From: Rhodosorus marinus CCMP1338
Lineage: Eukaryota; Plantae; Rhodophyta
Assembly (NCBI GenBank): GCA_029953675.1
Contig: JAMWBK010000010.1
Location: forward strand, 310,001-374,000
Direction of reading: 5' to 3'
DNA: 64,000 nucleotides
In this document: positions 1 through 64,000 of the stretch, piece by piece
How positions within the stretch are numbered: position 1 is the first letter of the stretch
How the letters are laid out: every line of letters starts with the position of its first letter
Translations under genes and position numbers: made by a program
The notes under the pieces: generated by a model
The model's database searches: none
Told to the model about the DNA's origin: nothing
What the model saw: the letters and a program-made list of their open reading frames with translations, nothing else

Positions 1-532
1 GAATCATATTCTCAGTTCGTTTCCTCTTTGGAAGCGCCCCTCAGCGGATTGCCAAATCAAACACTTGAAAGAATAGACTACTCACTACAAAGACCTCCCT
101 CGCCGAGTGCTCACAGGAATCGTGGCTGACATTAACGAACAATTCTGCTCTCTCCCCGTCCCTACCATCGATTAGTTTACTAACTTCCGAGCTCACCCTT
201 CCTCTCTTCAGTCTACTTATAGCCTCGTGATCCGTGCTCACAGCTACATCCCCCAGCCAAATTAGCATATTCTCTATTTTACCCCTCCTAGTCCCTCACA
301 TAGCTCATAGAAACAATCTCCGAGCTCACAACAGCAGTTCCTTATCCGCATATCCTCCACAAAGGTTAAAAGCACAAATAAATAAGCGGAAACCTTCTGC
401 CAAAATTCCTGCCAAAATTCCTGGAGAACCTTCCCCCTAAGCTGCTCGTAAGGCATGTCGACCCTGCCCGGCAACACGCAAAATGTTTTGCCTACGTGAC
501 CATTCGTAACACATCAAGCTCGTTTAGACCAC

Positions 533-815
533 TGTTATAGGAAAACCCAATAAAATCCTATAACAACTTCCAAAAATATATTTTATTCATATATGATCGT
601 GTGTGTTAGCTGCACAGAAACTTTGGTGGGTGTAGGCGGTCGCTGTTTCCTCCAGTCACCCAAACTGGGCCAGTCTAGCCCCACCAACTTGGCCACTTTT
701 ACAGCCGCGTGACTGCCAACGTGCTTCGCATGTCAAACTCGATGAGATTGGTGTTATAGGAAGAACCGGGTGTTTCCTATGAATACGTTAGAGCAAGTAG
801 ATTTCTTCATATACG
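533..815. repeat. Two diverged direct-repeat units (period about 219 bp), each starting with an inverted repeat
   Basis: TGTTATAGGA(533-542)-N13-TCCTATAACA(556-565) is a perfect 10-bp IR. Second unit TGTTATAGGAA(752-762)...TTCCTAT(774-780). Both are followed by a TTCATATA(T/C)GA segment. Confidence 0.55.
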
Positions 816-2018
816 AATTTTTTTCCAGGCGGTTGGTGATGTCGGGCGTTTCCACGTGGGGTTTCGGTGCAGGTGTCTTAGGGGGGGGGAGGATGGAAAA
901 GATGATGTGCCGGTGGTCGTCCGTATTCATTTATCGAAGGATGGACTCTTTACAGTGAAAAATTGCGCAGTACCGCTAATGAGTCGCTTGCTTTCTGCGC
1001 TATGTTGTTGCTGGAACTCCATATGCTTTCTACCTCCATAGGATACTCTATACACCCTCTAGCAGGGTAGGGAAGGTTTCGGTTGAATTTACGTAGGCTA
1101 CCGGACTGCTGGAACTCGGTTTTTTTAGAGGGTCACTCACCGTAGAGCATTTCTGGGAACTCGATAAACTCCGTTCTCCAAATTCCGGCTTGGGAAGGCA
1201 ACGATTGTGCCACTGAGTTCAGGACCCGGCTTTAGGCGTGCAGGATCAGGCTACTCTGCTCCATAGATTCTGAATACAAATAGTGGTGGTAGGATACCGA
1301 CTCAAAGTCATGAACCTGTACATTCAAAGGTGCCCATTCGTTCGTTCAACATGAGATAGAGCACCGTTGAGCCTGACTATTGATCCGTTCTTCCCGAGTG
1401 AAGGCTTGATTATCAAGTCTAACTTGGAGCTGAAGCTCGCTTTCGGACACCTATATTAATAAATGAAAACGCTCCCGAAAGAAACCAAACACTGCGCGGG
1501 CGTGTCCAGAACCACCGTAGAATTATAGGGTCGTGGGATCGCTCTCAATATCATGTTGTGGCGGTTTGCAACACCGAGCGTCACTCAGTAAATAGAACAA
1601 TCCAACAATTACGATCCAACTCTTTTATTATCACTCATTGCTGCGCTCATTTTACCCAAGAGGGTCAATCCCTAGAAGCCAACATCACATGCAGATAATA
1701 ATGATTGAACTTAAACGTATATGATTGACGTATGTAATTCTATCTTTTTCAATGTTTTACAGGATCCAATCTCCCATTCAATTTTCTTAAACCAAATCTA
1801 GATTTTAAAATTTTGCCAGATTTTTTAAATCCCTTTTCTGCGTAACGGCAGAGTCCAAGCTGGGTTGATTGGGTTGTGGTTGGGGGTGGTCCGGGTTTGT
1901 GGGCAGTGCAGAGTTCCAGAGGGAAGGCGGTAAGCAATCTGTTGTATGGAATCAGATGGATGAGGTTTGTGACAATTGACTTCTATGAGGTTGGAGACTG
2001 CTGGTTGATCTGGGAACC

Positions 2019-5000
2019 ATGGACCCAATGGATGTGGTAAGCAAGTTGGCTGAAAAGGAAGAAGGGGTCAAGGTTTGCATCCGTGTTCGACCATTGAACG
2101 GAGGACATTCTGAAGATGATGAAATCACAGGTATGGTTTACTCTAGATCGATTTTTTTCGAGTACAACTTCCTCCAACTCACAATTATTGGTTAACCTTC
2201 GGTGCAGCCAACGGGTGGACAACATCGGGGGATACTATATCGCATGCGAGCGGCGGCGTTTCTTTCAATTTTGACAACGTTTTCACACCGCCATGTCGGA
2301 ATCAGGATTTGTACGACTCTATTGCCTCGTCGATCATCAAATCCGCAGTAGATGGTTTCAACGGGGTTATATTTGCATACGGTCAAACTTCCTCCGGCAA
2401 GACGCATACAATGTTGGGAAATGAAGGAGACTCTGGCATAACCCCGCTCGCTATCCAGGACGTGTTTAGACACGTCCTAAAATCAACGGAACGAGAGTTT
2501 CTCGTTCGTGTCTCGTACATAGAAATATACAACGAGGTGATTAAGGACTTGCTATGCAAGGGGCAAGACAACCTCAAGATTCACCAGGACTTCACAGGTA
2601 GAGTGTTTGTGGACGCCAGAGAGGAGGTGGTAACTTGCGCTGCAGACGTCCTCGCAATCATGAATCTTGGGGAGGAGCAGAGAACTTTTGGCGCAACAAA
2701 CATGAACGAGCGCTCTTCCCGCTCGCATACCATCTTCACAATCCACATCGAGTCAAGAACGAGGGGTGAACATGTAAATGCCGATGATGGTGTTGCGGTT
2801 TGCGCCTCTACCCTTTCTCTGGTGGACCTTGCAGGCTCAGAGAGAGCCAGCCACACCGGGGCAGAGGGAGTGCGGCTTAAAGAAGGAGGTCATATCAATA
2901 AGTCTCTCTTGACTCTGGGAACCGTTATCAACAAGCTCAGTGAAGGCGTCACAGGTCATATTCCGTACCGCGACTCCAAGCTCACGAGAATCCTGCAACC
3001 TGCGCTTGGCGGGAACGCGAGAACTGGGGTAATTTGCGCGATTACGCCGGCCAAGATGCACATAGAAGAGTCTATCTCGACTCTCAAGTTTGCTAGCAGA
3101 GCAAAATGCGTACAAAACAAGACCTCGAGAATAGAGATATTGGACGATCGGGCTATGCTCCGTCGATGCCAGAAGGAACTCGAGCACGTCAAGCAAAAAC
3201 TGGAGCAGACAGGTATACATAGCGATCTTCATCGTATTTTCCGTTAATATTAGACCCTTGACACAACCATATTGTCAACTAGGATGCGAATCTGCTCTTG
3301 AGGATTCGCAGGAGGTGCAAGAGTTGAGACTTCGAATGGAGACGGAGATCGAGAAGTCATCGGAACTACAAGAAAAGGTGGATAAACTGTCACAGATGAT
3401 CGTGTCCCACAAAGGTGAACCTGTATCATCGGAACCGGGACAGAAGCGCCCAAGAAGCCGGCGGAGAGAAACAATCGGTTGTGGAACGAATGAGATCGGA
3501 AGGACTAGTCGCAGGGAGGACAACAGTAATTCGGAAAGAATTGGGAGGCTCACAAAAGAGGTCGTCACAGTTAAGAAGGAGGCAGTGGACGCCATCAAGG
3601 AGAAAGAAACGATGCGGCGACATATGGAAGTGCAACGTGAGGCTCTACGCCACGAGCTTGAGGTAAGGATTTGAAAGAAATTTGTTCACCTTTAATCGGC
3701 TTGCGGAGCTGGCAACAGCATCAAGTAACTCTTAGCTCACGTGTGCATTGATAGGCACTGGAGATGCACGCAGAAGAACTGGAAAGAACGAGAAAGTTAG
3801 CGTCATCGGAAGCAGAAACTGCGGGAGAGCGTGTCGCTGCAGCAGAGGTCTTAATGTTTGTCGAGGAGATCGTCACCAGTGCTATGCTCACCAGCGAACA
3901 AAGTAGACGAGATTCCGCACGGAAGTCTCTTGGCGAAGTTAAGGAAGAAAGGAGCAGGATCCAGAAAGACTTGGATTCAGCCATGAAACGAGAGCGCATC
4001 GGCACCGGTCCTCTGCAAAAGCAGGTCGACCAGATGAAGAATAAAGTTACAGATCTTGAAGCAAAACTCAAGGCGGCAAAGTCAACCACCTCGAGACTTG
4101 AGAACGAGAAACTTCAGTATGAGAAGGAATCGAAGAGCATGGAGAAGCAGGTAGGTGTTGGTGCTTTTTAGTTCGGCCGCGACCGGGATATGCTGGCCGT
4201 TCGAGCCTCCAAATTCTGAAGATCATGGCTCATTTTGATTTATTGCAGATTCGCGGTATGGAAGTTATCAAATCCAAGGAAATAGAGAAGGCTTTGAGAG
4301 AATCGGAAAGAGTGAAGGAAAACGAACTGCGTGGAAAGACACTTCAGATCGATGCACTGAGCCAAGAGATCGAGAGGAGTCGTCTCGAGAGATCCAAGGT
4401 CGAAGCCGACCTGAAATCGCTGAAAGAGTCTCAGAATAGTTTAGAGCAAGATCTTCAGCAGAAAGAGATCGAGATCGAAGAGAGTGGTGCGACCATCGAG
4501 GCGCTAAAACGGCAGGCAACGAACGAATCGGAAAAGCATGAGGAGGAGAAGAAGGCAACTCTAAAGGAGATTGAAGATCTGAAGAGCACACTGAAGGATC
4601 ACGTCGAGGCGAGTGAACTGAAGGAGAAAGAACTCAACGAGGCGATTGAAGAGGAAGTGGAGGAGGTCAGAATTGCCTGGGAAAAGTCTGAAGCTCTAAC
4701 TTCTGAGTTACAGACAGTCAAAAACTCTCTAGCGCGTTCTTTGGTAAGTCATAATTCACCTCTTGTAGTGGACTCCTCATTTCTTACCCAAGATTTTCTG
4801 CTCCAATTGAGACACTTCCAGGATGACGATGAGAACCTCCAGAAAGCTAGAGACGACGCTATTGTTGAGCTTGATAAAGTCCGAGCTGAGCTTGAAGTAG
4901 TGAAATCGGCGGCCACCGAGCAAGAGACAGCAATGAAGGCCGATGCTGACAAGAGAGTCTTGCGCGCTGTGGAGTCTCTAGAAGAGGAGCTGCGAGTAGA

Positions 5001-5892
5001 GAAGAACAATAACGCGCAATTGAAAGCAGATAATTCAAAACTGCTCACAAATCTCAGCGCTGAGGTTGAAAATCTGAAGATCACTGTCGGCGAGAAGGAG
5101 AATGAAGTCGCCACGCTTACGGAGAACTTTCAACGCATGAAGGACGAATTTGATCTGCATAAATCCACTGCCGAACAGGATCATGCTGAGGCTATTCAGA
5201 GGCATGCTTCACGCAATGGCGTTCTTGAGGATGAGAGGATGAAGCTCATCAAGGAAAATCGGGTTCTCGACGAAACCTGCTCAACGCTGAGGTCTGAAGT
5301 CGCAGAGAATGCCCAGGAGAAGGTAAGGCTATTGGATAGATACCAGAATGTTGAACAGCAGAAAAGGAAACTAGAACTGGGCCTTGAAAGCTGGACCAAT
5401 GGAGAGGGCAGAGTTGGTACTCTTGAGCGAAAACTACAGAGAAGGGAGATCAAGGTGAAGAAGCTTGAGCTCCAGCTGAAGCGCATGGAGGAGCGCATGG
5501 TATTGGAGGGCAAAGCCCGTGAGTTCCTGGACGCGAAAGAGAGGAGCGAGCTCGAAACGCGCACCTTAGCAGCAGAAAAAGAAGCTGAGCTACATATGGA
5601 CAGGTTCGAAAAACTCGATTCTCAAAGGCTCGCCCTGCTCACCGAGGCTCATAAGTTAAGGGATGAGATTGGTTTGAGGGATAAGGCTTATGCAGAACTC
5701 GAAGCTCGTCAGCTTGCTGCGGAGGCCTCCATTGCGGACCTAAAGAGAGTCCAAATGCGTCCCATTGCAGCTGAACTCAGTATGACAGACGTAGAAAACG
5801 TGTACGAGAACGTCGGAAAACCCCCTAGGTGTCCGCCATCGAAGAGAACCCCGCTTCGAGAAGTTCAGGGAGTTTCCCTTGCGGAGATCTAG
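2019..5892 (+). CDS. CENPE: Kinesin-7 (CENP-E-like) motor with long C-terminal coiled coil; spliced
   Basis: VKVCIRVRP start; P-loop GQTSSGKT; switch I NERSSRSH; switch II DLAGSE; HIPYRDSKLTRILQPALGGNA. GT-AG introns 2131-2207, 3213-3282, 3663-3754, 4151-4248 and probably 4744-4821 join the ORFs in frame. C-terminal RTPLREVQ resembles a D-box. Kinesin-7 assignment is from motif recall. Confidence 0.9.
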
Positions 5893-7245
5893 CATAAGAG
5901 CCAAATGGGGACGATTTCGCCAAGAGTCAACTCGACAGTGAAACTCTTTCTACCTTATTTGATAAAACGAGAACTTTACTAGAGGAACATGTAGAGGAGA
6001 ATAAGATGCCATCTTTACAAACAGAGCCAAACTCTTCTGTGGCTCAGACCAGCCGTCTCTCTGCGCGTCTGGCGCTTTCTTGATAATGACTGAAGTCATC
6101 AGGATGAAAAGCCTTCAGCACGATTCCACAGCAGCCTCGTGGGGCCGATTACTAAAGGCCCGCCCACTGATAAGTGCAATACCAGGATGCAGAGTCTACA
6201 TCTTTGGCAGCGATATTCTGTAGATTGGATCCTTTTGACCTCTATCTAGGAATTCAACCCTCAGATTTTGCGTCGGGCACGCAGAAAAATCGCAAATTCA
6301 GCTGAGAGTTTTAAAAAATCAAATACAAAAGGAAATATAGCCCTGAAACGGAAGGGGAATAAATATGTGATTCGATAGGTAGTCCTATATTTTCCTATTT
6401 TAGATCACTGAGTGGATTAATTTGAGCGAAATTCCGAGCTCCGGAGAAACGAACGGGTTACCGTCAGGTGAGCTACTGCTCTGCTGACCCCCCAGCCCAT
6501 GTTCTAGCGAACGTTTGTCCGGATACAACGGTCTCGAATAACTTAAACATCTTCCACTACATCCTGGTGTTCTACCGATGAGTACTGAGGTAAGCGCAGT
6601 ACGACGCTGTATGCCGGCTTTTGCGGTAGTGAGCTTATCAACGAAAACCCTAAACAGTCCACTACCAAAGCTTCACTGCAACACGTAGATTCGCCGGGCG
6701 TATGCGCTGGAGGATGGATTTAAGACAGAGCGTGTCCTCATGAGCTGATATGGACTCTACTTATTTGTGTAGGTAGACAAGAAAGCCCTTCCGCACATTG
6801 ATGCTCAGGAGGAAAGCTTCAGAGCAAAGGGTAGATCTAGAGACAATCTGTAGTAAGCAATGGCTGGCTTTCAACAAGCACTTCGTACTCGTGCTGATAC
6901 CAAAGCTCCCGACAAAAATAATCAATAAGGGAGAAGGGCCCTTGCTATCTAGCCATATGAGCAACAAGAAGCCCCAGACCACGACGAATAACTTTAACGA
7001 GCATCTACACTAGACAATGCTTGGCTTTAAGAGAGATCGTGTACTTGAGCTGCATCAACCCCCTGCTTCGGAACTGAATTCAGGGAGGAAGTGCTTTTGT
7101 TCATTATGTGCTGTAAAAGCTTTTGGAGGGCCAGGAGAGAGAAACGAGAACGGGGAATGGGAAAGTGAAGGCTAACAAGTGGTTCGATGTTGTCGCTTTG
7201 TTCGCATATTCCGGTTGACGTTTAGTTTCTAAGCTAGTTAAGAGG

Positions 7246-8492
7246 ATGGCGTTCGGACGGGAAGCTGCTCCAGGTGATGAGAATGACAATTTCGGGAGTC
7301 AGGAGAATAGGTCTATTCGGAAGTTTGGTTCTCGTCTGCTTGGGGCTGGAAGTGTGGGAAATGTGGTGCGTTTGGGAGGGAAGACTAAGTATGTGTACGA
7401 TTTGGAAGTAATGGTGGAGTCCGTGGAAAGTTTTAGTGGGACGGAACCTGTGGTCTTGGTTATTGAACGCGGGAATGAGTCTCTAAGCACCACGCCTGTT
7501 ACGAGTTCTGGGGGAAGGATAGAAGTTGAACAGACTTTGTCGAAGAAAGTGACGTTTTTTAGACCTGCGGACATGCCGGACTTTCAGAAGAAGATCTTCA
7601 AGATGTTCCTTAAGGATACAGGTTCCAATTCGATCTTGGGGAAAACCAATTTTGACGCTGCCGCATACGCAGAACCAGAGGAGCAATCTATGCAACGACG
7701 CCTCAAGTTCGAGCTTTCCAATCGCGCGTCTGTAATCATGACAATCACCACAACACTGCTCTCGATGGACAGGGGCCTGACCGAGTCCGCAGATGGTTCC
7801 GTCGGGGATTCCGGGTCTTTCATCCCTTCAGACGTGGGCAGCGACGAACTCGCCGTTGACTTTGACCTAGACGACGAACCCGTCGGTGCTGCCAAAATAG
7901 GCGACCCACACGGTGGCGGAAACTCCCTCGATAGCAGACTCGACTATCTTACGAAACAAAAAATGGATCTGGAGAAGGAAAACGCAAGGCTCAAGAAGGA
8001 GCTCGCCTCTGCAGGTAAGCAACAAAGAGTATCACACAACTGCGTCTACTGGAATCCAGCTAGATTGAAGCGCTTCGCTAGAAACGCATGAGGTTAGCGA
8101 CCTTGGTTTATTTGTGTGGCTCTTGACAAACCGCACTCTTTTCTTCTCACTTCTTAGGAACGTTTGGAAAACGGATTGGGCCCCGAATCCCACTTTCCAG
8201 TAGAAATATGTACAACCGAGCTGGACGAGCACCCGATTCGTCTTCAGCTCCGAGTACGGTAAACAACGCAGAGATGGTTGCGGAGAACGAACGATTGCAG
8301 GCACAGCTGAAAGAGCTCGAGGAAAAAATACGAAGAGAACCAGGTCAGGGTGACTTGTCGGAAGAGCTGAGAAAGGTCAAAGCATCCCTTGTGGAGATCG
8401 GGGTTGAAAAGGAGGCTGTAGAGACGGAGATTCGGGCTCTACGAGCTGAGCAACGGAAGAAGAGGAAAATGAAGAAATACCGGCTAGGCTGA
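7246..8492 (+). CDS. N-terminal NT-C2 (EEIG1/EHBP1-type) domain protein with C-terminal coiled coil
   Basis: ORF 7246-8091 has the NT-C2 pattern (KYVYDLEVMVESV...VVLVIERGNESLST...EQTLSKKVTFF...FQKKIFKMFLK...LGKTNFDAAAYA). A donor at 8015 joins it to coiled-coil ORF 8208-8492; 8015-8157 keeps frame, but the exact acceptor is uncertain. Confidence 0.75.
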
Positions 8493-8779
8493 GATGTTGA
8501 TCCGACTTGCACCTAGAGCTGCTACTATGATTGTAAATACTGCCCAGAATGTGTGAGTTCTACGGTGAAAATGTAGATATTCGCTCAGTTCCTCATAAAT
8601 GCGTTGCGAAACACGTCTGATTCGACTATTACGTAGAGTCCGAGGGGCAAGCCTCTGGAGGTGCTTCCTTCTTTAGTTCAGACGAGGCAGCAGTTTTCTC
8701 GCATGAACAGATTCGGAATTGGCCCAACGGCTACACACTTTCCGATAAATAGCGTATAATGCCCGATCATTTGAACCTC

Positions 8780-10904
8780 CTATCTGTCCTTCGCCCTCAG
8801 ATTGCTCAGCTCTGCAAACATTGCGCCGAGGGACCAGCCTAGTTCAATACTAAGACGATGAAATGGTTCCTTCAGACTTACAGGCCAACAACTGAGGCAA
8901 AAAAAAGTGAACTTTCTCCAGCAGGTTTATGCAGATGGATCGTCCTTACCCTTCAATTTTGCTTGCCATGAAAATAGTTGGTTCAGGGTCACCCTCATTC
9001 AACTTCTCTGTAATCCCATGGCCTTGAGAACCGAATACAAGAAGTTTCTGTCGGTTAAGCATTATAAAAAAAAACTCATTACAACGACGCGGTAAACGGA
9101 CAAGCAAGACAGTACGAACTACCAGGTTTCACGAACCCGTTGAGCACGGCCTACCTTCGGACAAGTGCTGGTAGATAAATGATACATCAAAGCAAAGTTC
9201 AGTAGCTTCACCGTTTGCTACATTTGGGAACGCAGACATCACTTCATCAACGGACATGGTGCACACGCTCTCTCCGAATTCACGGATATCCTTCATCGAT
9301 ACAGGATTCTGCAAATTGAAACGTGCATAGAGAGCTTAGAGGTAATTGATCGGCTCGCTTGGGCATTGAAACCAGCATGCCATGCGGTCATGGGCGAAGA
9401 TTATACCTGAAGGCCGAGGTCAACTGTCCTCTCCTTGTAAAACGCGAGGGCAACAAAATCGTTTGCGGCTTTTGGCTGTGGTTCTTGATGGTACGTGCAA
9501 AGTCCACAATCACACTGACCAGCTCCAGTCATAATTGTCTCGCTAATCACTTTAGTGCAGAGGGCAAAACTTCCGCTGCCCTGCATTTCCACGGTCTTGG
9601 GAGGGTCTTCGAAGGGAATCTACACGTTCAAGAACATATCAGGTAGCTGAAGGGACTAGCACGCTCGTAAAATCCCTTCGACATTACCTCGACTGCCGTG
9701 GTCCCCTTAGACAAACATGGATGGGGTTCTAAAGGAGTCTTCTCCAATGCGGCATCGATGACGTCCTGCTTTGCCTTCTTGATGCCAAAACCGAGATGGC
9801 TCACCGTGTAGAGCCCCAGATCCATCCCCTTGTATCTGCGCAGGGAAAAAAGGTAATGCAATATGGCGTCAGCTAGCCTTGCCTTCTCGAGGTGTCTGAG
9901 CGAGGTACCTACTGTACAGACTCCTTAGCCGTCTCACACGATTCCGCTTCTCTCTCTGAGGGAACGAATGCGATCTGATCGCATGAACAACCACCGCTTG
10001 AGCATCGCGAATCGCACCGATCAGAAATAGGATGTTGGTACAGTATGCAAACCTGTGAAGAACCTCCTCCCATTTCAAGGGTGCCGGCAGTTTCTCCCGG
10101 CTTTCTTCCAAGCAAATAGTTCACGGTAATCCAACTGTAGATGCCCTCGTCATTTCCGTCCAAAACCGTGGCCTAGTCGCGATGAAGCAATGTCTCTCAA
10201 GGTTCAGTGCTACATGTTTCATCACCGACGAGAAGATGGGCTCTGGGAGCATCCTACCCATTTTTCGCTATCGAACCGAAAACCAGATTCACGAAGGATC
10301 TCGCGAGCATCATCTAGAATGCGTTCCGACAGTTCGTCACCAAGCATTCTCAGCCCGGCCGTAGCTCGGAGGAAAACTGGTGTACTAGAGTGTAAGTGCG
10401 CAGGGACCTGCAAAGTTTTCAAGTTGTGCGGAAGCATGTCAGAAGCGTTTTCGGGTGCGCAAGCGTGCTGCAGAGAAAATATCGCGTACGATCTGCTTTG
10501 ACTTCTCGAGGAGAGGTAGTAGGGATTCTCCGGCAATGGAAGGATCTTCTTTATAGGACGAGAGCCCTGGACTGATTGGGTTGAAGTCCTCGGTGATCAG
10601 TTTAAGCTCCCCATTGTTTCCGTTTCCAAACACAAACGTGTGCATGCGCGAACCTAAAAGAGCCAAACGGATGTCAGCAACTCCGGGTTTTGTACGAAAC
10701 ACAACTTCAAATTCATTGCTTTTAGAGCAGTTATGGCCCACCCGTGCTGCCGGCATCGATCATCAGTCCGTAGGTCTTCTGAGGACTCGAGAACCTCGAC
10801 ATGCAAACGAGTACCAGTACCAGTCCACACAGGAGAAAAGTCAACGGGACGATTCTCTTCCGCGCACTTCCCACAATCGAACCAGCTTCTTTGGAAAAAG
10901 CCAT
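8780..10904 (-). CDS. GDA1/CD39 family apyrase (NTPDase), type II membrane protein; multi-exon
   Basis: Apyrase conserved regions in successive minus-strand exons: [56 protein letters not shown] (stop at 8780-8782). N-terminal TM segment [18 protein letters not shown]. Confidence 0.9.
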
Positions 10905-13252
10905 TGCGGCTCGTGAAAATAACAATCCGGGTCCGGTACGTCTCCGCGTCTCAAGGAATCCTCGAGCCACAGTTCCTATGAACTACCCACAATCACCCAG
11001 AATCAAAACTCCGCCTTGTGACAGATATCAGACGAATTTTTCTTCTCCTTCGATCTCTCTAGCTCCCCCTCTGTAGACACGCGAAATTGCACCGCAACAG
11101 CGTGAGGGCTAACTTTTTATACCCTCCCCACTCAAAGATACTCCAAACCCCAAAGGCGTCTTGTTTGCATCTAAACTCTATTTTACATCTTGTTCTGAAC
11201 GTTCGGTGGGGACCAAACAAACAAACAAAAAAAAAACAGGGGAAACCTTCCTAAAAACTATCACAAAACGAAGAACTAACAAACGCTAAGTAGCTGGCGT
11301 ATGTACCCGATCATATTTTAAAAATTCGAAGAATTCTTATGGCCACTGGAAATGGCCATGTCACTATAGAATAAGAATAAAAATTGACAACTATTCTTTA
11401 TTTTTACTGAAATACTTGCTACACGGGGGCTGGTTTTGTGGTTGGGAAAGTTTTCGCCTGTTTTTTGGATGAAAATAACTGGGAAGGTATTGCTGGGACA
11501 CAATCAACATAGTTCTTGTTTTGAGAATTTTTCATACTTTTTCAGTCGATTGGTTCTTGGGACAAGCTGTCTCTTTTGTTTTACGGTGGTTTGGGATTGG
11601 GCATGCCTTTTGCCAGTTCTGATGAAAGTCCTTTTGACGTGCAGTTCCAACAGATTGAACTCAATACCATTGTTGGGGTTCTTGGTATCAAGAAAGATCA
11701 GCCAGCGTATGTCCGAACTCGAGGGTCGGCGACGTCGAACTTCAACTGCACAGCGACCGCCTCTGGAGACTCCCACTCCCTGGTCTTAAAAGGCCTCACC
11801 AATTCCTCCAAAAACAAGTTCGGATCACTGCAGAGTTGTCCCGGAAGCCGAAGCCAGACATCTCCAGGCATCGACGAAAGGATTGCACACGATGCAGCCG
11901 CGAAAACCTGCTGAGGCTATAACGAAGGATGCTATCCCAAGATCAGGCAATCACAGGTTCCGGAGAATTCCGAAAAGAAAAAAAGCAAAGGCACCGAAGA
12001 ACTGAAGAGCTCTCAAGACTTTGCGTAGACCACCGATACTAAAACAGAAGAACTCAATTCAACCGTTCGTACTAAATACTAAAGCAGTACTAAAACATCG
12101 TCCTCCCCCACGCCCAAAAAATTATGAAATAGAATCAATTTCGAGCGGTAGTTAAATTCCAGAATTACTTTCCCTTTCACAACCCCAAAATCCAATCAAC
12201 ATGAAAAATCCTTTAATAATATCAATCGTCTTGGAAAACTCTTTTTCTAAAAAGATATCACCTGAGTCAACAACGCGCACACCTTCCTAGACTAGGAAAG
12301 AAACGTATAACGGACTTTCAAAAATATTGGCTAATCGTTAAGTGAATTCCCATATAACAGAAAACTTTTGGACGGGGCCGGAGGACAGTGAGTCCCGCGG
12401 CCGGCTGAAGGCCACCATCCGAGCACGTGACATACTGAGAACGAGGCAAGGGCGATCAGGCATTGTTCAAGCAAGTATCCTCTGCCTCTTTGAGTTTACT
12501 ATGCCGAATCAGTATGGATTCCTATGCGGCTGGCATCCAGAATTCACCCCTTGTAGCCCGTTGGGACAAGCAGTCTTCAAGAACAACCCATTCCTCATCA
12601 AAGTGCTGATCAAATCTTCGAAACACGAGAAAACTTAAAGAGACGAAACGGAAATCCAATAAATTCTTTAAAAATGAGCTACTCAGGTCTCTATCCAGGG
12701 GCTGCTCGTGATCACCACGCCCTCCCCAAATCTAGACTTTTCTAATCCAGAGTACTGAAAATTGGCAATTATTCATTGATCTTCGACGGGCGAAGTCTCC
12801 TAATTCCATTTTTTGCGTTTTGATCTTATTTTAGTAGCGGCTGCTTTTTTACTCTCGGAAAGGAAGGACATTTAGGCAGAATTACTTGGGAAGCATTTTT
12901 TTTGGCTTTTCTAGGTAGGATTTTTTTTGTTAGATATTCTGTGTTTTTTCATCGGTTGAATGTGATTCCATGGAAATGCGATGGTTTGAGAAGGGCTATG
13001 GTCCCTGCGACTGGTATTAATAAGCCAAGTGAGGATGGGGGATGGAGCAGGGAGGAGATATCCCCTTCTGACAAGAGGCAGAGGGCCTGAGGTGATTTTT
13101 ATTGGTTATTTTCTGCACTTCTATGGTGTGAAGAGGTAAATCGTGACGTGTAGTCTCTTTTGGTGAGGGAGGAGGAAGAGGCCAGGTCAAGAACAGTGCT
13201 GGGCTGCGGCCTTGGTACAGAGGTTAAATACCAAGCGGGTTGTGGAGGAGGG

Positions 13253-15073
13253 ATGGCGTCTGGGTCTGTCACGTTTGTACCGTCCAGTGGAGTTGTCTCA
13301 AGAGATTTTCCGAAGAGGTTAGGTATCGTCAGGCAGCGTGGAAGTGACAGACATGTCCGAAAGGGGGTGAGATACGGGAGGAGTTGCGTCGCAAAGATGC
13401 TGGGCGATGAGGAGCCAGGGGCACCTCCGCCATTAGTAATCTCAGGCGTTTCTGTTCTGGCTACTACAGTGGGAATCATGCTATTGCAATTTCCTCTCCC
13501 TGACTCGTTTACGGAAACAGCACGAATAGCAATCGCCTCTTTGGCGATTTTGTCCTCAGCAGCAATCATTATCGGCTCAAGACCAACAAAACCAGCAGAC
13601 CCGGGTGAAAAAGGAGCAGATGAGGCCAAGGTACCGACTACTCAGCTGGGAAACACGTCGATAGAGGTCGAGAAGGCTGACGGAGCCATCACCGCCGAAG
13701 AATCGAACGGAACGGCACCCATCACGCCTCTGGACTCCGATCCTACCAAGAATCCTGTCGGAACGGATCGCTCCCCAGGAGCTGTTAAAGCTTCGCAAGC
13801 ACAAGTACATGATGGAGAAACGAAAGAAGAGTTGCGTAACCCGGTTAAGATTAAAGTATTTGGGATAGGTGGCGGCGGAAGCAACGCCGTTGACCGAATG
13901 ATGTCCAACGGTCTGAGAGATATAGAATTCTATGCATTGAACACTGATATCCAAGCCCTGGCTAAAAGTAAGGCTGAGAAAATCGTCCTGGGAACGGAGT
14001 TGACGAAGGGCCTTGGCGCCGGAGGTAAGGCAGTAGCAACTGTCCCACTTGTCATTCGCTAGGACGAAGTTAGTAACGCCCAAATATTTCCTCGCAGGTA
14101 TTCCATCTATTGGACAACGCTCTGCAGAGGAAACCACGGAGGATATCGTGAAAGCCGTATCAGGAGCAGATATGATTTTCATCACAGCTGGTATGGGAGG
14201 CGGCACTGGAAGTGGAGCAGCCCCTGTAGTAGCGCGGATTGCGAGGGAAATGGTATGAAGTATCCAAGTTAAGGCCGCATTGGACACGCCACGACTTTTC
14301 TCTGAGATCCCGGACCAACTTTTTCGTTTCGCAGGGAATCCTGACAGTTGGTGTTGTGACTAAACCCTTCGGTTTTGAAGGCCATCGGCGACATGTACAA
14401 GCAAACTCAGCAACTGAACAGTTGCGAGCGGCAGTGGATACATTAATCATCATCTCTAACGACAAATTGCTGGCCTACGTACCAGAGTCGATGCCATTGC
14501 AGAGCGCCTTTTCTATTGCAGATGATGTACTTCGGCAGGGGATTATTGGCCTCTCTGAAATACTTATTAGGCCTGGACTGGTATGTCAAACACGTCAAGG
14601 AAGACTGCGAACAAGAACGCAGTGCTGAATTACGCTCTCCGGATCTGTTTTCTCTACAGGTGAATGTGGATTTTGCGGATGTTAGGACTACCATGCTTGA
14701 CGCTGGAACAGCGCTTATGGGAATTGGTAGGGCAAGTGGTGAGGATCGAGCAGTTGATGCGGCGACAATCGCCATCACATCGCCACTGCTTGACTATCAG
14801 ATTACCAATGCTGAGGGGGTGATATTTAATATAACTGGCGATAAGAGCATGACATTGCTCGAGGTGAACCATGCTGCGGAGGTTATTTACGAGGCCGTTG
14901 GCGACGACGCGGAAATTATCTTCGGTGCAATCATTGACGAAAATGCTGGAGACGAAGTTAGTTTGACAGTGGTTGCGACTGGAATAGCAAAGAAATTGGA
15001 GGAAGGGGCCGAATCACCGTCAGAAATGCAGTCGGAGATCTCGAAAACTTCTAATTTTGGAGCAACCGGTTGA
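13253..15073 (+). CDS. ftsZ: Plastid division protein FtsZ with transit peptide and predicted N-terminal TM hairpin
   Basis: [64 protein letters not shown]. Introns 14025-14097, 14253-14334 and 14581-14659 restore frame. [12 protein letters not shown] transit-peptide-like start. Confidence 0.95.
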
Positions 15074-15869
15074 ATACCCGAGTCAAGGAACAAAGACTTG
15101 ATACGGGACAAAAAAACTCTTTTGTTAGAAAGGAACATCAAAACTTAAGTCAATGATAAACGTGAAATTTGGGAAAGTCGATTTTGGAACACAGATATGA
15201 TGTGGAGAGGAGTTATGATGCAGGCCTTCAACCGATTTGGCTTCACTGATCTCCCTCAGGCCCCAATCAGAATCGGGACATGCGCAAGTGCTTTTGGCAT
15301 CAGGTGGCCTTTTTTAGGTCTGAAGTAGATAGACCAATACGTCAGCACACTCCACCTCGCATCGCATAATTGGCATTACTAGTAGGACCGTCCCAAAGCG
15401 AAATAGTACCGATCTGTGTTGCAATTCGCCGATCTGTGTTCAGAATAACTACTGCAGCAAACGAGCCGGAATCGCGGTATTTAGTTATTCTTCGTGCTGA
15501 TTTCATTAACATCGATCTTCTGATACCAAAACAGCGAGCGATTACTCCCTACCGCTAAACCCCAGATCCTAAGCCCAATCCGACTTTTTTCACCCTTGCC
15601 GATGCCTAGCTCAGCTGCCTCACGACTTCTAATATGCATAAGCAATGATGCTGAGCCTCAATACTACGAACTTTTGGCCCTGGGTATTTACACCAGTTGT
15701 GAACAGGTCCCCGGTTTCAATCCCAGGTCCAATGCGCACCATGATGAGATTTATTCGACTGTGTTCTTCTTTGAGTCTGGCTCTGTGGTTTGCGGGAAAA
15801 CTAGCACCCCGGGCGGGTTTCATCTGCAAACAACAACTGCTAAAACTAATGGCGCTCCCATAACCGCGA

Positions 15870-16540
15870 AGTTCAACCCAAGAGTTGCCTCTCCACAGCG
15901 TGCAGTTAATGACCGCGAGAGCTTTGTTCAGGGCGGTGGGGTCAACAACAACTTTATTCAGGGCCTATATACCCCGAGGAACGGAAGATGACGGAATCGT
16001 CCGAGCCCTGGGCTCGGAAACCTAGATGCCTGGTGAGGCGGCGAAGTCTGCTTTGTACGTGCTCAAGTCGTCTGCATGTTTCGAACGCCATCGGGACAAA
16101 AGGTCCTCTGGGTCTGGAACGGGCTCGTGACTACGACATCGAAGAACCGCGTCCTGTGCTCCGCCTGAATATCTGGACGGTGGGCAGTTCCTCCTTCATG
16201 GATCGTGGTTCAAAACGTCCTCACAACCGCAGTCTCTCAGCAGCCTCGCGACGGTTTTCACGAGCTCGTGATGTCGGTGGATGTGCATTCGTGTGCAACG
16301 GGAGCAGCGGTGGACACAACTTGTCCCGTAGATATCGTGCAATATATCCAGCAACCTGAAAACAAGGCAAAAACCGCCACGCAGTTCAGCTTGTCACCAT
16401 CTTCATGAGCAAGATTGTCTAAACTTTCAAGTGTCCGACAAACCAAGCTTCGGTAGAAGTTTTGAGGGTTTAAGGGAAGTCCTACCCCAATCTCATACTC
16501 CTTGAGACCAAAGCATCGATCTCTTACACACTGCAACTAG
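15870..16540 (-). mobile_element. Degenerate relic of an RLE non-LTR retrotransposon (C-terminal endonuclease region), related to the family at 51409-58596
   Basis: Manual minus-strand translation across frameshifts and stops gives RHHELVKTVARLLRDCG (~16230-16276), HRPDI (~16168-16182), FFDVVVTSP (~16120-16146), FVPMAFET (~16077-16100) and INCTLWRGNS (~15881-15910). These are collinear with RHDEICRELARWLR, RPDI, LDVTVVSP, FIPIAIET and INRQLWRGNA of the young element. Confidence 0.8.
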
Positions 16541-17495
16541 GATCCCACTGTTACTCGCTACATGCAATTGTAGCGAGTACCAATGGGATGGTCTCGGGGT
16601 CTTTCAGGATCCAGTCAATAGCTCAGGGAGAGTTTGGTGCGCGTACACGTTCGCCAAACCAAACTGTACTCCACGGGACCTTCGTGCCTCTGCTCCAGCC
16701 TCTTCCTCCTCATTTTGTTTTGGCCTACAGACATAGAAGCTTTTTCCGTCCCAAGTTTCTTGCAACTCGGTTCCCACTACCCCTCCAATCTCGCGCAGCT
16801 ACCAGAGCTCTTGAATTATACTTGAAACGAATAACATAAAGCGTAATTTTACATTATTTCTGGAAAACCGAAGAGAATGTTTGGATAAAGTTTAATAAAT
16901 ACATGTCATTTATTATTAATCATCATAAATATTATGAAACAAACAAAATGTTTTCTGTTTTACTTATTCAATATGCATCGTCGACGAACCCCTTGTACAG
17001 AGCAACGCTTTCGAGCTCCCAATAAATGTTCAAAAATCGAATACAGGTTTACGTTTTAGTACGAGATAGTACTCGTACTACCCTAGCAAGCTAAGGATTT
17101 CTAACTATATGTTTACTAATTAAAATATAACGATATTGATCTCATCCTTTTTTCGTATTTTTTATAATTCCTGCTATGATCAATTTTTGTTGTTTTTGTT
17201 TTTGTTTTTCGCCTGTAATAATGGCCAACCTATGTGGCCTTAGAAAAAGTTTTCGTTATAGGAAGTTTGCTTGTTGTCGCCACTCTCCTACTAGTTTTTT
17301 TTTCCGAATTATTTAGATGATGTCTTTTCGCGTGTAGGAGGGCTTTTGATAAAAGAGGGATTGGATTGGACTGGGAAGGGTTGGGTAGGGATGGGCGGTT
17401 GGTTTGAGGTAGGGGGATGGTTAGGGGAAGGATATGAACATTGATGAGGTATTGGAACATGAAATGAATTAAGATATTAGTATTGAATAGTAGGT

Positions 17496-20400
17496 ATGTT
17501 TAAGTGGAGAGATCCTCGGCCCAATGAGGGTTCGCCGAAGGAGATTGCGGAGGGAGCGGATCCGGTGGAACTGCTGGCAATGCTTCACTTTTCGGCGAGT
17601 GCTGGGAGAACGGATGCGGCGAGGGAGGCTCTTAATGTGGGCGCAGATCTGAACGGACTGCTGCAAGTTGAGGTTGGGGGAGTTTTTATGCTTGAGACGG
17701 CTCTACACGCAGCGGCTAAATGTGGTCACGTGGACATTGTCAGACTGCTCTTGTCAGAAGGAGCAGATGCGTCAATCAGGGATTCTGGAGGACTGACGCC
17801 AGTTGAATCTGCTGCTGGACTGTCTGTGACAATGGCGTTTGTGACTGAAATGTGCCAGCGCGCGGCGAAGGGAGACGCTAACGGGGTCGCGCAGATCCTA
17901 AGCGCTGGGCTGGATCCTAACATACCCGACGCAGCTAGTAACACAGGATTGCACTGGGCTTGTGCGTATGGGATGTTCACATCTGCGGACTGCCTCATCA
18001 AGTTCGGGGCGGACGTAAACTCTATTAACTCGAGGGGTGATAGTCCGCTGAACGAAGCAGAAGCACGAAATGCACCGGAGGTTGTCAGATTGTTAATCTC
18101 TGTGGGTGCCTTGAGAGGAGCTGATGTACAAAGAAATAATCCTGGGGACAACCGACCCTCCGTGAATGGAAGGCAGGCCGCTGCCAATGCGCAGGTTCCC
18201 CTCGGGAACCCAGAACTGGCTAGACGTGTTGTAACCCAGGGCGGCGTTCCCGATGTGCAATCACTCGCCGGAGAGCCGGCTACAATCGTTCCACAAGAGC
18301 GAATGGCCAAGCCAGGCATGGATATGAACCCCAGAGGCCATTCACACAACGACCAATCGCAAAAATCTGGAAGACCGCAGAGTGTCCCCCCTCCTTCGAA
18401 TGCTCCCCCATTAGCGACAAACGGCGTCCATGGCCTTAGCAACGCTCAAGTAGCAGCGGAAAACGTGGGAACGCCGAGGGAAGGGCTCATGCCCGGTAGC
18501 TCTCTACTGCAAGGGTTTGCACCGGACGGTCGTCGAAAATTCCAAAGAGAAAACGAACTAATGATGGACACTGGTGGTTATGCTGCCAGGGATGGACATC
18601 TTCAAAGGCCCATGACCGTCCCATCTGCACCCCAGAACTGGACAGGGGAAGGGAATATGCGAGCTTCGAACACCCCCACATTGAGACCGGGAACAGCTGG
18701 CAATTCTGTTATCCCGCTCGAGAACAAAGTAAGGGGGGGCAATGCCTTGGCAGCGAACCACTTTCCCGGAGTCGCACAGCAAGCAAGACAAGGTAGCAGC
18801 ATTCGTGGAGCGGGAGGATCTGGCAGCTCCGTTCCAAGCGCAAACGAGAGGCAGATGTCATATATAGCAGCAAGGACTAGAGAGTTATCTGTAGTTGATC
18901 CCACATTTTGGGACGGCGCACAACAGAAACCAATAGCTCCTCCACCGGATCAAAATGTCTCGACGGGATATAATCCAGACTTAGGCGGCATGCAGTCTCA
19001 AGAGGGACCTGTTGGTTCTCAGTTCCGTTCACCACCCGATATGGTAAGCGCACAAGTGCTCATGGCAGTTCTGAGCGAATCGACAAAGCTTTTATTAACA
19101 TCCTACGTCTATTTTTTGTTACCCTGCTATTTTATTCTATCTTCAGCAGAGTCCGTCAATTCCCTTGCCATTGAAGTTGGACATTGACTCATCAGTTCCA
19201 ACCGCTGGCTCTGGCACACCGAACACCGTGCCCCAAAACGAGACCCCTCTTCTGGCACCGAATAGTGGACAAGCCCAAGTAATTACTCAGCATGTGGGAA
19301 CGCCAATGCCTAAGGATCCGCAGCTGAGAACAGCACCGTCACCCGGTCCCCCGGCAAGTAAGTGCCGTCCGATAAGTCCTAGACGAACCGCTCTATCCAG
19401 GATGTCGAGAGTCTAAACTCTTTCGTCTACAATCTCCACGTGTCCTAGTGATGTTTCGTCAGATGCAACCTGTACCTCAAAATGAAGGCGGATACCTTCG
19501 TCAAGCCCCAGGCTTTGCCCAAGCTGGAGGAGAATTTCACCCGCATTCGCAGGGAGTCCCTTCTGGCCTAATGCCACACGCTCAAATGCAACCAGCACAA
19601 TCGAGGACAGGAGAAAGCGGTCTGGACGGCTTTGACCCGGTAAAGTCGAACGTCGGAGAAGCGCAGCCGGATAATGGTAAGGAAAGTCGGCCTCACAGCC
19701 TATTCGTCGTTGCCAGGACAAAAGAAGCAGAAAAGTTCTTATCGAAAATACTTGCGTGCTATGCTGCAGGGGTCGCTTCTACTACACCGAGTTGGGCGAC
19801 TATGCTCTGGCCGCCGCCCCAAAGGTTCTATATGATGTCCACGGCGAATGAATTTTTCCTGCCACCAGAGCTTACGATATCTGCGAAAAAGTCATTCTTC
19901 TCCATTGCCTCGAAGCTCGCCAGCTGGTTGCAGAGCTGCGACCTGGACCCCAACGTCACAGTCATTGCTCCGCAGCATGGTCGAGGGCTTATCCATCTTT
20001 CGATGAGCAAGGAACTGTTTGGGGGAAGGAGCGAAGCATACAAGCTCACAGTGCACCCCAACGAGGTTAGCATTGTTGGCTCCGACCCTGCCGGTACGTT
20101 TGGAGGCGACCCTAATTTTCGAGTAGCAAGACTGCTTTCAATGCCATTCTGACCCAGTTTTTCTTCCCGCGGTTCAGGTTTGTTTTATGGGTGTTGCACA
20201 TTCGATCAGATCGTCCGGCTGCTTTGTTCTGGAGGTGGTCGAACGTCTCTCCCGTGCTGTTCTGTTACAGATTGGCCTTCCCTTGCACAGCGGAGCGTTA
20301 TGCTTGATATTTCCAGAGGAAAGGTGATGTCAGCTTCGACGCTTCGACAACTCATCCAACGACTGGCAAGGTTGAAATACAATCAGGTACAGCTATACAT

Positions 20401-22056
20401 GGAACACACATTTGGATACCTTGGTCACGAGGAGGTTTGGAGAGACTCTGGAGCAATGAGCCCCGAAGATGTGATGAGTTTGGACGAGTATTGTATAGAT
20501 CTTTTCGTGGAGCTGGTCCCGTTTCAGAGCTCGTTGTCGGGATTCAACAAGTGGGTCAAGAATCCGAAGTATACCCACCTCGCAGAGTGTCCCGATGAGG
20601 TGGACGTCCCAGGACTTGACACTAGCGATCCTCGCGGAAGAATGAGCTTGTGTGCGGTTGACCCTAAGAGCATCGATTTTATTACAGACTTGTACGAGCA
20701 GCTCCTTCCTTGCTTCTCTTCTTCTCAACTTCACGTGGGACTAGATCGCGCACTTGATCTAGGCCGTGGAAGGTCCGCCAAGGAAGTCAGTTCGAAAGGC
20801 GTGGAGACCGTAATTGTCGAGTATTTGAGAAAAATTTGCCACGAAGCGAACAGTCATGGAAAAACTACTGTACATTTCTGGGCTGATGCATTTGGAAGCA
20901 TGCTCGACTACGGGGGTGATCTGAGCGATTTTTCGATGCTCCTACCGGAGGGGGTTATAGCCGTCGAGAGAGGCACCGAACACGACCACCCGTACGATTC
21001 GCGATGCTATCGTCTGTCTTCTATTGGTGTTCCCTTCATGGTGTGTGCTTCCACGTCATCCCAAAATTCGTTTGCCGGAAGGGTATCAAACTGTTTGGAG
21101 AACATTAGGAGCGCAGCGATAGCTGCTGTCAGCAACGCGGCTGTGGGCATGATTATATCGGATTCCGGGGAAAACGGCCACTTGCAGCCGCTTGTCGCGG
21201 CCTATCCTGGGTTTATTGCAGGTGCTGGTGCGGCTTGGAACTGCAACCAGGCGTTGCACAAAACGGATCGCGATATGAGGAAGCTCGCAGCATTGTTGGA
21301 TTCTCATATTTTTATGGATTCAGAGGATACAGCAGCGGTCGGGAGCGTTCTCGTAACTGTTGGGGACCTGCATCTGGTTGCGGAGGACCGCGAACGAGAC
21401 TCGGTCAACTCGACCGCTGCTAGCGTCGTTGGTTATTCCCGACTGTTTCGACTCCTAATTCACGACGGGGATTCTGCATCTTTAGCAGGCCTGTCACCGC
21501 CCGGCATCCAAAGGGCTCTGAATCGCGTTGAGAAGTACGTCAAGCGCAATGTAGTTGTGAAAGCAACAATGGTCTTGGGCCCTCAACTGGTTCTCCACTT
21601 TTCTTGGCTACTGACTAGGGCGCTAGAATTGCTGAACGCCTACCAGGGAATGGCGGGTAGAATTGACGTGGAAGAGGTGCGATTGATGGTGGAAATGCTA
21701 CGGCTTTGTCTGCGGATTGGTACTTGCGTAATCATCAGCAATCGACAAGGGACAGAGGAGTTCGCTCTAAGATGGGTAGGGCAGCACTGGAAGAAATCCT
21801 GGAACGATCGAACCTCTCTAATGTGATCTGTTCTCCTCATCGTGCGAAGCTTGGAGATGGACAAAGATCGGACCTGTGTCTAGGGCTATTGCACTGTATA
21901 GATATGCAGAAGTACATATGGGGTAAGAGAAACCGGCTTGCAGGTTTTGAGGGATCGTGGGCTTGGTTGGAGCCAGCGTTGCTATCTCTTTCGGCAGGAT
22001 TACCGCATCTGGAGCAAACAGTCCAAGAGCGTCGAGAGATTGAGTGGAAATTTTAG
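17496..22056 (+). CDS. Ankyrin repeats + long disordered linker + GH20-fold (hexosaminidase-like) domain with degenerate active site; about 1370 aa spliced
   Basis: ANK motifs (TALHAAAKCGHVDIVRLLLSEGAD, TGLHWACAYG, SPLNEA). GH20 domain-2 motif EAYKLTV..EVSIVGSDPAG-LFYG; catalytic-barrel motifs DWP..RSVMLDISRGKV, NQVQLYMEHTF. Proposed introns 19044-19146/19149, 19358-19448, 20094-20177, 21535-21618 and 21776-21849 give a 4122/4125-nt open frame. Confidence 0.85.
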
Positions 22057-22655
22057 GTTTCCTACGAAAACAGGAAAGTTTTGAATGAGACGAGGAACCA
22101 GGCTTTGGACAGGAATGGAAGTGCCCACTAAGTAATAAATATCCGGAGGCTCACAGACAACAGAAGAAGAAGCCCTATGCTACCAGCAACTATCGTGCGA
22201 AAAGCATATCCCCACCCGCACACTCCCGCTTCCGTGACTCTATTGACCGCCACAAGCTAGGCTAGACACTTCACCAAGATCATGAATTTCGCCGCTATGG
22301 TTCGCCGATTTCCAACCTCTGGGCAGACTGGTGCTATCGATTCGGCTACTTCCAATAAGCACAATCAACTCAGAACCTTGGCGCAGTCGTTTTTCATCAA
22401 TTACGATTGAATTCAATCATTTTGTAGACCGTCGTTGCGGTATGTAGAATTCCGACCCCCTAGTTCGGTATTTGGGAATGCTGTGTGGTAAGGTGAAGGA
22501 GTTGGTTTTGGGATGCATAAGCTGTGAATGTTAGCTTCTGTTGAACGCTGATTTCTGTGGCCTTGAAATCGTTTACAGCCGTGGCTATAGTATGCTTGTG
22601 CATGTCAAGGTCTGTGTTCTTTTGTGTTTGGTTTTGCGTTCTGAGAGGTGAGAAG

Positions 22656-23073
22656 ATGGGTGGGGTGAAGAAGAACCGGGCGAAGCGGCAAAAAATTAAG
22701 GCGTCCAGGATGATTGATGCCATAAAGGCTGACCTGGATGATCCAAAGCGTGCAAAGGAGCTCAGAGATAACCAACCTGTTGACGTGGACCTACCTGGTT
22801 TGGGTCAATTTTACTGCTTGGAGTGTGATAAGTGAGTTTTGCGGTGATGGGGTTGGCAGAGACGGCCCACGGTCTTGTTCCTAACGTTCCCTTGTTTTCT
22901 TTTGCGGTCCTAGGCATTTCATATCTGGTCCAGCGTTGGAGAAACACAAGAGTGGAAAGCCGCATAAGAACCGGCTCCGTAGGTTTCGTGATGAGCCATA
23001 TACAATTGAGGAGAGCGTGATGGCATCTGGCCAAGGTTCAGCGGACCGTGGGATTGGGAAGCGAGCGTCGTGA
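22656..23073 (+). CDS. ZNF593: Zinc finger protein 593 / Bud20 (60S export factor)
   Basis: DVDLPGLGQFYCLECDK|HFISGPALEKHKSGKPHKNRLRRFRDEPYT. Intron 22832-22913 has a CTAAC branch point. Confidence 0.95.
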
Positions 23074-23403
23074 GCGAGAGCCAAATTCGTGAGGTCGGAC
23101 ATGACATGTCTGGACGTATATAAGTTTCCACGTTTTTGTTCATAATCCTAACTTTATTATACTCTTGAAGGAAAAAAAAAAACACAACAAACTTCCACAG
23201 CGTAGCCGATTATATGCAGATTAGTGCGTTGGAAAATTAGCTGGAGTAGAGGCAATCGGAGAAAAAGAAACGTAAAAAAGCCATTTCTCAGCATCCTCAA
23301 AAGGTCAAGCTGACCAATTCCACAAAACTGGGTCCACGCTCGTTTACAATAGCAATTTGCATAGGTGCAACAGCCCTGGGCAGTAAACTTCTTCAGCAGG
23401 TGC

Positions 23404-24411
23404 TTAGTACAAGTTTCCCTTGATTCTCTGCTCCTCCTTGCGTAACTTGATCTTCTCCTCGGCGTTAGTCAAAAACTTGACAACGGATTCGTACGCAAGG
23501 AACATAAACGCTGCGTTTGGTACTGTCCGAAGCATATGGGCTTCGATACCGGAGTACAACCCTCTCACGCCCTCCTCCATGAAGATAACCCTCAAGCTCT
23601 GTGCCATGCCTATGTATTTGGGTTGCATGCCCTCCGGTACCTTCTCGCGCAAGCGCGTTCGAACAACCTCATGTGGATAGGTCATTAGCGATGCGGTCAT
23701 TTTCGCGCCAGCAGCAGCAGAGAAAACTTGCATGCCCTTGAGTTCGGCCTCTGGATCTATGGCTCGTGCTCGCTCCAACATCTCTGTCTTGACACGCTCA
23801 TATATCAGAAACTGGATGATTGTCTCAGAAACACCCCATATAGATGCGCTTAACCCTTTGTAGAAACCGCCGACTCCCTCATTGTTCCAAATGACTGAGA
23901 TTACTTCACTATAAGAGCGGTATGGATTCGGAGTACCAGCTGCCAACTGGTACCTTGTCTTAATCATCCAGACAGGATTGGTTGCAACCGCAGACCCAAT
24001 CCCTGCGCTCGCTGCGGAAATAATATGAGTCCCGGGAGAATTTCCAAGAACGGGCTCCATTTTGCTCTTCACCGTCGAGTAAGCCCAGAAATATGTTGCT
24101 CGGGTTGGAAAAATTCCAAGGACAGTCGGCAAAAGACCGCGGAAAAATCCAACGGGTCCCTCCTGCACCGCGATCTGCTTTGCGACAATCAAAACTTTGT
24201 AGGAATCCCATACACTCCGCTTGGTAGCATTCTTTCCAGCTTCTGTGCTCGCAACGACAACATTATGCGTCATCGAGCTCTGCAGCTTCGTCTTCAGCAC
24301 CTCCAGCGGACATGTTATTGTTGCAGCAAACGAACCTGCCAGTCCTCCCGCGATGAACGAATACGCTTGCTTGGGCTTTGGTTTTTCCTTCCGGTTGGTA
24401 GCTGTCGCCAT
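23404..24411 (-). CDS. SLC25 mitochondrial carrier, pyrimidine nucleotide carrier type (Rim2/SLC25A33/36-like)
   Basis: Three carrier repeats: ITCPLEVLKTKLQSS, TNPVWMIKTRYQL, TYPHEVVRTRLRE; LRTVPNAAFMF. Single 335-aa ORF. Confidence 0.9.
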   Translation of the reverse strand: MATATNRKEKPKPKQAYSFIAGGLAGSFAATITCPLEVLKTKLQSSMTHNVVVASTEAGKNATKRSVWDSYKVLIVAKQIAVQEGPVGFFRGLLPTVLGIFPTRATYFWAYSTVKSKMEPVLGNSPGTHIISAASAGIGSAVATNPVWMIKTRYQLAAGTPNPYRSYSEVISVIWNNEGVGGFYKGLSASIWGVSETIIQFLIYERVKTEMLERARAIDPEAELKGMQVFSAAAGAKMTASLMTYPHEVVRTRLREKVPEGMQPKYIGMAQSLRVIFMEEGVRGLYSGIEAHMLRTVPNAAFMFLAYESVVKFLTNAEEKIKLRKEEQRIKGNLY

Positions 24412-27400
24412 GCTTCACGTCCTATTCCTCGTCCTCAAACCCTGCAAAGAAAAAGCAAAAAAACAAAAAGCCAACTCTCTCTGTACCTCAAGTTCTCATC
24501 TCACAATCACCATCATAGACGTCAACACACGCACACCCTCCTACCAAAACGCTGGTGACCGTATCCACCCGCCAGTGTGTTATGTTCCCTGGACTGTTCA
24601 AAAAACATCCAAGATCAGCCCATCCTTCCTTCTCCGTCACCTTACCCCACCTAAGGGCTTTCCTCTCCTCTTTAAATTGACCGTAGAACAACTCACCAGT
24701 CCCAACTATTTCCATACCTTCCTCATCCCTCTTCCCTCCCCCCCAGAAGGCAAAAATAAAGCAAAAAAACAGTACATGAACATTACTTCCCAACATGAAA
24801 AGGGGGGGTTAAAATCTGCTGAATTTTTCAACTGAAATGTTCTAAACCCCTTAAGATTTAAACGCCTTCTATATAAATTATCCTTTTGTCTCAATTTTTT
24901 GAAAGATAGTAGATTGCTACTTAGGGGGGGGTTTCTTCGACATCATTGAACGGTCATCGTTCAGACTTGAGGAAGGGGGGTATGTTTTCAAATTGAATTA
25001 GCTTAGGAATAATCGCCATTGCCGCTGGCCCCGAGTTTTTGCAAAAAAAACAGACCACCGCGCGCGGCATTTTTGAACTGCTGGAATCGTATTTCTATCG
25101 TATATCTAACTGCAGTACCAAAACCTAAGTCTGTATGATTCTAAAATTTCTTAAGAACCTATTTTAGGACATTATTGTTCTACAATAGATTTAATTTTTG
25201 CGTAATATCAAAAGTGATATTTCACCCCCTATAATTTAGACCGATTGGGTCGTTCCACAAAGGTTTTACCTATCGGTATCCGGTAAATCGGTTAAAAATG
25301 TCTCTCAAAACATCAGCCAAGCGCGTCGAAATCCTCAAGGCAATTTCGGGGAGGTATTGGGATCTCGCAAATGCTCATTAGGCCTTTAAATAAATTGTTT
25401 AAACAAAAATAGTCTTTTTTTCGGTTGTTGGTTCACCACCCTCCAACCTTTTATATAATTGCCGGACCCAGGAGCTTCACTAAAGGCGCGCAAAGTGACC
25501 GAACCGCGTCAAGTAGTTAGAGATAGCATTTCCTGGCCACTTGCAATTTAGCATTTCATGAGTGTTTCGTTTACTCGAGATTGCCCTGTGCCACCAAAAC
25601 TATTTTCCCGGCAAAATAATATTTTTTTTCGATTGGTTATTATTTTGAGGATTCTCGTTGGTGTTGACCTTGAACTACGGGACAAATAGCAAGACAGGAT
25701 ATTCGAATTGACGTTGATTCGTGAATAAGTTTTAGGATCGCGTTGCTACTTGGGGGAAGATATTCTCCTGTTTCAACGATCGATTTTGAGTACCAGCTCT
25801 TCGGAATGGACTGGTGGGAAAAAGTAAGGTTTTTTCCTTAACTGGGAGAGAGATTCAGAGGCTGTTGTTGTCGGTAAGCAAAACACGCGATAGGATCTGT
25901 TTTCTCACGAGACATGGTTTGCATTTTTAAACTGTGACTTTCTCTGGATGGATTTCCCCCTCAGTCACAGTTTTCTCCTACACTCTTCTGTTCTAAGTGG
26001 CTGGCATGAGATACTCAACATGAGACAAGAGGTGTTTGATGCTGCTTATTTAGGTCGCTGTCCTATCCCTCCTCGTCGCGGGAGTGTGCTCTTGGAAGGT
26101 CCTGATACGGAAATGGTCTTCCTTTTCAAAAAATCGAGGAACATCCCTAGCCGTTTGGGAACTGTTCTTCCTGTGCTTGGGGATTGTGATCCATGTTGCT
26201 TGGGTGTGCTCGTCGCGTTGGAGTCTGTCCTCGAGTTTGATATTCTCGGATTAACAAACCGTGCAGAAGTCGATCAGGAGCTGTACATCCTGCACACTGG
26301 GTTTGATGTGTGCGCTTCAGCGGCTCTCCTAGCGCGCCCATTTTCGCAGCTCCTCTGGTCCATCGGTAAGGGATGGCGTTCTCGCCCGCATATGTTCCTT
26401 GAGAGGCCCGAAGCTCAATGACAAAGACAAGTGTTATGAATGGGAGGAGCAGAGAGACAGATTTTCCTTAGTACTTGCTCTGTACCGCTCGTCGTATTCG
26501 TCGTTGGCGCTGAGCATCGGTCCAAAACTCTGACGCCGCCGATGGCCAGTTTGATTGTTGATCGCTGGGTTGCCTCGCACGCAATTGCAGACCGCCGGAG
26601 GCGGTTTCCTCTTTTTGAGCTCGGATCGAGTGCATCTTTGTATAGATGAAACCAGCGGATCCTCCGGCCTTGCGAGGAGAAGGCCCTCGGACGGGCTATC
26701 TGCTGATGGCCAATCAACCAGCGCGCTAACCTCCTCACGCGCTCTACCCTAGTTGGATCAGGATCGCAGAAGATCCTCTGGAGATTACACACCCACCGTT
26801 GCAAATTCTCAGCATTAACGAATTATGAGATTAGATCTCGAATTAGTCTTTATCCAATCATATATGAGGAGAAGAACCGGACTTCGTATTCAATTTTTGA
26901 CGGAAATCGATCGGCCGTCACCCGCCTTCATTAGGGGTCAGCTGTAAGGTGGTATCGGCCACGCGAATTTTCAGCTCATCAAAAGATTTAATTTATTACA
27001 ATACATGTTTTTGTTTGTAAGTACAAATATTTCTCCGTCTTGATAGCCCCTTGCTCTGTTCAGAGTTCAATGGACAAATAAGAAATACTGTTTAAGTACC
27101 AGTAAATTCGGTTTCGAACTGAGACGTCTTTCTATGCTTACAGCACCCAGAACGATTGGCTTGCATTGAATACTGAGGTGCTGTTGATTGGATACAGGGG
27201 GCAGATTCATGAAATATTAACTATTTCTATCATGCAAATCATTGTCAACAACATAAATTTGCAACCCTCTAACAATCCTTGGGAATGGAATCTGGCTGGA
27301 GAAACAGGGAGGTTCTCCCACCCCTCGGAATGAGTTTCTCCGGCGTAGTTGGCGTCAAGTTGCTAGTACCTGCAGATACCTCCACGGAAATCTAATAGAG

Positions 27401-28929
27401 CCGACTGTCCTAAAAATCCAGAATACGGTTTCCGAGTTTCTGCTCGGCTTTACCCCCTTCCTCAAATTGCTTTCGTGGCTTCTCGCGAACGAGTCCCCGC
27501 CCACAGCCTCGTACAGAATATGCATCCCGAATCTTCGATACTCTTCCAGAGGGTAATTCTTGTACATCAAATTTGCACATAGACGGCGAACAACTCACAT
27601 CTCCAATGAATCTCCCAACAGCTCCTTGCAACGAACACCAATCACATCAAAGAAGTAAAATCCTCCTATCAATTTACAATTAAAACAGAACAAATTTCAG
27701 ATTCTTTGTACCTGCCCAATCAAGTTCTAAGGAAATTCTGTCCTTGGCTCCAATCAATACAAACCCAAACCCCTCCCGCCGCCAGTCTTCCAACTGTCTT
27801 CAATCCCCCAACCCGAAAAAGAATTCCAAAAAAACAAAACTATCAGCTCGCGATCCGTTCCTCCTTTTTTTCTTCATTCTCCATTCATCTCAACTATTAA
27901 AAATTCAAGAAAAAAATTCCAAACCCTTCAAAGGGGTAATACGTGAAGGAAAACGTTCTCCTTACACCACCCCTCGACCTTCTTCAGCAATTAAATGCTT
28001 AAACCCTTTAAAATGAACAAAATAGATGATATCTACGGCTAGGAAAAGGGGGGGTAACTTATAGATCAGAAATGAGGAGGCCAAAGAAAAACAAAGGAGG
28101 GAGGGGAGGCAAAACCTTTTAATTTCTGAATTGAATTTATATTGAAACTTTGATGGGCTGATTAGTAGTTTTTAGGAATGTTTTGTGAATGTTATCTTGA
28201 CGTTTGTATACGAATCTTGTACAAACGAGGGTTTTCAAGCTTTTTTGTTATGTTTATCTTATTAAAAAATTGAGGGGACGTGTTTAGGAAAGGAGCTTCT
28301 TTTCGCCTCCTTTTTTAGCTAGGAACGGGGAAAGAGCTGTTGGTAGTGAGTGAGAGAGGTGGTGGAAGCTTGCTTTGCTTTATATATGTTGAAGGGGGTT
28401 TTGTAAGGGAGTGTGTTGGGTGTGGTGTCTTTGTGTTGTGGGAGGAAGTTGATCGGTGAAAATATTTGCTATTTTGGGGGTTTGGGCATTGTGCGCGGAA
28501 GGAAAAGGGGAAAAGAAACTGTACAAGCCAAGGAAAAAAGGGGGTCGTAGAATTTTTTTTGAGGTGGAGTTTTTTTTGGTTTTGCTTGGGAAGGAATCAG
28601 TGAGGGGGGTGCGTGGGGCGAGGGGAGAGGGATAGAGGATTTTGGTTGTGTTTCTACGCAATCGGTACGAAGGATAGGTCTTGTGAACGAGGGGAGAAAG
28701 CGGGATCTGTACAGCAGTTGAGTTTCTGCTTGTTGCTGAAGAGCGTGAGGAAGAGTTTGTGGGGCAGACGGAGAGCGTTTTTGTGTTGTGGGAGGCAAGG
28801 GTTTGTTGGTTTTTGCGGGAGCGGGGTTGATTAAGAGGACATTGTGGGGGATTAAAGGGGAAAACATGCCCTTCTTGGCTTTGTCGTTGTGAAGAAGAAG
28901 GTTTGGTAACGGAAAAGAGTAGCAGAATC

Positions 28930-30805
28930 ATGGAAATGGAGGAGCTGCCTGCCATGCCTATCGGTCACGGCGACACATCCGGACTCAGGCCCGTTGGGTC
29001 CCTAGGGAATCTCTCCTCAATTGGGGGTTCGGCTGGTAACTTGTCGAAACTGGGATCCATGGGGAATTTGGCTTCCCTCGGTTCATATGATAACCTTGGG
29101 AACCTGAAACACATGGGATCCGTGGGAAATTTAGGGGAGCTGTTGGAAAGCTCAGTTGGAAACCTAAAGGAGCTTGGGTCAGTAGGAAATCTGAAAGAAT
29201 TGGGGTCTGTAGGTAACTTGAAAGATCTTGGCTCTTTTGGGAACTCCAGACATGGGGGCTCCATCGCTAATTTGCAGGATTTTGGGTCCGCGGCTAACTT
29301 GAAGCATCTCGGGTCCACGGGAAACATGAAGGACTTCGGGTCAGTGGGAAACTTAAGAGATCTCGGGTCCGCGGGGAACCTGAAAGACCTCGGGTCGTTG
29401 GAGACTTTGAAGGAAATTGGTTCGTTGGGGAACTTGCGTCGTATGGGTTCTGTCGGTAACGTTAGGCCACTTGGGCTGAAGAGAATTTTGAGTTTGAATA
29501 ACGTTCTGTCTGGTGGAAATGGAACGCCAGTACTACTTGAAAAGTCGCGGGCAGCTTCGCCTTTGGGAATGTCGAGGGAAGACTCGTTTATTCGGGTGAT
29601 GGGCCGGGATGATTCGTTCTTGCTTTTGCCGAATTTCTCCAGAGAGAGCTCTATGCAGAATTTGCAACGGCGGAATATGAGTCGCATGGATTCCTTCCCG
29701 ACAATGTTATCTCAAGCGAATACGACAAGCCCCGAAAAGGGTAGACTTGCGGAGCACAGGGTTAGGGTTGAGGAACCGAAGCAGGAATTGCCGGGGTATC
29801 CTAAGGACACAGCTCAAGAACAACGTCCCGAACCAAAGAAGAGGAAGATGAGTCCGTCACAAAGGAAAGCCGGAAAGCCCGAAGAAGCGGTTCCAGCGGA
29901 CGGAAAGCGTGACACTCAAAATATGACGAAGAATACGGACAGCGACGATACAGATAAGGACGAGGGAGACTCAGATCTTTCCGGAGAAGAACAACTTGAC
30001 GCAGAAGAGTTAGGGCTGTCCGATATCCTCGGAACGACTGGTAAGCGGCACAACGGCTTTCTCGCTCTCACAAAGCTCGAAGATCTGATCGAAAGGATTT
30101 TCACATTTTTTTGACTTCTGTAAAACAGCTGCGAAAAGCCGAAAGATGACGGCAGAACAAAAAAAAGTGATGCTCCATAAGAGAAAGCTGAGAAACCGGC
30201 AGTCAGCCGCACGCTCACGCGAGAAGCACCGGAGAATGTTGCAGGAGGTTATTTTAGAAATCGATGAACTGCAGGCAAAGTCCGATTCTGTGCTGAAGAA
30301 GTGCGATACCTTTGCGGCGGAGAATCAAGGTCTCAGGGAGGAGAACATTAATTTCGCCCGCGAGAATGGCATGCTGAGAATGCACTTGAACAGGCTCTTG
30401 GCTTCCGAGAATAGCGCGCAGGGGATGAACCCCATGATTGCTGCCACTAGCGGAACGACTTGGAACTCTACGATGCCCGCTCAGATGCAACAGTCGATGG
30501 GGTCTATTGGGCCCTACATAGCGATGCCTCAGACAATGCAGCAGACAATGCCTCAGACAATGCAGCAGACAATGCAGCAGACAATGCAGCAGACAATGCA
30601 GCAGACAATGCAGCAGACAATGCAGCAGACAATGCCGCAAATGGCGCACGTTGGAACTCAATCGCAGAAACGCTCCAACTCTAGTACGAGACGTTTACAG
30701 GCAGCGCCGTCCATGGACAGCTCCGCGTACGGAAGGGAGCCGTCGGGTCAAAGTTTCCCGGCAGCGATGGCTGGAGGGAATATAGCCCTCTCCGGAGGGT
30801 CTTGA
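28930..30805 (+). CDS. bZIP transcription factor with N-terminal 9-aa repeat array and C-terminal QQTM repeats
   Basis: Basic region KRKLRNRQSAARSREK followed by heptad leucines. Intron 30041-30128 (phase 1) joins ORF 28903-30114 to ORF 30146-30805 in frame. Confidence 0.88.
28996..29463 (+). repeat. Coding 27-nt degenerate tandem repeat, about 17 units encoding GSxGNL(K/R)(D/E)L
   Basis: Protein reads ...GSVGNLKELGSVGNLKELGSVGNLKDL...GSVGNLRDLGSAGNLKDL...GSLGNLRRMGSVGNV. Synonymous positions are diverged while the protein motif is kept. Confidence 0.95.
30527..30643 (+). repeat. Coding 12-nt tandem repeat (C[AC][GT]CAGACAATG) x9, encoding (Q/P)QTM
   Basis: Near-perfect units visible directly in the sequence. 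Confidence 0.95.
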
Positions 30806-31352
30806 GCGTTTCTCTGAGGGACACATGACGCGTGTGTGTATATATGAACGATGCTCCTCTTGCTGGGGTGCATTGACGATTGACGGGAATCGGATTATAT
30901 GTGAATAATTAGATATTGATTGTTGTGGCTCTTTGAGTTTGTAGCTGTCGATTTGTTCGAAACAACCGGACCAGAGAACACAGAAGTTTTACGGTCAATT
31001 GTAAATGACTAACCGCCGAGTTTGCTGGCCAGCGAAGATCGTTGGACTTATCACCAGGGACCGACGAACTCGCACGAGGCGGGTTTTTGAGATTTGTCAA
31101 TAGCAGTAAAGACTAATGGTTTGCTTTAATTGAAGAACCGGTTACGATGTAACTGATGAAGAACTCTGCAGTGTTGCGAAAATGTCCTTTTTTAGGGGCT
31201 TCGTAAAAACCCCGAGCGCTGCCCGTTTGTACGAGTCGTGACAACAAAGTTCTGCCCGCGTTCAGAGCTTTCCCCTTTCAATTCTCTGCTTTTTCATCCG
31301 CTGTTTATTTAAGAGAACGCAAAGGTGCTTGGTTATCGCCCTCCGGGTCGTA

Positions 31353-34300
31353 CTAACCCAGTTCTTTAGATGATGGTCCGGACTCTTGACCTGCTTCAAT
31401 CTTATCCAACACCTCCTCGTTTGCCAAGGCAAGTTGTACGTTCACCAAAGAGTGGAAGTAGGAGTCCTCCATATGATCTTCCAGTCCTTTGGGCACGTTC
31501 TTCAAAACCCCGTCCAACTGATTCATCCGGAGTTCAAGAGCCCTCTCCAACGCCACAGTGCTCAGTTCGTTACGAGTCGTTGGTGTTCCATCGTCAATCC
31601 ACAGCACTCCTTTTGCATTGACCACTGCACACCGGTTGACGTGGCCAAAGTTCCAATCCTGGCGTGGCATCCTCGCAACAATGTCACTCGCGTTCACTAG
31701 CCGCGCAGAGTCTCGAACGAGACGGTTGTACAGCGATACAAACGCGTGGTTACCAACTTTAGGAGAACCGTAATTGTACATAGTTAGTCTTAGGTCTGGG
31801 TACAACACGGCCATATCCGTCGCGGCGAGAGTTGCCAGCGCTCCGCCGAGAGAGTGCCCGGTAACGAAGAGATGGTACTTGCTGGACCCGTTGTTCGTAA
31901 GAAACGAAATCGTTTCCAAGATACTATCACGAACGGACTGGTACGATCGGAGAAAGCCATAGTGAACTGCTGGCTCCTCTGTCGCCCACTTATTGGCCTT
32001 TCGCATCCACGGGTTGGACTTGCTGATATCAACCTCAATGCTCTTGGATCCCGGCTCGAATGGAAACAGGAACATCATGGAATCGGTGAGCAAGTCTTTC
32101 CATGAGCTTTGCTCAGTCCCCCGAAAGGCGAGAACCAAAGTCTGACCTCGCCTCCAAATTCCCCACTCGCAGTCTGTTGCGATGTTCTTTCCGAGGATCA
32201 ACCGCTTCATTCTAAGCAGACCCAGGTTTCTTTGCTCTACGAGGGCCTGAAACTCCCCCCATTGTCGCGAGGTCAGCCTCCTGACCTTCTCGTCATTCTC
32301 AACCACCTGGTTCCCGGCATAGAGTACGCTGGACTCCTCATCAATGTTTCCGGAACCCTCAAATTCTTCCTCCTCCTCTTCCTCTTGAGCTTCGATTGCA
32401 TCAAACTCTTCCCCATCTGCGCGCAGGTTGATATAGGAGCCTTCAACGACAACTCGACCAGTACCGGCCGTGACAGCGCGCATGTCCCCCTCGCCCGCCT
32501 CCGCCTGGTTTCGTTCAGCTACCTCCGTTCGCTGTAACTCGAGAACTATTGTCGAGGGTTCTCCTTGACTCAGTTCGTCTGTGTTGAAGGTCGCGTATGC
32601 AAGCTTGGACGCCTCGCCAACAACGAAGCTACCCCACTACGTCGCAAAAGCAGTTGGTTAGAGCTCTGCTCCGGTGCTGCGCGATCAAGCAGAGTCAGTG
32701 CGTTGCTATAGCTTACCAACTCGACCCCAACTTCTACCGAAGGCTCCTCTGTATAGAGCGAAATCAGTTCGTCGATGGATGGGTTTGAACGTTTCGCAAA
32801 ACCGATGGTTATCCTGAGTTCAGGTGATAGTACGAGCGGCCCCAAATTGCTCTCAAACTCCTTGAGGGTGATCATACACAGCCCAGAAAAAACAGCCCTG
32901 ACGAGCGCGGCTGAACTGAGATGATAAACGGAGCCGTCGACTGCCTCCATCCCCATGGAGCTCTGTGGTTCGTTGTAGATCTCAAAGGCGAACCCAGCCA
33001 GAGAAATTGCCGTTTTCACGTCAAACTCAGAAGTCTCCATGAGCGAAGTCTCGGCTGTCTCAATGTCAACGGCAGGATCCGATATCCCCAAGAGCTCGAG
33101 AATCTCGGCGGCCAAGAACCGCTCCAGCATGGCCTCCGGTGCCCAACTTCCGTCCTCTTCGTATACTCGAACCGGGTATCCAGACAGACTGTAGTCTGCC
33201 GAATAATGAGACTTGCCGTGGGGTTGTGTCAACGCGCCTGTAGGCAACTGTGACAGACTTCCAATGATCGATGAGGACAATAAACTCCCCAGAAAATCAT
33301 CCTTCACCTCCCTCGTAACTCTGTCCGCAGCACCTTCATCTCCACTGAGTAACGCATCAACCCGATTAGCTGCGGCTTGTTCTTCCTCAAACGCTTGACC
33401 CGAAACAACCTCTACACACGCACAAAAAAGCGGAAAGAAAAATGTCTGAGCATCTCAAAACCATACACTTCGGACAACATCAATTCCATCAGCTTCATCG
33501 CCTCCTTCATCCACACGCTCTGGTGTGTACACTCTGGTGTTAGACTATCGAAGAGGCAGAAAAAGGGGTTTCCAATGCCCCAAGCACACAGGAAGTACAC
33601 TTGGAAGAGATGCAGTGTCGCAGAGAGTTTGAACAACAAGAATCCATACTGGGTTGACGACAATCCGACAAGAAGAAGAAAAGCAATCTGGGACGAACCA
33701 TGGAATCAAGGTATTCGAAGAGACGGGATACTAAGCAGAAGATCGAACTCTTGGGTGACTCGGATGACGACCCTCCCGCGATAGTTCGAAGACACATTAG
33801 CAAGATCAGAGCTAGTCCAATAAGTACCGAGGAGAGTTGAAAGACCAGCTTCCCACAATGAGCCAAAATTGTCGACGAGAGAGGCGAGCTAAGTATCCAC
33901 TTAGGAAACACAAAAGTTCAAGGCATGAAAAGACTTTTACACCCCCAGAACAGTCCAGTGGTGTTCGGGTGCTTGAGGATGGCTCTAGCGTGTCGTTTTG
34001 CGTTCTCAATGAGAGGGCTTTCTGGGGGACGGTACTTACTTTCAATGTATTCCTGGTTCTTCTTAGCCAACTCCATCTGAGAGTTGAGAAACTCATTCAC
34101 AGATATTCTAGAGCTCTCGATATTTTGATTAAGGAAATCGTTCATATTTTCTAGCGCAATATTTAGATTCCCACTGTACGGCGTGGATGAGTAGAACGAT
34201 TCGAAAGCTGGAAAGGGGGGAAAGAAGGGGACGCAAGTATCCACGTATTCAGTCACATGCCTTCCCGAACGATTGAGGAATACCTCCCTTACCTTTATCG

Positions 34301-34629
34301 AAGCTCTTCTGAACCTTTTCAGCCTCCAATTTCCAGTTCTTTCTCCACATGAACGGGAAGGGCAGTAGAGTCCTGAGAAGCCTGACGAAAATGCTCCCTT
34401 TGGGAGCAAGCTCACCAGCATCATCCTCTTCAACCTCCGTTCCATTTTCCACAGGCTCCGAGCGATCCTCGCTCTCACCGCCTTTCTGTTCAACCAGCCT
34501 TGGCGATTCTACTCCATCACCCCCCCCATTCACTGTAACCAAGCCTCTCCTCCTGTTACATACCAAAACACGTCTGCGAACTTCCCCACCCTCCGAGATA
34601 GTGCCCAACCCATGAACAAATCCAGCCAT
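31353..34629 (-). CDS. Plastid-targeted class 3 lipase with long N-terminal extension; multi-exon
   Basis: GHSLGG nucleophile elbow; LAFRGTE; VHYGFLRSY lid; DIVARMP; C-terminal HMEDSY (His). MAGFV transit-peptide-like start at 34629. Internal exon boundaries are not all resolved. Confidence 0.85.
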
Positions 34630-35635
34630 CGTTCATTCAAGAACAAAGGATAGCCTGCAGTCAATTTATCACTGATTAAGTTGCTCTTATCATCTCCATC
34701 CCTCGCCCTGCCCCGCACCCACCCGCAACGTATTTTCGCAGGTCTCTATGTCCTCCTCATCGCCAAGGAGATCGGGAGCATATCTGTGTTGAAGCATTTC
34801 GAGATTTCTTGTTTTGTTAGCTTTATTTTGACTTTGAAGGCCTTCTGATGGCCTCTTTGATAGTATTCACGACCATCCAGACATGCTCCGATCCGAATCT
34901 CAGGACTAGACTTTGGGCACTCCATTTATCTCCTGCTCGACATTGGAAGTATCCCAACAGGTAGCCGCAGCTGGGGGCGGGGGTGGGTTTCGGGGGCATA
35001 CTCTGCTGTTGATGACCGAAAGTTCTTTCGCAAGTTTCTTACTTTTGAGGGCGCGTTGATCGCTTTCGTGATGGTGTCATCAGGACCATCCGGGCATGCT
35101 CCAATCTTTTGGTGCAGGTGGTGAAGGATGGCCCCACCCGGCAAGGCAAATAACCATAAACTGAGACAGTATTATTTACACGAGTACAGAATAGGCAACC
35201 GCCAAACTACTCAGAGCCACCTGCAACAAGTTTTCTCCCCAGTTCTAGAACCATCTTCAGATCATTGAAGCCAAGTCCTTGTCCGAGGAGCTATGATAAA
35301 CTTGCCCAACAGCCCCCTGTGCAGGTTAAGCACCAAACAGTCCGTTCTTACACGGGAGGCTACTCGAATGACACTCTCTACGTCCCTCATTGAGCCCATA
35401 GTTGCACTAATCGTTAGCTGGACGATCCGAAAACTTTGGTTGGATTGACAGAAACCAGAATGAGAAGGCTTCTCTTCAACAGGGTTCAATTCATTGCGTA
35501 AGCACCCCAACTGAGGTCTGTCTGCTACAGGTGATCTGGTTTCATACACACTGGCATAGTGTTCTGTTAGCTTCAGTCTTGTGAACTCCTGGCTGCCCTA
35601 GCTGTGTGATCTCGTTTGCAAGAATATATCTGAAA

Positions 35636-36645
35636 TCAAGCAATCTTCGAGGACAGCCGCCCGCGAAGAATTTTAACGACGGCAGCTCTGATTCTCTCAT
35701 ACACGAGGAACATAAGTGCCGACGTCAAAGTACTCTGTGCGAGCTTCACGCCGATTCCTTTGTACCAAGCCGGAAAGCCCTCTTCTTTGTACAGCCGTTT
35801 CAACAAGCTCAGGGTTCCGACGGAGCGTTCCTAGATATTATTAGCCAGAGCAAGACTAGTTTAGAAAACGTGGGAAGGCGCTTCGTCCAGGTAGCGAAAG
35901 CATTTGCTCAAGTTTCTCAGCTACTTACAGAACTTTTCCTTTCCGCACGGAGCCGAGATTGAGCCACTTGAAGCGGGTAAGATATGATCGTCGCGCAGAT
36001 TTTTGCAAATGCTCCGAGAAGGAACGCCTGGAACGCGGTTAACGTGTTGGAAGGACCAAACTTATTGCGCAAGAGCCTGCTTTTTATGCTCTCATATACG
36101 GTGAAGTGAATAGAAGGATTGCAGATTAGGATAAGCGAGGGAATGAGGGAACCCCACAACGTCCCAAGTCCCTCTTCTCGTGCAATTCTCATGACAGTGT
36201 ACAGAAGACCTTGGTATTCTTCATCCCGTCCCATTCGTCGTTGGAGCTTCAGCCTTGTATTGGCCACCCACAGGGGCGTGGTCAGCAGCACATTTACAAC
36301 AGCAGCGAAAGCACCGATGAGCAGGTTCCCAACCGGATTCGTTGGCAAGTCCCGTAAACCGAGCTGTACCTTTACAACCTGCCTAGTCGCATGGTAGCTG
36401 TAAAAATAGGTCATATTCGACGCCATCACAGCCTCCATGTTCGGAATCAAACCCCTGTACATTCCCTGTATCCCTTCACTCTTCACCAGCTCCGTGAGTT
36501 CCTTCGCCGTCTTCCCATTATCAGAATTCTGCAACCTCGTTAACAACAAATCCAGCGGATAAAACACAAGAGTCGCTACCTCAGCTCCTGCGGCTCCAGC
36601 TAGGGCATGTGTCAGTGCCGATATTGACAACAACCCATCCTCCAT
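35636..36645 (-). CDS. SLC25A17: Peroxisomal SLC25 carrier (PMP34/SLC25A17/PXN-like)
   Basis: HALAGAAG...FYPLDLLLTRLQ, TTPLWVANTRLKL, WGSLIPSLILICNPSIHFTVYE, SYPLQVAQSRL. Intron 35928-35831 joins a last exon WYKGIGVKLAQSTLTSALMFLVYE. Confidence 0.85.
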
Positions 36646-39600
36646 ACCTCTCCACCAAAATTCTCACAACACCCCCTCCCCCCCCTCCTTCCAAACACTC
36701 CCCCCAACACACGCGAAACAAAGCAATTCCGGTTGTGACCACGTCTATAATGGACCTCTCACCTCCAATATATATTCATCAAATAAAAAGAGGAGAAGCA
36801 GAAGAGGTTCAAGCACGACAAAGTCAGCCAATAACCCTTTCACTAGGCAGTCTTTTCTTCTCCCCAAAGGTCATTAACAAACGCAAAACGAACTGGTAAC
36901 CACCACAAAAAATCCATTTAAAATTAACCAAAAAATCCAATATGCAGTCTATTAAATCTCCGCTTCCAGACCTCGTCCTCTTCGCGAGGAATTAAGACAA
37001 ATTCTCACCCTGAGGCAAAGTCATACGTGTTCTTTTTGTTTCAGGGTTACCCGTCCCTCTCGGGGTTTTAGGTGAAGAAGGGATGGCCTTGGTTGTGAAA
37101 CTGAGGTTTTGATCCGTGGCAGTCCTTGGTTGAACCTTTTTTCTGTTTCTTTTTAGGGAAAGCCGCAATTCAGAATGGATCTGTTCATAACTATGGGTTC
37201 GTCGTCCCCGACGGTCATGAACCCCGTGATATTTCTGTTGCCTGGCCATGTTTGACTTTCGACGTGCGTGTGTGCTTCTGTCGGATGTCAGAATCATGTC
37301 CCTGGCCTTGGTCCGCAAAATAATCTGCTGGTTGGTGTCCTTTGTACCAGCAGTATGAGGGTCGCTGTGTTTGCGGACGAGGCATTGTGCTTTCTACCAT
37401 GGACAAGCAATTTTTGCCCATGGTACAGATGGGAGCGTGAATACTAATTTTAGTCTGGTAGGTGGCGTGGCGTCGTCTATGGATGCAACATGGACGGCGA
37501 TTAAAGAAGGCTCTCGTGTTCTCGAGTTTTGGTCCGTGGTCTTTCACAATTTGAGGACACAACGACTGCCGTATTTAGTGTGCGTGAATCCCCAGACACG
37601 CAACGGAACCATCCGTCCCTATGGGCTATCGCTCTAAGGTATTCTTCACCCTTGTTGCGTTGCATTAACCGACAACGTAGATTCCCTCAACTTTGTAGAC
37701 ATTCGACACCACGAGAACCTGAGCGTGGTCACTGACTCTAGACAACGCTTGTTGACGCTGCCTACAACTTCAGTTGTAGGAGTGACAAGTTCCTGTGATC
37801 ATCAGTAAATTCGAAACCCAGAGCTTGATCCAAACTTCTCTCGATGAGAGTGTTGACTTTCTGATCTATTGGACACCACGATGTGAGAAGTCCCGATCTA
37901 TCTCTGACTAGCCTGGAGGTACTCCATAAGCTCTTTCCACAGTACGGTCCTTGCGTTCAGACGTTTGACTGTCGGAGGCAGTCTCATCTTGTGGTGAATC
38001 CCCGGCACATGATAACCATGATTCAAACTCTGCTTGGAAAGATATCAACTGACCAGGTCCACGAAGAGGCTGCCCCCGGGTTGGAAAACCCATCCATATT
38101 GAAGCAAAGCCGGTCTAGCGAAAGCCTGCGTAGAGTAGTGAAAGGATCTGTCAAGAAGTCCCGCTTCCGAATACCTTTTTCGTTGGGAATGTGCCTGATC
38201 TGGCCATGTCTCTTCGAACGAAACCCATTCCTATCTTACCGACTCTCTATACTTGCACTTGCAATCCGCCTCTGATTAGAAGACATTCCATTCTGCGCCT
38301 GACGGACAGTGTTTCTGTAATCGCTTTCTAATTGGTTAAAAATAATGAAAAGTAACCAATCATCTACCATATGCTAGTCTTTGTTTGAAAATTTAATATT
38401 ATATTACATATATTAAGCAATAGATACTCTAATACGGATGATATTTCTTATTGAACGAACAGATTCCGCACACCTTCTCAGTCGTTATAAATCTCATCAT
38501 GTGGACCAATGGTATCACAGTGAAGCAACTTGCAAAATCGATAAAATTAGGTCCTGCATTGAAAGAGGTTGAATTGCGAATATGAACTGGTCGGGGGAGG
38601 CGGGCAGAGGTGGTAGATTGAGGGTGGAACGCTGACAGGATCTCCTCTTGTTTCGTAGATTTTAAGTGATAGTTGCAACTCACATGCGCGTCCACAATAA
38701 AATGACATCTAGCAGTGAATGTTTTGATCGACTGCTTACTCCAGGTTAGCGAGTGCGGGACATCATTATTACGACACCTACCGATTTGGGGAACGCTGTT
38801 GGTGACTTGTAGCAGAGCAGTGTTCCTAGGTGTCCCCCTAGACACCAAGTTTGTCCCGTGTTTGCAATAACACGCATCAGAATCCTTGTAAGAACATATG
38901 CTAAGACGACGGTTCTGTTGTCCATTGAGGACTTGAAGCCTCTGCTAAATTGGGGAGCCTCACCAAGCAGGCCTTTTCTAGGTTACACGGAAGTCACGCT
39001 ATATATCACTAGAAACGTGATCAAGTCACAGTTGCCTAGTCTCAGACTGAATGAGCCGCTTTCCACTACAACCGGCTATTTTTTGTTTGCTCCAAATTTT
39101 TGACTAGATCAAGGACACCAATCACACAAAAAGCTCTGCGTGCTACGCAAAGCCAGGTAGTGGCCCCATGGCTACTTAAATCAATCTATACCAAGACCAG
39201 AAGATCAAAATTTAGTCCCTACTTCAACCGTTTCTTTTTCGTTGAAAAGAAAATAGATTCAATACCCCACTCATCACCCATTTTGGCCCGTGGCCAAACT
39301 GGATACGAAGTCAGTAGAACAGGCAGAAAACACCTTCGGAAAAACATGAGGCGTGCGGAACCCGCTCTGGCTTTCCCCCATCCCTTAAGTTTTTGAAAAA
39401 CAAATCAATGATGAAATCCACGACTGGTCCCCAAGCGACGAGCACGAATTTTCAAAACCTGGAATTCCTTGTATTTTTCCTCCTAATAGTGCGAATATTC
39501 TTCTATTAAACAACAATCCGTATCGCAACAGCTATCCTGTCGTCTCCACCCCTTTGTTTGCTGGAAACGACTGCCGAGGAAAATATCTGTGATAAGGTAA

Positions 39601-41705
39601 AAAATATGGTTTATTCTTATTTTCAAGTGAGAGGATTGGATTCCCGCGCTAACAGAAACGAATTCCGCCAAGCGGTGGGTAGGCAAGTTATCATCTCATT
39701 CGGAGTTTTTCTTATGTTGTTTAGACACATATATGGTATACAACATGTTGTATTGAATATAATCAATTCTTGCAAACCAAGTTAGTTTTCAATCATTATT
39801 GAGCCAGGAATATCCCGATGGGAAGCCAAGCGAATAGGCGGAATGAAGAGTTATTTTCTTTAAATAAATGTTTAAATAAATGATTGATTTCTCCTTTCCG
39901 TCAGTTACAAATCCATTCCATCCAAAAAAAAAAAAAATCATTCGGGCAAAATTGCCTCCCCTGATGGGTGTCACAGCCTCTGGTTAGTACACACATACTC
40001 GTGAAAATTTCAACTATATACATGACCTAGTTCGGGTCAATCCGGTAGTACTAAACGTTCAGTGAAAATATCAATCAGGGGTAGCTCCATATCTAGTGCG
40101 TTGTCAAGTTTAATTGGCTGGGATGCGCTTTGATATTTTGACGATTCTGCATATATAACGAATTGTTTTCCATCCATATAGATCGAATTTGATGCCTGAT
40201 GAGAATTCGCAATAGAAATTCAGGACCAGCGAAACAACGTATGGAACATAGGGGTGGTAAGGAGATGGAAGGGGGGGTCGGGTCGGGGGCTACGAATCAG
40301 TCAGTCCCTAGTTGTGTCAGAAAATTCTGCCAACAATGTAAACAGAACAAAGAATGAAAAATCTTCAAGTACTTTTTCGGCGGTTCAACCACATTCCCCA
40401 AATAGCTACAGGGTTGTGGCCAATACGCCATCTAGAAAGTCCGACATACATCCCCCCCCTCCTCTTTTCCCTCCTTTCCGATCCCCCACCCCCTCGGAAA
40501 GATCGCAACGCGGCAAACCGTTTAGCCCACAGAAAAGAGAGCAATGAACAAGGGGGGTAAACGCGGACTCGGAAAAACAAAACTCCGTAAACGTCATCCA
40601 ATATTCAATCAATATTCGGATGTATATTTCAATAATATTATATAAAATCTAAAAATTGATTGAATAGGTATTCGACGGTTAAAAGGAAGAGTTCCACAAA
40701 TGGGGTGCGTCGTCGAGGCGTAGGATGGGGATACCATTTTCATGTTGCGCTTGTTTATCAATACGAGAATGCTTAGATTTTTTATATGGTTTTTGGGGAT
40801 ACCATGAATGGTCATTGTTCAATGAAGCGGGAAGAAGGTTTGGGGGGTTGGAAAGAACCATTGCCAGTGGGAAAAGGTGTTCAGTAAATGAATTGGTCAA
40901 GAAGTGGAAGCAGGGGGGGGTGTAGTTGAGTTCCGTGTATTCATCCAAACTTCGTTTAGGAGCATTAAATACAATGGATTCAAATCTTGACGTATTGGTT
41001 AGACCGGTGAATTGAAATCCTCAGGAAGGGGTTTTAGCGCTTTGCATGGGTGGTTATCGGCACGTCTACTCGATTGGAGTTAACTCTAGGGAGTAGTGGT
41101 TTGGGGGGGAAGGAATGGAATATGGAATCAATTTTATGAGGTTGGGAAAGGATGGAATTCTGTTATTGCTGTTTTTTTTGTTTAGGTTGTTTTTGGTTTT
41201 GTGGTTTGTCTTTCGCGCCTCTCCTGTGACGTTTTCTCTTCTGCTTTTATTTTGGGCATCGTCGAGGGATACGCTAAAAAAGGTTTGAGGGGGGGGGGGA
41301 GGGGGATTGTCCCTGTGTGAAGAAAAAGCCGGTTAGATGGGTTGGTTGCCTTTTCGAATTTAGGTCGTGGAAATCTTCAGTGTTTTGGGTTGGCGCGGTG
41401 TGGGACAGGGGAAGGTTTCTAAGCTGTTTGACTGTCCTGTTGGAGTTTGGGGGAAGTAGGGTAAACTGTGCTCAGTGCATTCGGGGAGGGGAAAGAAAAA
41501 GGGTGATGGGGATATTCGGACTTGGGGGCGATGGGTGGATGCGTTGATTTGGTTTGATAGGCTGTTGGATTGGATTGTACTTGTTTTCCGGATCGGGTTT
41601 GCTGGGTGATCTGTTGGACTATTAGGGTCCTTGGCGAAGATCGTTTTGTCGACAGTGTAAAGGGGATTGTTGGTTGTGTTGTTCCTTTTTCGGTATTTGA
41701 GAAAG

Positions 41706-43139
41706 ATGCTAGGATTTTCGAGACGTGTAGAGGTGAGGCGGTGTCCCCTTCGACCGCTGGAGAGACGAAGTACTGGCATGCCCCTTGCCTTCGCCTTCCA
41801 GACGACCTCCGCGGTAGAGGTTCTTGGCTCGATGGCTATTGCGTGCCGTGGACTGTTTAAGGAATTCGATAATATCGTGTCAACTCTGTTCAGCGAGGAG
41901 AATGCAAAGTATTTAGTTGCCGGAGTAAGCGATCATGGTCGAAGCGAAGGCTTGCCATCCAGTATTCTGAGTTTTCATCCGAGCCTAGTACCTGACAGCC
42001 TGTCTCGTTTATCTGATCGCTTCTTCCGTTAGGCACTGGCTGGGATTGTCTCGAGAACTTTTGTCTCCCCGTTGGAAGTTGTAGCAACAGTGAACATGTG
42101 CTCAGCCGGTAGCTGCGCCCCTCCAATGGAGCAGCTGAGGCAATTGTTCGTGACTGAAGGATTCAAGGGTTTCTTCCGCGGAAACCTCGCAAACTGCATG
42201 AAAGTAAGATATCTGACCCAAGGATTTCTTCGCACATCACTCCTGTAGACTCAAATTCGGGCTTTCTGTACACATTCGACAGGTTGCTCCGACGAAAGGA
42301 ATCCAGTTCGTCACCTTTGAGCTGTTCAAAAGACTGATATCGAAAATCCGCCAAGCTCAGGGACGAGACACGAAGACGTCGTTGCATCCAGTGGAGCGAT
42401 TAGCTGCGGGAGGTGCGGCAGGCGTCGCCGCTGCGCTAGTATGCTACCCTCTGGAAGTGGCGAAGACCCTTCTGACAACCCACCCTGAAACATATAAGGG
42501 CGTCTTCGGGACGTTGTATACGGTTGTGAGGCAGCAGGGAGTTCGGGTAAGTACAACAAAAATCTCGAGCTGAATGGAGCGCGTATGTAGCTACGTACTT
42601 GGTGCTGAGAGTCTATGTTGGATGTCGGAAACGTTTGCGTAGAGTTTGTACCGTGGACTTGCTCCTACGTTGCTCGCCATGTTTCCGTATGTGGGATTGG
42701 AGTTTATGATATATGAGCACTTGAAGCTGAGATACGAAGAGTGGACCAACAACGAACGACCCCATATCATGGTTCTGCTCAGCATTGGAGCCGTGGCTGG
42801 AGCTAGTGCTCTAACCGTCTGCCACCCGCTGGACGTGGTGCGCAAGAGGATGCAGCTCCAGGGAGTGGGTGGTAGGCCAATTCAATATAGTGGATTCTTC
42901 GACGCGATGAAGAGCATCGCTAAACAGGAAGGTGCTCCAGCGCTGTATCGAGGTGAGTTCACCTACGGTTCGGCGGGTTTCATTTCAGAATAGCCAATCA
43001 CTTTCTGAACAATTTTCTACCGACCGGTCACCGTATAGGACTCTCACCGACTTACATGAGCGTCTTCCCCTCCGCTGGGGTATCCTACGTTATCTATGAA
43101 GGGGCAAAGACCGCCTTGGGAGTTCGATCCTTCTCTTGA
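41706..43139 (+). CDS. SLC25 carrier with N-terminal extension, BT1/adenine-nucleotide-carrier-like; start codon uncertain
   Basis: Introns 41925-42032, 42204-42282, 42547-42642 and 42953-43038 give FRGNLANCMKVAPTKGIQF, VERLAAGGAAG..CYPLEVAKTLLT, LYRGLAPTL..MFPYVG, CHPLDVVRKRMQ. Confidence 0.85.
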
Positions 43140-43910
43140 GGGCGCCCCCACGGGGTTCTTTTCGTTGACAGTCTCCACGCAGCGAATTAGAATTTCAAAC
43201 TATCCTCCGCAAGGACCCGATAGAGGATAGAAACGGGTTTTAGGTCGCCCACTATAAGCGGCCAACTCCTCCCCCCACCCCCCAGCCCTCCCTGAGCATC
43301 CCATCTACCTGTTTGTAATGTAGGCGCGCTTGAGAGTGAAAGGAACACGAAAGAGAGAGAAAGCTAGTTTGTTGCTGACCTTTTTTGGTTGAAATGGTGC
43401 TCAGTGACTGATCTATCGATAGATCTGAATGTAATGTGACTGGACCCGCTTGAGTCGAAGGGCGACGAGCGATGCTTCCGTTCTGTTTCTTATTCTGGTC
43501 GATGGGTATGGGGGACGGTTTGCTTAGATTGGGATGGAAGATGTTCGAATGGGCAACCGGGGCTAGTTGGGGGACGTCCTAGGAGTTTTTTTCGTTCCTG
43601 CGTTGGTCGAGCGGTGACGGATTCATACGTCCATTGTTTTTCTCTTAACAGTTTTAGTTTGGAAGCTTTTTTTGGGAGAGAGGTTGTATACATAGGGATT
43701 TTTGTTTTTGTACGACCGTCTTCTTCACTCTTAAATGCGTGTGATTGTTTGAGTGAGGTGCTCGTTTTGGTCGGTGAGGCAGATTCTCGTTTGAGGAGTT
43801 CCGCCTTTTTTTTGGTTCGGAAATAAATAGGTCTCTCGATTTTCTGTTATCCCCTCAGAGGCAGCGCTGCTCAATCGAACGCGTTGTAGCTTCTGATGCG
43901 AGGTTTCTAG

Positions 43911-46900
43911 CTACGTTGTGTCGGTTGACTTCAGGAGAGATTCTCTTAATGGAACTCGAAAGTAGATACCTTTCTCTTCCATGATTGCGGTGATGTCTGC
44001 CGCCTCCGCTCGGGACATGCTGTTGCCCAACGAGTCGAGCGCGTCAACCCAAAAGGCCTTGCACCAGGAGCAGTGAGTAGCGCCGCGTAGAAATTCCCTC
44101 CTTCGATCTCCTTCAGGGCTCAGCTCAAGCAATAGTCTCCACGCCCACGGGCTCTTCGAACCTGTTCTCGCAACGCACCTGCTGAGCATTGCGTGTGCGC
44201 GATTCCTAGCATAGATTGAGACGGTTCTCAGGGTACGTGAAGAACGAAAATTTCCAAAACTGTAACCGGCTTACCGTTCATTTAGGCTTCGTAGAGTAAA
44301 CGCGGCCACAACATAAGGCCGAGCGTTGTCAGGAGCAACGGTTGTGAGCTTGTACAAAAGTCTCCTCGAATCACTCTGGCGGAAGCTGACTGCGAGAGCA
44401 GCGTTGATTCCGAGTAGCAGTTGATCTCCAGGATTCTCCATCAGCCCCGAAACGAGAGTCCGTTTCAAGGCCGTAGTCGCTCCTCTCCCTGATTTTTGGA
44501 GGTGAGCGAAGAGCAGCACATATGCTGTGACCCAGCTGATTTCCTGTCGCAGCCCCGGGTGATTCTCAAGCAACTCCGCGGCCACCGACGCAACTGATTC
44601 GGCACCTACAGCTAAGAGTTCGAAAGACACAACAGATAGGAGTGCATCCAAGCGCTCCCCGTCGCGACAAGAATCCAATCGTTCCCTCAGCTCACGCCTG
44701 AACTTCAACACGTCTGTTCTTGATGCTGGCCCACTCTCGGCGCCGGAAATCGACGTTACAATCTTGCCCGCGGCGTCTTTGTGATTGAAGAACCTACAGC
44801 TATAGATTCGAATCAGATTACATGTCGCGACAGAGACGGGCTCAGGCTTCGTGGACATATTCTTCAGTTGCATATAAATATTCACAGCCTGCTCGAGCTT
44901 TCCTTCCCTAGTCGTTTAAGAGAAGCAGAGAATGAACACCATTTCAGAAGCCAGTACATGACTTCAAGCCCTGTTTCCTTAGACTGGCCTACCTTTCAAG
45001 CGTTCCAGCCAACGTATTGTACAATGAATACTGGTCAGGATTCCTTTTGAGAAGTTTCCTCGCACATTTTTTGGCAGCGTCGTGTCCCTCACGAACCGAT
45101 GTCAACATCACTGTCTCAGGGCCACAGAGGTTGGGCCTCAAAGCGCTGACTTCTCTAAGGATGGCGAGTGCAAAGTCAGCACGATTTGATTCCACCTCCT
45201 TGAACCGCTCAAAGTCAACGCCGTGCTTGATGAGGCCGTACAGCCTTCGAAGGAAGCTCTCAGGACTATCAAATGTGTCCAGCAGAGAAGTGGCGACGAG
45301 CACCGACGAATCCGCAGTCCAACCGCTTAGCTCAGGAAGCGGTTCATAACCTGTTCCCGATTCTCCAAAGTCCCACAGCCTCACTGCACATACCATCTGA
45401 ATCAGCTCAGCTATTAGACGTCTCAGGAACCGATCCCAAGGTGCCTTGCCCGAAGCGGCGGATGCTAGAATTATGTCTTCCATCCCGACAAGCCTCTCAG
45501 CAACTCGCAGCGCCTCGGCTATGAGCATCTCCCTCCCTGATCCCAATCCAATAGATGCAGGGTTTCTGACCGGGAGCCATTGATCCTCCTGAGCATGATT
45601 CTCATCGCCGATCCATTTTCTCACAAGATCACATGCATCCACATCCTCCTTCTCGTATGCGGCCTCTACTGCCTCCTGAACGTCTTGATACTCCTCATCG
45701 CTGCTCGCAGACCATTCGTTCTCACTGCCGGACTGGGAGTTGTCTGCAACAGATGATCCGGTACCTGCTGAATCTTCTTCCGCGCCCAGATCGCCATTCG
45801 CATCCTCCTCGTTGATGTTCGATGTATCGGCCGCGGTACCGTCCGACGGTGGCTTGATTGGGAGCGTTGTCCATAATCTTGACACCGGTGGAGGGGGGGG
45901 TGGGGGGATCGAGCTCTGCCTTATTCCCGGACTGGGAGGTGGTGGAGCAGTTGATGTCCCAGGAGGAGGAGGAGGAGGTGGTGGTGGTGGTTTCCCGGTC
46001 GACAACTGGTCGGAAGTTGGTTGCTCTCTGCCGTATCCGGAGAGTCGAAGTCTAGTTTCCACAGCCCACGAACCCCAACCCTTACCTCCCTGTTCACCAA
46101 TGCGTGGAGCACCGCTTCTCCAGAAAGCCGAAAAAAGGATTTTTTGCGCCTCATGAGACAAGGCTGCCAAGAGAACGTCACATGCATCCTGGGTCAGTTC
46201 CACCGTAGCCCAAACTTGGCGATCAAGAGCGACGGAGGGGCAGAAACACGAACTCACCTGGGCCCTGTACTTCTGGAGAAAACAGTCCATACTCAAGCAG
46301 CGCCTGCAGCAGTCCAATCGCCCGCTCTGCCTTTCCTGAGGCGAAAAGGACCCTAGCGTGTGCCATGATTAGCTCCAATCGGTCCTGAATAGGAATAAAT
46401 AAAAGCGACCTGACCGAGTCAGCATGAGCACCAGATCATCTTCGTTCTCAATCCTCCCTCATAAAACCGAGAAACGCTCCCCAATACCTCCTCTGTCTCA
46501 GGGTACGGAGCGAGTGCTTCCACTCCAGCTGTGCAAAGATCAGCCACTCTCTCAACGGAGAAGAACGAAAGGCTCGAAAGCGCGTGCCGGAGCCTCTCAA
46601 TCCAAATGACACCTACTCCAGGGTTGTCCTTGACGGCCTTTTCAAAAGCATAGTCAGCGTCACTCGCTGTCCAGCGTTCCGAAACAATCTCCAAGTATCT
46701 CAGAACCAGAGACACCCTAGATTGCTCAGCACGTGGGATCTCAGCCAGTGCCTTGGCTAGGATTGAAATCTTCCTCTCAGTCACCACAGACGCTTCCTGA
46801 AGTCCAGCGTTACTCAGCGTATCTAGGTAAGAGCAAGAAGCTTGACTTTCAGTGAAACCAGTTGAACCGTATTGGGCCAGTCAGGTGTCCAAAGCTTCAG

Positions 46901-47897
46901 TTTAGATGAGCAACGATGGAGCTCACGCAGATCGTGTCTCGCAGAGCAAACGTGACTTTGGTGCTCGGACACGTATGGATCCGTACTCGAGACAGAGGAT
47001 AATAACTGCTCGCGTCGTCTTACCTTGAAAAGCCACTAAAGCCAGCCAAGCACTGGCATCTGACGGATTTTCTCTAGTAGCCGTATTGAGCTCACGTACT
47101 CTATTCCTAGTCGATGAGATGAATTCTTCTTCGCTGTCAACTTCATCAGATGACCGTTCACCTTGCCTGAAGGAAATGAAGTTTTGACCGTCCTTCTCTT
47201 TTTCTGTATCTGACTTCCGAATGTAATGCGCGGGAGGTAGTCTGCGAGACGCTCGAGAGAAAAATCTCGCTGTGGTCTGGGAGAAGGTGCCAATATCGTT
47301 GGAAGATCTGTGGATGCGGTTGACCCGGCGGCGGTAGTATGGAACGTCTTTTGTGTATGGAGAACCGAAAGCCATGTTGTTAGGGTCGGCATTGTTGTCG
47401 ATGAAGAAACAGCGAACAGCGATCTGTCGTGAGAAATCTGCTGGTTTTGGGATTATCGCAGTTGCCGTTTTCTGTCGAGTCTCGAACAAACTCTCATCGA
47501 CCTCGATCTGTTCTAGCGCTGGACGTTCTACCCTGGCGTTCAATGACCGAATTCGATCAGTGCGCGACCTCTTCTTCTCTCTCTTACGATGCTTTTCTCC
47601 CTTTTTCCTCTTTCTCTCATGAGATCTTCCATCCCCTTTCTCCCGCTCCTTCTCCTTCTCACTTTCGTCTGCTCAGACGACGCACAAGACAAAAAACGAA
47701 AACAAACTTAGAAAACGTGGATCAAACTCATCATCAAACAAGGGAGCCTTACCCGAATCCTCAAATTTGGCCGGACGGAATGACTTGAACCTGCCAATGC
47801 CTTCAGGGGCGCTCAGATTCGATCGATCTAGTCCTCGCCTTTCGCCTCTTACTCCTACTCTTGAAGACTTGCCTTCACCAGGTATCGATGCCTCCAT
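43911..47897 (-). CDS. NRDE2: NRDE-2 (nuclear exosome regulator / nuclear RNAi factor), HAT-repeat protein; multi-exon
   Basis: N-terminal FFIDNNADPNNMAFGSPYTKDVPYY; RENPSDASAWLALVAFQ; KISILAKAL; C-terminal HCSWCKAFWVD...IMEEKGIYFR. Start codon uncertain. Confidence 0.85.
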
Positions 47898-49302
47898 ACC
47901 AAAATCCAAAGAAACTCACTCTGAAAGAAATATCAACCAATCTTCCATCATACCAAATCCATGTTGCTGAGAACAATCTCTTCCTCTGCTTAACCACGAG
48001 GGGTTCGAATTGAAGCCTTCCGCAACAAGACCCTACTGAACGCCCTCCTGCCTTCGCTCAGGACTTCTAATCTCGTTACTCACCAGTAGTTCATTCACGA
48101 ACACGTTTGAAAACATCCAATGCCGAGCGCCAATCTCTTGTCTTCGCCCTGCAGTTCTTGCCAAGCTTATCCACAAAGACTTTGAAAAACCTCCACCCTG
48201 TCCTTCCTCCTTAAGGCCCCAACAAGCCCGCTGACTCCTCTCAATCCCGTTTGAGGTTAAGCTCTAAAAGCTCTGCTTCTTCCTCTCACGGTGTTCTTTT
48301 CTTGTGCTTAATAACTCAGGAAGACGCTGCGAATCGCAACTGGCCTCCGTCTTCTTCACGGACCTTTCGCCCATCTAAGCTCTCCTACAGGACTCAGTTC
48401 GCTTGTATTTCAGGTCTTTGGTTCTTCTACGAAGGATGAATGCTGATCAAGCTGCCACACTACTTTGCCAATGTAGCTCTGAAGATAACTATCTCAGGCG
48501 TCATACCTCACCGCGAGTATGAACAAGTCTGGAAGTCTGCTTGTCAGTTGCGCTTGTGTGCGGTGAACTCCTTGATCTCGAGTCCATCTCTGAGGCCGTC
48601 TCCCAGTCACTTGGATGAGGATCTTCCTCAACCCCATGGTTTTGACTCGTCTGATTCTGACCCTGCCCCAGGTCGGATCTGTGTTCCCAGACTTCGTGCG
48701 GTTTCGAGTGCAATGGCTCTCGGGTAGATTGGGATTGCACTGGATCTACTTGGATAGCTTGAGCTTCACTGCAAGCCGCTGGATTCGACACCCCCCCTGA
48801 AGTACGTTCCGAGTCGAGTCAAGACGATGTAGTCTTCCTCGAAAACATTGTTCTGTTCTTTGTCTCTTCAGCTGGGGACAGCGAGAGTGGCACCTGCTCA
48901 GGTGGATATTGGCCCAGACATACGATATTGGCCCAGACATACTTGACAGATGGAATCTAGTTCACTGGCTTGAAGACATCATCATTATAGTGAGACCTTG
49001 GATGGCAAAGAACTATTAACCGTTTCTGAGAAAGTGCATCGTCGCCGAACGTGTCGCATGGTCGGACCTTTGTAGTGGTGTTTTCCGTTGGCGGGCTCGA
49101 TGGATTCGTGTTGTCGTCCGTCTTCCAGTTGTCCAGTTCGCAACTGACAAAACTTGCGAAGAAAACCACTAAATGGAACTTTACCTAGTCTCGTACTGGA
49201 TCTAGTACTTCGCGGGGACATTGTCATATTGCAGATCTATCGCTCGTGAGCGTTTGCCGCTAGACTGGCGACCTTTTGATCGTCGGTATCAGTTTAGACT
49301 GT

Positions 49303-49965
49303 TCACAAGCTAACGCTGTCAATGACATCTAGCAGGGTCTGAACTTCGTGATCGGTATACGCGACGAGATGTACACTGACGCCTTCGTAGGCATGTTTAA
49401 AGATCGAGCTTACGCCGATTCTGAGAACGTCATCGAGGCCACGGCTTCCACGATAAACCCCAGCGCTGATAAGCGGAAATCCGATGCTCTTCAGGTTCTT
49501 CGCTTTGCAGGCTTGTAGAGCCGTAGCATAGGCGCTTGATAGCAATGAATCGGCTTCACGGGTCTCAACGACGTTATAGTTCGGTCCAACAGAGAGCACA
49601 ACATGCTGGACACTCAGTGTACCGTACTGACCTTGAGGGGCTGGCCCGACGACAACAGACTGACCTACAGGCACGCGTACCGCAGTCCGGGCTTCTACTA
49701 TAGGGATTTGTGCGCGAGCCGCTGCAAGCTCAGGACCTCCTCGTCTAGTAATGATTCCGTCGATTCCTCCTCCAGTCAGCGCCTGTTCATTGGCAGAGTT
49801 CACCAACGCATCCCCTCGAAAGTCGGCCACGGATCCTTGACTCGCGTACAAGAATGCCGAGCGTGCGTGAATACCTGGTATGCCTATCTTTTTCAGTACC
49901 TGAAAACCGAGATCTTCTGACATTGTGTTAATTCCTCCAAGGAAGCGCCGACAGAGAGAGCCCAT
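49303..49965 (-). CDS. Macro domain protein (MacroD/YmdB-like ADP-ribose binding/hydrolase), intronless
   Basis: GDALVNSAN..LTGGGIDG..ITRRGGPEL, VVLSVGPNY, SIGFPLISAGVY. Confidence 0.9.
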   Translation of the reverse strand: MGSLCRRFLGGINTMSEDLGFQVLKKIGIPGIHARSAFLYASQGSVADFRGDALVNSANEQALTGGGIDGIITRRGGPELAAARAQIPIVEARTAVRVPVGQSVVVGPAPQGQYGTLSVQHVVLSVGPNYNVVETREADSLLSSAYATALQACKAKNLKSIGFPLISAGVYRGSRGLDDVLRIGVSSIFKHAYEGVSVHLVAYTDHEVQTLLDVIDSVSL

Positions 49966-50136
49966 ACCATCGCCGCCTGCCAGCAGAATGTCTCAAACCT
50001 ACCTGAACACAATCAGACGCAATATGCACAGTCGATCTCGTTCTAAGCACGAAAGCTTCGGGAGAGTCGACCTCGAGCTCTAGGGGAACTGGACGTCAAG
50101 GCAAGGTCTCGATCAGAACTATCATTGACGGTTTCA

Positions 50137-50217
50137 GACGAATCGTCCCAAAACAAATGAGGGCGTTCAGTGCAGCAAGAGTCAATCAAGCTTGAAGAAG
50201 ACTCAGACTAGACTCCA
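50137..50217 (+). repeat. Left-side copy of the ~170-190-bp tandem repeat found at 58600-59130
   Basis: Ungapped 81-nt alignment with 59050-59130 shows 13 mismatches (manual count), e.g. shared GCGTTCAGT and TTGAAGAAGACTCAGA(C/G)TAGACTCCA. Confidence 0.9.
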
Positions 50218-50299
50218 GGAATGAGGGCATTGGATGGTGTCAGGTTGCGGCTGGTGATGATTGATTGGATTTGCGATACAGACCCTTTAGATCGATGCT

Positions 50300-51280
50300 G
50301 AGGACTGTTCTGGGGCTCCAAGGAAGTCAGAGTGGCCTCTGAGGTTGGCTGGTTGAGTTTGATTGAGCTTTGGAAATGGAGCAATGGAGGGATCCAAGAA
50401 CGGGCCAAGGAGGCTCCGATTTGGGGCTCCAGATGAGTCATTTCAGGTGGCTGGAAAGTGCTTTGAAAAGGGGTCGAAGGAGGTTCAAAATGAGGGCTCA
50501 GATGGGGCTCCAAGGGGATCGAAAGAGGGTCCAAAAGAGGGCTAATTTGGGTCCCAGGAGGCCCTTCAAATGGTGGCTATGGATTGGTAGGAATTGATGA
50601 TTTGAGGGTCATTTTTCCAGATTTCTGTCGATCAGGGGTCATTTTTGGACATTTTTGCAAGTTTAGTAGGGAACAGCGTTTTCACGTTCACTACTAAATC
50701 GTTCAGACCTGTGTAGGTACCGGGGCAAAACGCAATTTAGTACTGTACAGCCCTTTTTTTTGCACACGAGGTATCTCAGCTGTTTTTCGAGATCCGAAGG
50801 GGTCCGTTTTGGGGCTCCAAAGGGGTCGAAAAAATTGGGTGGCTGGTGAGTGGTTTTTGAAGGTCTATTTTGAGGGCTCAGAGGGGTCCTTTTTGGGGGT
50901 CCTCAGGGGTCCGATTTGGGGCTCCAAAGGGGTCTCAAAGAAGGCTCCAAGGAGGCTCCAAGAAGGGGCTCAGATCGAGATCTCAGAGGTCGCAGGAGAC
51001 CGTTCGAGGCTCCAGATTTTCGAAGGAGGGGTTGGGGCTGAATGGGGTGGCTGGTTGTGAGCTTTCGTTGACGCTCTTTGGATCGAAAGGGGCAAAATGA
51101 GGGGATGTGGCTGGATAAATATTGCTTCGCAGGGTCTCTTCACTACTGATTCAGATTTGTTCACTACTAAAGTCTTCAGAAGAGGGCACATTTATTGCGA
51201 AAACAAGCGGGTTTACCCGGTACCTACACGGCTTTTTCAACGACTTTTATGTCTATGCTGAGCAACGTTCACTACTAAAG
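50300..51280. repeat. G-rich degenerate minisatellite with ~40-bp inverted repeats and repeated GTTCACTACTAAA; possible non-autonomous DNA element
   Basis: About 9 GGCTCC motifs and several GGTGGCTGG. IR arms 50695-50733 and 51207-51249 share a perfect 14-bp core GTGTAGGTACCGGG / CCCGGTACCTACAC. GTTCACTACTAAA at 50686, 51159 and 51267; near-perfect hairpin 50662-50698. Confidence 0.6.
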
Positions 51281-51408
51281 TTGACCAATCAGCGCCATAT
51301 TGGGCGAAAAGGGGGCGAAGAGGAGGGCTGGTTTAGGGCTAGATATACCTAGCACTACATGTAGGGTATATAAAATGCTAGCCATTCTATGAGTCAGGGT
51401 CAGGGGGG

Positions 51409-52058
51409 TCATCACTGCCCAACATCAACTGGACTGTGGCAACGTAGGCACGACGAAATCTGCAGAGAGCTGGCACGGTGGCTAAGGCGATGGAACTTCA
51501 TGGACGTAGAGCAAGAACCTGAGGGGTACTTCGAGAACTGCGACCTGATATCGTTGCTAGGCATCCGAGGACCAAACAAAGGTATGCGCTGGATGTGACG
51601 GTGGTGCCACCATTACAGGGAAATTATTTGCGGCGGAGCCAAGATGATAGCGGATACGCGGCGAGAGCTGCGGAGAAGTGGAAAATCGCTCACTACAAGG
51701 AAGCGATGGTGGTCGAGAAACCGGATGATAAGTTTATCCCGATAGCAATAGAGACGTTTGGGCGTACGGGGCAAATGGCACAGGAGTTCCTCCGGGACAG
51801 CTGCAAACACTTACTGCACAGGAGTGAGGAGCTGAGAGACGTGAGATCGCAGATAAACCGGCAACTATGGCGAGGTAACGCAGAGATCGCACTAGGCGCT
51901 TTGCGCGTGGACCAGTTGGAGAATCCGCTGGTGCCTGTTTTTTCTTTTGAACGTAGCATGAGACCCCGGTAGCGGGGTTCCAGTAAGTTTCTCCCTAGAT
52001 AGGATTAGACGCAGTGTTGCGCTGCAGTAGGCAGCTGCCCAGTAAAGCTTACGGTTAC
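51409..52058 (+). mobile_element. 5'-truncated, frameshifted copy (copy 1) of the RLE non-LTR retrotransposon: endonuclease region + 3' UTR
   Basis: Nearly identical to 55933-56589. A 7-bp deletion (ACGGACT, between ACT microrepeats) near 51539 splits ORFs 51389-51598 and 51595-51972. Confidence 0.95.
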
Positions 52059-52619
52059 TTGAGTAACAGGTCCCATAGTCAACAGGATGATGAATGGCAC
52101 GAGATCAAGATCACCAGATAATCATAGTGCGAAAAACGTTGTAAGGCGCCTCCAAAAGTCTCTGTTAGCTCTGCCAGAACTTCCAGTTCCAACGATACTC
52201 GGTATAAAACTATTCTGCCAAGTATTGAACAGACTATCCAGTGCAGATTCGACTTTTTGTGGTTTGTCCAGTAAGCGTCCGCTATGAGAAGAAAAGGCGT
52301 GGGGCAACTCTCCCTGGATAAAATAAGTTGCCCAGTAAGCGCTCGTTTTCAATCGGATTAGAGCGATTCTCTTCAGAGGGTGCGCATGGCTGCAGTCTAT
52401 CCAATCGAAGATTCAACTTGGATATTATTGGCGGTCGTTTGCAATGGGAGTCCAGCGATTGTCTTCAGAGGCTGCGGCATGGGTATATACAGCGTAGTGG
52501 TCTGTAAATAGGGGGAGATGGTGGAGGAGGAACTGGTTGAAGGGTAGCAGCACTTACTGATTGGATCGTGACTTTCTTGTTCGTGAACGAGGTGTTGGGC
52601 GGGGTAGGGATTGTGTGAG

Positions 52620-53207
52620 ATGATGAGAGTTGTCACGTTAGCTGTGTATGGCCTGGCTCTGCTGGGTATGGTGTCCGCACAATCAACATGCGCTGATACG
52701 CCTGGGTTCGTGAGATTTCAATATGCAGGAAACGGCACCGGTTTTTGGGCGAATTTGGAAGGGAGGAACGGGACGGTGTATGGAACTGTCTTTGTGACTG
52801 TGGCGGAGAGGAAAGCGAAGAACTGTTTTCAGGCCGTTTTTGAAATTAACGGAGACGATGTCGCTCTCCTGAGGCTCAGGGCAGGAATTTTCGCGACGAC
52901 GGACGCTCCTACTGGCAAAGACAGGTTCACGAGGAAAAAGCGAGTTCGCCAGGTCGAACTCCCTTTTAGAGTTGTTGGGGGCGCCTTATACATCTGTCCC
53001 TCAAGTATCCCAGCGGAAATAAGCCCAAATTGCTGTGAAAGACCCAATTTGGTTTTATTCGCGACTGCCGTGATTACCAATGGCGATGAGTCTCTGCGAG
53101 TGTATATGGTACACAACCAAGCTACGTCAAATTCGTCATGCATAACGATGAACTCGGAAAAGCCGTTCCGACAGGCCTGCCTTCTACCGATTGCCTGCCC
53201 TAGATAG
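52620..53207 (+). CDS. Small secreted cysteine-rich protein of unknown function
   Basis: Signal-peptide-like MMRVVTLAVYGLALLGMVSA-Q; 8 Cys in the mature part; N-glycosylation sequons NGT (x2) and NSS; intronless. No family recognised. Confidence 0.75.
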   Translation: MMRVVTLAVYGLALLGMVSAQSTCADTPGFVRFQYAGNGTGFWANLEGRNGTVYGTVFVTVAERKAKNCFQAVFEINGDDVALLRLRAGIFATTDAPTGKDRFTRKKRVRQVELPFRVVGGALYICPSSIPAEISPNCCERPNLVLFATAVITNGDESLRVYMVHNQATSNSSCITMNSEKPFRQACLLPIACPR

Positions 53208-53263
53208 GATTAGACGTAGTGTTGTGCTGCAGTAGGCAGCTGCCCAGTAAAGCTTACGATTTA
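53200..53263 (+). mobile_element. About 65-bp extreme 5'-truncated insertion of the retrotransposon 3' end, with CCTGCC target-site duplication
   Basis: CCCTAGATAGGATTAGACGTAGTGTTG(T/C)GCTGCAGTAGGCAGCTGCCCAGTAAAGCTTA matches the ends of copies 1 and 2. CCTGCC at 53194-53199 and 53264-53269. Confidence 0.9.
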
Positions 53264-53483
53264 CCTGCCGTTGATTTTGTCGCATTCAGTTTACTCCATA
53301 AAAGACGAATGCACTTTAAGATGTTCTTTTTCAAAAAAAGATTTTCTGGTTCATTCAAATTTTGTTTATAACTTGAAAAAAAAATTCAACGGCCTGTCAG
53401 CGAGTTTTGAGCCCAACCATCTATGTATCCGTTTATCTTCCTTCCATCTCTCAGAGCTTACCATCCTGATCGGTGGGGAATCC

Positions 53484-56400
53484 ATGACTTGCATAGTCTG
53501 GGGGTACCCGGTTCCCACACGGCGATTTGTGCCACGCGGTCAGGTCCATACATGGAGCTGCCTCTTCCGTGCTGCATTAGAGCTCTCTATGGACAGCACC
53601 GCACCAACAAACGCCAGCCTGCTTCTTGTCGGACTTCCAGGCCTTGTCCTTGGACACTCTGCACTTGATGTTGGCATTCAGGTATCGCACGTGCTTGAAG
53701 GAGAATTCTCTACGGTCTGGAGCGCTCTAGAGGACAAGGCGTCTATGCTGTCGCATACTACCGCACCGCAAGGAGCTGAAGCGGTTCGACGGCAACATCT
53801 CGGGCGCCACAAGCGAGCGTTGAAACTAGCACACCTTGGCCTTTTTCAGATGCAGCTCGGAGCCTACAGGCCACCGAAATGGCACCTTTTACCGCGGCTA
53901 CGTGGAGACAACTACAAGCGCTCTTTCCCGACCCGGCGGAAGGTGACTTACCAGACGAGATTGCACAAGCTCTGGAATCTTTGCTCGCTCTGAATACCGA
54001 AACACTTAAGCGGCGGTGGGATTCAAGAAAAGCGGCCGACGAGGGCCTCATGTCGATCGTGGCACGTCTTCCTCAGGGCAAGAGCCCAGGCCCTAGCGGT
54101 CTCCGCGCGGAACACCTCCAAGGTGCAACTCAACAGACGCAAGTGGCGTTGATTCGTGTATTGCGACAACTGGCGACCGCTCCGGAGAAATTTTCCCCGG
54201 CTCTGACCCGCGCCCTTCGCAGCAGCCGACTCCTGCCGTTCGCGAAGCCTAACAAGGGTTCAGTGCCGCAGGAACATCCCGGAGTTCGCCCTATCGGAGT
54301 ACCAGAAGTTTTGCGCAAGGTAGCAACGCAATGGACTCTTCACGCGGTTATGGACAGGGTGCGTGAGCTCCTGGTACCCTTACAACTGGGTATTGGAGTA
54401 AGTGGCGGGTGCGAACGCTCACTTCACGCGATCCAGGCCCATTTGTCATGCGAACCCGATTCGGTGGTCCTTCGACTAGACCTGGAGAATGCCTTTAATC
54501 GCATCGACCGACGCCTTGCCAAGCAACTGGTGGACGAGCACTTCCCGGAGCTTGCACCAGTGTATAGACTTGGCTATGGAAGCAACAACGCGGACTCACC
54601 GACGCTCTGTGGCTGGCGATCTTCCCCTGGACAGAACGAAACCGACACCTCTCGCCTGACACTCCACGCAGCTACAGGAGTCCAACAGGGAGATCCACTG
54701 GGGCCGGTGCTACATGCACTATCCCTGGCGCCCTTTCTAAGAGCGTTGCGAGCCAAGTTCCCCAACGAAACGATTGTTGCTATCCACGACGATATCACGA
54801 TAGTCGGGTCGCTACAAGCCGTGAAGGCATCCCTGGCATGGGCAAAAACTGTGCTTCCCTCTCTTGGAGCACGCCTGCAACTCGGCAAGTGCACTGTGCA
54901 CGGGCGAACACTGACTACCACGCGAGTGGTCAACCACGAGATTCCTGGAGTGCAAGTGACCAGAGACGGAGTCACCATCCACTCGATACCGATAGGCAGC
55001 CGAGAATATATCGAACAGGAGTGCCCTGGGCTGCAAAATAAGCACGAGAAACTCTTTGAGGAAATTGCCAAGCTCCCACAACCGGAGCTTACGACGCAAA
55101 TTGCCCTCTTCAGGTTCTGTGCGGAAACGCGGCTAGACTATGTTCTACGATGCCTCGCATACGAGTTTGGAAGAACTCTGGCACGCGAGGCGGATGTGAT
55201 GACCAGATATCATCTGGAAATTCTCTTCGGAGGCCTCGCTACGACAGCTGTAGAGGACGACGAGTACGCAGAGCTGATCTCGGACCAAATCGCTCTGCCC
55301 TGCCGCTGGGGAGGGTTGGGTTTCGCTGCTCGAAAGCGCGTCCAACCCATCGCGTTTTACTCGTCATGGAGAAACACCTTCCGGAACAATGAAGATGAAT
55401 GGCCATACCTGACTGAACTAGAGCGGAAGGTTTCGGCAGAACGCTCACCAGACACATACGAGCCAATGGAGCAACGATGGTCGACTTCACAGCTGGCGGA
55501 CCAGATTTGTGCATCGTCGCGAGCAATACAACGGAGGCTCAGACCAGAAACTCCGCCACGGATCTTGGCACTGACCACTCTGCAACAACCGCGCGAAACA
55601 TCTCTTCGAAGCGCACCGGGCGAGACTGCAGCTTGGAATAATGGTTCAATACAACAAACCCTCTCTCGAGAGGCACACCATTGTGCATTCCAAAGGTTGG
55701 TCACCAACCCACGAATCTCCCCTGAAAACCGTGCTCGGATACGGTCCGCCGCGGGATCCGGGTCGGGAGTCTGGCTGCGTGAAATACCAACGCTGACACC
55801 GAAAAAATTGAGTGCGGTTGAGGTGCAGGTAAACGTTCGACAACTGCTGGGGCTGCCAATTCCGGGATTGCGGACCACCGAGAAGTGCACTAGTTGCCGG
55901 AGTAAACACGGAAGGACTGGGGTACAACGGTTTCACCACTGCCCAACATCAACTGGACTGTGGCAACGTAGGCACGACGAAATCTGCAGAGAGCTGGCAC
56001 GGTGGCTGAGGCGATGGAACTTCATGGACGTAGAGCAAGAACCTGAGGGGTACTTCGAGAACTACGGACTGCGACCTGATATCGTTGCTAGGCATCCGAG
56101 GAACAAACAAAGGTATGCGCTGGATGTGACGGTGGTGTCACCATTACAGGGAAAATATTTGCGGCGGAGCCAAGATGATAGCGGATACGCGGCGAGAGCT
56201 GCGGAGAAGTGGAAAATCGCTCACTACAAGGAAGCGATGGTGGTCGAGAAACCGGATGACAAGTTCATCCCGATAGCGATAGAGACGTTTGGGCGTACGG
56301 GGCAAATGGCACAAGAGTTCCTCCGCGACAGCTGCAAACACCTGCTGCACAGGAGTGAGGAGCTGAGAGACGTGAGATCGCAGATAAACCGGCAACTATG

Positions 56401-56503
56401 GCGAGGTAACGCAGAGATCGCACTAGGCGCTTTGCGAGTGGACCAGTTGGAGAATCCGCTGGTGCCTGTTTTTTCTTTTGAACGTAGCATGAGACCCCGG
56501 TAG
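53484..56503 (+). CDS. ORF2: reverse transcriptase + CCHC-like knuckle + PD-(D/E)xK restriction-like endonuclease; one -1 frameshift at 53841-53847
   Basis: RT: PGPSGLRAEHL, RPIGVPEVLRK, QLGIGVSGGCE, DLENAFNRIDR, GVQQGDPLGP, AIHDDITIVG. C-terminal: CTSC..HHC, RHDEI, RPDI, LDVTV, AAEKWKIAHY, FIPIAIETFG, LWRGNA. ORF 53879-56503 plus the upstream part of ORF 53271-53993. Confidence 0.93.
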
Positions 56504-56589
56504 CGGGGTTCCAGTAAGTTTCTCCCTAGATAGGATTAGACGTAGTGTTGCGCTGCAGTAGGCAGCTGCCCAGTAAAGCTTATGGTTAC
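53507..56589 (+). mobile_element. RLE-type (CRE/SLACS-like) non-LTR retrotransposon, copy 2: 5'-truncated, nearly full ORF2 + 3' UTR
   Basis: Contains the RT+RLE ORF. The first 176 bp duplicate 58421-58596. Flanked by TAGTCTGGGG(G)T at 53494-53505 and 56592-56602. Confidence 0.95.
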
Positions 56590-56649
56590 GTTAGTCTGGG
56601 GTAAGCTTACAGTTACGTTGGTCTGGGGTGGTAGTCTGGGGTTAGGGGT
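56575..56649 (+). repeat. G-rich junction repeats between copy 2 and copy 3
   Basis: GTAAAGCTTATGGTTAC-GTTAGTCTGGG-GTAAGCTTACAGTTAC-GTTGGTCTGGG-GTGGTAGTCTGGG-GTTAGGGGT. Confidence 0.9.
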
Positions 56650-58596
56650 TTTGGACGGCTTTGTTTGTGGAAAACGACGGAAAAAGCTGATAAAAAGCTA
56701 CAAGTATGATTGTGAAGGAGGTACGCGGGCCCTACCCCGAGCCTCTTGTGATCGCGGGCCCACACACCTCGGGTACCCGCGAAATGGAGAGGGCGAAAGA
56801 GCTGCTACAAGAGCAGCAGCAGCAGCAGCAGCAACAGCACCAGCATAGGGGAGCAGAACAGGAGGCAGAGAGGAATGCAGAGCAGGCCACAGCAGACCCA
56901 GCTGTCGCCTTTCTCCACCAGCTGCAGAGCTACGACCACTGCTATACCGCCCTGGGAATCGGCCAGTCGGACATCGCCGACTTCTACCAGGCCGCCTTCA
57001 ACCTCTATTCCCGCATCAAATGCTCAAAAGAACTTCAATCAGTGACAGGACGTCTGAATGAGCTCGCCAAAAAACCGCATATGTGGCAAGACGGACGAGC
57101 CACTACGACCCCGCCTCAACCCCCGCAGCAGCACCCGCGGACGGCGGCGGTCAATCAACATGCGGCAGAACCCATCATCAATCAACTTACGGAGGGGACA
57201 GGTGTCCTTGCCTCACTGGACTATGCCACGGCCTTCCCTGTTGCCGGTACCAGCAGCACACGGCCAACGTACGCTCAGAGGACTGCCCAAAGTACTCCAG
57301 CTCGAGAATCAGAGGCAACTCCGACCAGCCGGGCGCCCGGGCCCACAGAGCCAGCAGGCAGCGCTCCGACAGTTGCACGCCACTGTGGGAGGGTCCTCCT
57401 GGGGACCCGAGACCAAGCCGGTACTGGCGACCCTGAGGAATGTAAGACCGCCACGGATGGACGAGGTAGCCCCATCGGATTTCACCACTGTCCTTTGCAG
57501 AGCCTTGGGGATTCCGAGCTCTTATGTGGCGCACGTGGACTTCATCGCTTCCCATGCGTGCTTACTCTGCCATCCGGACGCGATTCCGATTCTACAAAGC
57601 GCCATCTCTCGGGGCGTTTTCAGGACGGGCATCTTCGGTTCGTTCACCCAGAGACACCCCGATCGGCAAGTGACTCTCTACACGGGCCAGGCACTGGATA
57701 CAGACAACCTGTTGGGCTATAATGAACGTCAGCTCATTGCCCCAGCGAATATCGGGGCTCAGACCCTGAAACGGGCGATTGAACAGACTATCCGGATCCG
57801 CGCGAGACTTCGCAGAAGGCAACTCTCGTTCAACACACTCGCAGCGATACACGAGTACCTGGAGAGCAGACTCGGAGCCCTACAAGCCACACAACGTACT
57901 CCAACGGTACCCGGGGAGAGCCCGCAACCCCCAGCGCCTGCAGCCGCCACGAACGCAGACCCTGAAGCCTCGTCCGTTCCAGGGGATGTACAGGCAGACC
58001 GTGGGAGAGTTGACGCCCCGGTTGAGACCAGTGCGACTTCCCAAGTACCTGAGAACGCAGCACACGAGGACAATCCCCATGCGGAGCTCCTCTGCAACCT
58101 TCCGGAGCCACCTCAACAGAAGCGCTCGCGCGTAGCCGCCGATGGCACCGGACCGGATACTGAGATGACTCCGGCAGCCGTGGAGACTCCACAGGATACC
58201 ACTGGGACACAGGTTGCCCTTGACGGCAACCATGACGCGATGGACACGCAGGAGAGCCAGGAAAACCCAGCCCAATAATGCCGAGCAGACGTAGGGGAAT
58301 CAAACGACGCCGCGAAGAGCCTCTATTCTTCTCGGATCGTCAAGACTGGATCAGGCGGAGGAGCGTCTTCGTCGACGACGTCACGGAAGGAGGCAGGCAG
58401 TGGACGCGCCTTACACACTGCCCCGTTCCCACACGGCGATTTGTGCGACGCGCCCAGGTTCACACATGGAGCTGCCTCTTCCGTGCTGCATTAGAGCTCT
58501 CTATGGACAGCACCGCACCAGCAAACGCCAGCCTGCTTCTTGTCGGACTTCCAGGCCTTGTCCTTGGACACTCTGCACTTGATGTTGGCATTCAGG
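56650..58596 (+). mobile_element. Copy 3: 5' part of the same element (5' UTR, ORF1, start of ORF2), truncated at its 3' end
   Basis: The last 176 bp match the start of copy 2 (about 7 mismatches by manual count). Homology ends abruptly at GGCATTCAGG, followed by tandem-repeat sequence. The 5' boundary is approximate. Confidence 0.85.
56706..58278 (+). CDS. Putative ORF1 (gag-like) of the retroelement, split by a +1 frameshift around 57300-57420
   Basis: Overlapping ORFs 56706-57722 (polyQ, helical N-terminus, PTYAQ motif typical of non-LTR ORF1) and 57058-58278 (globular middle, acidic disordered tail). The TAA stop overlaps the ORF2 ATG (TAATG, 58276-58280). Confidence 0.7.
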
Positions 58597-58599
58597 CAT

Positions 58600-59130
58600 T
58601 CAGCCTCAGCCAGTACTATGATCAGATGGGCAGGTTGTCCATCCGCAGAAGTCTGACTAGCAAAGAGCTGGCGCGGGGGTGAGCAGGGTCCCTGACGAGT
58701 CGTTCCTAGACGACTGAGAGCGTTCAGTGCCGACCGAGTCAGTCTACTAATCAGACTTAAGACCCCAGCAATTAAAGGATTCGATAGACAGACTGTCCCC
58801 GTCCACTCGAAATCTGCCGTGTGGCCGAAACCGCTGGACTTGGATGTATACAGGGTCTCGAGACGTCCCGAGACGACTGAGAGCGTTCATCACAGACAGA
58901 CCCAATCTAGCTTGAAGACTCAGACTAGACTCCAATAGCTAAAGGAAGCGATGGACAGGCTGCCCTCTTCCACGGATCCTGACAGAAATCCCAACAGAAA
59001 TCTGCTGTGCTGACGAAACCGTTGAGCCTCGGGTGTATACGGGGAATCTGACGAGTCGTCCCTAGACAACTGAGAGCGTTCAGTACGGAAAGTTTCAATC
59101 TAGTTTGAAGAAGACTCAGAGTAGACTCCA
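58600..59130 (+). repeat. Diverged tandem array, about 3 units of 165-190 bp
   Basis: Unit starts near 58694, 58860 and 59050 share GAC(G/A)ACTGAGAGCGTTCA. Middle parts share GAAATCTGC.GTG...GAAACCG.TG...TGTATAC.GGG. A partial unit precedes at 58600-58693. Confidence 0.85.
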
Positions 59131-59444
59131 GTAATGATAAGCCCGCTCTCTTCGCTTTAGCTCAGTCTCCTCCTCTCTGGGTTGGCGGTCTTCAAGTAAA
59201 TTACTCGAATGAAAAGCGTTGGTTGAACAGGCTGTTTGGGATGTAAAATCTGGAGGGGAGATAACTTTATTGGGTTAGGGTAGGGCATCAAGCAGATGAG
59301 CACAGTGGAAGGCGAGCTAGTTCGCTATAGAGAGGCGAATTCTTATAGTCTCTAGGTTTTGTATTTTTACAAGAACGAATCGAGCTGAGCAGGTTTTTTT
59401 GGAGGAGTTGGATCTCGAGGTTATGTTTCTGAGATTGCACAGTT

Positions 59445-61458
59445 ATGAACGCGGTTGATGAAGAGTACAGTCCGCCGGATGATGATGCCAGGTATGTGGA
59501 GACTGTGAACAGAGCTTTACGGGATGGAGACTCTAGTGGTAGGCATCTGAGAGAAACCTTAGCTCGGGATGAGCTCACTGGGCTTGCGAGAGTGCCCAAC
59601 AGCATTCGGGGCGCGATCTGGAACTTTTTGTTGTTGTCCACTAAGGGCAATCGGGAATTATTTGGTAGTATCAGCGATGAACAGTTTAGAGAATCGGCAA
59701 ATGAAAGCTTCGGAATCATGGAGGAGGTTATGCGGGATCAGTTAGAGGTAGATGCAAAGCGCACAAGGCCGAGCCTTAAGAGATTTCGAGGTCAAGAGTC
59801 CAAGAACGACTTGGTTCGGATCCTTGCGGCATTCTGTGAGAAGGAGAACCTTCGATACGTTCAAGGAATCAATGAAATCGTAGCGATGTTCATGTTGCTG
59901 CAGGACTTGGGCCACTCCCCGAAGATTGTATGTGAGCTCCTTTCGTCGTTCCTTCACGATTTCGCGTCCTGGGATCTGGAATCGTCAGACGAGAGCGATA
60001 CATCTTCACTCGCGTTTCATAAGCTCAAGTACTGTTTCAGATCGTTCAGGATTTTGCTCCAGTACCACGATTCTGAGCTTTTCAATAGGCTCGAAAGGTA
60101 TGCTTGGTTCCATGGCCCACCGCAATAGAAAGCCTCGTTTCCGAAAATGGAGCCTGATACTCCTCTGTCAAATTTCTGCCTAAAAAGCATGGGGCTCGAA
60201 CCAAATATGTATGCCACGAGCTGGTTTGTTACTCTCTTCGCCAGAAACTTCAGCGTGGAAGCGACGTTCGCGCTCTGGGATAATGTGATCGTGGGAAACG
60301 ACCGCTCCGACTTCTTCTTCTTCGCCACTGCACTTTTAGTGTCCCGACGAGAGCTCCTGATGCAAGTTAATGATGCGCATCTACCAGAAGAGATCCTAAA
60401 TCTTCGAGCAGAGACGAAAGGGGAAGTCTCCGCGCTCTGGGCATGGGGAATGAAGCTGAAACAGAACACCCCAAACTCGTTTGTAGACATGCTTTCGAGT
60501 CCACTGACCATGTGCGGCCTCCAGGATGTTCCCGACAAGGATCCCGTTCGTAAGCAAATCCTCCTGTTGGTCATCGTTTGCTGCGACCCTTTCGTATGTT
60601 TTATGACTGGCTCACCTTCCTTACGATTCGGAACTGGCAGTAATGACTGTCAACGTGGATGATATCTTCGGAGACCCCAACAAGCAGTTCCTCATATGGG
60701 ACTGTCGCACGATGCGGGAGTTTGAAAGCGGTAGAATCGCTCGAGCAGCTCATCTGGAGCTCGATGGCTTAAGGTTCGGGTCCCGAGAAGACGCAGTGAA
60801 GGATCTCGAATCGGTAATCGCAAAAAACGAACCCCTACGAATCAGTGGTACGCATGTATGCCTCGTTGGCTCCGGAATCCCCGCAGAGGACGCGTTCGAT
60901 GTGATTCCCGCGGCCACGTGTCTCACGAAGAATGGATTCAGGTAGGTTTTTGCAGCGTTAGACTACCACGCTGAGGTTTCCAAGACCTTGCTGTTCGCAA
61001 TATTTGAGCCTCTGCTTTCTACCTCGTCATTAGATACATATCATTTCTAAAGGGCGGGTTTCCTGAGGCCCTGACCAAATCGCCTGAGCAGGTTACAGAC
61101 CTAAGCCATGCAAAGCTCGAAGCGGGGATCTCGTTGCGTAAGAGACAGGAGGAAAGGAGCCTATAGTACGCAGGCATTGAAAGGCGCCCTCGTAACAATA
61201 CTTTCATAATGACAAAGGGTTCCTTTGATCTCTTCGATTTTGTTTTCAAAACATAGTGCTCGGGAACGTGGTGTGCCAGACGGTGTGATTGCCCTAGTGA
61301 ATCGGACGGACTCTGAAGTTACTGATATGGTTGATAAAGCCAAGGGAACAATTGAGAGGTTTGGTTCTGAGATACGGAGCGCCCTAGCCAACCAAATAGC
61401 CCAGCGCAACAGGAAGAAGGGGGAAGAAGAGTTGCAAGACGACGAAGAAACAGGTTGA
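59445..61458 (+). CDS. TBC (Rab-GAP) domain + rhodanese-like domain protein (TBC1D23-like architecture, no kinase domain)
   Basis: IRGAIWNFLL, LEVDAKRT, YVQGINE, YATSWFVTLF, then WDCRTMREF, HVCLVGSG, GFRYISFLKGGF. Introns 60098-60187 (AAG acceptor), 60550-60640, 60942-61033 and 61166-61256 keep frame. Confidence 0.88.
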
Positions 61459-63537
61459 GGAATGTACCGATAGATACGTCTCCGCACAGACAGAAGCGGG
61501 GATATTGATAGGATGCCTGCAGTTCGCTAGAGGGGCAAAGTCCCTTCGGCGACTCCTCTGGAAGAAGCTCTAGGGCTCTTATTTATTGAGAAGTTTGATA
61601 GCACGCAGCGCGGCCAGCGTCCACGTAGACCCCAACGATTAGTCGGGTGCCTTTCTCAAGGACTCGAGCATAGGACTAAGCACAAAATTCGGTGAAGATC
61701 AGAGTGCCTGGATGAAGCGCAGTACACGAGGCCTAGCAGGATTGGCGATGTAGCAGAATGATTCTGGTAGTAGATCTATGCACGCTATACTTGATTTTGA
61801 GGACGATAGTCCAGAGACGCTCAAGGAAAATGCGGCTGTCCTCTATGCGTTAAGAGCAATTCTAATGGATCACCCTAAACTAAATATTAAAAAGAAACGA
61901 TGAGATACAACGGAGCACTACTGGAGGTCGCGGGGATTTGCCCACAGTCCGTGGTAAAAGGAAGGCGCTAAAAGCTGGACTAACACAATTCCGGGCTCCA
62001 ACTCAGAGATTCCGCGCGGACAGTTTCTAAGATGTTCTCAACAATCTAGACTTTGTCCTGGGCGATTCGAATAGAACATGCAGAGCAAATTAGTGTTACC
62101 CAGAAGAAGTCACTTTCGGACGATGCAGCACAAGCTCAGTAAGCAGAATTGTAAAATGCTCTACAGACTAAAACAATGCCTCTGTCGAAGAATCGTATCT
62201 GAGCTGTTCATGGGTCAGTCGCCTATCTACAGGTAGCCGTACTATACCGTTCAAACGTGTTACTAAGAATCTAACAAAGAGCCGAGAGGCTTCAAGCGCC
62301 TCATAACGGGCTAATGGGTATTTCCTGTCCGCAGGTACCGCTCTATTCGAGGTCGGCGTTCTTGCTGGGGCGCCGTCGACTTCTCGACATGCCTCTACGG
62401 GAGCTTGAGCCCAGGACTAGCCTTCTGTCCATAGTCATAGCGTTGTTAAGTCCTGTCAGGGGTCTGCGACTCCCCGTGGAAACCCCTATCGGAATAAGAG
62501 TTGCTGCGGTTCCGGTATCTGCTGACTACCAAAACGGTCACCAACACATACACTCCCCACACCTCCAGGATGAAATCAAGCGATCACCCACCACACAACA
62601 CGATCCAGGACGTCAAGCCTCATGCGAAAGATTTGAGGGTCACTGCTGATGGTGATACTTTGGTTGGCTCCCAGTCCGCTCCTTGTGGACGTTCAGAAAT
62701 TACTACCAACACGACACGGGGGATGAAGCTCCAGAAACATATTTCATTATATTTTTGAGGGTTTCTATTTTAGGATTCTCGGAATTTAGCCGCTTTTTGG
62801 TGTAAGGACGTTGTTGAGTAGTTTTTTTCGGGAGGGTGTTGCGTTGGGAGGGGACGTGGGGACGAGATGATGACGTACATGAGTGAAGTGTTAGTTTACG
62901 TCCTGCATCGTGATCTTGAAAGAGCAAGGCCTGAGCTTCACCCTGAAGCAATCATCGCGTTTTCGGAGGGACGGTCAATGTTGAAAAGCGTCCGAGAGTG
63001 TAGAAACTCTTTCAACACAGAGGATCCGTCGTGTTGACAGGAGTTTTAGGAATCAAGACTGCGGATTTAGGATAGTTAGTTGGGTGGGCTCACTTCGAGT
63101 TAGTACATTGGACTGTACTTATGAGCATTCAGTAGCAGGCTTTTTGTGTCTCCGTCCAGGTTTCAGCACGTGTACTCCGGATGATTCTAACGGAAAATTA
63201 GCTGAATTTTTTGAATTTTCGTTCGAATGCCCCTACTGACGCAGTCGCAGCTCAGAAGTACAGCAAGGATCGCCTCTAGAGTCCACCGACATCCACAGGA
63301 GCAGCAAATGCTTGTGCCTTGGGTAGGTGGTGGTTCCAGTTGTCATGCTGTGGCGAGGAGCAGGATGCGCTAGTAGTCCAATGAGAGGGTTCGGTACTTC
63401 CTTCTATTGTCCTTCCGAGCTGCTCATGGAAGACGTAGATGATGAGCTGTAAGGTATAATCATAGAACGAGATCTACACGAGCGCTACCAAATGTCATTC
63501 TTCCCCTCCTAATGCGATGAGGTTGACGGAAACGGGT

Positions 63538-63655
63538 TTTTTCATGCTGTACAGCGGCGTCCATGTACCACTCAGCTAGTAGCTCCGCAAGGAAACGTGG
63601 GGTTTTCATGCTTTACAGAACCGTCCATATGCCACTCAGCTAGTAGCTCAGCACC
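63538..63655 (+). repeat. Two direct repeats, period about 65 bp
   Basis: TTTTCATGCT(G/T)TACAG...GTCCAT...CCACTCAGCTAGTAGCTC(C/A)GCA, twice. Confidence 0.85.
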
Positions 63656-64000
63656 TCGGCTTCTATCGCCAGTGGTAGAAAAGGTCATGGAACAGGCAGG
63701 GGCTCCCGACTCAAACAAAGATACTCGGGTGAAACCCCCTCAATCTTTTAACCGCTAAAAAGAGCTTGGAGGTCAATTTAGTCCTACAGTCCTAAACAAA
63801 GGGAAAAGAAGCCAAACCGCGGCGAGAGGGCGACGCTCTGGTTCCCCCCGCCAAAGGCAATCGTTCACAGTCGCATGGAGCCTTGGCCCTTGACGCCGGT
63901 TCTTTCCTACGCTCCAGTTTAGGGTCTACTGGAGCGTATTCGACGCCGCCCGAAGAGTACAGGGCCGACCGGTTACTGCTGCGTTGCTTGGAGCACATTG

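What the first reader, a model, noticed from the sequence alone, without database searches (positions are those of the whole stretch)
17496..22056. Ankyrin-IDR-pseudo-GH20 fusion: a hexosaminidase fold stripped of its catalytic and N-acetyl-pocket residues
GH20 enzymes use an adjacent Asp-Glu pair (H/N-x-G-x-D-E), with Trp/Tyr residues lining the GlcNAc pocket (established). Here the motif is HVGLDR, with Glu replaced by Arg at 20747-20749. Relative to the HexD/bacterial-type consensus as I recall it: NSFGH is SSLSG, WGYE is RGTE, GTSSW is STSSQ, and TDWGD is SDSGE. The barrel scaffold motifs (DISR, NQVQLYMEHTF) and full length are kept. Parallel loss of pocket residues with an intact fold suggests a long-retained pseudoenzyme. 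With N-terminal ankyrin repeats, a long disordered P/Q/G-rich linker and no signal peptide, it may be a cytosolic scaffold or ligand sensor rather than a glycosidase (inference). The GH20 part looks bacterial-type, so an old HGT is possible.
Basis: partly seen in the sequence, partly recalled or inferred. Interest (0 to 1): 0.72.

Follow-up and report, generated by a model that had tools for sequence, protein, structure and literature searches.

The report
Red-alga ankyrin-linked dead hexosaminidase
This Rhodosorus marinus (red alga) gene encodes a 1,343-residue protein that joins ankyrin repeats, through a long flexible linker, to a well-preserved hexosaminidase fold whose catalytic residues are gone; it belongs to an apparently undescribed protein family, shared with choanoflagellates and animals, that has lost catalysis several times.

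Summary
The locus is one 7-exon gene (17496-22056, + strand) of the red alga Rhodosorus marinus (KAJ8901618.1). It encodes ankyrin repeats, a ~450-aa P/G/A/Q/S-rich linker, and a three-domain GH20 module (GH20b, barrel, helical domain).

- **Fusion:** a full-length MMETSP transcript ORF (P0242, 1356 aa) shows it in a sister strain.
- **Active site:** the catalytic Glu is Arg (codon 20747-20749). It is Glu in 118 of 118 bacterial homologues and R/R/Q/G in red-clade relatives. W373, Y375, W404, W438, D440 and H230 are also replaced.
- **Fold and selection:** the fold is intact (AF2 pLDDT 92; best PDB matches GcnA and GH20C). dN/dS is 0.03-0.07 in the folded domains and 0.39 in the linker.

So this is a long-maintained pseudoenzyme, not a decaying gene.

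New here: the fusion is not lineage-specific. Collinear Ank-GH20 proteins occur in choanoflagellates (site intact), corals, molluscs, crustaceans and nematodes (Glu to Leu/Gln). A red-alga-specific bacterial transfer is therefore unlikely.

The function is inferred only: probably a non-catalytic, possibly dimeric, binding or scaffold module in the cytosol or nucleus. I found no literature on a GH20 pseudoenzyme or an Ank-GH20 family.

The parts
17496..19043 (+). Exon 1 (start ATG; ankyrin module and most of the linker)
   Evidence: ORF and GT donor. The junction is confirmed by transcript contigs L003-L005 of a sister strain.
19147..19357 (+). Exon 2 (linker). It has a tandem CAGCAG acceptor, so the exon can also start at 19150.
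   Evidence: L003-L005 use 19147. P0242 and the deposited model lack Q517.
19449..19676 (+). Exon 3 (end of the linker)
   Evidence: The intron 19677-19769 (93 nt, in frame, no stop) is revealed only by the transcripts and by P0121.
19770..20093 (+). Exon 4 (GH20b domain, starts near ...WATMLWPPPQ)
   Evidence: PF02838, 45.6 bits, cut-off 26.1.
20094..20177 (+). Intron 4 (84 nt, contains an in-frame stop). It is retained in three transcript contigs of the sister strain and spliced in the MMETSP ORFs.
   Evidence: AG|LFYG is contiguous in bacterial homologues and in P0001.
20178..21534 (+). Exon 5 (end of GH20b, the whole (beta/alpha)8 barrel, start of the helical domain)
21619..21775 (+). Exon 6 (helical domain)
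   Evidence: Spliced in L005. The junction matches P0001. The intron position is shared with L002.
21850..22056 (+). Exon 7 (helical domain, clade-specific tail, stop codon)
   Evidence: Spliced in L004 and L005. The intron position is shared with L002.
17583..18140 (+). Ankyrin module (aa ~30-215), with an N-terminal GRTD helix and an LHWA repeat
   Evidence: Pfam Ank_2 E 7e-21. It is collinear with the Ank modules of choanoflagellate, coral and arthropod Ank-GH20 proteins. omega 0.065.
18141..19675 (+). Linker (aa 216-662, crosses introns 1-2): low-complexity, P/G/A/Q/S-rich, probably disordered
   Evidence: Composition. omega 0.39 against <=0.07 in the folded domains. No predicted secondary structure at 232-694, but the model is low-confidence throughout.
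20246..21262 (+). GH20 (beta/alpha)8 barrel (aa ~794-1132)
   Evidence: AF2 pLDDT 92, eight strands. Foldseek hits to GcnA and GH20C. PF00728 24.5 bits, cut-off 22.3.
20522..20542 (+). FQSSLSG: replaces NQNSFGH after strand 3 (N, N, G and the invariant His lost)
20732..20749 (+). HVGLDR: the catalytic pair position after strand 4. Asp960 is kept. Glu is replaced by Arg961 (CGC, 20747-20749).
20966..20980 (+). ERGTE: replaces EWGYE after strand 6 (stacking Trp to Arg; acetamido-binding Tyr to Thr)
   Evidence: Residue roles are taken by motif spacing from GH20C Trp306/Tyr308.
21050..21064 (+). STSSQ: replaces GTSSW after strand 7
21158..21181 (+). SDSGENGH: replaces TDWGDNGH after strand 8 (Trp to Ser, Asp to Glu)
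   Evidence: Residue roles are taken by motif spacing from GH20C Trp373/Asp375.
21266..22053 (+). C-terminal alpha-helical domain III (aa ~1134-1343, crosses introns 5-6); contains KRNRLAGF (RNRPGG in bacteria)
   Evidence: It has the lowest omega in the gene (0.025).
21997..22053 (+). Clade-specific C-terminal tail GLPHLEQTVQERREIEWKF. It is conserved in the red clade and absent from the bacterial and choanoflagellate proteins inspected.

Best explanation
The locus is a single nuclear gene of Rhodosorus marinus. It encodes a 1,343-aa protein with no signal peptide, so it is presumably cytosolic or nuclear.

Domain order: ankyrin module, then a ~450-aa low-complexity linker, then a GH20b domain, a (beta/alpha)8 GH20 barrel and an alpha-helical domain III.

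Shown: the GH20 module is a catalytically dead homologue of three-domain bacterial-type beta-N-acetylhexosaminidases.
- The acid/base Glu is Arg.
- The residues that stack on and hydrogen-bond the HexNAc in subsite -1 are replaced (W373R, Y375T, W404Q, W438S, D440E, H230G).
- The barrel, GH20b and domain III remain intact and strongly constrained.
- It belongs to an old eukaryotic Ank-GH20 family. Choanoflagellate members keep an intact active site, while the animal and red-clade members have lost it in different ways.

Inferred mechanism: the protein acts by binding, not by hydrolysis.
- The ankyrin module recruits protein partners.
- The flexible linker gives it reach.
- The rigid GH20 module serves as an interaction platform. 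It probably dimerises through domain III, as GcnA does.
- The conserved clade-specific C-terminal tail possibly occupies the remodelled former pocket.
For: **Gene model and fusion**
- Seven GT-AG exons.
- Transcript contigs L003-L005 of a sister strain span Ank to GH20 on one molecule.
- The fully spliced MMETSP ORF P0242 (1356 aa) is collinear with my model.

**Host and context**
- P0249 is 100% identical over the stretches it shares with the GH20 region of my model, and equals KAJ8901618.1 of Rhodosorus marinus on a 1.69-Mb contig.
- The neighbouring genes are ordinary eukaryotic genes.
- Three intron positions are shared with a 65%-identical relative.

**Dead active site**
- Glu is Arg, against 118/118 Glu in bacterial homologues. 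Six further invariant pocket residues are replaced.
- Of 150 aligned sequences (146 cluster representatives plus the query, P0001, P0002 and P0242), 141 keep Glu.
- The Arg aligns on the catalytic Glu of solved GH20s.
- All the replacements sit at the C-terminal ends of barrel strands 3, 4, 6, 7 and 8.
- Residue roles come from GH20C.

**Intact fold**
- AF2 pLDDT 92, pTM 0.94.
- Foldseek: GcnA 2epl and GH20C 5a6b, E ~1e-23, TM 0.69/0.76.

**Selection**
- Against the sister strain (dS ~0.3), omega is 0.065 for Ank, 0.035 for GH20b, 0.069 for the barrel, 0.025 for domain III and 0.39 for the linker.
- 61 of 88 columns that are highly conserved in bacteria are kept in all three red-clade proteins.

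**Family**
- The Ank-GH20b-GH20 architecture occurs in Salpingoeca, Monosiga, Diaphanoeca, corals, a bivalve, crustaceans and nematodes.
- Their Ank modules are the best collinear matches to the window's Ank module.

**Dimer precedent**
- Domain III of GcnA forms much of the dimer interface, and the partner's C-terminus reaches subsite -1 (PMC4449183).
Against: - No biochemical test exists. Inactivity is inferred from residues.
- There is no transcript from this strain itself. The evidence comes from a sister strain that is 85-92% identical in DNA.
- The three JGI contigs all retain intron 4, which would truncate the product after GH20b. The abundance of the full-length form is therefore unknown.
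- The replaced pocket positions are not more conserved than the background (8/17 against 58%). That argues neither for nor against a new ligand site.
- The dimer and the tail-in-pocket ideas rest on analogy with GcnA. I had no model coordinates, and the last ~10 residues have pLDDT 35.
- Disorder of the linker is supported only by composition, relaxed selection and a low-confidence model.
Confidence: 0.8

Rival explanations
1. The remodelled pocket is a new small-ligand sensor, for example for an anionic sugar, phosphosugar or nucleotide sugar. The two new arginines (R961, R1035) would bind the ligand, and occupancy would be signalled through the ankyrin module.
For: - Two Arg replace the Glu and a Trp in the former pocket. 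W373R is identical in all three orthologues and arose again in Diaphanoeca grandis.
- R155, D298, W343 and D345 of the sugar site are kept.
Against: - Half of the replaced positions drift among orthologues: 299 R/R/Q, 375 T/A/D, 404 Q/H/H, 438 S/V/Y, 440 E/T/Y.
- Their conservation is not above background.
- The arginines could simply form salt bridges with D298, E184 or D345 and fill the pocket.
Confidence: 0.2
2. The protein is still a glycosidase, or another enzyme, that uses a different acid/base residue or acts on a different substrate.
For: - The Asp of the D-E pair, the DxSR Arg and W343 are kept.
- The strong constraint on the barrel (omega 0.069) would also fit an enzyme.
Against: - The acid/base Glu is invariant in 118/118 close bacterial homologues and in all solved GH20s that were aligned. 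Here it is a cationic Arg, and Gln or Gly in relatives.
- The aromatic cage and the acetamido-binding Tyr are gone too.
- No conserved alternative carboxylate appears among the replaced positions.
Confidence: 0.07
3. The GH20 part was acquired by red algae directly from bacteria and was fused to ankyrin repeats independently of the choanoflagellate and animal proteins.
For: - The GH20 region is as similar to bacterial proteins (35-43% identity) as to holozoan Ank-GH20 proteins (about 34%).
- The known distribution among eukaryotes is patchy.
Against: - The Ank modules are collinear and are the best mutual matches among ~520 retrieved proteins. They share the GRTD helix and the LHWA repeat.
- In the NJ tree the bacteria form one clan (71%; with P0251, 94.5%) and do not interleave with the other eukaryotes.
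- The spliceosomal intron positions are conserved within the red clade.
Confidence: 0.1
4. It is an artefact: two adjacent genes wrongly joined, or a decaying or unexpressed pseudogene.
For: - The three JGI contigs retain intron 4, which has an in-frame stop.
- The deposited model differs from mine by 32 residues.
Against: - A full-length spliced ORF exists in MMETSP (P0242).
- The same architecture occurs in many eukaryotes.
- omega is 0.03-0.07 in the folded domains.
- The spliced frame has no internal stops or frameshifts.
Confidence: 0.03

Closest known systems
Streptococcus gordonii GcnA (PDB 2epk/2epl) and S. pneumoniae GH20C (5a6b): three-domain GH20 beta-N-acetylhexosaminidases
   Same: They are the best full-length structural matches (Foldseek E ~1e-23, TM 0.69/0.76). 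The order is the same: GH20b, (beta/alpha)8 barrel, alpha-helical domain III. The active-site motif spacing is the same: D-E, W..., WxY, W, WxD.
   Different: Sequence identity is only ~15%. Both are active enzymes with an intact Asp-Glu pair and aromatic cage. They have no ankyrin module or linker. The window protein has Arg for Glu and has lost five of the cage and hydrogen-bonding residues.
Bacterial 'family 20 glycosylhydrolase' proteins of ~620-640 aa (Acidobacteriota, Methylomirabilales, Thermoanaerobaculia, Planctomycetota MAGs; e.g. P0003, P0006, P0020)
   Same: They are the closest non-ankyrin sequence relatives (35-43% identity over the whole GH20 module, E 1e-98 to 1e-110). They share the three domains and motifs such as DISR, NQxQLYMEHTF, GRS and RNRxGG.
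   Different: All 118 that I examined keep the catalytic Glu and the pocket residues. They have no Ank module, no linker, no introns and no conserved C-terminal tail.
Choanoflagellate Ank-GH20 proteins (Salpingoeca rosetta PTSG_02041, Monosiga brevicollis MONBRDRAFT_28983, S. kvevrii P0256)
   Same: They have the same Ank-GH20b-barrel-domain III architecture, with a collinear ankyrin module.
   Different: Their active site is fully intact. The linker is only ~60-150 aa. The red-clade C-terminal tail is missing.
Animal Ank-GH20-like proteins (Stylophora pistillata PFX32766.1 'Tankyrase-1', Pocillopora, Mya arenaria LOC128209056, Oratosquilla, Loa loa LOAG_05646)
   Same: They have the same architecture and have also lost the catalytic Glu. 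They are uncharacterised.
   Different: The loss looks independent: Glu is Leu or Gln, and in bilaterians Asp is Asn. G400, W404 and, outside the nematodes, W438 are kept where the red clade lost them. In bilaterians the barrel is so diverged that Pfam no longer detects it.
Glycosidase-derived pseudoenzymes in general, such as Klotho/beta-Klotho (GH1) and chitinase-like lectins (GH18). From my own knowledge; Klotho as a 'pseudoglycosidase' also appears in the hits.
   Same: A TIM-barrel glycosidase fold is kept under selection after the acid/base Glu was lost, and it is reused for binding.
   Different: They belong to different GH families, are extracellular or membrane proteins, and have known ligands. 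No GH20 example turned up in my literature searches.

Membership tests
CAZy GH20 beta-N-acetylhexosaminidase (as a functional enzyme) | Sequence and fold homology: GH20b domain plus (beta/alpha)8 GH20 catalytic domain | tested here: met
   PF02838 45.6 bits (cut-off 26.1) and PF00728 24.5 bits (cut-off 22.3) on the spliced protein. E 1e-98 to 1e-110 to bacterial GH20s. AF2 model plus Foldseek hits to solved GH20s.
CAZy GH20 beta-N-acetylhexosaminidase (as a functional enzyme) | Adjacent catalytic Asp-Glu pair after strand 4 (substrate-assisted mechanism) | tested here: not met
   The pair is Asp-Arg (HVGLDR, 20732-20749). It aligns on GGDE of SpHex and on the DE of other solved GH20s. Glu is present in 118/118 bacterial homologues.
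CAZy GH20 beta-N-acetylhexosaminidase (as a functional enzyme) | Subsite -1 aromatic cage, acetamido-binding Tyr and O4/O6-binding carboxylate | tested here: not met
   W373R, Y375T, W404Q, W438S, D440E and H230G are replaced; only R155, D298, W343 and D345 are kept. Residue roles were assigned by motif spacing to GH20C residues, not by superposition.
CAZy GH20 beta-N-acetylhexosaminidase (as a functional enzyme) | Hydrolysis of terminal beta-HexNAc | not testable with these tools
   This needs an enzyme assay.
Three-domain GcnA/GH20C-type GH20 | GH20b, barrel and C-terminal alpha-helical domain III in one chain | tested here: met
   DSSP of the AF2 model: alpha/beta 1-125, eight-stranded barrel 132-470, helices 472-676. 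The best Foldseek hits cover ~650 columns of GcnA and GH20C.
Three-domain GcnA/GH20C-type GH20 | Homodimer through domain III, with the partner's C-terminus reaching the active site | not testable with these tools
   Only a monomer was modelled and no coordinates were available. The precedent comes from PMC4449183.
Eukaryotic Ank-GH20 family (no published description found) | N-terminal ankyrin module collinear with that of other members (GRTD helix, two-plus-three repeat layout, LHWA repeat) | tested here: met
   Leaving aside the window's own protein and its sister-strain orthologues, all but one (P0219, rank 25) of the top 25 single-HSP blastp hits are family members, ahead of tankyrases and ankyrins. 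The multiple alignment agrees.
Eukaryotic Ank-GH20 family (no published description found) | The GH20 module groups with eukaryotic members and is not nested in a bacterial subgroup | tested here: inconclusive
   NJ tree, 624 columns, 200 bootstraps: bacteria form one clan at 71%, bacteria plus P0251 at 94.5%, the red clade at 98%. The distance method is crude, long branches are present and the bacterial sample is limited.
Pseudoenzyme | Homologue of an enzyme family that lacks essential catalytic residues | tested here: met
Pseudoenzyme | Maintained by purifying selection and expressed | tested here: met
   omega is 0.03-0.07 in the folded domains. Transcripts exist in a sister strain. Expression in this strain was not tested.
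   No HEXD sequence was compared. The only indirect link is that GH20C is the closest solved structure both to this model and to the subfamily 1 enzyme HEX-2.

The most novel reading that the evidence does not exclude
Ank-GH20 is an ancient nucleocytoplasmic eukaryotic family. It began as a HexNAc-removing enzyme, which is the state kept in most choanoflagellates. It was then converted independently, in animals, in the red clade and in at least one choanoflagellate, into a non-catalytic 'reader' or scaffold. If so, its conserved cellular role is binding, possibly of HexNAc-modified or anionic ligands, rather than hydrolysis.
Probability: 0.25. Interest if true: 0.8.

Novelty: new variant of a known kind. 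Interest (0 to 1): 0.58.

Why it matters
Pseudoenzymes derived from glycosidases are known for GH1 and GH18. My literature searches found no GH20 pseudoenzyme and no description of an ankyrin-GH20 family.

- **Annotation:** databases auto-name this protein and its relatives 'beta-N-acetylhexosaminidase' or 'Tankyrase-1'. For the red-alga and animal members that is very probably wrong as a statement of function.
- **A natural experiment:** the family contains intact-site members (choanoflagellates), a partly decayed one (P0250, where Glu is lost but most of the pocket is kept) and fully remodelled ones. It can therefore show how a substrate-assisted glycosidase is turned into a binding module, and what a cytosolic ankyrin-tethered hexosaminidase does in the first place.
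- **Gene transfer:** 'bacterial-type' similarity alone would have suggested a simple bacterial transfer into red algae. The shared ankyrin module argues against that.

Tried and rejected
1. **First gene model.** My first 5-6 exon model kept an in-frame, stop-free intron (19677-19769) as coding sequence. The sister-strain transcripts corrected it.
2. **Pfam on raw ORF pieces.** This gave only marginal GH20 hits. The spliced protein passes both gathering thresholds.
3. **Two-gene reading.** I considered separate Ank-IDR and GH20 genes, because P0121 ends after GH20b. I rejected this: P0121 is an intron-retention product, and the full-length P0242 exists.
4. **Recent private mutation or pseudogene.** Rejected on the orthologue states and on dN/dS.
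5. **Red-alga-specific bacterial HGT.** Made unlikely by the shared Ank module and by the tree. The direction and age of any bacterium-eukaryote transfer remain unresolved.
6. **PDB profile search for pocket mapping.** It aligned mostly the N-terminal half. Residue roles therefore rest on motif spacing against the published GH20C residues.
7. **AF2 of the N-terminal 771 aa.** With a two-sequence alignment the model was low-confidence everywhere (mean pLDDT 33.7), so it is only weak support for disorder.
8. **Pocket geometry and electrostatics.** These could not be computed, because the session exposes no model coordinates.
9. **Tandem repeats.** None in the locus.
10. **Literature.** Searches for a GH20 pseudoenzyme, for ankyrin plus GH20, and for the locus tags found nothing relevant.
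11. **Taxon of relatives.** The taxon of P0001, P0002/L001-L002, P0250 and P0391 could not be determined. 'Red clade' is named only after its Rhodosorus members.

Full report
**Anatomy**

The region 17496-22056 holds one gene on the + strand. Raw ORFs are interrupted. Canonical GT-AG introns join them.

Transcript contigs from a close relative refined the model to seven exons (JGI sample 3300017118, L003-L005, 85-92% DNA identity):
- 17496-19043
- 19147-19357
- 19449-19676
- 19770-20093
- 20178-21534
- 21619-21775
- 21850-22056

The CDS is 4,032 nt and encodes 1,343 aa. The 93-nt intron 19677-19769 is in frame and has no stop, so it is invisible without transcripts. The last two introns are also supported by colinearity with the transcript-derived protein P0001. 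A 65%-identical genomic relative, L002, is interrupted at the same positions.

**Identity of the organism and of the gene**

An exhaustive HMMER search returned P0249, which is 100% identical over the stretches it shares with the GH20 region of my model. It is KAJ8901618.1, 'hypothetical protein NDN08_003826' of Rhodosorus marinus. UniRef names it 'Beta-N-acetylhexosaminidase'. It lies on a 1.69-Mb contig.

That fits the chromosome-level assembly of R. marinus CCMP1338 (PMC10250338). The neighbouring mitochondrial-carrier gene clusters at 90% identity or more with an R. marinus MMETSP protein. The other neighbours are ordinary eukaryotic genes: a tubulin-family fragment, NT-C2 and a class 3 lipase.

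The deposited 1,311-aa model differs from mine in two places:
- It skips 31 conserved residues (GLFYGCCTFDQIVRLLCSGGGRTSLPCCSVT), which the MMETSP ORF includes.
- It uses the downstream AG of a CAGCAG tandem acceptor.

**Is the fusion real?**

Yes.
- All three transcript contigs carry Ank, linker and GH20 on one molecule, with introns 1-3 spliced.
- The 90% cluster of P0121 contains P0242. This is a fully spliced 1,356-aa MMETSP ORF (UniRef A0A7S2ZDM0) that is collinear with my model from the start Met to the final ...EIEWKF.
- The JGI contigs all retain intron 4 (20094-20177), which has an in-frame stop. That yields the 794-aa product P0121.
- Intron 4 is nevertheless spliced in P0242, P0243 and P0001. 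The junction AG|LFYG is contiguous in bacterial homologues.

**Domains**

- Pfam finds ankyrin repeats at aa 67-213 (Ank_2, E 7e-21).
- On the spliced GH20 region, Glyco_hydro_20b scores 45.6 bits and Glyco_hydro_20 scores 24.5 bits. Both are above their gathering cut-offs.
- AlphaFold2 with a 121-sequence alignment gives pLDDT 92 and pTM 0.94 for aa 663-1343. The model has an alpha/beta GH20b domain, an eight-stranded barrel and a helical domain III.
- Foldseek against PDB ranks S. gordonii GcnA and S. pneumoniae GH20C first (E ~1e-23, TM 0.69/0.76 over ~650 columns). These are three-domain GH20 enzymes.
- The linker (aa 216-662) is P/G/A/Q/S-rich and evolves about six times faster than the folded parts. 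It has no predicted secondary structure, but that model is low-confidence throughout. Disorder is therefore likely, not shown.
- No N-terminal hydrophobic segment exists.

**The active site**

phmmer against PDB aligns LHVGLDRA with LHIGGDEA of SpHex. A family profile aligns vGlDEt with VGGDEC, IGADEV and LGGDEC of BT0459, Nag2 and Bt4394. Arg961 (CGC, 20747-20749) therefore replaces the acid/base Glu.

Conservation across the 118 bacterial homologues, in numbering of the GH20 region:

| Residue | Bacterial homologues that keep it |
|---|---|
| Glu299 | 118/118 |
| H230 | 118/118 |
| W373 | 118/118 |
| W438 | 118/118 |
| D440 | 118/118 |
| G229 | 118/118 |
| W404 | 117/118 |
| G400 | 117/118 |
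| Y375 | 116/118 |

In the window protein these positions read R, G, R, S, E, S, Q, S and T.

D152, R155 (DISR), E184, D298, W343, D345 and W462 are retained.

In the model, every replaced residue follows strand 3, 4, 6, 7 or 8 at the catalytic face of the barrel. The retained ones follow strands 1, 2 and 5.

I assigned roles by motif spacing to the published GH20C residues Arg94, Asp222-Glu223, Trp266, Trp306/Tyr308, Trp339 and Trp373/Asp375 (PMC11308363). On that basis the protein has lost:
- the acid/base residue
- two stacking Trp
- the Tyr that binds the acetamido group
- the Trp near C6
- the exact carboxylate that binds O4/O6

This mapping is inferred, not superposed.

**Retention**

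The sister-strain orthologue has identical motifs. P0001 (68% identity) has R at the Glu position and P0002 (65%) has Q. Both share S226, L228, S229, G230, R373 and S400 with the window protein, but they vary at 224, 375, 404, 438 and 440.

Nei-Gojobori estimates against the sister strain, with dS ~0.3:

| Region | omega |
|---|---|
| Ank | 0.065 |
| Linker | 0.39 |
| GH20b | 0.035 |
| Barrel | 0.069 |
| Domain III | 0.025 |

Of 88 columns that are at least 95% conserved in bacteria, 61 are kept in all three red-clade proteins and 17 are replaced in all three. Eight of those 17 are identical among the three, against 58% identity for all columns. So the scaffold is conserved, but the old pocket is not specially conserved.

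Two further relatives join this clade with 97% NJ bootstrap support:
- P0250 has Glu replaced by Gly and W404 by His, but keeps WGYE and TDWGDNGH.
- P0391 carries an Ank module and a more degraded barrel.

Loss therefore began with the Glu and proceeded stepwise.

**A wider family**

Among 150 aligned sequences (146 cluster representatives at 50% identity plus the query, P0001, P0002 and P0242), 141 keep Glu. Several of the longer representatives turned out to be Ank-GH20b-GH20 proteins, and their sources are eukaryotes:
- Choanoflagellates: Salpingoeca kvevrii, S. rosetta (PTSG_02041), Monosiga brevicollis, Barroeca monosierra, Diaphanoeca grandis.
- Corals: Pocillopora and Stylophora (there annotated 'Tankyrase-1').
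- Other animals: the bivalve Mya arenaria, the crustaceans Oratosquilla and Panulirus, and several nematodes.

Active-site states in this family:
- Most choanoflagellates, P0251 and P0411 keep every active-site residue.
- D. grandis is degenerate (D298G, and W373R as in the red clade).
- The coral has HVGLDL.
- Bilaterians have HxGPNL.
- Pfam no longer recognises the barrel in bilaterians.

The window's ankyrin module finds these proteins, at collinear N-terminal positions, as its best single-HSP matches among ~520 retrieved proteins. That set includes the best generic ankyrin hits from the 5.8-billion-sequence database. A multiple alignment shows the shared GRTD helix, repeat layout and LHWA motif. 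The fusion therefore predates the red-clade lineage.

What is special in Rhodosorus is the ~450-aa linker, against roughly 60-150 aa elsewhere (read from the sequences). The particular pocket substitutions are also special. So is a conserved C-terminal tail, G(L/I)PxLE...RRxx(E/D)W(K/R)(F/L), which the bacterial and choanoflagellate proteins I inspected lack.

**Origin**

An NJ tree (624 columns, 57 taxa, 200 bootstraps) gave these supports:

| Grouping | Bootstrap |
|---|---|
| Sampled bacteria as one clan | 71% |
| Bacteria plus eukaryotic P0251 | 94.5% |
| Red clade | 98% |
| Choanoflagellates | 98% |
| Animals | 98% |

A split that groups the red clade with animals has 82% support. It may be a long-branch or 'dead-site' artefact.

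With the shared Ank module, this favours one origin of the eukaryotic family. It argues against a separate bacterial transfer into red algae. It cannot tell whether bacteria donated to an early eukaryote, whether the reverse happened, or whether the patchy distribution reflects losses or eukaryote-to-eukaryote transfer.

**Mechanism**

Shown:
- The module cannot use the canonical GH20 substrate-assisted mechanism.
- It is nevertheless conserved as a folded unit, together with the ankyrin module.

Inferred:
- The protein works by binding.
- GcnA dimerises largely through domain III, and its partner's C-terminus reaches subsite -1 next to the conserved Arg (PMC4449183).
- Here domain III is the most constrained part of the gene and carries a clade-specific conserved tail. 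A domain III dimer whose tail, or whose new arginines, fill the former pocket is a reasonable but untested model.
- The alternative is that the remodelled, more cationic pocket senses an anionic ligand. Nothing excludes it, but no extra conservation supports it either.

**Comparison and novelty**

The closest solved relatives are GcnA and GH20C. The closest sequences are uncharacterised bacterial three-domain GH20s and the eukaryotic Ank-GH20 proteins. In concept it resembles other glycosidase-derived pseudoenzymes (Klotho, chitinase-like lectins; my own knowledge).

Full-text searches found no GH20 pseudoenzyme, no ankyrin-GH20 family and no mention of the locus tags. I rate it a new variant of a known kind. 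It is of moderate to good interest, mainly because of the family-wide, repeated loss of catalysis across animals and red algae.

Noticed in passing
window 20094-20177: Intron 4 (84 nt, in-frame stop) is retained in all three JGI transcript contigs of the sister strain (L003-L005). That gives a truncated 794-aa Ank-linker-GH20b product (P0121). The intron is spliced in the MMETSP ORFs. This may be regulated intron retention, or merely unspliced RNA in the assembly.
   Followed up: partly
window 19145-19150: The acceptor of intron 1 is a tandem CAGCAG. Both forms occur in transcripts of the sister strain: with Gln517 in L003-L005, and without it in P0242 and in the deposited model.
   Followed up: partly
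window 20094-20270: The deposited GenBank model (KAJ8901618.1, 1311 aa) uses a longer intron. It omits 31 conserved residues (aa 771-801, GLFYGCC...CCSVT) at the GH20b-barrel junction. The MMETSP ORF and all homologues include them.
   Followed up: yes
L002 25-1320 (Logan SRR22824282; also L001): In a 65%-identical relative, the region upstream of GH20b holds a different low-complexity linker. It contains a short segment that looks folded (LMLATYVRSQNKPVTEEELCEEIKNMYKDLRKPDG...). The segment has only a weak hit to DUF7648 (E 2.5e-4, below the cut-off) and looks HARE-HTH-like by eye. The contig ends before any ankyrin module could be seen.
   Followed up: partly
window 21997-22053: A conserved C-terminal tail (GLPHLEQTVQERREIEWKF; GMDWKL and EHEWRF endings in relatives) occurs only in the red clade. 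In GcnA the partner's C-terminus inserts into subsite -1, so the tail might occupy the dead pocket.
   Followed up: partly
P0297 (Diaphanoeca grandis), compared with window 20966-20980: The choanoflagellate D. grandis independently shows the same W373-to-Arg change (CERGCE) and D440-to-Glu change as Rhodosorus, together with D298-to-Gly. This looks like convergent remodelling of the same pocket positions.
   Followed up: no
P0509, P0513, P0514 (nematode relatives): Several nematode Ank-GH20-like proteins are annotated as eIF3k, or are fused to it (PF10075). This probably reflects neighbouring genes merged by gene prediction.
   Followed up: no
window 22557-22835 and 23404-24411: Two downstream neighbours. 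On the + strand, a short ORF ending ...GQFYCLECDK looks like the first exon of a ZNF593/Bud20-type zinc-finger protein, but it has no Pfam hit. On the - strand lies a single-exon mitochondrial carrier (Mito_carr, E 1e-61).
   Followed up: partly

Follow-up and report, generated by a model that had tools for sequence, protein, structure and literature searches.

A 64,000-nucleotide window of Rhodosorus DNA contains a bZIP gene whose product carries near its N-terminus an array of 17 units of about nine residues (aa 19-178; 28984-29463), each with a serine at the same place. We tentatively read this array as a multisite phospho-regulatory module of a Rhodosorus-lineage bZIP factor. It would form an N-terminal regulatory region acting by multisite serine phosphorylation, in which each unit would offer one serine in a CaMK-group context of the AMPK/SNF1/SnRK1-MARK type (L at -5, K/R at -4, G at -1, N at +3, L at +4), adjacent sites would share a leucine anchor and five stronger sites that are basic at -3 would come next. 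Phosphorylated to varying extents at up to about 16-22 serines, the factor would be tuned in its localisation, stability, partner binding or DNA binding. We infer the phosphorylation itself, the kinase involved (SnRK1-like or Ca2+-dependent) and the effect of phosphorylation. All coordinates refer to the window and, unless stated otherwise, to the plus strand.

The bZIP gene

The coding region (28930-30805) comprises two exons, 28930-30040 and 30129-30805 (stop codon included), separated by a GT..AG intron of 88 nt in phase 1 (30041-30128), and encodes 595 aa. Only with this intron removed is the gene readable as a bZIP gene: splicing puts the frame back into the bZIP domain, and the spliced translation is open through to it. 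A Rhodosorus marinus transcript contig (L001) is collinear with the gene at 86.7% nucleotide identity, and the sequence across the splice junction (GTT/AAKSRKMT) is contiguous in two intronless relatives, P0008 and P0009. The R. marinus counterpart of the intron has 82 nt, with indels of 4 and 2 nt relative to the 88-nt intron, and its identity is 79% as against 90-92% in the exons. The bZIP domain (30161-30403), placed by sub-threshold Pfam matches, dN/dS and relatives, consists of a basic region that includes L-R-N-R-Q-S-A-A-R-S-R (30188-30220) and, directly behind it, a heptad leucine zipper (L-V-F-L-F-L-L, aa about 415-464). The signature of the N-x7-R type (N-x2-[SA]-A-x2-[SC]-R) is present as N-R-Q-S-A-A-R-S-R (aa 393-401), invariant in the window gene, R. 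marinus, P0008 and P0009. Pfam bZIP_1 matches with E=1.4e-3 and 19.2 bits, below its gathering score of 27.6, and bZIP_2 with E=6.1e-3 and 17.1 bits, below its gathering score of 22.3; matches to both families are recorded for P0008 and P0009, all of them weak or faint except that of P0008 to bZIP_2, which is not marked so. With a dN/dS of 0.047 against R. marinus, the domain has the lowest value in the gene.

Upstream of the intron, the translation shows a charged linker (29716-30040). Within it lie an acidic Ser/Asp/Glu run (29938-30009) and a K-K-R-K stretch (29836-29847) that is a candidate for nuclear localisation; no other part of the gene is under weaker constraint (dN/dS 0.35). The C-terminal region holds a second repeat, (M-Q-Q-T)n (30530-30639; period 12, 9.2 copies, 94% matches in Tandem Repeats Finder), whose copy number and variants are not the same in R. 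marinus. We discount a 240-aa ORF on the minus strand opposite the array (28965-29687) as a side effect of the repeat, since the substitutions fit the plus frame (dS 0.41, dN 0.043).

The array and the serine cluster behind it

The initial annotation had described a repeat at 28996-29463, which proved to be real and to lie inside the array as we now place it from a Ser-anchored table of units. The consensus unit is L-K-E/D-L-G-S-V-G-N. Its serines occupy aa 24, 34, 43, 52, 64, 75, 84, 93, 102, 111, 120, 129, 138, 147, 156, 165 and 174, spaced by 10, 9, 9, 12 and 11 residues and then by eleven exact nines across the last 12 units. Serine is found in 17/17 units here and in 16/16 of R. marinus, never replaced by Thr or Ala. 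The other positions are graded: G(-1) and N(+3) are each present in 16/17 units, L/M/V at +4 in 16/17, L/M at -5 in 14/17, G(+2) in 13/17 and K/R at -4 in 12/17, while the -3 residue is D/E in eight units, H in three and K/R in two. As had been noticed, the leucines interlock, the +4 Leu of one unit being the -5 Leu of the next. At the DNA level the repeat is faint (4.6 copies, 73% matches in Tandem Repeats Finder).

The divergence of codons, on which the earlier claim of an old repeat conserved at the protein level was based, is borne out. All four TCN serine codons, all four GGN glycine codons and six leucine codons are in use, and positions with the same amino acid in different units share the codon in 32.7% of cases, against 33.7% expected from independent draws on the gene's own codon usage, so that synonymous sites between units are saturated. 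At the same time the array has a dN/dS of 0.105 against R. marinus, second lowest after the bZIP domain, and both observations together indicate that it is old and selected at the protein level. The 14 amino-acid differences from R. marinus in aligned units fall at -4, -3, -2, +1, +2 and +4, with 0/14 at G(-1), S(0) and N(+3); under uniform placement, avoidance of these three positions has a probability of (2/3)^14, about 0.003. The expected conservation of serine is thus seen as invariance, but it is not unique to serine: conservation is as strong at G(-1) and N(+3).

These data weigh heavily against the view that the array is a lineage-specific low-complexity expansion without site-specific function, serving as a spacer or generic activation region in which only composition and length matter. 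Indeed, searches of 5.8 and 1.84 billion database proteins place it in Rhodosorus only, one entire unit differs between the two lineages (17 here, 16 in R. marinus), and superficially similar nine-residue tandem repeats occur in many unrelated proteins; however, position-specific conservation persists despite synonymous saturation and with the low dN/dS, no substitution hits G(-1), S(0) or N(+3), and a constraint on composition only would not keep a fixed register across 17 units, which leaves this view very improbable.

As to the motif, the AMPK-family consensus is LXRXXSXXXL, and its MARK variant "KXGS", with K(-3), G(-1), N(+3) and an aliphatic +4, is phosphorylated also by other AMPK-family kinases (PMC6890249). 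The AMPK-family core (a hydrophobic residue at -5 and at +4, a basic one at -4 or -3) is matched by eleven of the 17 serines in the repeat, and S188, S219, S229, S241 and S255 behind the array bring the core-motif sites to 16; the annotated fit to the AMPK/SnRK1-type motif is borne out, with 16 sites in place of "about 17". The units are also graded in quality as described, LRRMGS being the best of them. The pattern G-S-x-x-N-[LIVMF], the 3' half of the MARK variant, is present in 14/17 units of the window gene and in 13/16 of R. marinus. In the -5 and -4 columns of the AMPKA1 peptide-array values, the top residues are R/L/M/I/K at -5 and K/R at -4 and the bottom ones D/E (PMC9876800), so that the L(-5) and K/R(-4) of the repeat units are among the residues preferred in these two columns. 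On the other hand, the canonical Arg(-3) is mostly missing: 8/17 units have an acidic residue there and two have K/R, and the basic residue stands at -4 instead. The 5' half of the MARK variant (Lys at -3, hydrophilic -5) is not matched either, -5 being Leu in most units, and S43 and S174 are the only serines that match [KR]-x-G-S exactly. The motif fit is weakened further by the geometry of the repeat: in a period of nine, -5 is the same position as +4, so that only one hydrophobic and one basic position are needed, and we estimate the chance of a single consensus fitting the AMPK core at roughly 0.07. The 11 core matches are one amplified evolutionary event, not 11 independent ones, and G(+2), and in part G(-1), are no determinants in the canonical kinase motif.

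The best independent support for the kinase-motif reading is separate from the repeat. Directly after the array, a non-repeat segment (aa 179-262; 29464-29715) contains five sites of the strict form hydrophobic-x-basic-x-x-S-x-x-x-hydrophobic, namely S188 (29491-29493) with His at -3, and S219 (29584-29586), S229 (29614-29616), S241 (29650-29652) and S255 (29692-29694) with Arg at -3. They make up 5/14 serines in aa 179-270, as compared with 3/471 in the other ORFs of the window, an enrichment with a binomial P of about 2e-8 that was reached by 0/20000 shuffles. None of the 28 serines in aa 271-595 carries the strict motif, and R. marinus retains four of the five sites. The RxxS sites that had been reported downstream of the repeat are present as well. 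The further suggestion of a 14-3-3 array is unlikely, because the mode-I consensus (R-S-x-pS-x-P) fits only S255: Pro at +2 occurs at this serine only, +2 in the repeat is Gly in 13/17 units and most units are without Arg at -3. The sequence around S255, R-M-D-S-F-P (29683-29700), resembles a mode-I site and makes a single 14-3-3 site possible.

A more specific form of the phospho-regulatory reading, which we consider doubtful, is a rheostat. The array would present 17 AMPK-family-type sites at the minimum possible spacing with shared leucines, kinase activity set by energy or Ca2+ status would be converted into graded or ultrasensitive transcription, and phosphorylation might switch the array between a compact or self-associating and an extended state. 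A phospho-rheostat with overlapping sites at minimum spacing would be of a kind previously undescribed.

Relatives and rival explanations

Searches with the whole protein and with its N-terminal part among 5.8 billion proteins returned the R. marinus orthologue only, the other matches being LRR-like. The one public relative, UniRef A0A7S2ZHN0, is truncated by a retained intron, and as a consequence the repeat protein is not recognised as a bZIP protein in databases. When 1.84 billion representatives were scanned exhaustively with HMMER, 161 matches resulted, all of them to the repeat; the 22 inspected were unrelated tandem repeats of nine residues or similar period, with a bZIP domain in 0/22, among them giant-virus collagen-like repeats, L-V-S-T-A-N-L-A-D, K-E-L-G-T-V-G-P-S and R-E-L-G-S-A-N-N-A. 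A scan of metagenome contigs with the bZIP alignment produced 139 pattern matches, of which 0 were confirmed, and the peptide GSVGNL yielded no papers in a literature search. Further relatives of the bZIP gene are confined to algal-like assemblies. Two distant ones, L002 and L003, are without the array, have one N-terminal M-R-S-[IL]-G-S-I motif each and show 4-5 core-motif matches behind the zipper. In the protein searches the array is found only in Rhodosorus, and we regard it as lineage-specific.

Alternatively, though we regard this as rather unlikely, the array may be a repeat with a structural or self-assembling role, folded as a beta-hairpin stack, a beta-solenoid or some other regular form such as a three-fold (PPII-like) helix. 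Such a repeat would serve oligomerisation, partner binding or condensates, with Gly, Ser and Asn kept for turns or ladders rather than for modification. It would accommodate the conservation of G(-1), N(+3) and G(+2) alongside serine, the weak sequence matches to the LRR conserved segment and the three clean threads of each unit (L/L/V, K/G/G and E/S/N). The array is rich in Leu, falls among compact proteins in a charge-hydropathy plot (mean hydropathy 0.483, above the boundary of 0.418) and has a strict period-3 hydrophobicity, properties that are atypical of a disordered kinase-docking region and speak against the phospho-regulatory reading. Two AlphaFold2 runs predicted the same topology, 7-residue strands V-G-N-L-K-E-L linked by G-S turns. 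Over aa 60-160 the best model has a pLDDT of 73-83 in run 1 and of 55-71 in run 2, and the placing of the serines in these turns suggests a further point against phosphorylation. The remaining four models of each run, however, have a mean pLDDT of 35-45, no residue reaches 90 or more, and the hydrophobic moment has its sole maximum at 120 degrees, with values of about 0 at 160-180, so that the predicted strands would not be amphipathic. The best Foldseek matches, which are non-significant, are solenoids (left-handed beta-helix acyltransferases, LRR proteins, bactofilin), but no match has E<1, and TM does not exceed 0.25; sequence and fold searches of the PDB likewise gave no significant match. 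A structural repeat would also leave unexplained the adjoining non-repeat cluster of strict kinase-type sites and a serine that is never Thr, Ala or Asn in 33 units.

Known nonapeptide and leucine-rich folds do not accommodate the unit. The array is like the RTX beta-roll in its period of nine and two Gly per unit, but no register of L-K-E-L-G-S-V-G-N fits the Gly-Gly, the Asp and the hydrophobic position of GGxGxDxUx, and there is no Pfam match. L1, L4 and N9 can be aligned to LxxLxLxxNxL, the conserved segment of LRRs; LRR units have 20-30 residues, and nine are too short for an LRR coil. The LRR assignment was rejected with only weak matches to LRR proteins (E 2e-3 to 10; E 0.015) and Foldseek at E>1. 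Collagen-like, lipase (G-x-S-x-G), nuclear-export-signal and beta-TrCP degron readings do not fit the consensus.

Improbable in our estimate, the serines may be phosphorylated by kinases that do not report energy, either Ca2+-dependent ones of CDPK/CaMK type or acidophilic ones of CK1 type, so that the module would read out calcium or another signal. The generic CaMK-group motif is an equally good description of the five strict post-array sites (M-S-R-E-D-S-F and similar). D/E at -3, present in 8/17 units, would favour CK1-type priming-independent sites. Consistent with such kinases, AMPK/Snf1/SnRK1 signalling has been called unexplored in microalgae (PMC9664231). Against them, G(-1) with N(+3) and an aliphatic +4 is documented specifically for AMPK-family (MARK) sites (PMC6890249), and Leu(-5) with K/R(-4) agrees with the AMPKA1 preferences in the two columns mentioned. 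AMPK-family, CDPK/CaMK and CK1 kinases are not separable by sequence alone; CDPK/CaMK-type kinases use the same motif, the kinase is not assignable in this way, and a scan of ten ORFs of the window identified no kinase genes.

Known systems and significance

The array is like the KXGS repeats of tau, MAP2 and MAP4, targets of MARK/AMPK-family kinases, in being multisite and in its repeated serine with G(-1), N(+3) and an aliphatic +4, and phosphorylation of these repeats switches binding behaviour (PMC6890249). It is unlike them in having K at -4, an often acidic -3 and Leu at -5, where KXGS has K(-3) and a hydrophilic -5, and in its period of nine, with interlocking sites, as against about 31 residues. 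Moreover, the array protein is a transcription factor and not microtubule-associated, and there is no homology. CRTCs and class IIa HDACs are, like the array protein, transcriptional regulators with several L(-5)/basic/Ser/L(+4) sites, and their LXRXXSXXXL sites double as 14-3-3 sites (PMC6890249). They carry 2-4 dispersed sites, usually with Arg(-3) and Pro(+2), whereas the 17 of the array are in tandem, overlap and mostly lack both. S174 (L-R-R-M-G-S-V-G-N-V), S188, S219, S229 and S255 fit the canonical form of AMPK clients. Arabidopsis bZIP63, with three sites and no known repeat, and other plant bZIPs are regulated by SnRK1. Our gene is like bZIP63 in encoding an archaeplastid bZIP protein with AMPK-family-type serine sites outside the DNA-binding domain, here read from the sequence, and no orthology between the two was found. 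The annotated link to plant SnRK1 acting on bZIPs holds as an analogy only, as Rhodosorus is a red alga.

Transcriptional regulation in red algae is poorly known, and AMPK/SNF1/SnRK1 signalling is described as unexplored in microalgae (PMC9664231). If the array is phosphorylated, it would provide a concrete and directly testable link from a kinase to a transcription factor in a red alga, and a natural case of overlapping, minimum-spaced kinase sites that would be useful for the logic of multisite phosphorylation.

A spliced bZIP gene and its surroundings

On the forward strand, a eukaryotic gene extending from its first ATG at 28930 to the end of its stop codon at 30805 encodes, after splicing, a bZIP protein of 595 aa. 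Exon 1 (28930-30040) and exon 2 (30129-30805, including the stop) are separated by a GT..AG intron of 88 nt (30041-30128), an assignment supported by three observations: its counterpart in L001, a transcript contig of Rhodosorus marinus, is 82 nt long, with 4-nt and 2-nt indels and 79% identity vs 90-92% in the flanking exons; splicing restores the frame in both genes; and the junction peptide G-T-T/A-A-K-S-R-K-M-T (slash at the junction) is uninterrupted in two intronless relatives. In L001 (1-2684) the retained intron divides the gene into ORFs of 382 and 226 aa, so the repeat protein carries no bZIP annotation; the sole public relative, the R. marinus protein UniRef A0A7S2ZHN0 (382 aa), is truncated for this reason, its frame entering the retained intron, and it therefore lacks the bZIP. 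Both spliced, the two genes are collinear along 592-595 aa. Among 5.8 billion proteins searched, the R. marinus sequence was the sole close relative (83% identity over the aligned part), which makes the window nuclear DNA from a Rhodosorus-like red alga. Over ~290 nt, the purine/G-rich upstream region and 5' UTR (28300-28929) matches the R. marinus transcript at 81% identity, unusually high for non-coding DNA in this pair (compare 79% in the intron and 87% in the 3' UTR).

The protein comprises a leader (aa 1-18), the nonapeptide array (aa 19-178), a Ser/Arg-containing segment (aa 179-262), a charged linker that contains K-K-R-K and an acidic stretch (aa 263-371), the bZIP (aa about 382-462; basic signature N-R-Q-S-A-A-R-S-R, then a heptad zipper) and a C-terminal tail, rich in Gln and Met, that carries an (M-Q-Q-T)n repeat. 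Pfam returned bZIP_1 (E=1.4e-3) and bZIP_2 (E=6.1e-3), both sub-threshold, and hits to the same two families in the relatives were mostly flagged weak or faint. The tail repeat, coded by a 12-nt tandem repeat (30530-30639; 9.2 copies, 94% matches) whose copy number and variants differ in R. marinus, is a young DNA-level repeat, unlike the old nonapeptide array. Neighbouring genes are ordinary eukaryotic ones. A class-3 lipase gene (31353-32483, reverse strand; Lipase_3, E=9e-29) and the bZIP gene converge, with ~550 nt between the stop codons. Elsewhere in the window, an 874-aa ORF with a reverse-transcriptase domain (53879-56503; RVT_1, E=1.5e-9) is probably a retroelement, and the adjoining ORFs at 56706-58278 had no Pfam match.

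Composition and age of the array

The repeat noticed in the initial annotation is present as 17 Ser-anchored units of consensus L-K-E/D-L-G-S-V-G-N (28984-29463, forward strand), spaced by 10, 9, 9, 12, 11 and then eleven times exactly 9 residues. Counted from the serine, which is invariant (17/17), G(-1), N(+3) and L/M/V at +4 each occur in 16 units, a hydrophobic residue at -2 in 14, G(+2) in 13 and K/R at -4 in 12, while position -3 is acidic in 8 of the 17, His in 3 and K/R in 2. The proposed interlocking was also found, the +4 Leu of one unit doubling as the -5 Leu of the next.

Identity between units is 53% for protein and 55% for DNA. Unit pairs with the same amino acid also have the same codon 32.7% of the time, close to the 33.7% expected if codons were drawn independently at the frequencies used in this gene, so synonymous sites between units are saturated; units S84 and S93 have the same peptide, yet 7 of 10 codons differ. 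Relative to R. marinus, dS in the array is 0.41 and dN 0.043 (dN/dS 0.105, with 0.047 in the bZIP and 0.35 in the linker). The 14 amino-acid differences in the aligned units lie at -4, -3, -2, +1, +2 and +4, and none at G(-1), S(0) or N(+3). The array is therefore of old origin and constrained by selection on the protein. One entire unit is missing from R. marinus, and a 54-nt period (29306-29407, 83% matches) suggests recent mid-array gain or loss of units. A 240-aa antisense ORF (28965-29687, reverse strand) with F-P-T-D-P-x-S-F-x periodicity was rejected as a gene, being a by-product of the repeat codon structure.

Kinase motifs and structural alternatives

With the core motif set as hydrophobic(-5), basic (K/R/H) at -4 or -3, Ser and hydrophobic(+4), 11 repeat serines matched (S24, 43, 64, 84, 93, 129, 138, 147, 156, 165, 174), as did S188, S219, S229, S241 and S255 past the array, in agreement with the site counts initially put forward. 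AMPK-family kinases have LXRXXSXXXL in common; in microtubule-associated proteins, MARKs and also AMPK, BRSK, NUAK and SIK phosphorylate a variant form, in which K(-3), G(-1) and an invariant N(+3) go with an aliphatic residue at +4 (PMC6890249). In sequence, the unit is a hybrid of the two: it has the Leu(-5) of the former and the G(-1)-S-x-x-N(+3)-aliphatic(+4) of the latter (14/17 units), but its basic residue lies one place further out, at -4. On an AMPKA1 peptide array, R, L, M, I and K gave the top values at -5, and at -4 K and R ranked top and D/E bottom (PMC9876800).

With a period of 9 residues, one and the same residue fills -5 and +4, so the chance that a single consensus fits the core motif is, by rough estimate, about 7%, and the 11 repeat matches are one amplified event. 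The non-repetitive segment after the array is more telling. The strict motif (the core form, but with -3 itself basic) occurs at 5 of its 14 serines vs 3 of 471 in fifteen further ORFs in the window (binomial P about 2e-8) and at none of the 28 serines of the remaining protein; none of 20000 composition-preserving shuffles reached 5/14. In R. marinus the defining residues are all kept or conservatively replaced at four of the five sites. The context of S255 (R-M-D-S-F-P) resembles a 14-3-3 mode-I site; the 14-3-3 array initially suggested would be a weak reading.

A simple kinase-site reading is opposed by Asp/Glu at -3 in half of the units (8/17), by the nearly invariant G(+2) (13/17), which has no kinase rationale, and by Ser conservation no higher than that of G(-1) or N(+3). 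Further against it, the unit separates into three threads (L/L/V, K/G/G and E(D)/S/N), the only peak of the hydrophobic moment lies at 120 degrees (it is near zero at 100 and 170-180 degrees), and the charge-hydropathy plot puts the array on the compact side (0.483 vs 0.418). The threads and the compact-side hydropathy would suit a structural or self-assembling repeat, and AlphaFold2 twice gave 7-residue strands with G-S turns between them. However, these strands appeared in the best of five models alone (pLDDT 73-83 in run 1, 55-71 in run 2; the others averaged 35-45) and would not be amphipathic; Foldseek with the predicted structure returned nothing below E=1, and a PDB sequence search with the array only weak LRR matches. 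The strict period-3 pattern (28984-29463) is explained by neither the kinase-site nor the beta-strand reading.

The AMPK/SnRK1 proposal thus has partial support. Its fit at motif level is real, and both the cluster of strict sites next to the array and the KXGS precedent add weight to it. Its plant framing is wrong for a red alga, which is not a land plant. We tentatively read the array as a multisite phospho-regulatory module, at rather less than an even chance. A structural or self-assembling repeat is a live though less probable rival, and what probability remains is shared by phosphorylation through other kinases and a low-complexity region of no specific function.

Relatives and lineage distribution

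An exhaustive protein scan gave 161 matches, all to the repeat region; the 22 inspected were tandem repeats of similar period, unrelated to the array, and the combination of repeat and bZIP was found in no other protein. A literature search found no paper mentioning the peptide. Thus the array is an elaboration, specific to this lineage, of an otherwise ordinary bZIP.

Two more distant, intronless relatives, L002 (2835-4070) and L003 (200-1306) from Logan assemblies SRR25760728 and SRR31646441, have a common N-terminus, M-x-M-R-S-[IL]-G-S-I-S-S-E-L-C-E-M-Q-A-L-R-D-S, and share conserved Ser motifs past the zipper. Downstream on the opposite strand, L002 has an exportin-T-like gene, and L003 has at the same place a long opposite-strand gene without Pfam annotation. 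Their identity to the window protein across the aligned 100-aa bZIP segment is 52% (L002) and 42% (L003). Both are without the array; each has one N-terminal M-R-S-[IL]-G-S-I motif and 4-5 core-motif matches directly past the zipper, which hints that such sites may be a family trait and that one unit may have been amplified in Rhodosorus.

Follow-up and report, generated by a model that had tools for sequence, protein, structure and literature searches.

A short G-rich motif at the junctions of an R2-like, two-ORF LINE in the red alga Rhodosorus marinus

In the CRE clade, the trypanosomatid members insert into spliced-leader genes and the fungal members into telomere repeats. The telomere-repeat-targeting RLE LINEs MoTeR1/MoTeR2, Cnl1 and FoTeR are usually placed in the CRE group. 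Most clades of RLE LINEs are target-specific (PMC4640811). In MoTeR of Magnaporthe oryzae, copies end in target sequence on the 3′ side, some truncated copies also border on it on the 5′ side, and the intact 5′ end bears target-like repeats in variant form (PMC7367193). In R. marinus, CRE/SLACS accounts for 9.04% of the genome according to RepeatModeler, and 97.7% of all LINE base pairs were labelled LINE/CRE (~2.8 Mb in 4036 fragments) (PMC10250338 and its supplement). This label covers the LINEs of the genome as a whole and is the one, indirect, hint that the family analyzed here may belong to the CRE clade.

The window, i.e., the whole analyzed stretch of 64 kb, originates from contig JAMWBK010000010.1 of the R. 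marinus assembly GCA_029953675.1. It holds three large pieces of one non-LTR element of ~4.85 kb and two tiny 3′ fragments. All five pieces are on the + strand, which agrees with the same-orientation, head-to-tail arrangement proposed in the first-pass annotation, and the junction motifs were located where that annotation had placed them. The array lies ~361-367 kb from the contig start and is thus interstitial, with genes around it. The surroundings are rich in repeats (positions 50134-50224 are similar to 59047-59137). The following features were determined, with element coordinates given on a 4854-bp composite:

51390-51408, + strand: degenerate double motif TGAGTCAGGG/TCAGGGGGG, reading TGAGTCAGGGTCAGGGGGG(T) at 51390-51409, directly abutting the truncation point of copy 1
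51409-52058, + strand: copy 1, last 650 bp of the element (composite 4198-4854)
52059-52072, + strand: 3′ flank of copy 1, TTGAGTAACAGGTC, matching the 5′ flank at ~10/13 positions
53198-53263, + strand: 64-nt 3′-terminal fragment (composite ~4789-4854)
53494-53505, + strand: motif M1, TAGTCTGGGGGT, 1 nt before copy 2
53507-56589, + strand: copy 2, 5′-truncated (composite 1772-4854)
~54278-54901, + strand: RT of copy 2, within an 874-aa ORF
~55886-56250, + strand: CCHC and PD-D-K nuclease of copy 2, within the same ORF
56504-56589, + strand: 3′ UTR of copy 2, terminating in AAGCTTATGGTTAC
56590-56602, + strand: motif M2, GTTAGTCTGGGGT, directly after the 3′ end of copy 2
56603-56616, + strand: 14-nt, extremely 5′-truncated insertion AAGCTTACAGTTAC, an element 3′ end
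56617-56629, + strand: motif M3, GTTGGTCTGGGGT, followed by GG and M4
56632-56649, + strand: motif M4, TAGTCTGGGGT, then TAGGGGT, leading into copy 3
56650-58599, + strand: copy 3, 5′ part alone (composite 1-1950)
56706-58278, + strand: ORF1 of copy 3, preceded by the 5′ UTR, with a frameshift near 57350

Copy 1 comprises the RLE C-terminus and the 3′ UTR, ends in ...CCCAGTAAAGCTTACGGTTAC and is 96.7% identical to copy 2, apart from a 7-nt deletion. The 64-nt fragment, which the first-pass annotation had not noted, provides the stop codon of an annotated 195-aa gene (52620-53207). In copy 2, ORF1 is missing, as are ~47 codons at the start of ORF2; its ORF2 remnant contains a frameshift near 53845 and the 874-aa ORF at 53879-56503. 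In copy 3, which breaks off abruptly at 58599/58600, the ORF2 start at 58278 overlaps the ORF1 stop (TAATG), and the same overlap was found in L001, a relative of 47% identity that comes from another sample. None of the copies in the window is complete or intact, and all of them are dead.

The divergence among the copies ranges between 3 and 19%. Five copies and fragments share the 3′ end ...GTTAC, the element 3′ end being defined as ...CCCAGTAAAGCTTAYRGTTAC without poly(A), and the 5′ truncations are located at composite positions ~581 (at a second locus, L009), 1772, 4198, ~4789 and 4841. No inverted repeat of at least 25 nt and no LTR-like terminal direct repeat was found around the copies (48000-64000). 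The signature of target-primed reverse transcription (TPRT), with a common 3′ end, variable 5′ truncation and no LTRs, is present.

A Pfam RVT_1 domain was identified in ORF2 (E 1.5e-9, aa 134-341). The C-terminus contains the motifs C670-x2-C673...H687-C688, RHD, RPD(734)IV and ALD(749)VT and a downstream K, and these CCHC and nuclease motifs are conserved in an alignment of 29 sequences. The AF2 model of ORF2 (pLDDT 84) was used for a fold search of the PDB, in which R2 proteins lead, followed by LINE-1 ORF2p. The alignment to R2 spans ~920 columns and the whole length including the nuclease, with E values down to 3e-21 at a sequence identity of 14-16%; R2 was not recovered by a sequence search of the PDB. 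An APE domain gave no Pfam match. The ORF2 N-terminus (P0121 aa 1-254) is predicted to be all-helical and has no Pfam match at E<=1, and Pfam searches of ORF1 and the ORF2 N-terminus revealed no DNA-binding domain, which counts against a target preference. The element is an RLE-type non-LTR retrotransposon with two ORFs, an RT and a C-terminal CCHC/PD-D-K nuclease, as the first-pass annotation had recognized. Traits of the R2 clade differ: there is no 28S rDNA site and no N-terminal zinc-finger/Myb, and ORF1 is separate.

Three exact matches to the 10-mer TAGTCTGGGG were found in the 64-kb window, where ~0.1 are expected from its size, and all three sites are at element boundaries. For the motif counts, ~106 kb of R. 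marinus DNA were covered (the window and the loci L009 and L011). Five sites were found, four of which abut an element boundary (three in the window, one at L009). The fifth (L009 14105, minus strand) is unoccupied and speaks against a target preference. The control locus L011 (21 kb) contains neither element nor motif.

Seven insertions at 3-4 independent sites were readable, and the motifs are common to adjacent insertions, so that the number of independent motif instances is low. In this small sample, the 5′ flank carries an exact or near-exact motif in four cases, a degenerate one in two and none in one; the motif is present in 3/5 readable 3′ flanks, once with 1 mismatch. Between motif and 5′ junction there are 0-1 filler bases, and the motif follows the 3′ ends directly. 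Flanks resembling target-site duplications, as the first-pass annotation had suggested, are borne out for copy 2, where TAGTCTGGGG(G)T is found on both sides. For copy 1, the flank pair TGAGTCAGGGTC and TGAGTAACAGGTC agrees at ~10/13 positions with one gap, and its 3′ flank is a doubtful target-site duplication. The degenerate motifs and the imperfect duplication of copy 1 count against a target preference, as does the 64-nt fragment (53198-53263), with no G-rich motif in either flank; its flanks share CCTGCC alone.

The second locus (contig JAMWBK010000007.1) reads ...CAGTTAC-GTTAGTCTGGGG-TGTCGGGACC..., leading into a copy that starts at composite ~581 and is 81-86% identical to the element in the window. 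The structure of a 3′ end (...GTTAC), GTTAGTCTGGGG and a 5′-truncated copy is thus repeated there with a different truncation point. The 13-mer GTTAGTCTGGGGT follows ...GTTAC at both independent loci, for which the chance probability is ~1e-8. A lack of any biological specificity (local segmental duplication, an error of the long-read assembly, or chance) is hardly credible against this match, given that the two loci differ in truncation points, subfamily and flanks and the copies are 3-19% diverged. In its favor are the repeat-rich region with its similar segments and the G-run lengths (GGGG vs. GGGGG), which are error-prone in nanopore assemblies.

The recurrence of the junction motif described in the first-pass annotation is confirmed by its positions at all three window sites and at L009. 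As an alternative, that annotation had considered the motif to be the element's own 5′ terminus, kept by template jumping. This fits copy 3, the sole copy with a full-length 5′ end, and the 5′ end of contig L001: in both, the motif stands before or at the start, with T(T/G)AGGGG after it. However, the motif is located directly (0-1 filler bases) before copies truncated at ~581, 1772 and 4841. Since the first 0.6-4.8 kb of the element are missing from these copies, the motif is not the element's own 5′ end, and we regard this alternative as very improbable. The sequence T(T)AGGGG... may mark where the full-length element actually starts. L001 itself begins with GGTAGGCGGGGTGAGGGG; its start reads GGTAGGC-GGGGTGAGGGG, and 0 of ~27,000 background windows score as high.

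Between copies 2 and 3, element end and motif alternate twice, as the first-pass annotation had noted, the second element end being the 14-nt 3′ end. The two 27-nt units in this region (56576-56629) differ at 3/27 positions, and the second has CAGTTAC in common with the L009 subfamily, an end of the 14-nt insertion that is not found in copy 2. The units were therefore derived from different templates, and the proposed re-priming of the RT on the target, in its simple form with one RNA, fails.

The motif could instead be carried by the RNA. Transcripts would extend past GTTAC, either because transcription in a tandem source array continues into the spacer or because ...GTTACGTTAGTCTGGGG(T) is the actual 3′ terminus, and the arrays would form when the RT jumps from a template end to the 3′ end of another template within one integration; no recognition of a DNA target would be needed. 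R2-type reverse transcriptases do jump between templates and use RNAs reaching into the downstream target, which counts for this explanation. It is also consistent with the identical GT-T(A/G)GTCTGGGGT after GTTAC in 3/5 readable 3′ ends at two loci, with the direct position of all motifs but M1 and M4 behind an element 3′ end, and with a weak 8-bp pairing that the motif could form with the beginning of the 64-nt 3′ domain. However, unique AT-rich DNA, and no convincing element 3′ end, stands before M1 (53494-53505), and the 3′ ends of copy 1 and of the 64-nt fragment are motif-free. In addition, the z-score of the predicted fold is just −1.6, the pairing is not conserved in L001, and the motif-like sequence upstream of copy 1 would still need explaining. 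An RNA-carried motif is considered unlikely.

We slightly favor, as just on the probable side of even, the explanation that this R2-like two-ORF LINE family integrates by TPRT preferentially at a short G-rich site, thereby duplicating the motif and seeding head-to-tail arrays. The preferred site would be ~(G)T-TAGTCTGGGG-(T). The nuclease would nick the bottom strand 5′ of the motif, and the nick in the top strand would immediately follow GGGG(T); with these nick positions the motif of 11-13 bp would be duplicated on both sides of each insertion, as judged from occupied sites, and each insertion would thus regenerate two target sites. Later insertions from templates of other subfamilies could settle beside earlier ones, and the outcome would be same-orientation head-to-tail arrays of mostly 5′-truncated copies with single motifs between them. 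Degenerate sites would sometimes be used, e.g., by copy 1.

By chance, the R. marinus genome should contain a given 11-mer only ~15 times, compared to the 4036 CRE-labelled fragments. Strict 11-bp specificity can therefore not explain the family size unless self-seeded arrays dominate. Of the G-rich target specificity proposed in the first-pass annotation, a preference remains probable, in line with the motif at independent loci; strictness is doubtful, with 1/7 insertions lacking the motif and 2/7 having a degenerate one. The evidence points to a target preference that is undescribed, yet not radically new.

As a special case of this preference, the motif may be, or derive from, the telomeric repeat of R. 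marinus, targeted as by MoTeR, Cnl1 and FoTeR. The interstitial arrays would then have been seeded by short telomere-like tracts or be internalized chromosome-end arrays. The motif (G)TTAGTCTGGGG(T), with G before and T after, is phased like a slice of a tandem repeat and differs from the proven telomere repeat of Yarrowia, TTAGTCAGGG, by a T for an A and one extra G (PMC6746865). Telomeres of red algae are unusual and poorly known (PMC7046594), and the L009 copy is in a LINE-rich region, ~16 kb away from an end of its contig. On the other hand, genes surround the window array, which lies ~361 kb from the start of its contig, and the 106 kb covered contain no tandem array of the motif. Before M1 and M4 there is an A or G in place of the T, and L001 has a different version (TAGGCGGGG). 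Neither the genome paper nor its supplements give a telomere repeat for R. marinus (PMC10250338). A telomeric origin is possible, if on the doubtful side.

Compared to MoTeR, the similarity is one of layout, homology aside: an RLE-type RT element forms same-orientation head-to-tail arrays of full and 5′-truncated copies with very short target tracts between them, the target motif being located at 3′ termini and some 5′ boundaries and variants of it at the intact 5′ end (PMC7367193). In R. marinus, however, the spacer is a single unit of 11-13 nt that is not known as telomeric, the array is interstitial among genes, ORF1 is separate, and the host is a red alga.

CRE1/2, SLACS and CZAR also combine an RT with a C-terminal CCHC/PD-D-K nuclease and lack poly(A), and SLACS has two ORFs as well. 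Their site-specific insertion can be likened to the probable motif preference in R. marinus, whereas the target here is not a spliced-leader gene: no RNA gene, spliced-leader included, was detected at the insertion sites by an Rfam and tRNA search of the window. R2 (R2Bm, R2Tg) is the best match to the predicted structure over the whole ORF2 including the nuclease and shares TPRT with 5′ truncations; a role for RNA reaching into the downstream target may be common to both. In contrast to R2, the R. marinus element has no 28S target (Rfam gave no rRNA match in the window, and the element is flanked by unique DNA and by an annotated protein gene) and no Pfam-detectable zinc-finger/Myb N-terminus, its ORF1 is separate, and the identity is 14-16%.

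Insertion at a short repeated motif and tandem 5′-truncated copies with the motif between them are also shown by the microsatellite-specific RLE LINEs (Dong in (TAA)n, Togen in (TG)n and some HERO) and by a 26%-identical relative (L003), whose array, of like kind, is in (GACA)n. The motif of R. marinus differs as an 11-mer that is present singly or in 2-3 degenerate units and does not form a long microsatellite. The R. marinus element is best read as a sequence-preferring RLE LINE in which the target-site duplication would regenerate the target and seed arrays, as in MoTeR and the microsatellite-specific RLE LINEs.

The element family was defined by self-comparison and BLAST of the window. A composite of 4,854 bp was built from copy 3 (56650-58599) and copy 2 (53686-56589). 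All element pieces in the window lie on the + strand and are dead:

51409-52058, + strand: copy 1, composite 4198-4854, the last 650 bp; 96.7% identical, with a 7-nt deletion
53198-53263, + strand: mini-copy, a 64-nt 3' fragment
53507-56589, + strand: copy 2, starting at composite 1772 within the ORF2 N-terminus; frameshift near 53845
56603-56616, + strand: mini-copy, the 14-nt 3' end AAGCTTACAGTTAC
56650-58599, + strand: copy 3, comprising the 5' UTR, ORF1 and the first 107 codons of ORF2

ORF1 of copy 3 (56706-58278) contains one frameshift near 57350, and the copy ends abruptly at 58599, adjoining unrelated tandem units of 170-190 nt. Since the copies are unannotated in the assembly, ORF2 (874 aa) and ORF1 (406 aa) of the window element were absent from the records in an exact look-up.

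The element was identified as a two-ORF LINE of the restriction-like endonuclease (RLE) type, based on the Pfam domain RVT_1 in ORF2, the nuclease motifs at its C-terminus, an R2-like fold and the overlapping ORFs. The C-terminal motifs are C-x2-C...H-C, RHD, RPDIV, ALDVT and a downstream lysine, and their positions are conserved across an alignment of 29 homologues. The AlphaFold model of ORF2 (pLDDT 84, pTM 0.85) matched R2 proteins best in a fold search of the PDB (approximately 920 alignment columns, E 3e-21 to 6e-17), followed by LINE-1 ORF2p. R2 became visible through this fold search, whereas a plain sequence search of the PDB returned weak LINE-1 matches only. For the N-terminus of ORF2, represented by the 82% identical MMETSP protein P0121, an all-helical structure is predicted, and in ORF1 and the ORF2 N-terminus no Pfam family and no DNA-binding domain was found, even at E<=1. 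The ORF1 stop and the ORF2 start overlap in TAATG (58276-58280), and an ATGA overlap is present at approximately 968-971 of L001, a 47% identical relative from another sample. This arrangement suggests a putative termination-reinitiation coupling.

Three exact matches to TAGTCTGGGG are present in the 64 kb (53494, 56592 and 56632; approximately 0.1 expected), and a version with one mismatch was found at 56619. All four are located at element boundaries. Only seven insertions were readable in total, and adjacent ones share motifs. The sole further one-mismatch motif in the window is at 6972 on the minus strand. The junctions read as follows:

Copy 1, 5' junction: ...TATGAGTCAGGGTCAGGGGGG, then element TCATCAC
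Copy 2, 5' junction: ...CTTGCATAGTCTGGGGGTA, then element CCCGGTTCC
14-nt copy, 5' junction: ...GTTAGTCTGGGGT, then element AAGC
Copy 3, 5' junction: ...GTTGGTCTGGGGTGGTAGTCTGGGGTTAGGGGT, then element TTTGGACGG
Copy 1, 3' junction: element GGTTAC, then TTGAGTAACAGGTCCCATAGTC
64-nt fragment, 3' junction: element GATTTA, then CCTGCCGTTG
Copy 2, 3' junction: element GGTTAC, then GTTAGTCTGGGGT
14-nt copy, 3' junction: element AGTTAC, then GTTGGTCTGGGGT

Copy 2 shows TAGTCTGGGG(G)T at both flanks, with unique DNA before the upstream motif. At copy 1 the flanks are degenerate, motif-like sequences, with a putative duplication of approximately 10/13 positions, and no motif was detected at the 64-nt fragment. 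The order in the nest is motif, copy 2, motif, mini-copy, motif, motif variant, copy 3.

The observation described in the first-pass annotation is borne out, and it is also backed by the independent R. marinus locus L009 and by the distant relative L001. Its interpretation is supported in part, namely for the RLE LINE, the head-to-tail array and a target-like junction motif. The evidence speaks against the alternative raised there, in which the motif would be the element's own 5' terminus, because it adjoins copies from which the first 0.6, 1.8 and 4.8 kb are missing, with 0-1 filler bases between. The repeated alternation of motif and element end between copies 2 and 3 had been likened to re-priming of the reverse transcriptase. 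Simple re-priming on one RNA is unlikely to account for the doubled 27-nt unit, since the two units differ at 3/27 positions and the second ends in CAGTTAC, as in the L009 subfamily.

The most economical model is a preferred target of approximately 11-13 bp that is duplicated at insertion, as indicated by the motif on both sides of copy 2 and the unique DNA before the upstream one. After each insertion the site would stand restored at either flank and attract further insertions, which would yield the observed order of motifs and copies. Alternatively, the RNA may carry the 3'-side motif along, as read-through or as its true terminus; RNA carrying downstream sequence is known from R2 co-transcripts. 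A pairing of the element RNA with its target (CCCUAGAU with AGUCUGGG) was discarded as evidence because of a fold z-score of -1.6 and its absence in L001. In the window, an 8-bp pairing including G-U pairs is possible between CCCUAGAU (56524-56531), with which the 64-nt 3' domain starts, and GUCUGGGG (56594-56601) in the downstream motif, and both mini-copies are truncated near there.

Homologue searches yielded only MMETSP proteins without DNA (80-82% identical), L001 and the ORF1 gene P0245 of R. marinus, which is 84% identical and marks L009 (contig JAMWBK010000007.1, approximately 16 kb from the contig end). At this locus a diverged 3' fragment of approximately 120 nt ends in ...CCCAGTAAAGGATACAGTTAC and is followed by GTTAGTCTGGGG and directly by a truncated copy, which starts at composite position 581-593 (approximately) and is 81-86% identical. 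The order of 3' end, 13-mer and truncated copy is therefore found again in another subfamily, at another truncation point and on another chromosome. An exact motif at 14105 of L009 (minus strand) is unoccupied. GGGGTT-like units upstream of the fragment were considered as telomere-like and rejected, as the alignment identified them as the diverged hairpin of the element 3' UTR. A second RLE LINE family (13179-18616; ORF2 31% identical) interrupts ORF2 of the first at a site without the motif, and at its 3' end CCAGTAAAG/CCAATAAAG units are arrayed in tandem. Positions 20709-21257 hold a third RLE remnant. The control locus L011 (21 kb, R. marinus) contained neither the element nor the motif. 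In its gene-rich sequence an (AACCCC)2.5 tract, corresponding to TTGGGG repeats, was found at 16747-16761, probably by chance.

L001 is a metatranscript contig of 4.2 kb (ORF2 47% identical, ORF1 homologous). Its start, TGGTAGGCGGGGTGAGGGGAG, matches GGTAGTCTGGGGTTAGGGG except for two mismatches and one gap, a score unmatched among approximately 27,000 background windows, and its 3' UTR retains GTAGGC..CTGCCCA.TAAAGCT. L003, a 26% identical relative found in a JGI sample, lies within (GACA)n (positions 1-25 and 3797-3900 onward), and after it come five or more tandem 5'-truncated copies with (GACA)n between each. It looks like a microsatellite-specific RLE LINE with the same architecture as the Rhodosorus array. 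A 30% identical relative (L002) was rich in GC homopolymers and uninformative. In JGI metagenome contigs, no further family copies were found by a protein-pattern scan, nor was the 3'-UTR pattern GTAGGCRRCTGCCCARTAAAGCT.

Window base 1 corresponds approximately to base 310,001 of JAMWBK010000010.1 (1,690,454 bp), a placement derived from the coordinates of the mitochondrial-carrier gene listed below and confirmed with the 195-aa gene. The nest therefore lies approximately 361-367 kb from the contig start and is interstitial, with ordinary genes around it. The neighbouring genes in the window encode Macro-domain, NRDE-2 and RabGAP-TBC proteins, and two further genes are:

23404-24411: single-exon mitochondrial-carrier gene, annotated in GCA_029953675.1
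52620-53207: hypothetical gene of 195 aa, annotated, with a signal-peptide-like N-terminus

The 195-aa product had no Pfam match. The last two codons and the stop of this gene are supplied by the 64-nt element fragment, without which the frame would stop two codons further on. Searches with Rfam (gathering and E<=5) and ARAGORN detected no rRNA, snRNA, spliced-leader RNA, tRNA or HDV-like ribozyme at or near the junctions.

Several small repeats surround the nest. The 91 nt at 50134-50224 on its left are 84% identical to 59047-59137 on its right, and the same sequence forms three tandem units of approximately 170-190 nt at 58674-59102; copy 3 is cut exactly at the start of these units. Based on the similar stretches on both sides and the tandem units at the right, the element-rich block of 8.4 kb may lie inside a minisatellite or split one. 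The sequence GTTCACTACTAAA occurs four times (0.08 expected), always within 700 bp upstream of copy 1 (50662-50698, 51159-51171 and 51267-51279), once adjoining GACCAATCAG. A similar inverted sequence is present at approximately 19040-19075 of L009, and GTTCACTACTAAA may represent a further small repeat or else a promoter-like module. Immediately upstream of the nest, a G-rich field of degenerate GGGGCTCCAAGG and GGGGTC..TTTTGGGG units (50290-51040; GC skew +0.23) is unrelated to the junction motif. Just downstream of copy 1, exact CCAGTAAGCG was found at 52268-52277 and 52332-52341 (0.05 expected); the pair resembles the RLE-family 3'-end signature CCAGTAAAG and may represent relics of the 3' ends of another family.

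The form (G)TTAGTCTGGGG(T) resembles one unit of a tandem repeat, and compared with the Yarrowia telomere repeat TTAGTCAGGG, which was established by experiment (PMC6746865), the 11-nt TTAGTCTGGGG has one substitution and one extra G. Little is known of red-algal telomeres, which are unusual (PMC7046594). However, no tandem array of the TTAGTCTGGGG unit occurs in 106 kb of R. marinus DNA, and the window array is far from a contig end. A telomeric nature of the motif in R. marinus is considered rather unlikely. The R. marinus telomere repeat is given neither in the genome paper or its supplements (PMC10250338) nor in the other literature searched. A fuller reading is doubtful as a whole: TTAGTCTGGGG would be the Rhodosorus telomeric repeat or a close variant, of an unusual Yarrowia-like 'TTAG-TCN-GGG' type, targeted by a LINE that seeded interstitial arrays. 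Its target-regenerating insertions would contribute to the CRE-labelled LINE load (9% of the genome), and the preference would date back far enough to be common to the 47% identical family in another organism. A telomeric motif would provide the first telomere repeat for the Stylonematophyceae and the third independent example of telomere-targeting RLE elements; a non-telomeric one would be an ordinary further addition to a well-known class.

Among site-specific retrotransposons, RLE-type LINEs are the classic case, and gene-insertion tools are now being developed from them, so that any further target specificity extends the known range of their DNA recognition. The family is a further member of this well-known kind, with a probably undescribed target preference; no treatment of red-algal RLE LINE targets was found in the literature search. 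In the RepeatMasker table of R. marinus, LINEs account for 9.26% of the genome and are almost all labelled CRE/SLACS (4,036 fragments, 2.82 Mb, families at 1-25% divergence; PMC10250338 supplement). These CRE-labelled LINEs are the dominant repeat class (9% of the genome) and are undiscussed in the genome paper (PMC10250338). A short motif of 11-13 bp recreated by each insertion would explain such an expansion of a 'site-specific' lineage.

CRE membership of the window family is a plausible candidate placement, and R2 membership was rejected on target and N-terminal motifs. Most RLE LINE clades are target-specific, and the model of an approximately 11-13-bp target agrees with this established property (PMC4640811). 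A close parallel to the layout of the Rhodosorus nest is provided by the MoTeR arrays, in which 3' junctions bear single target repeats, some 5' truncation boundaries also have target repeats, and intact 5' ends show variant ones (PMC7367193).
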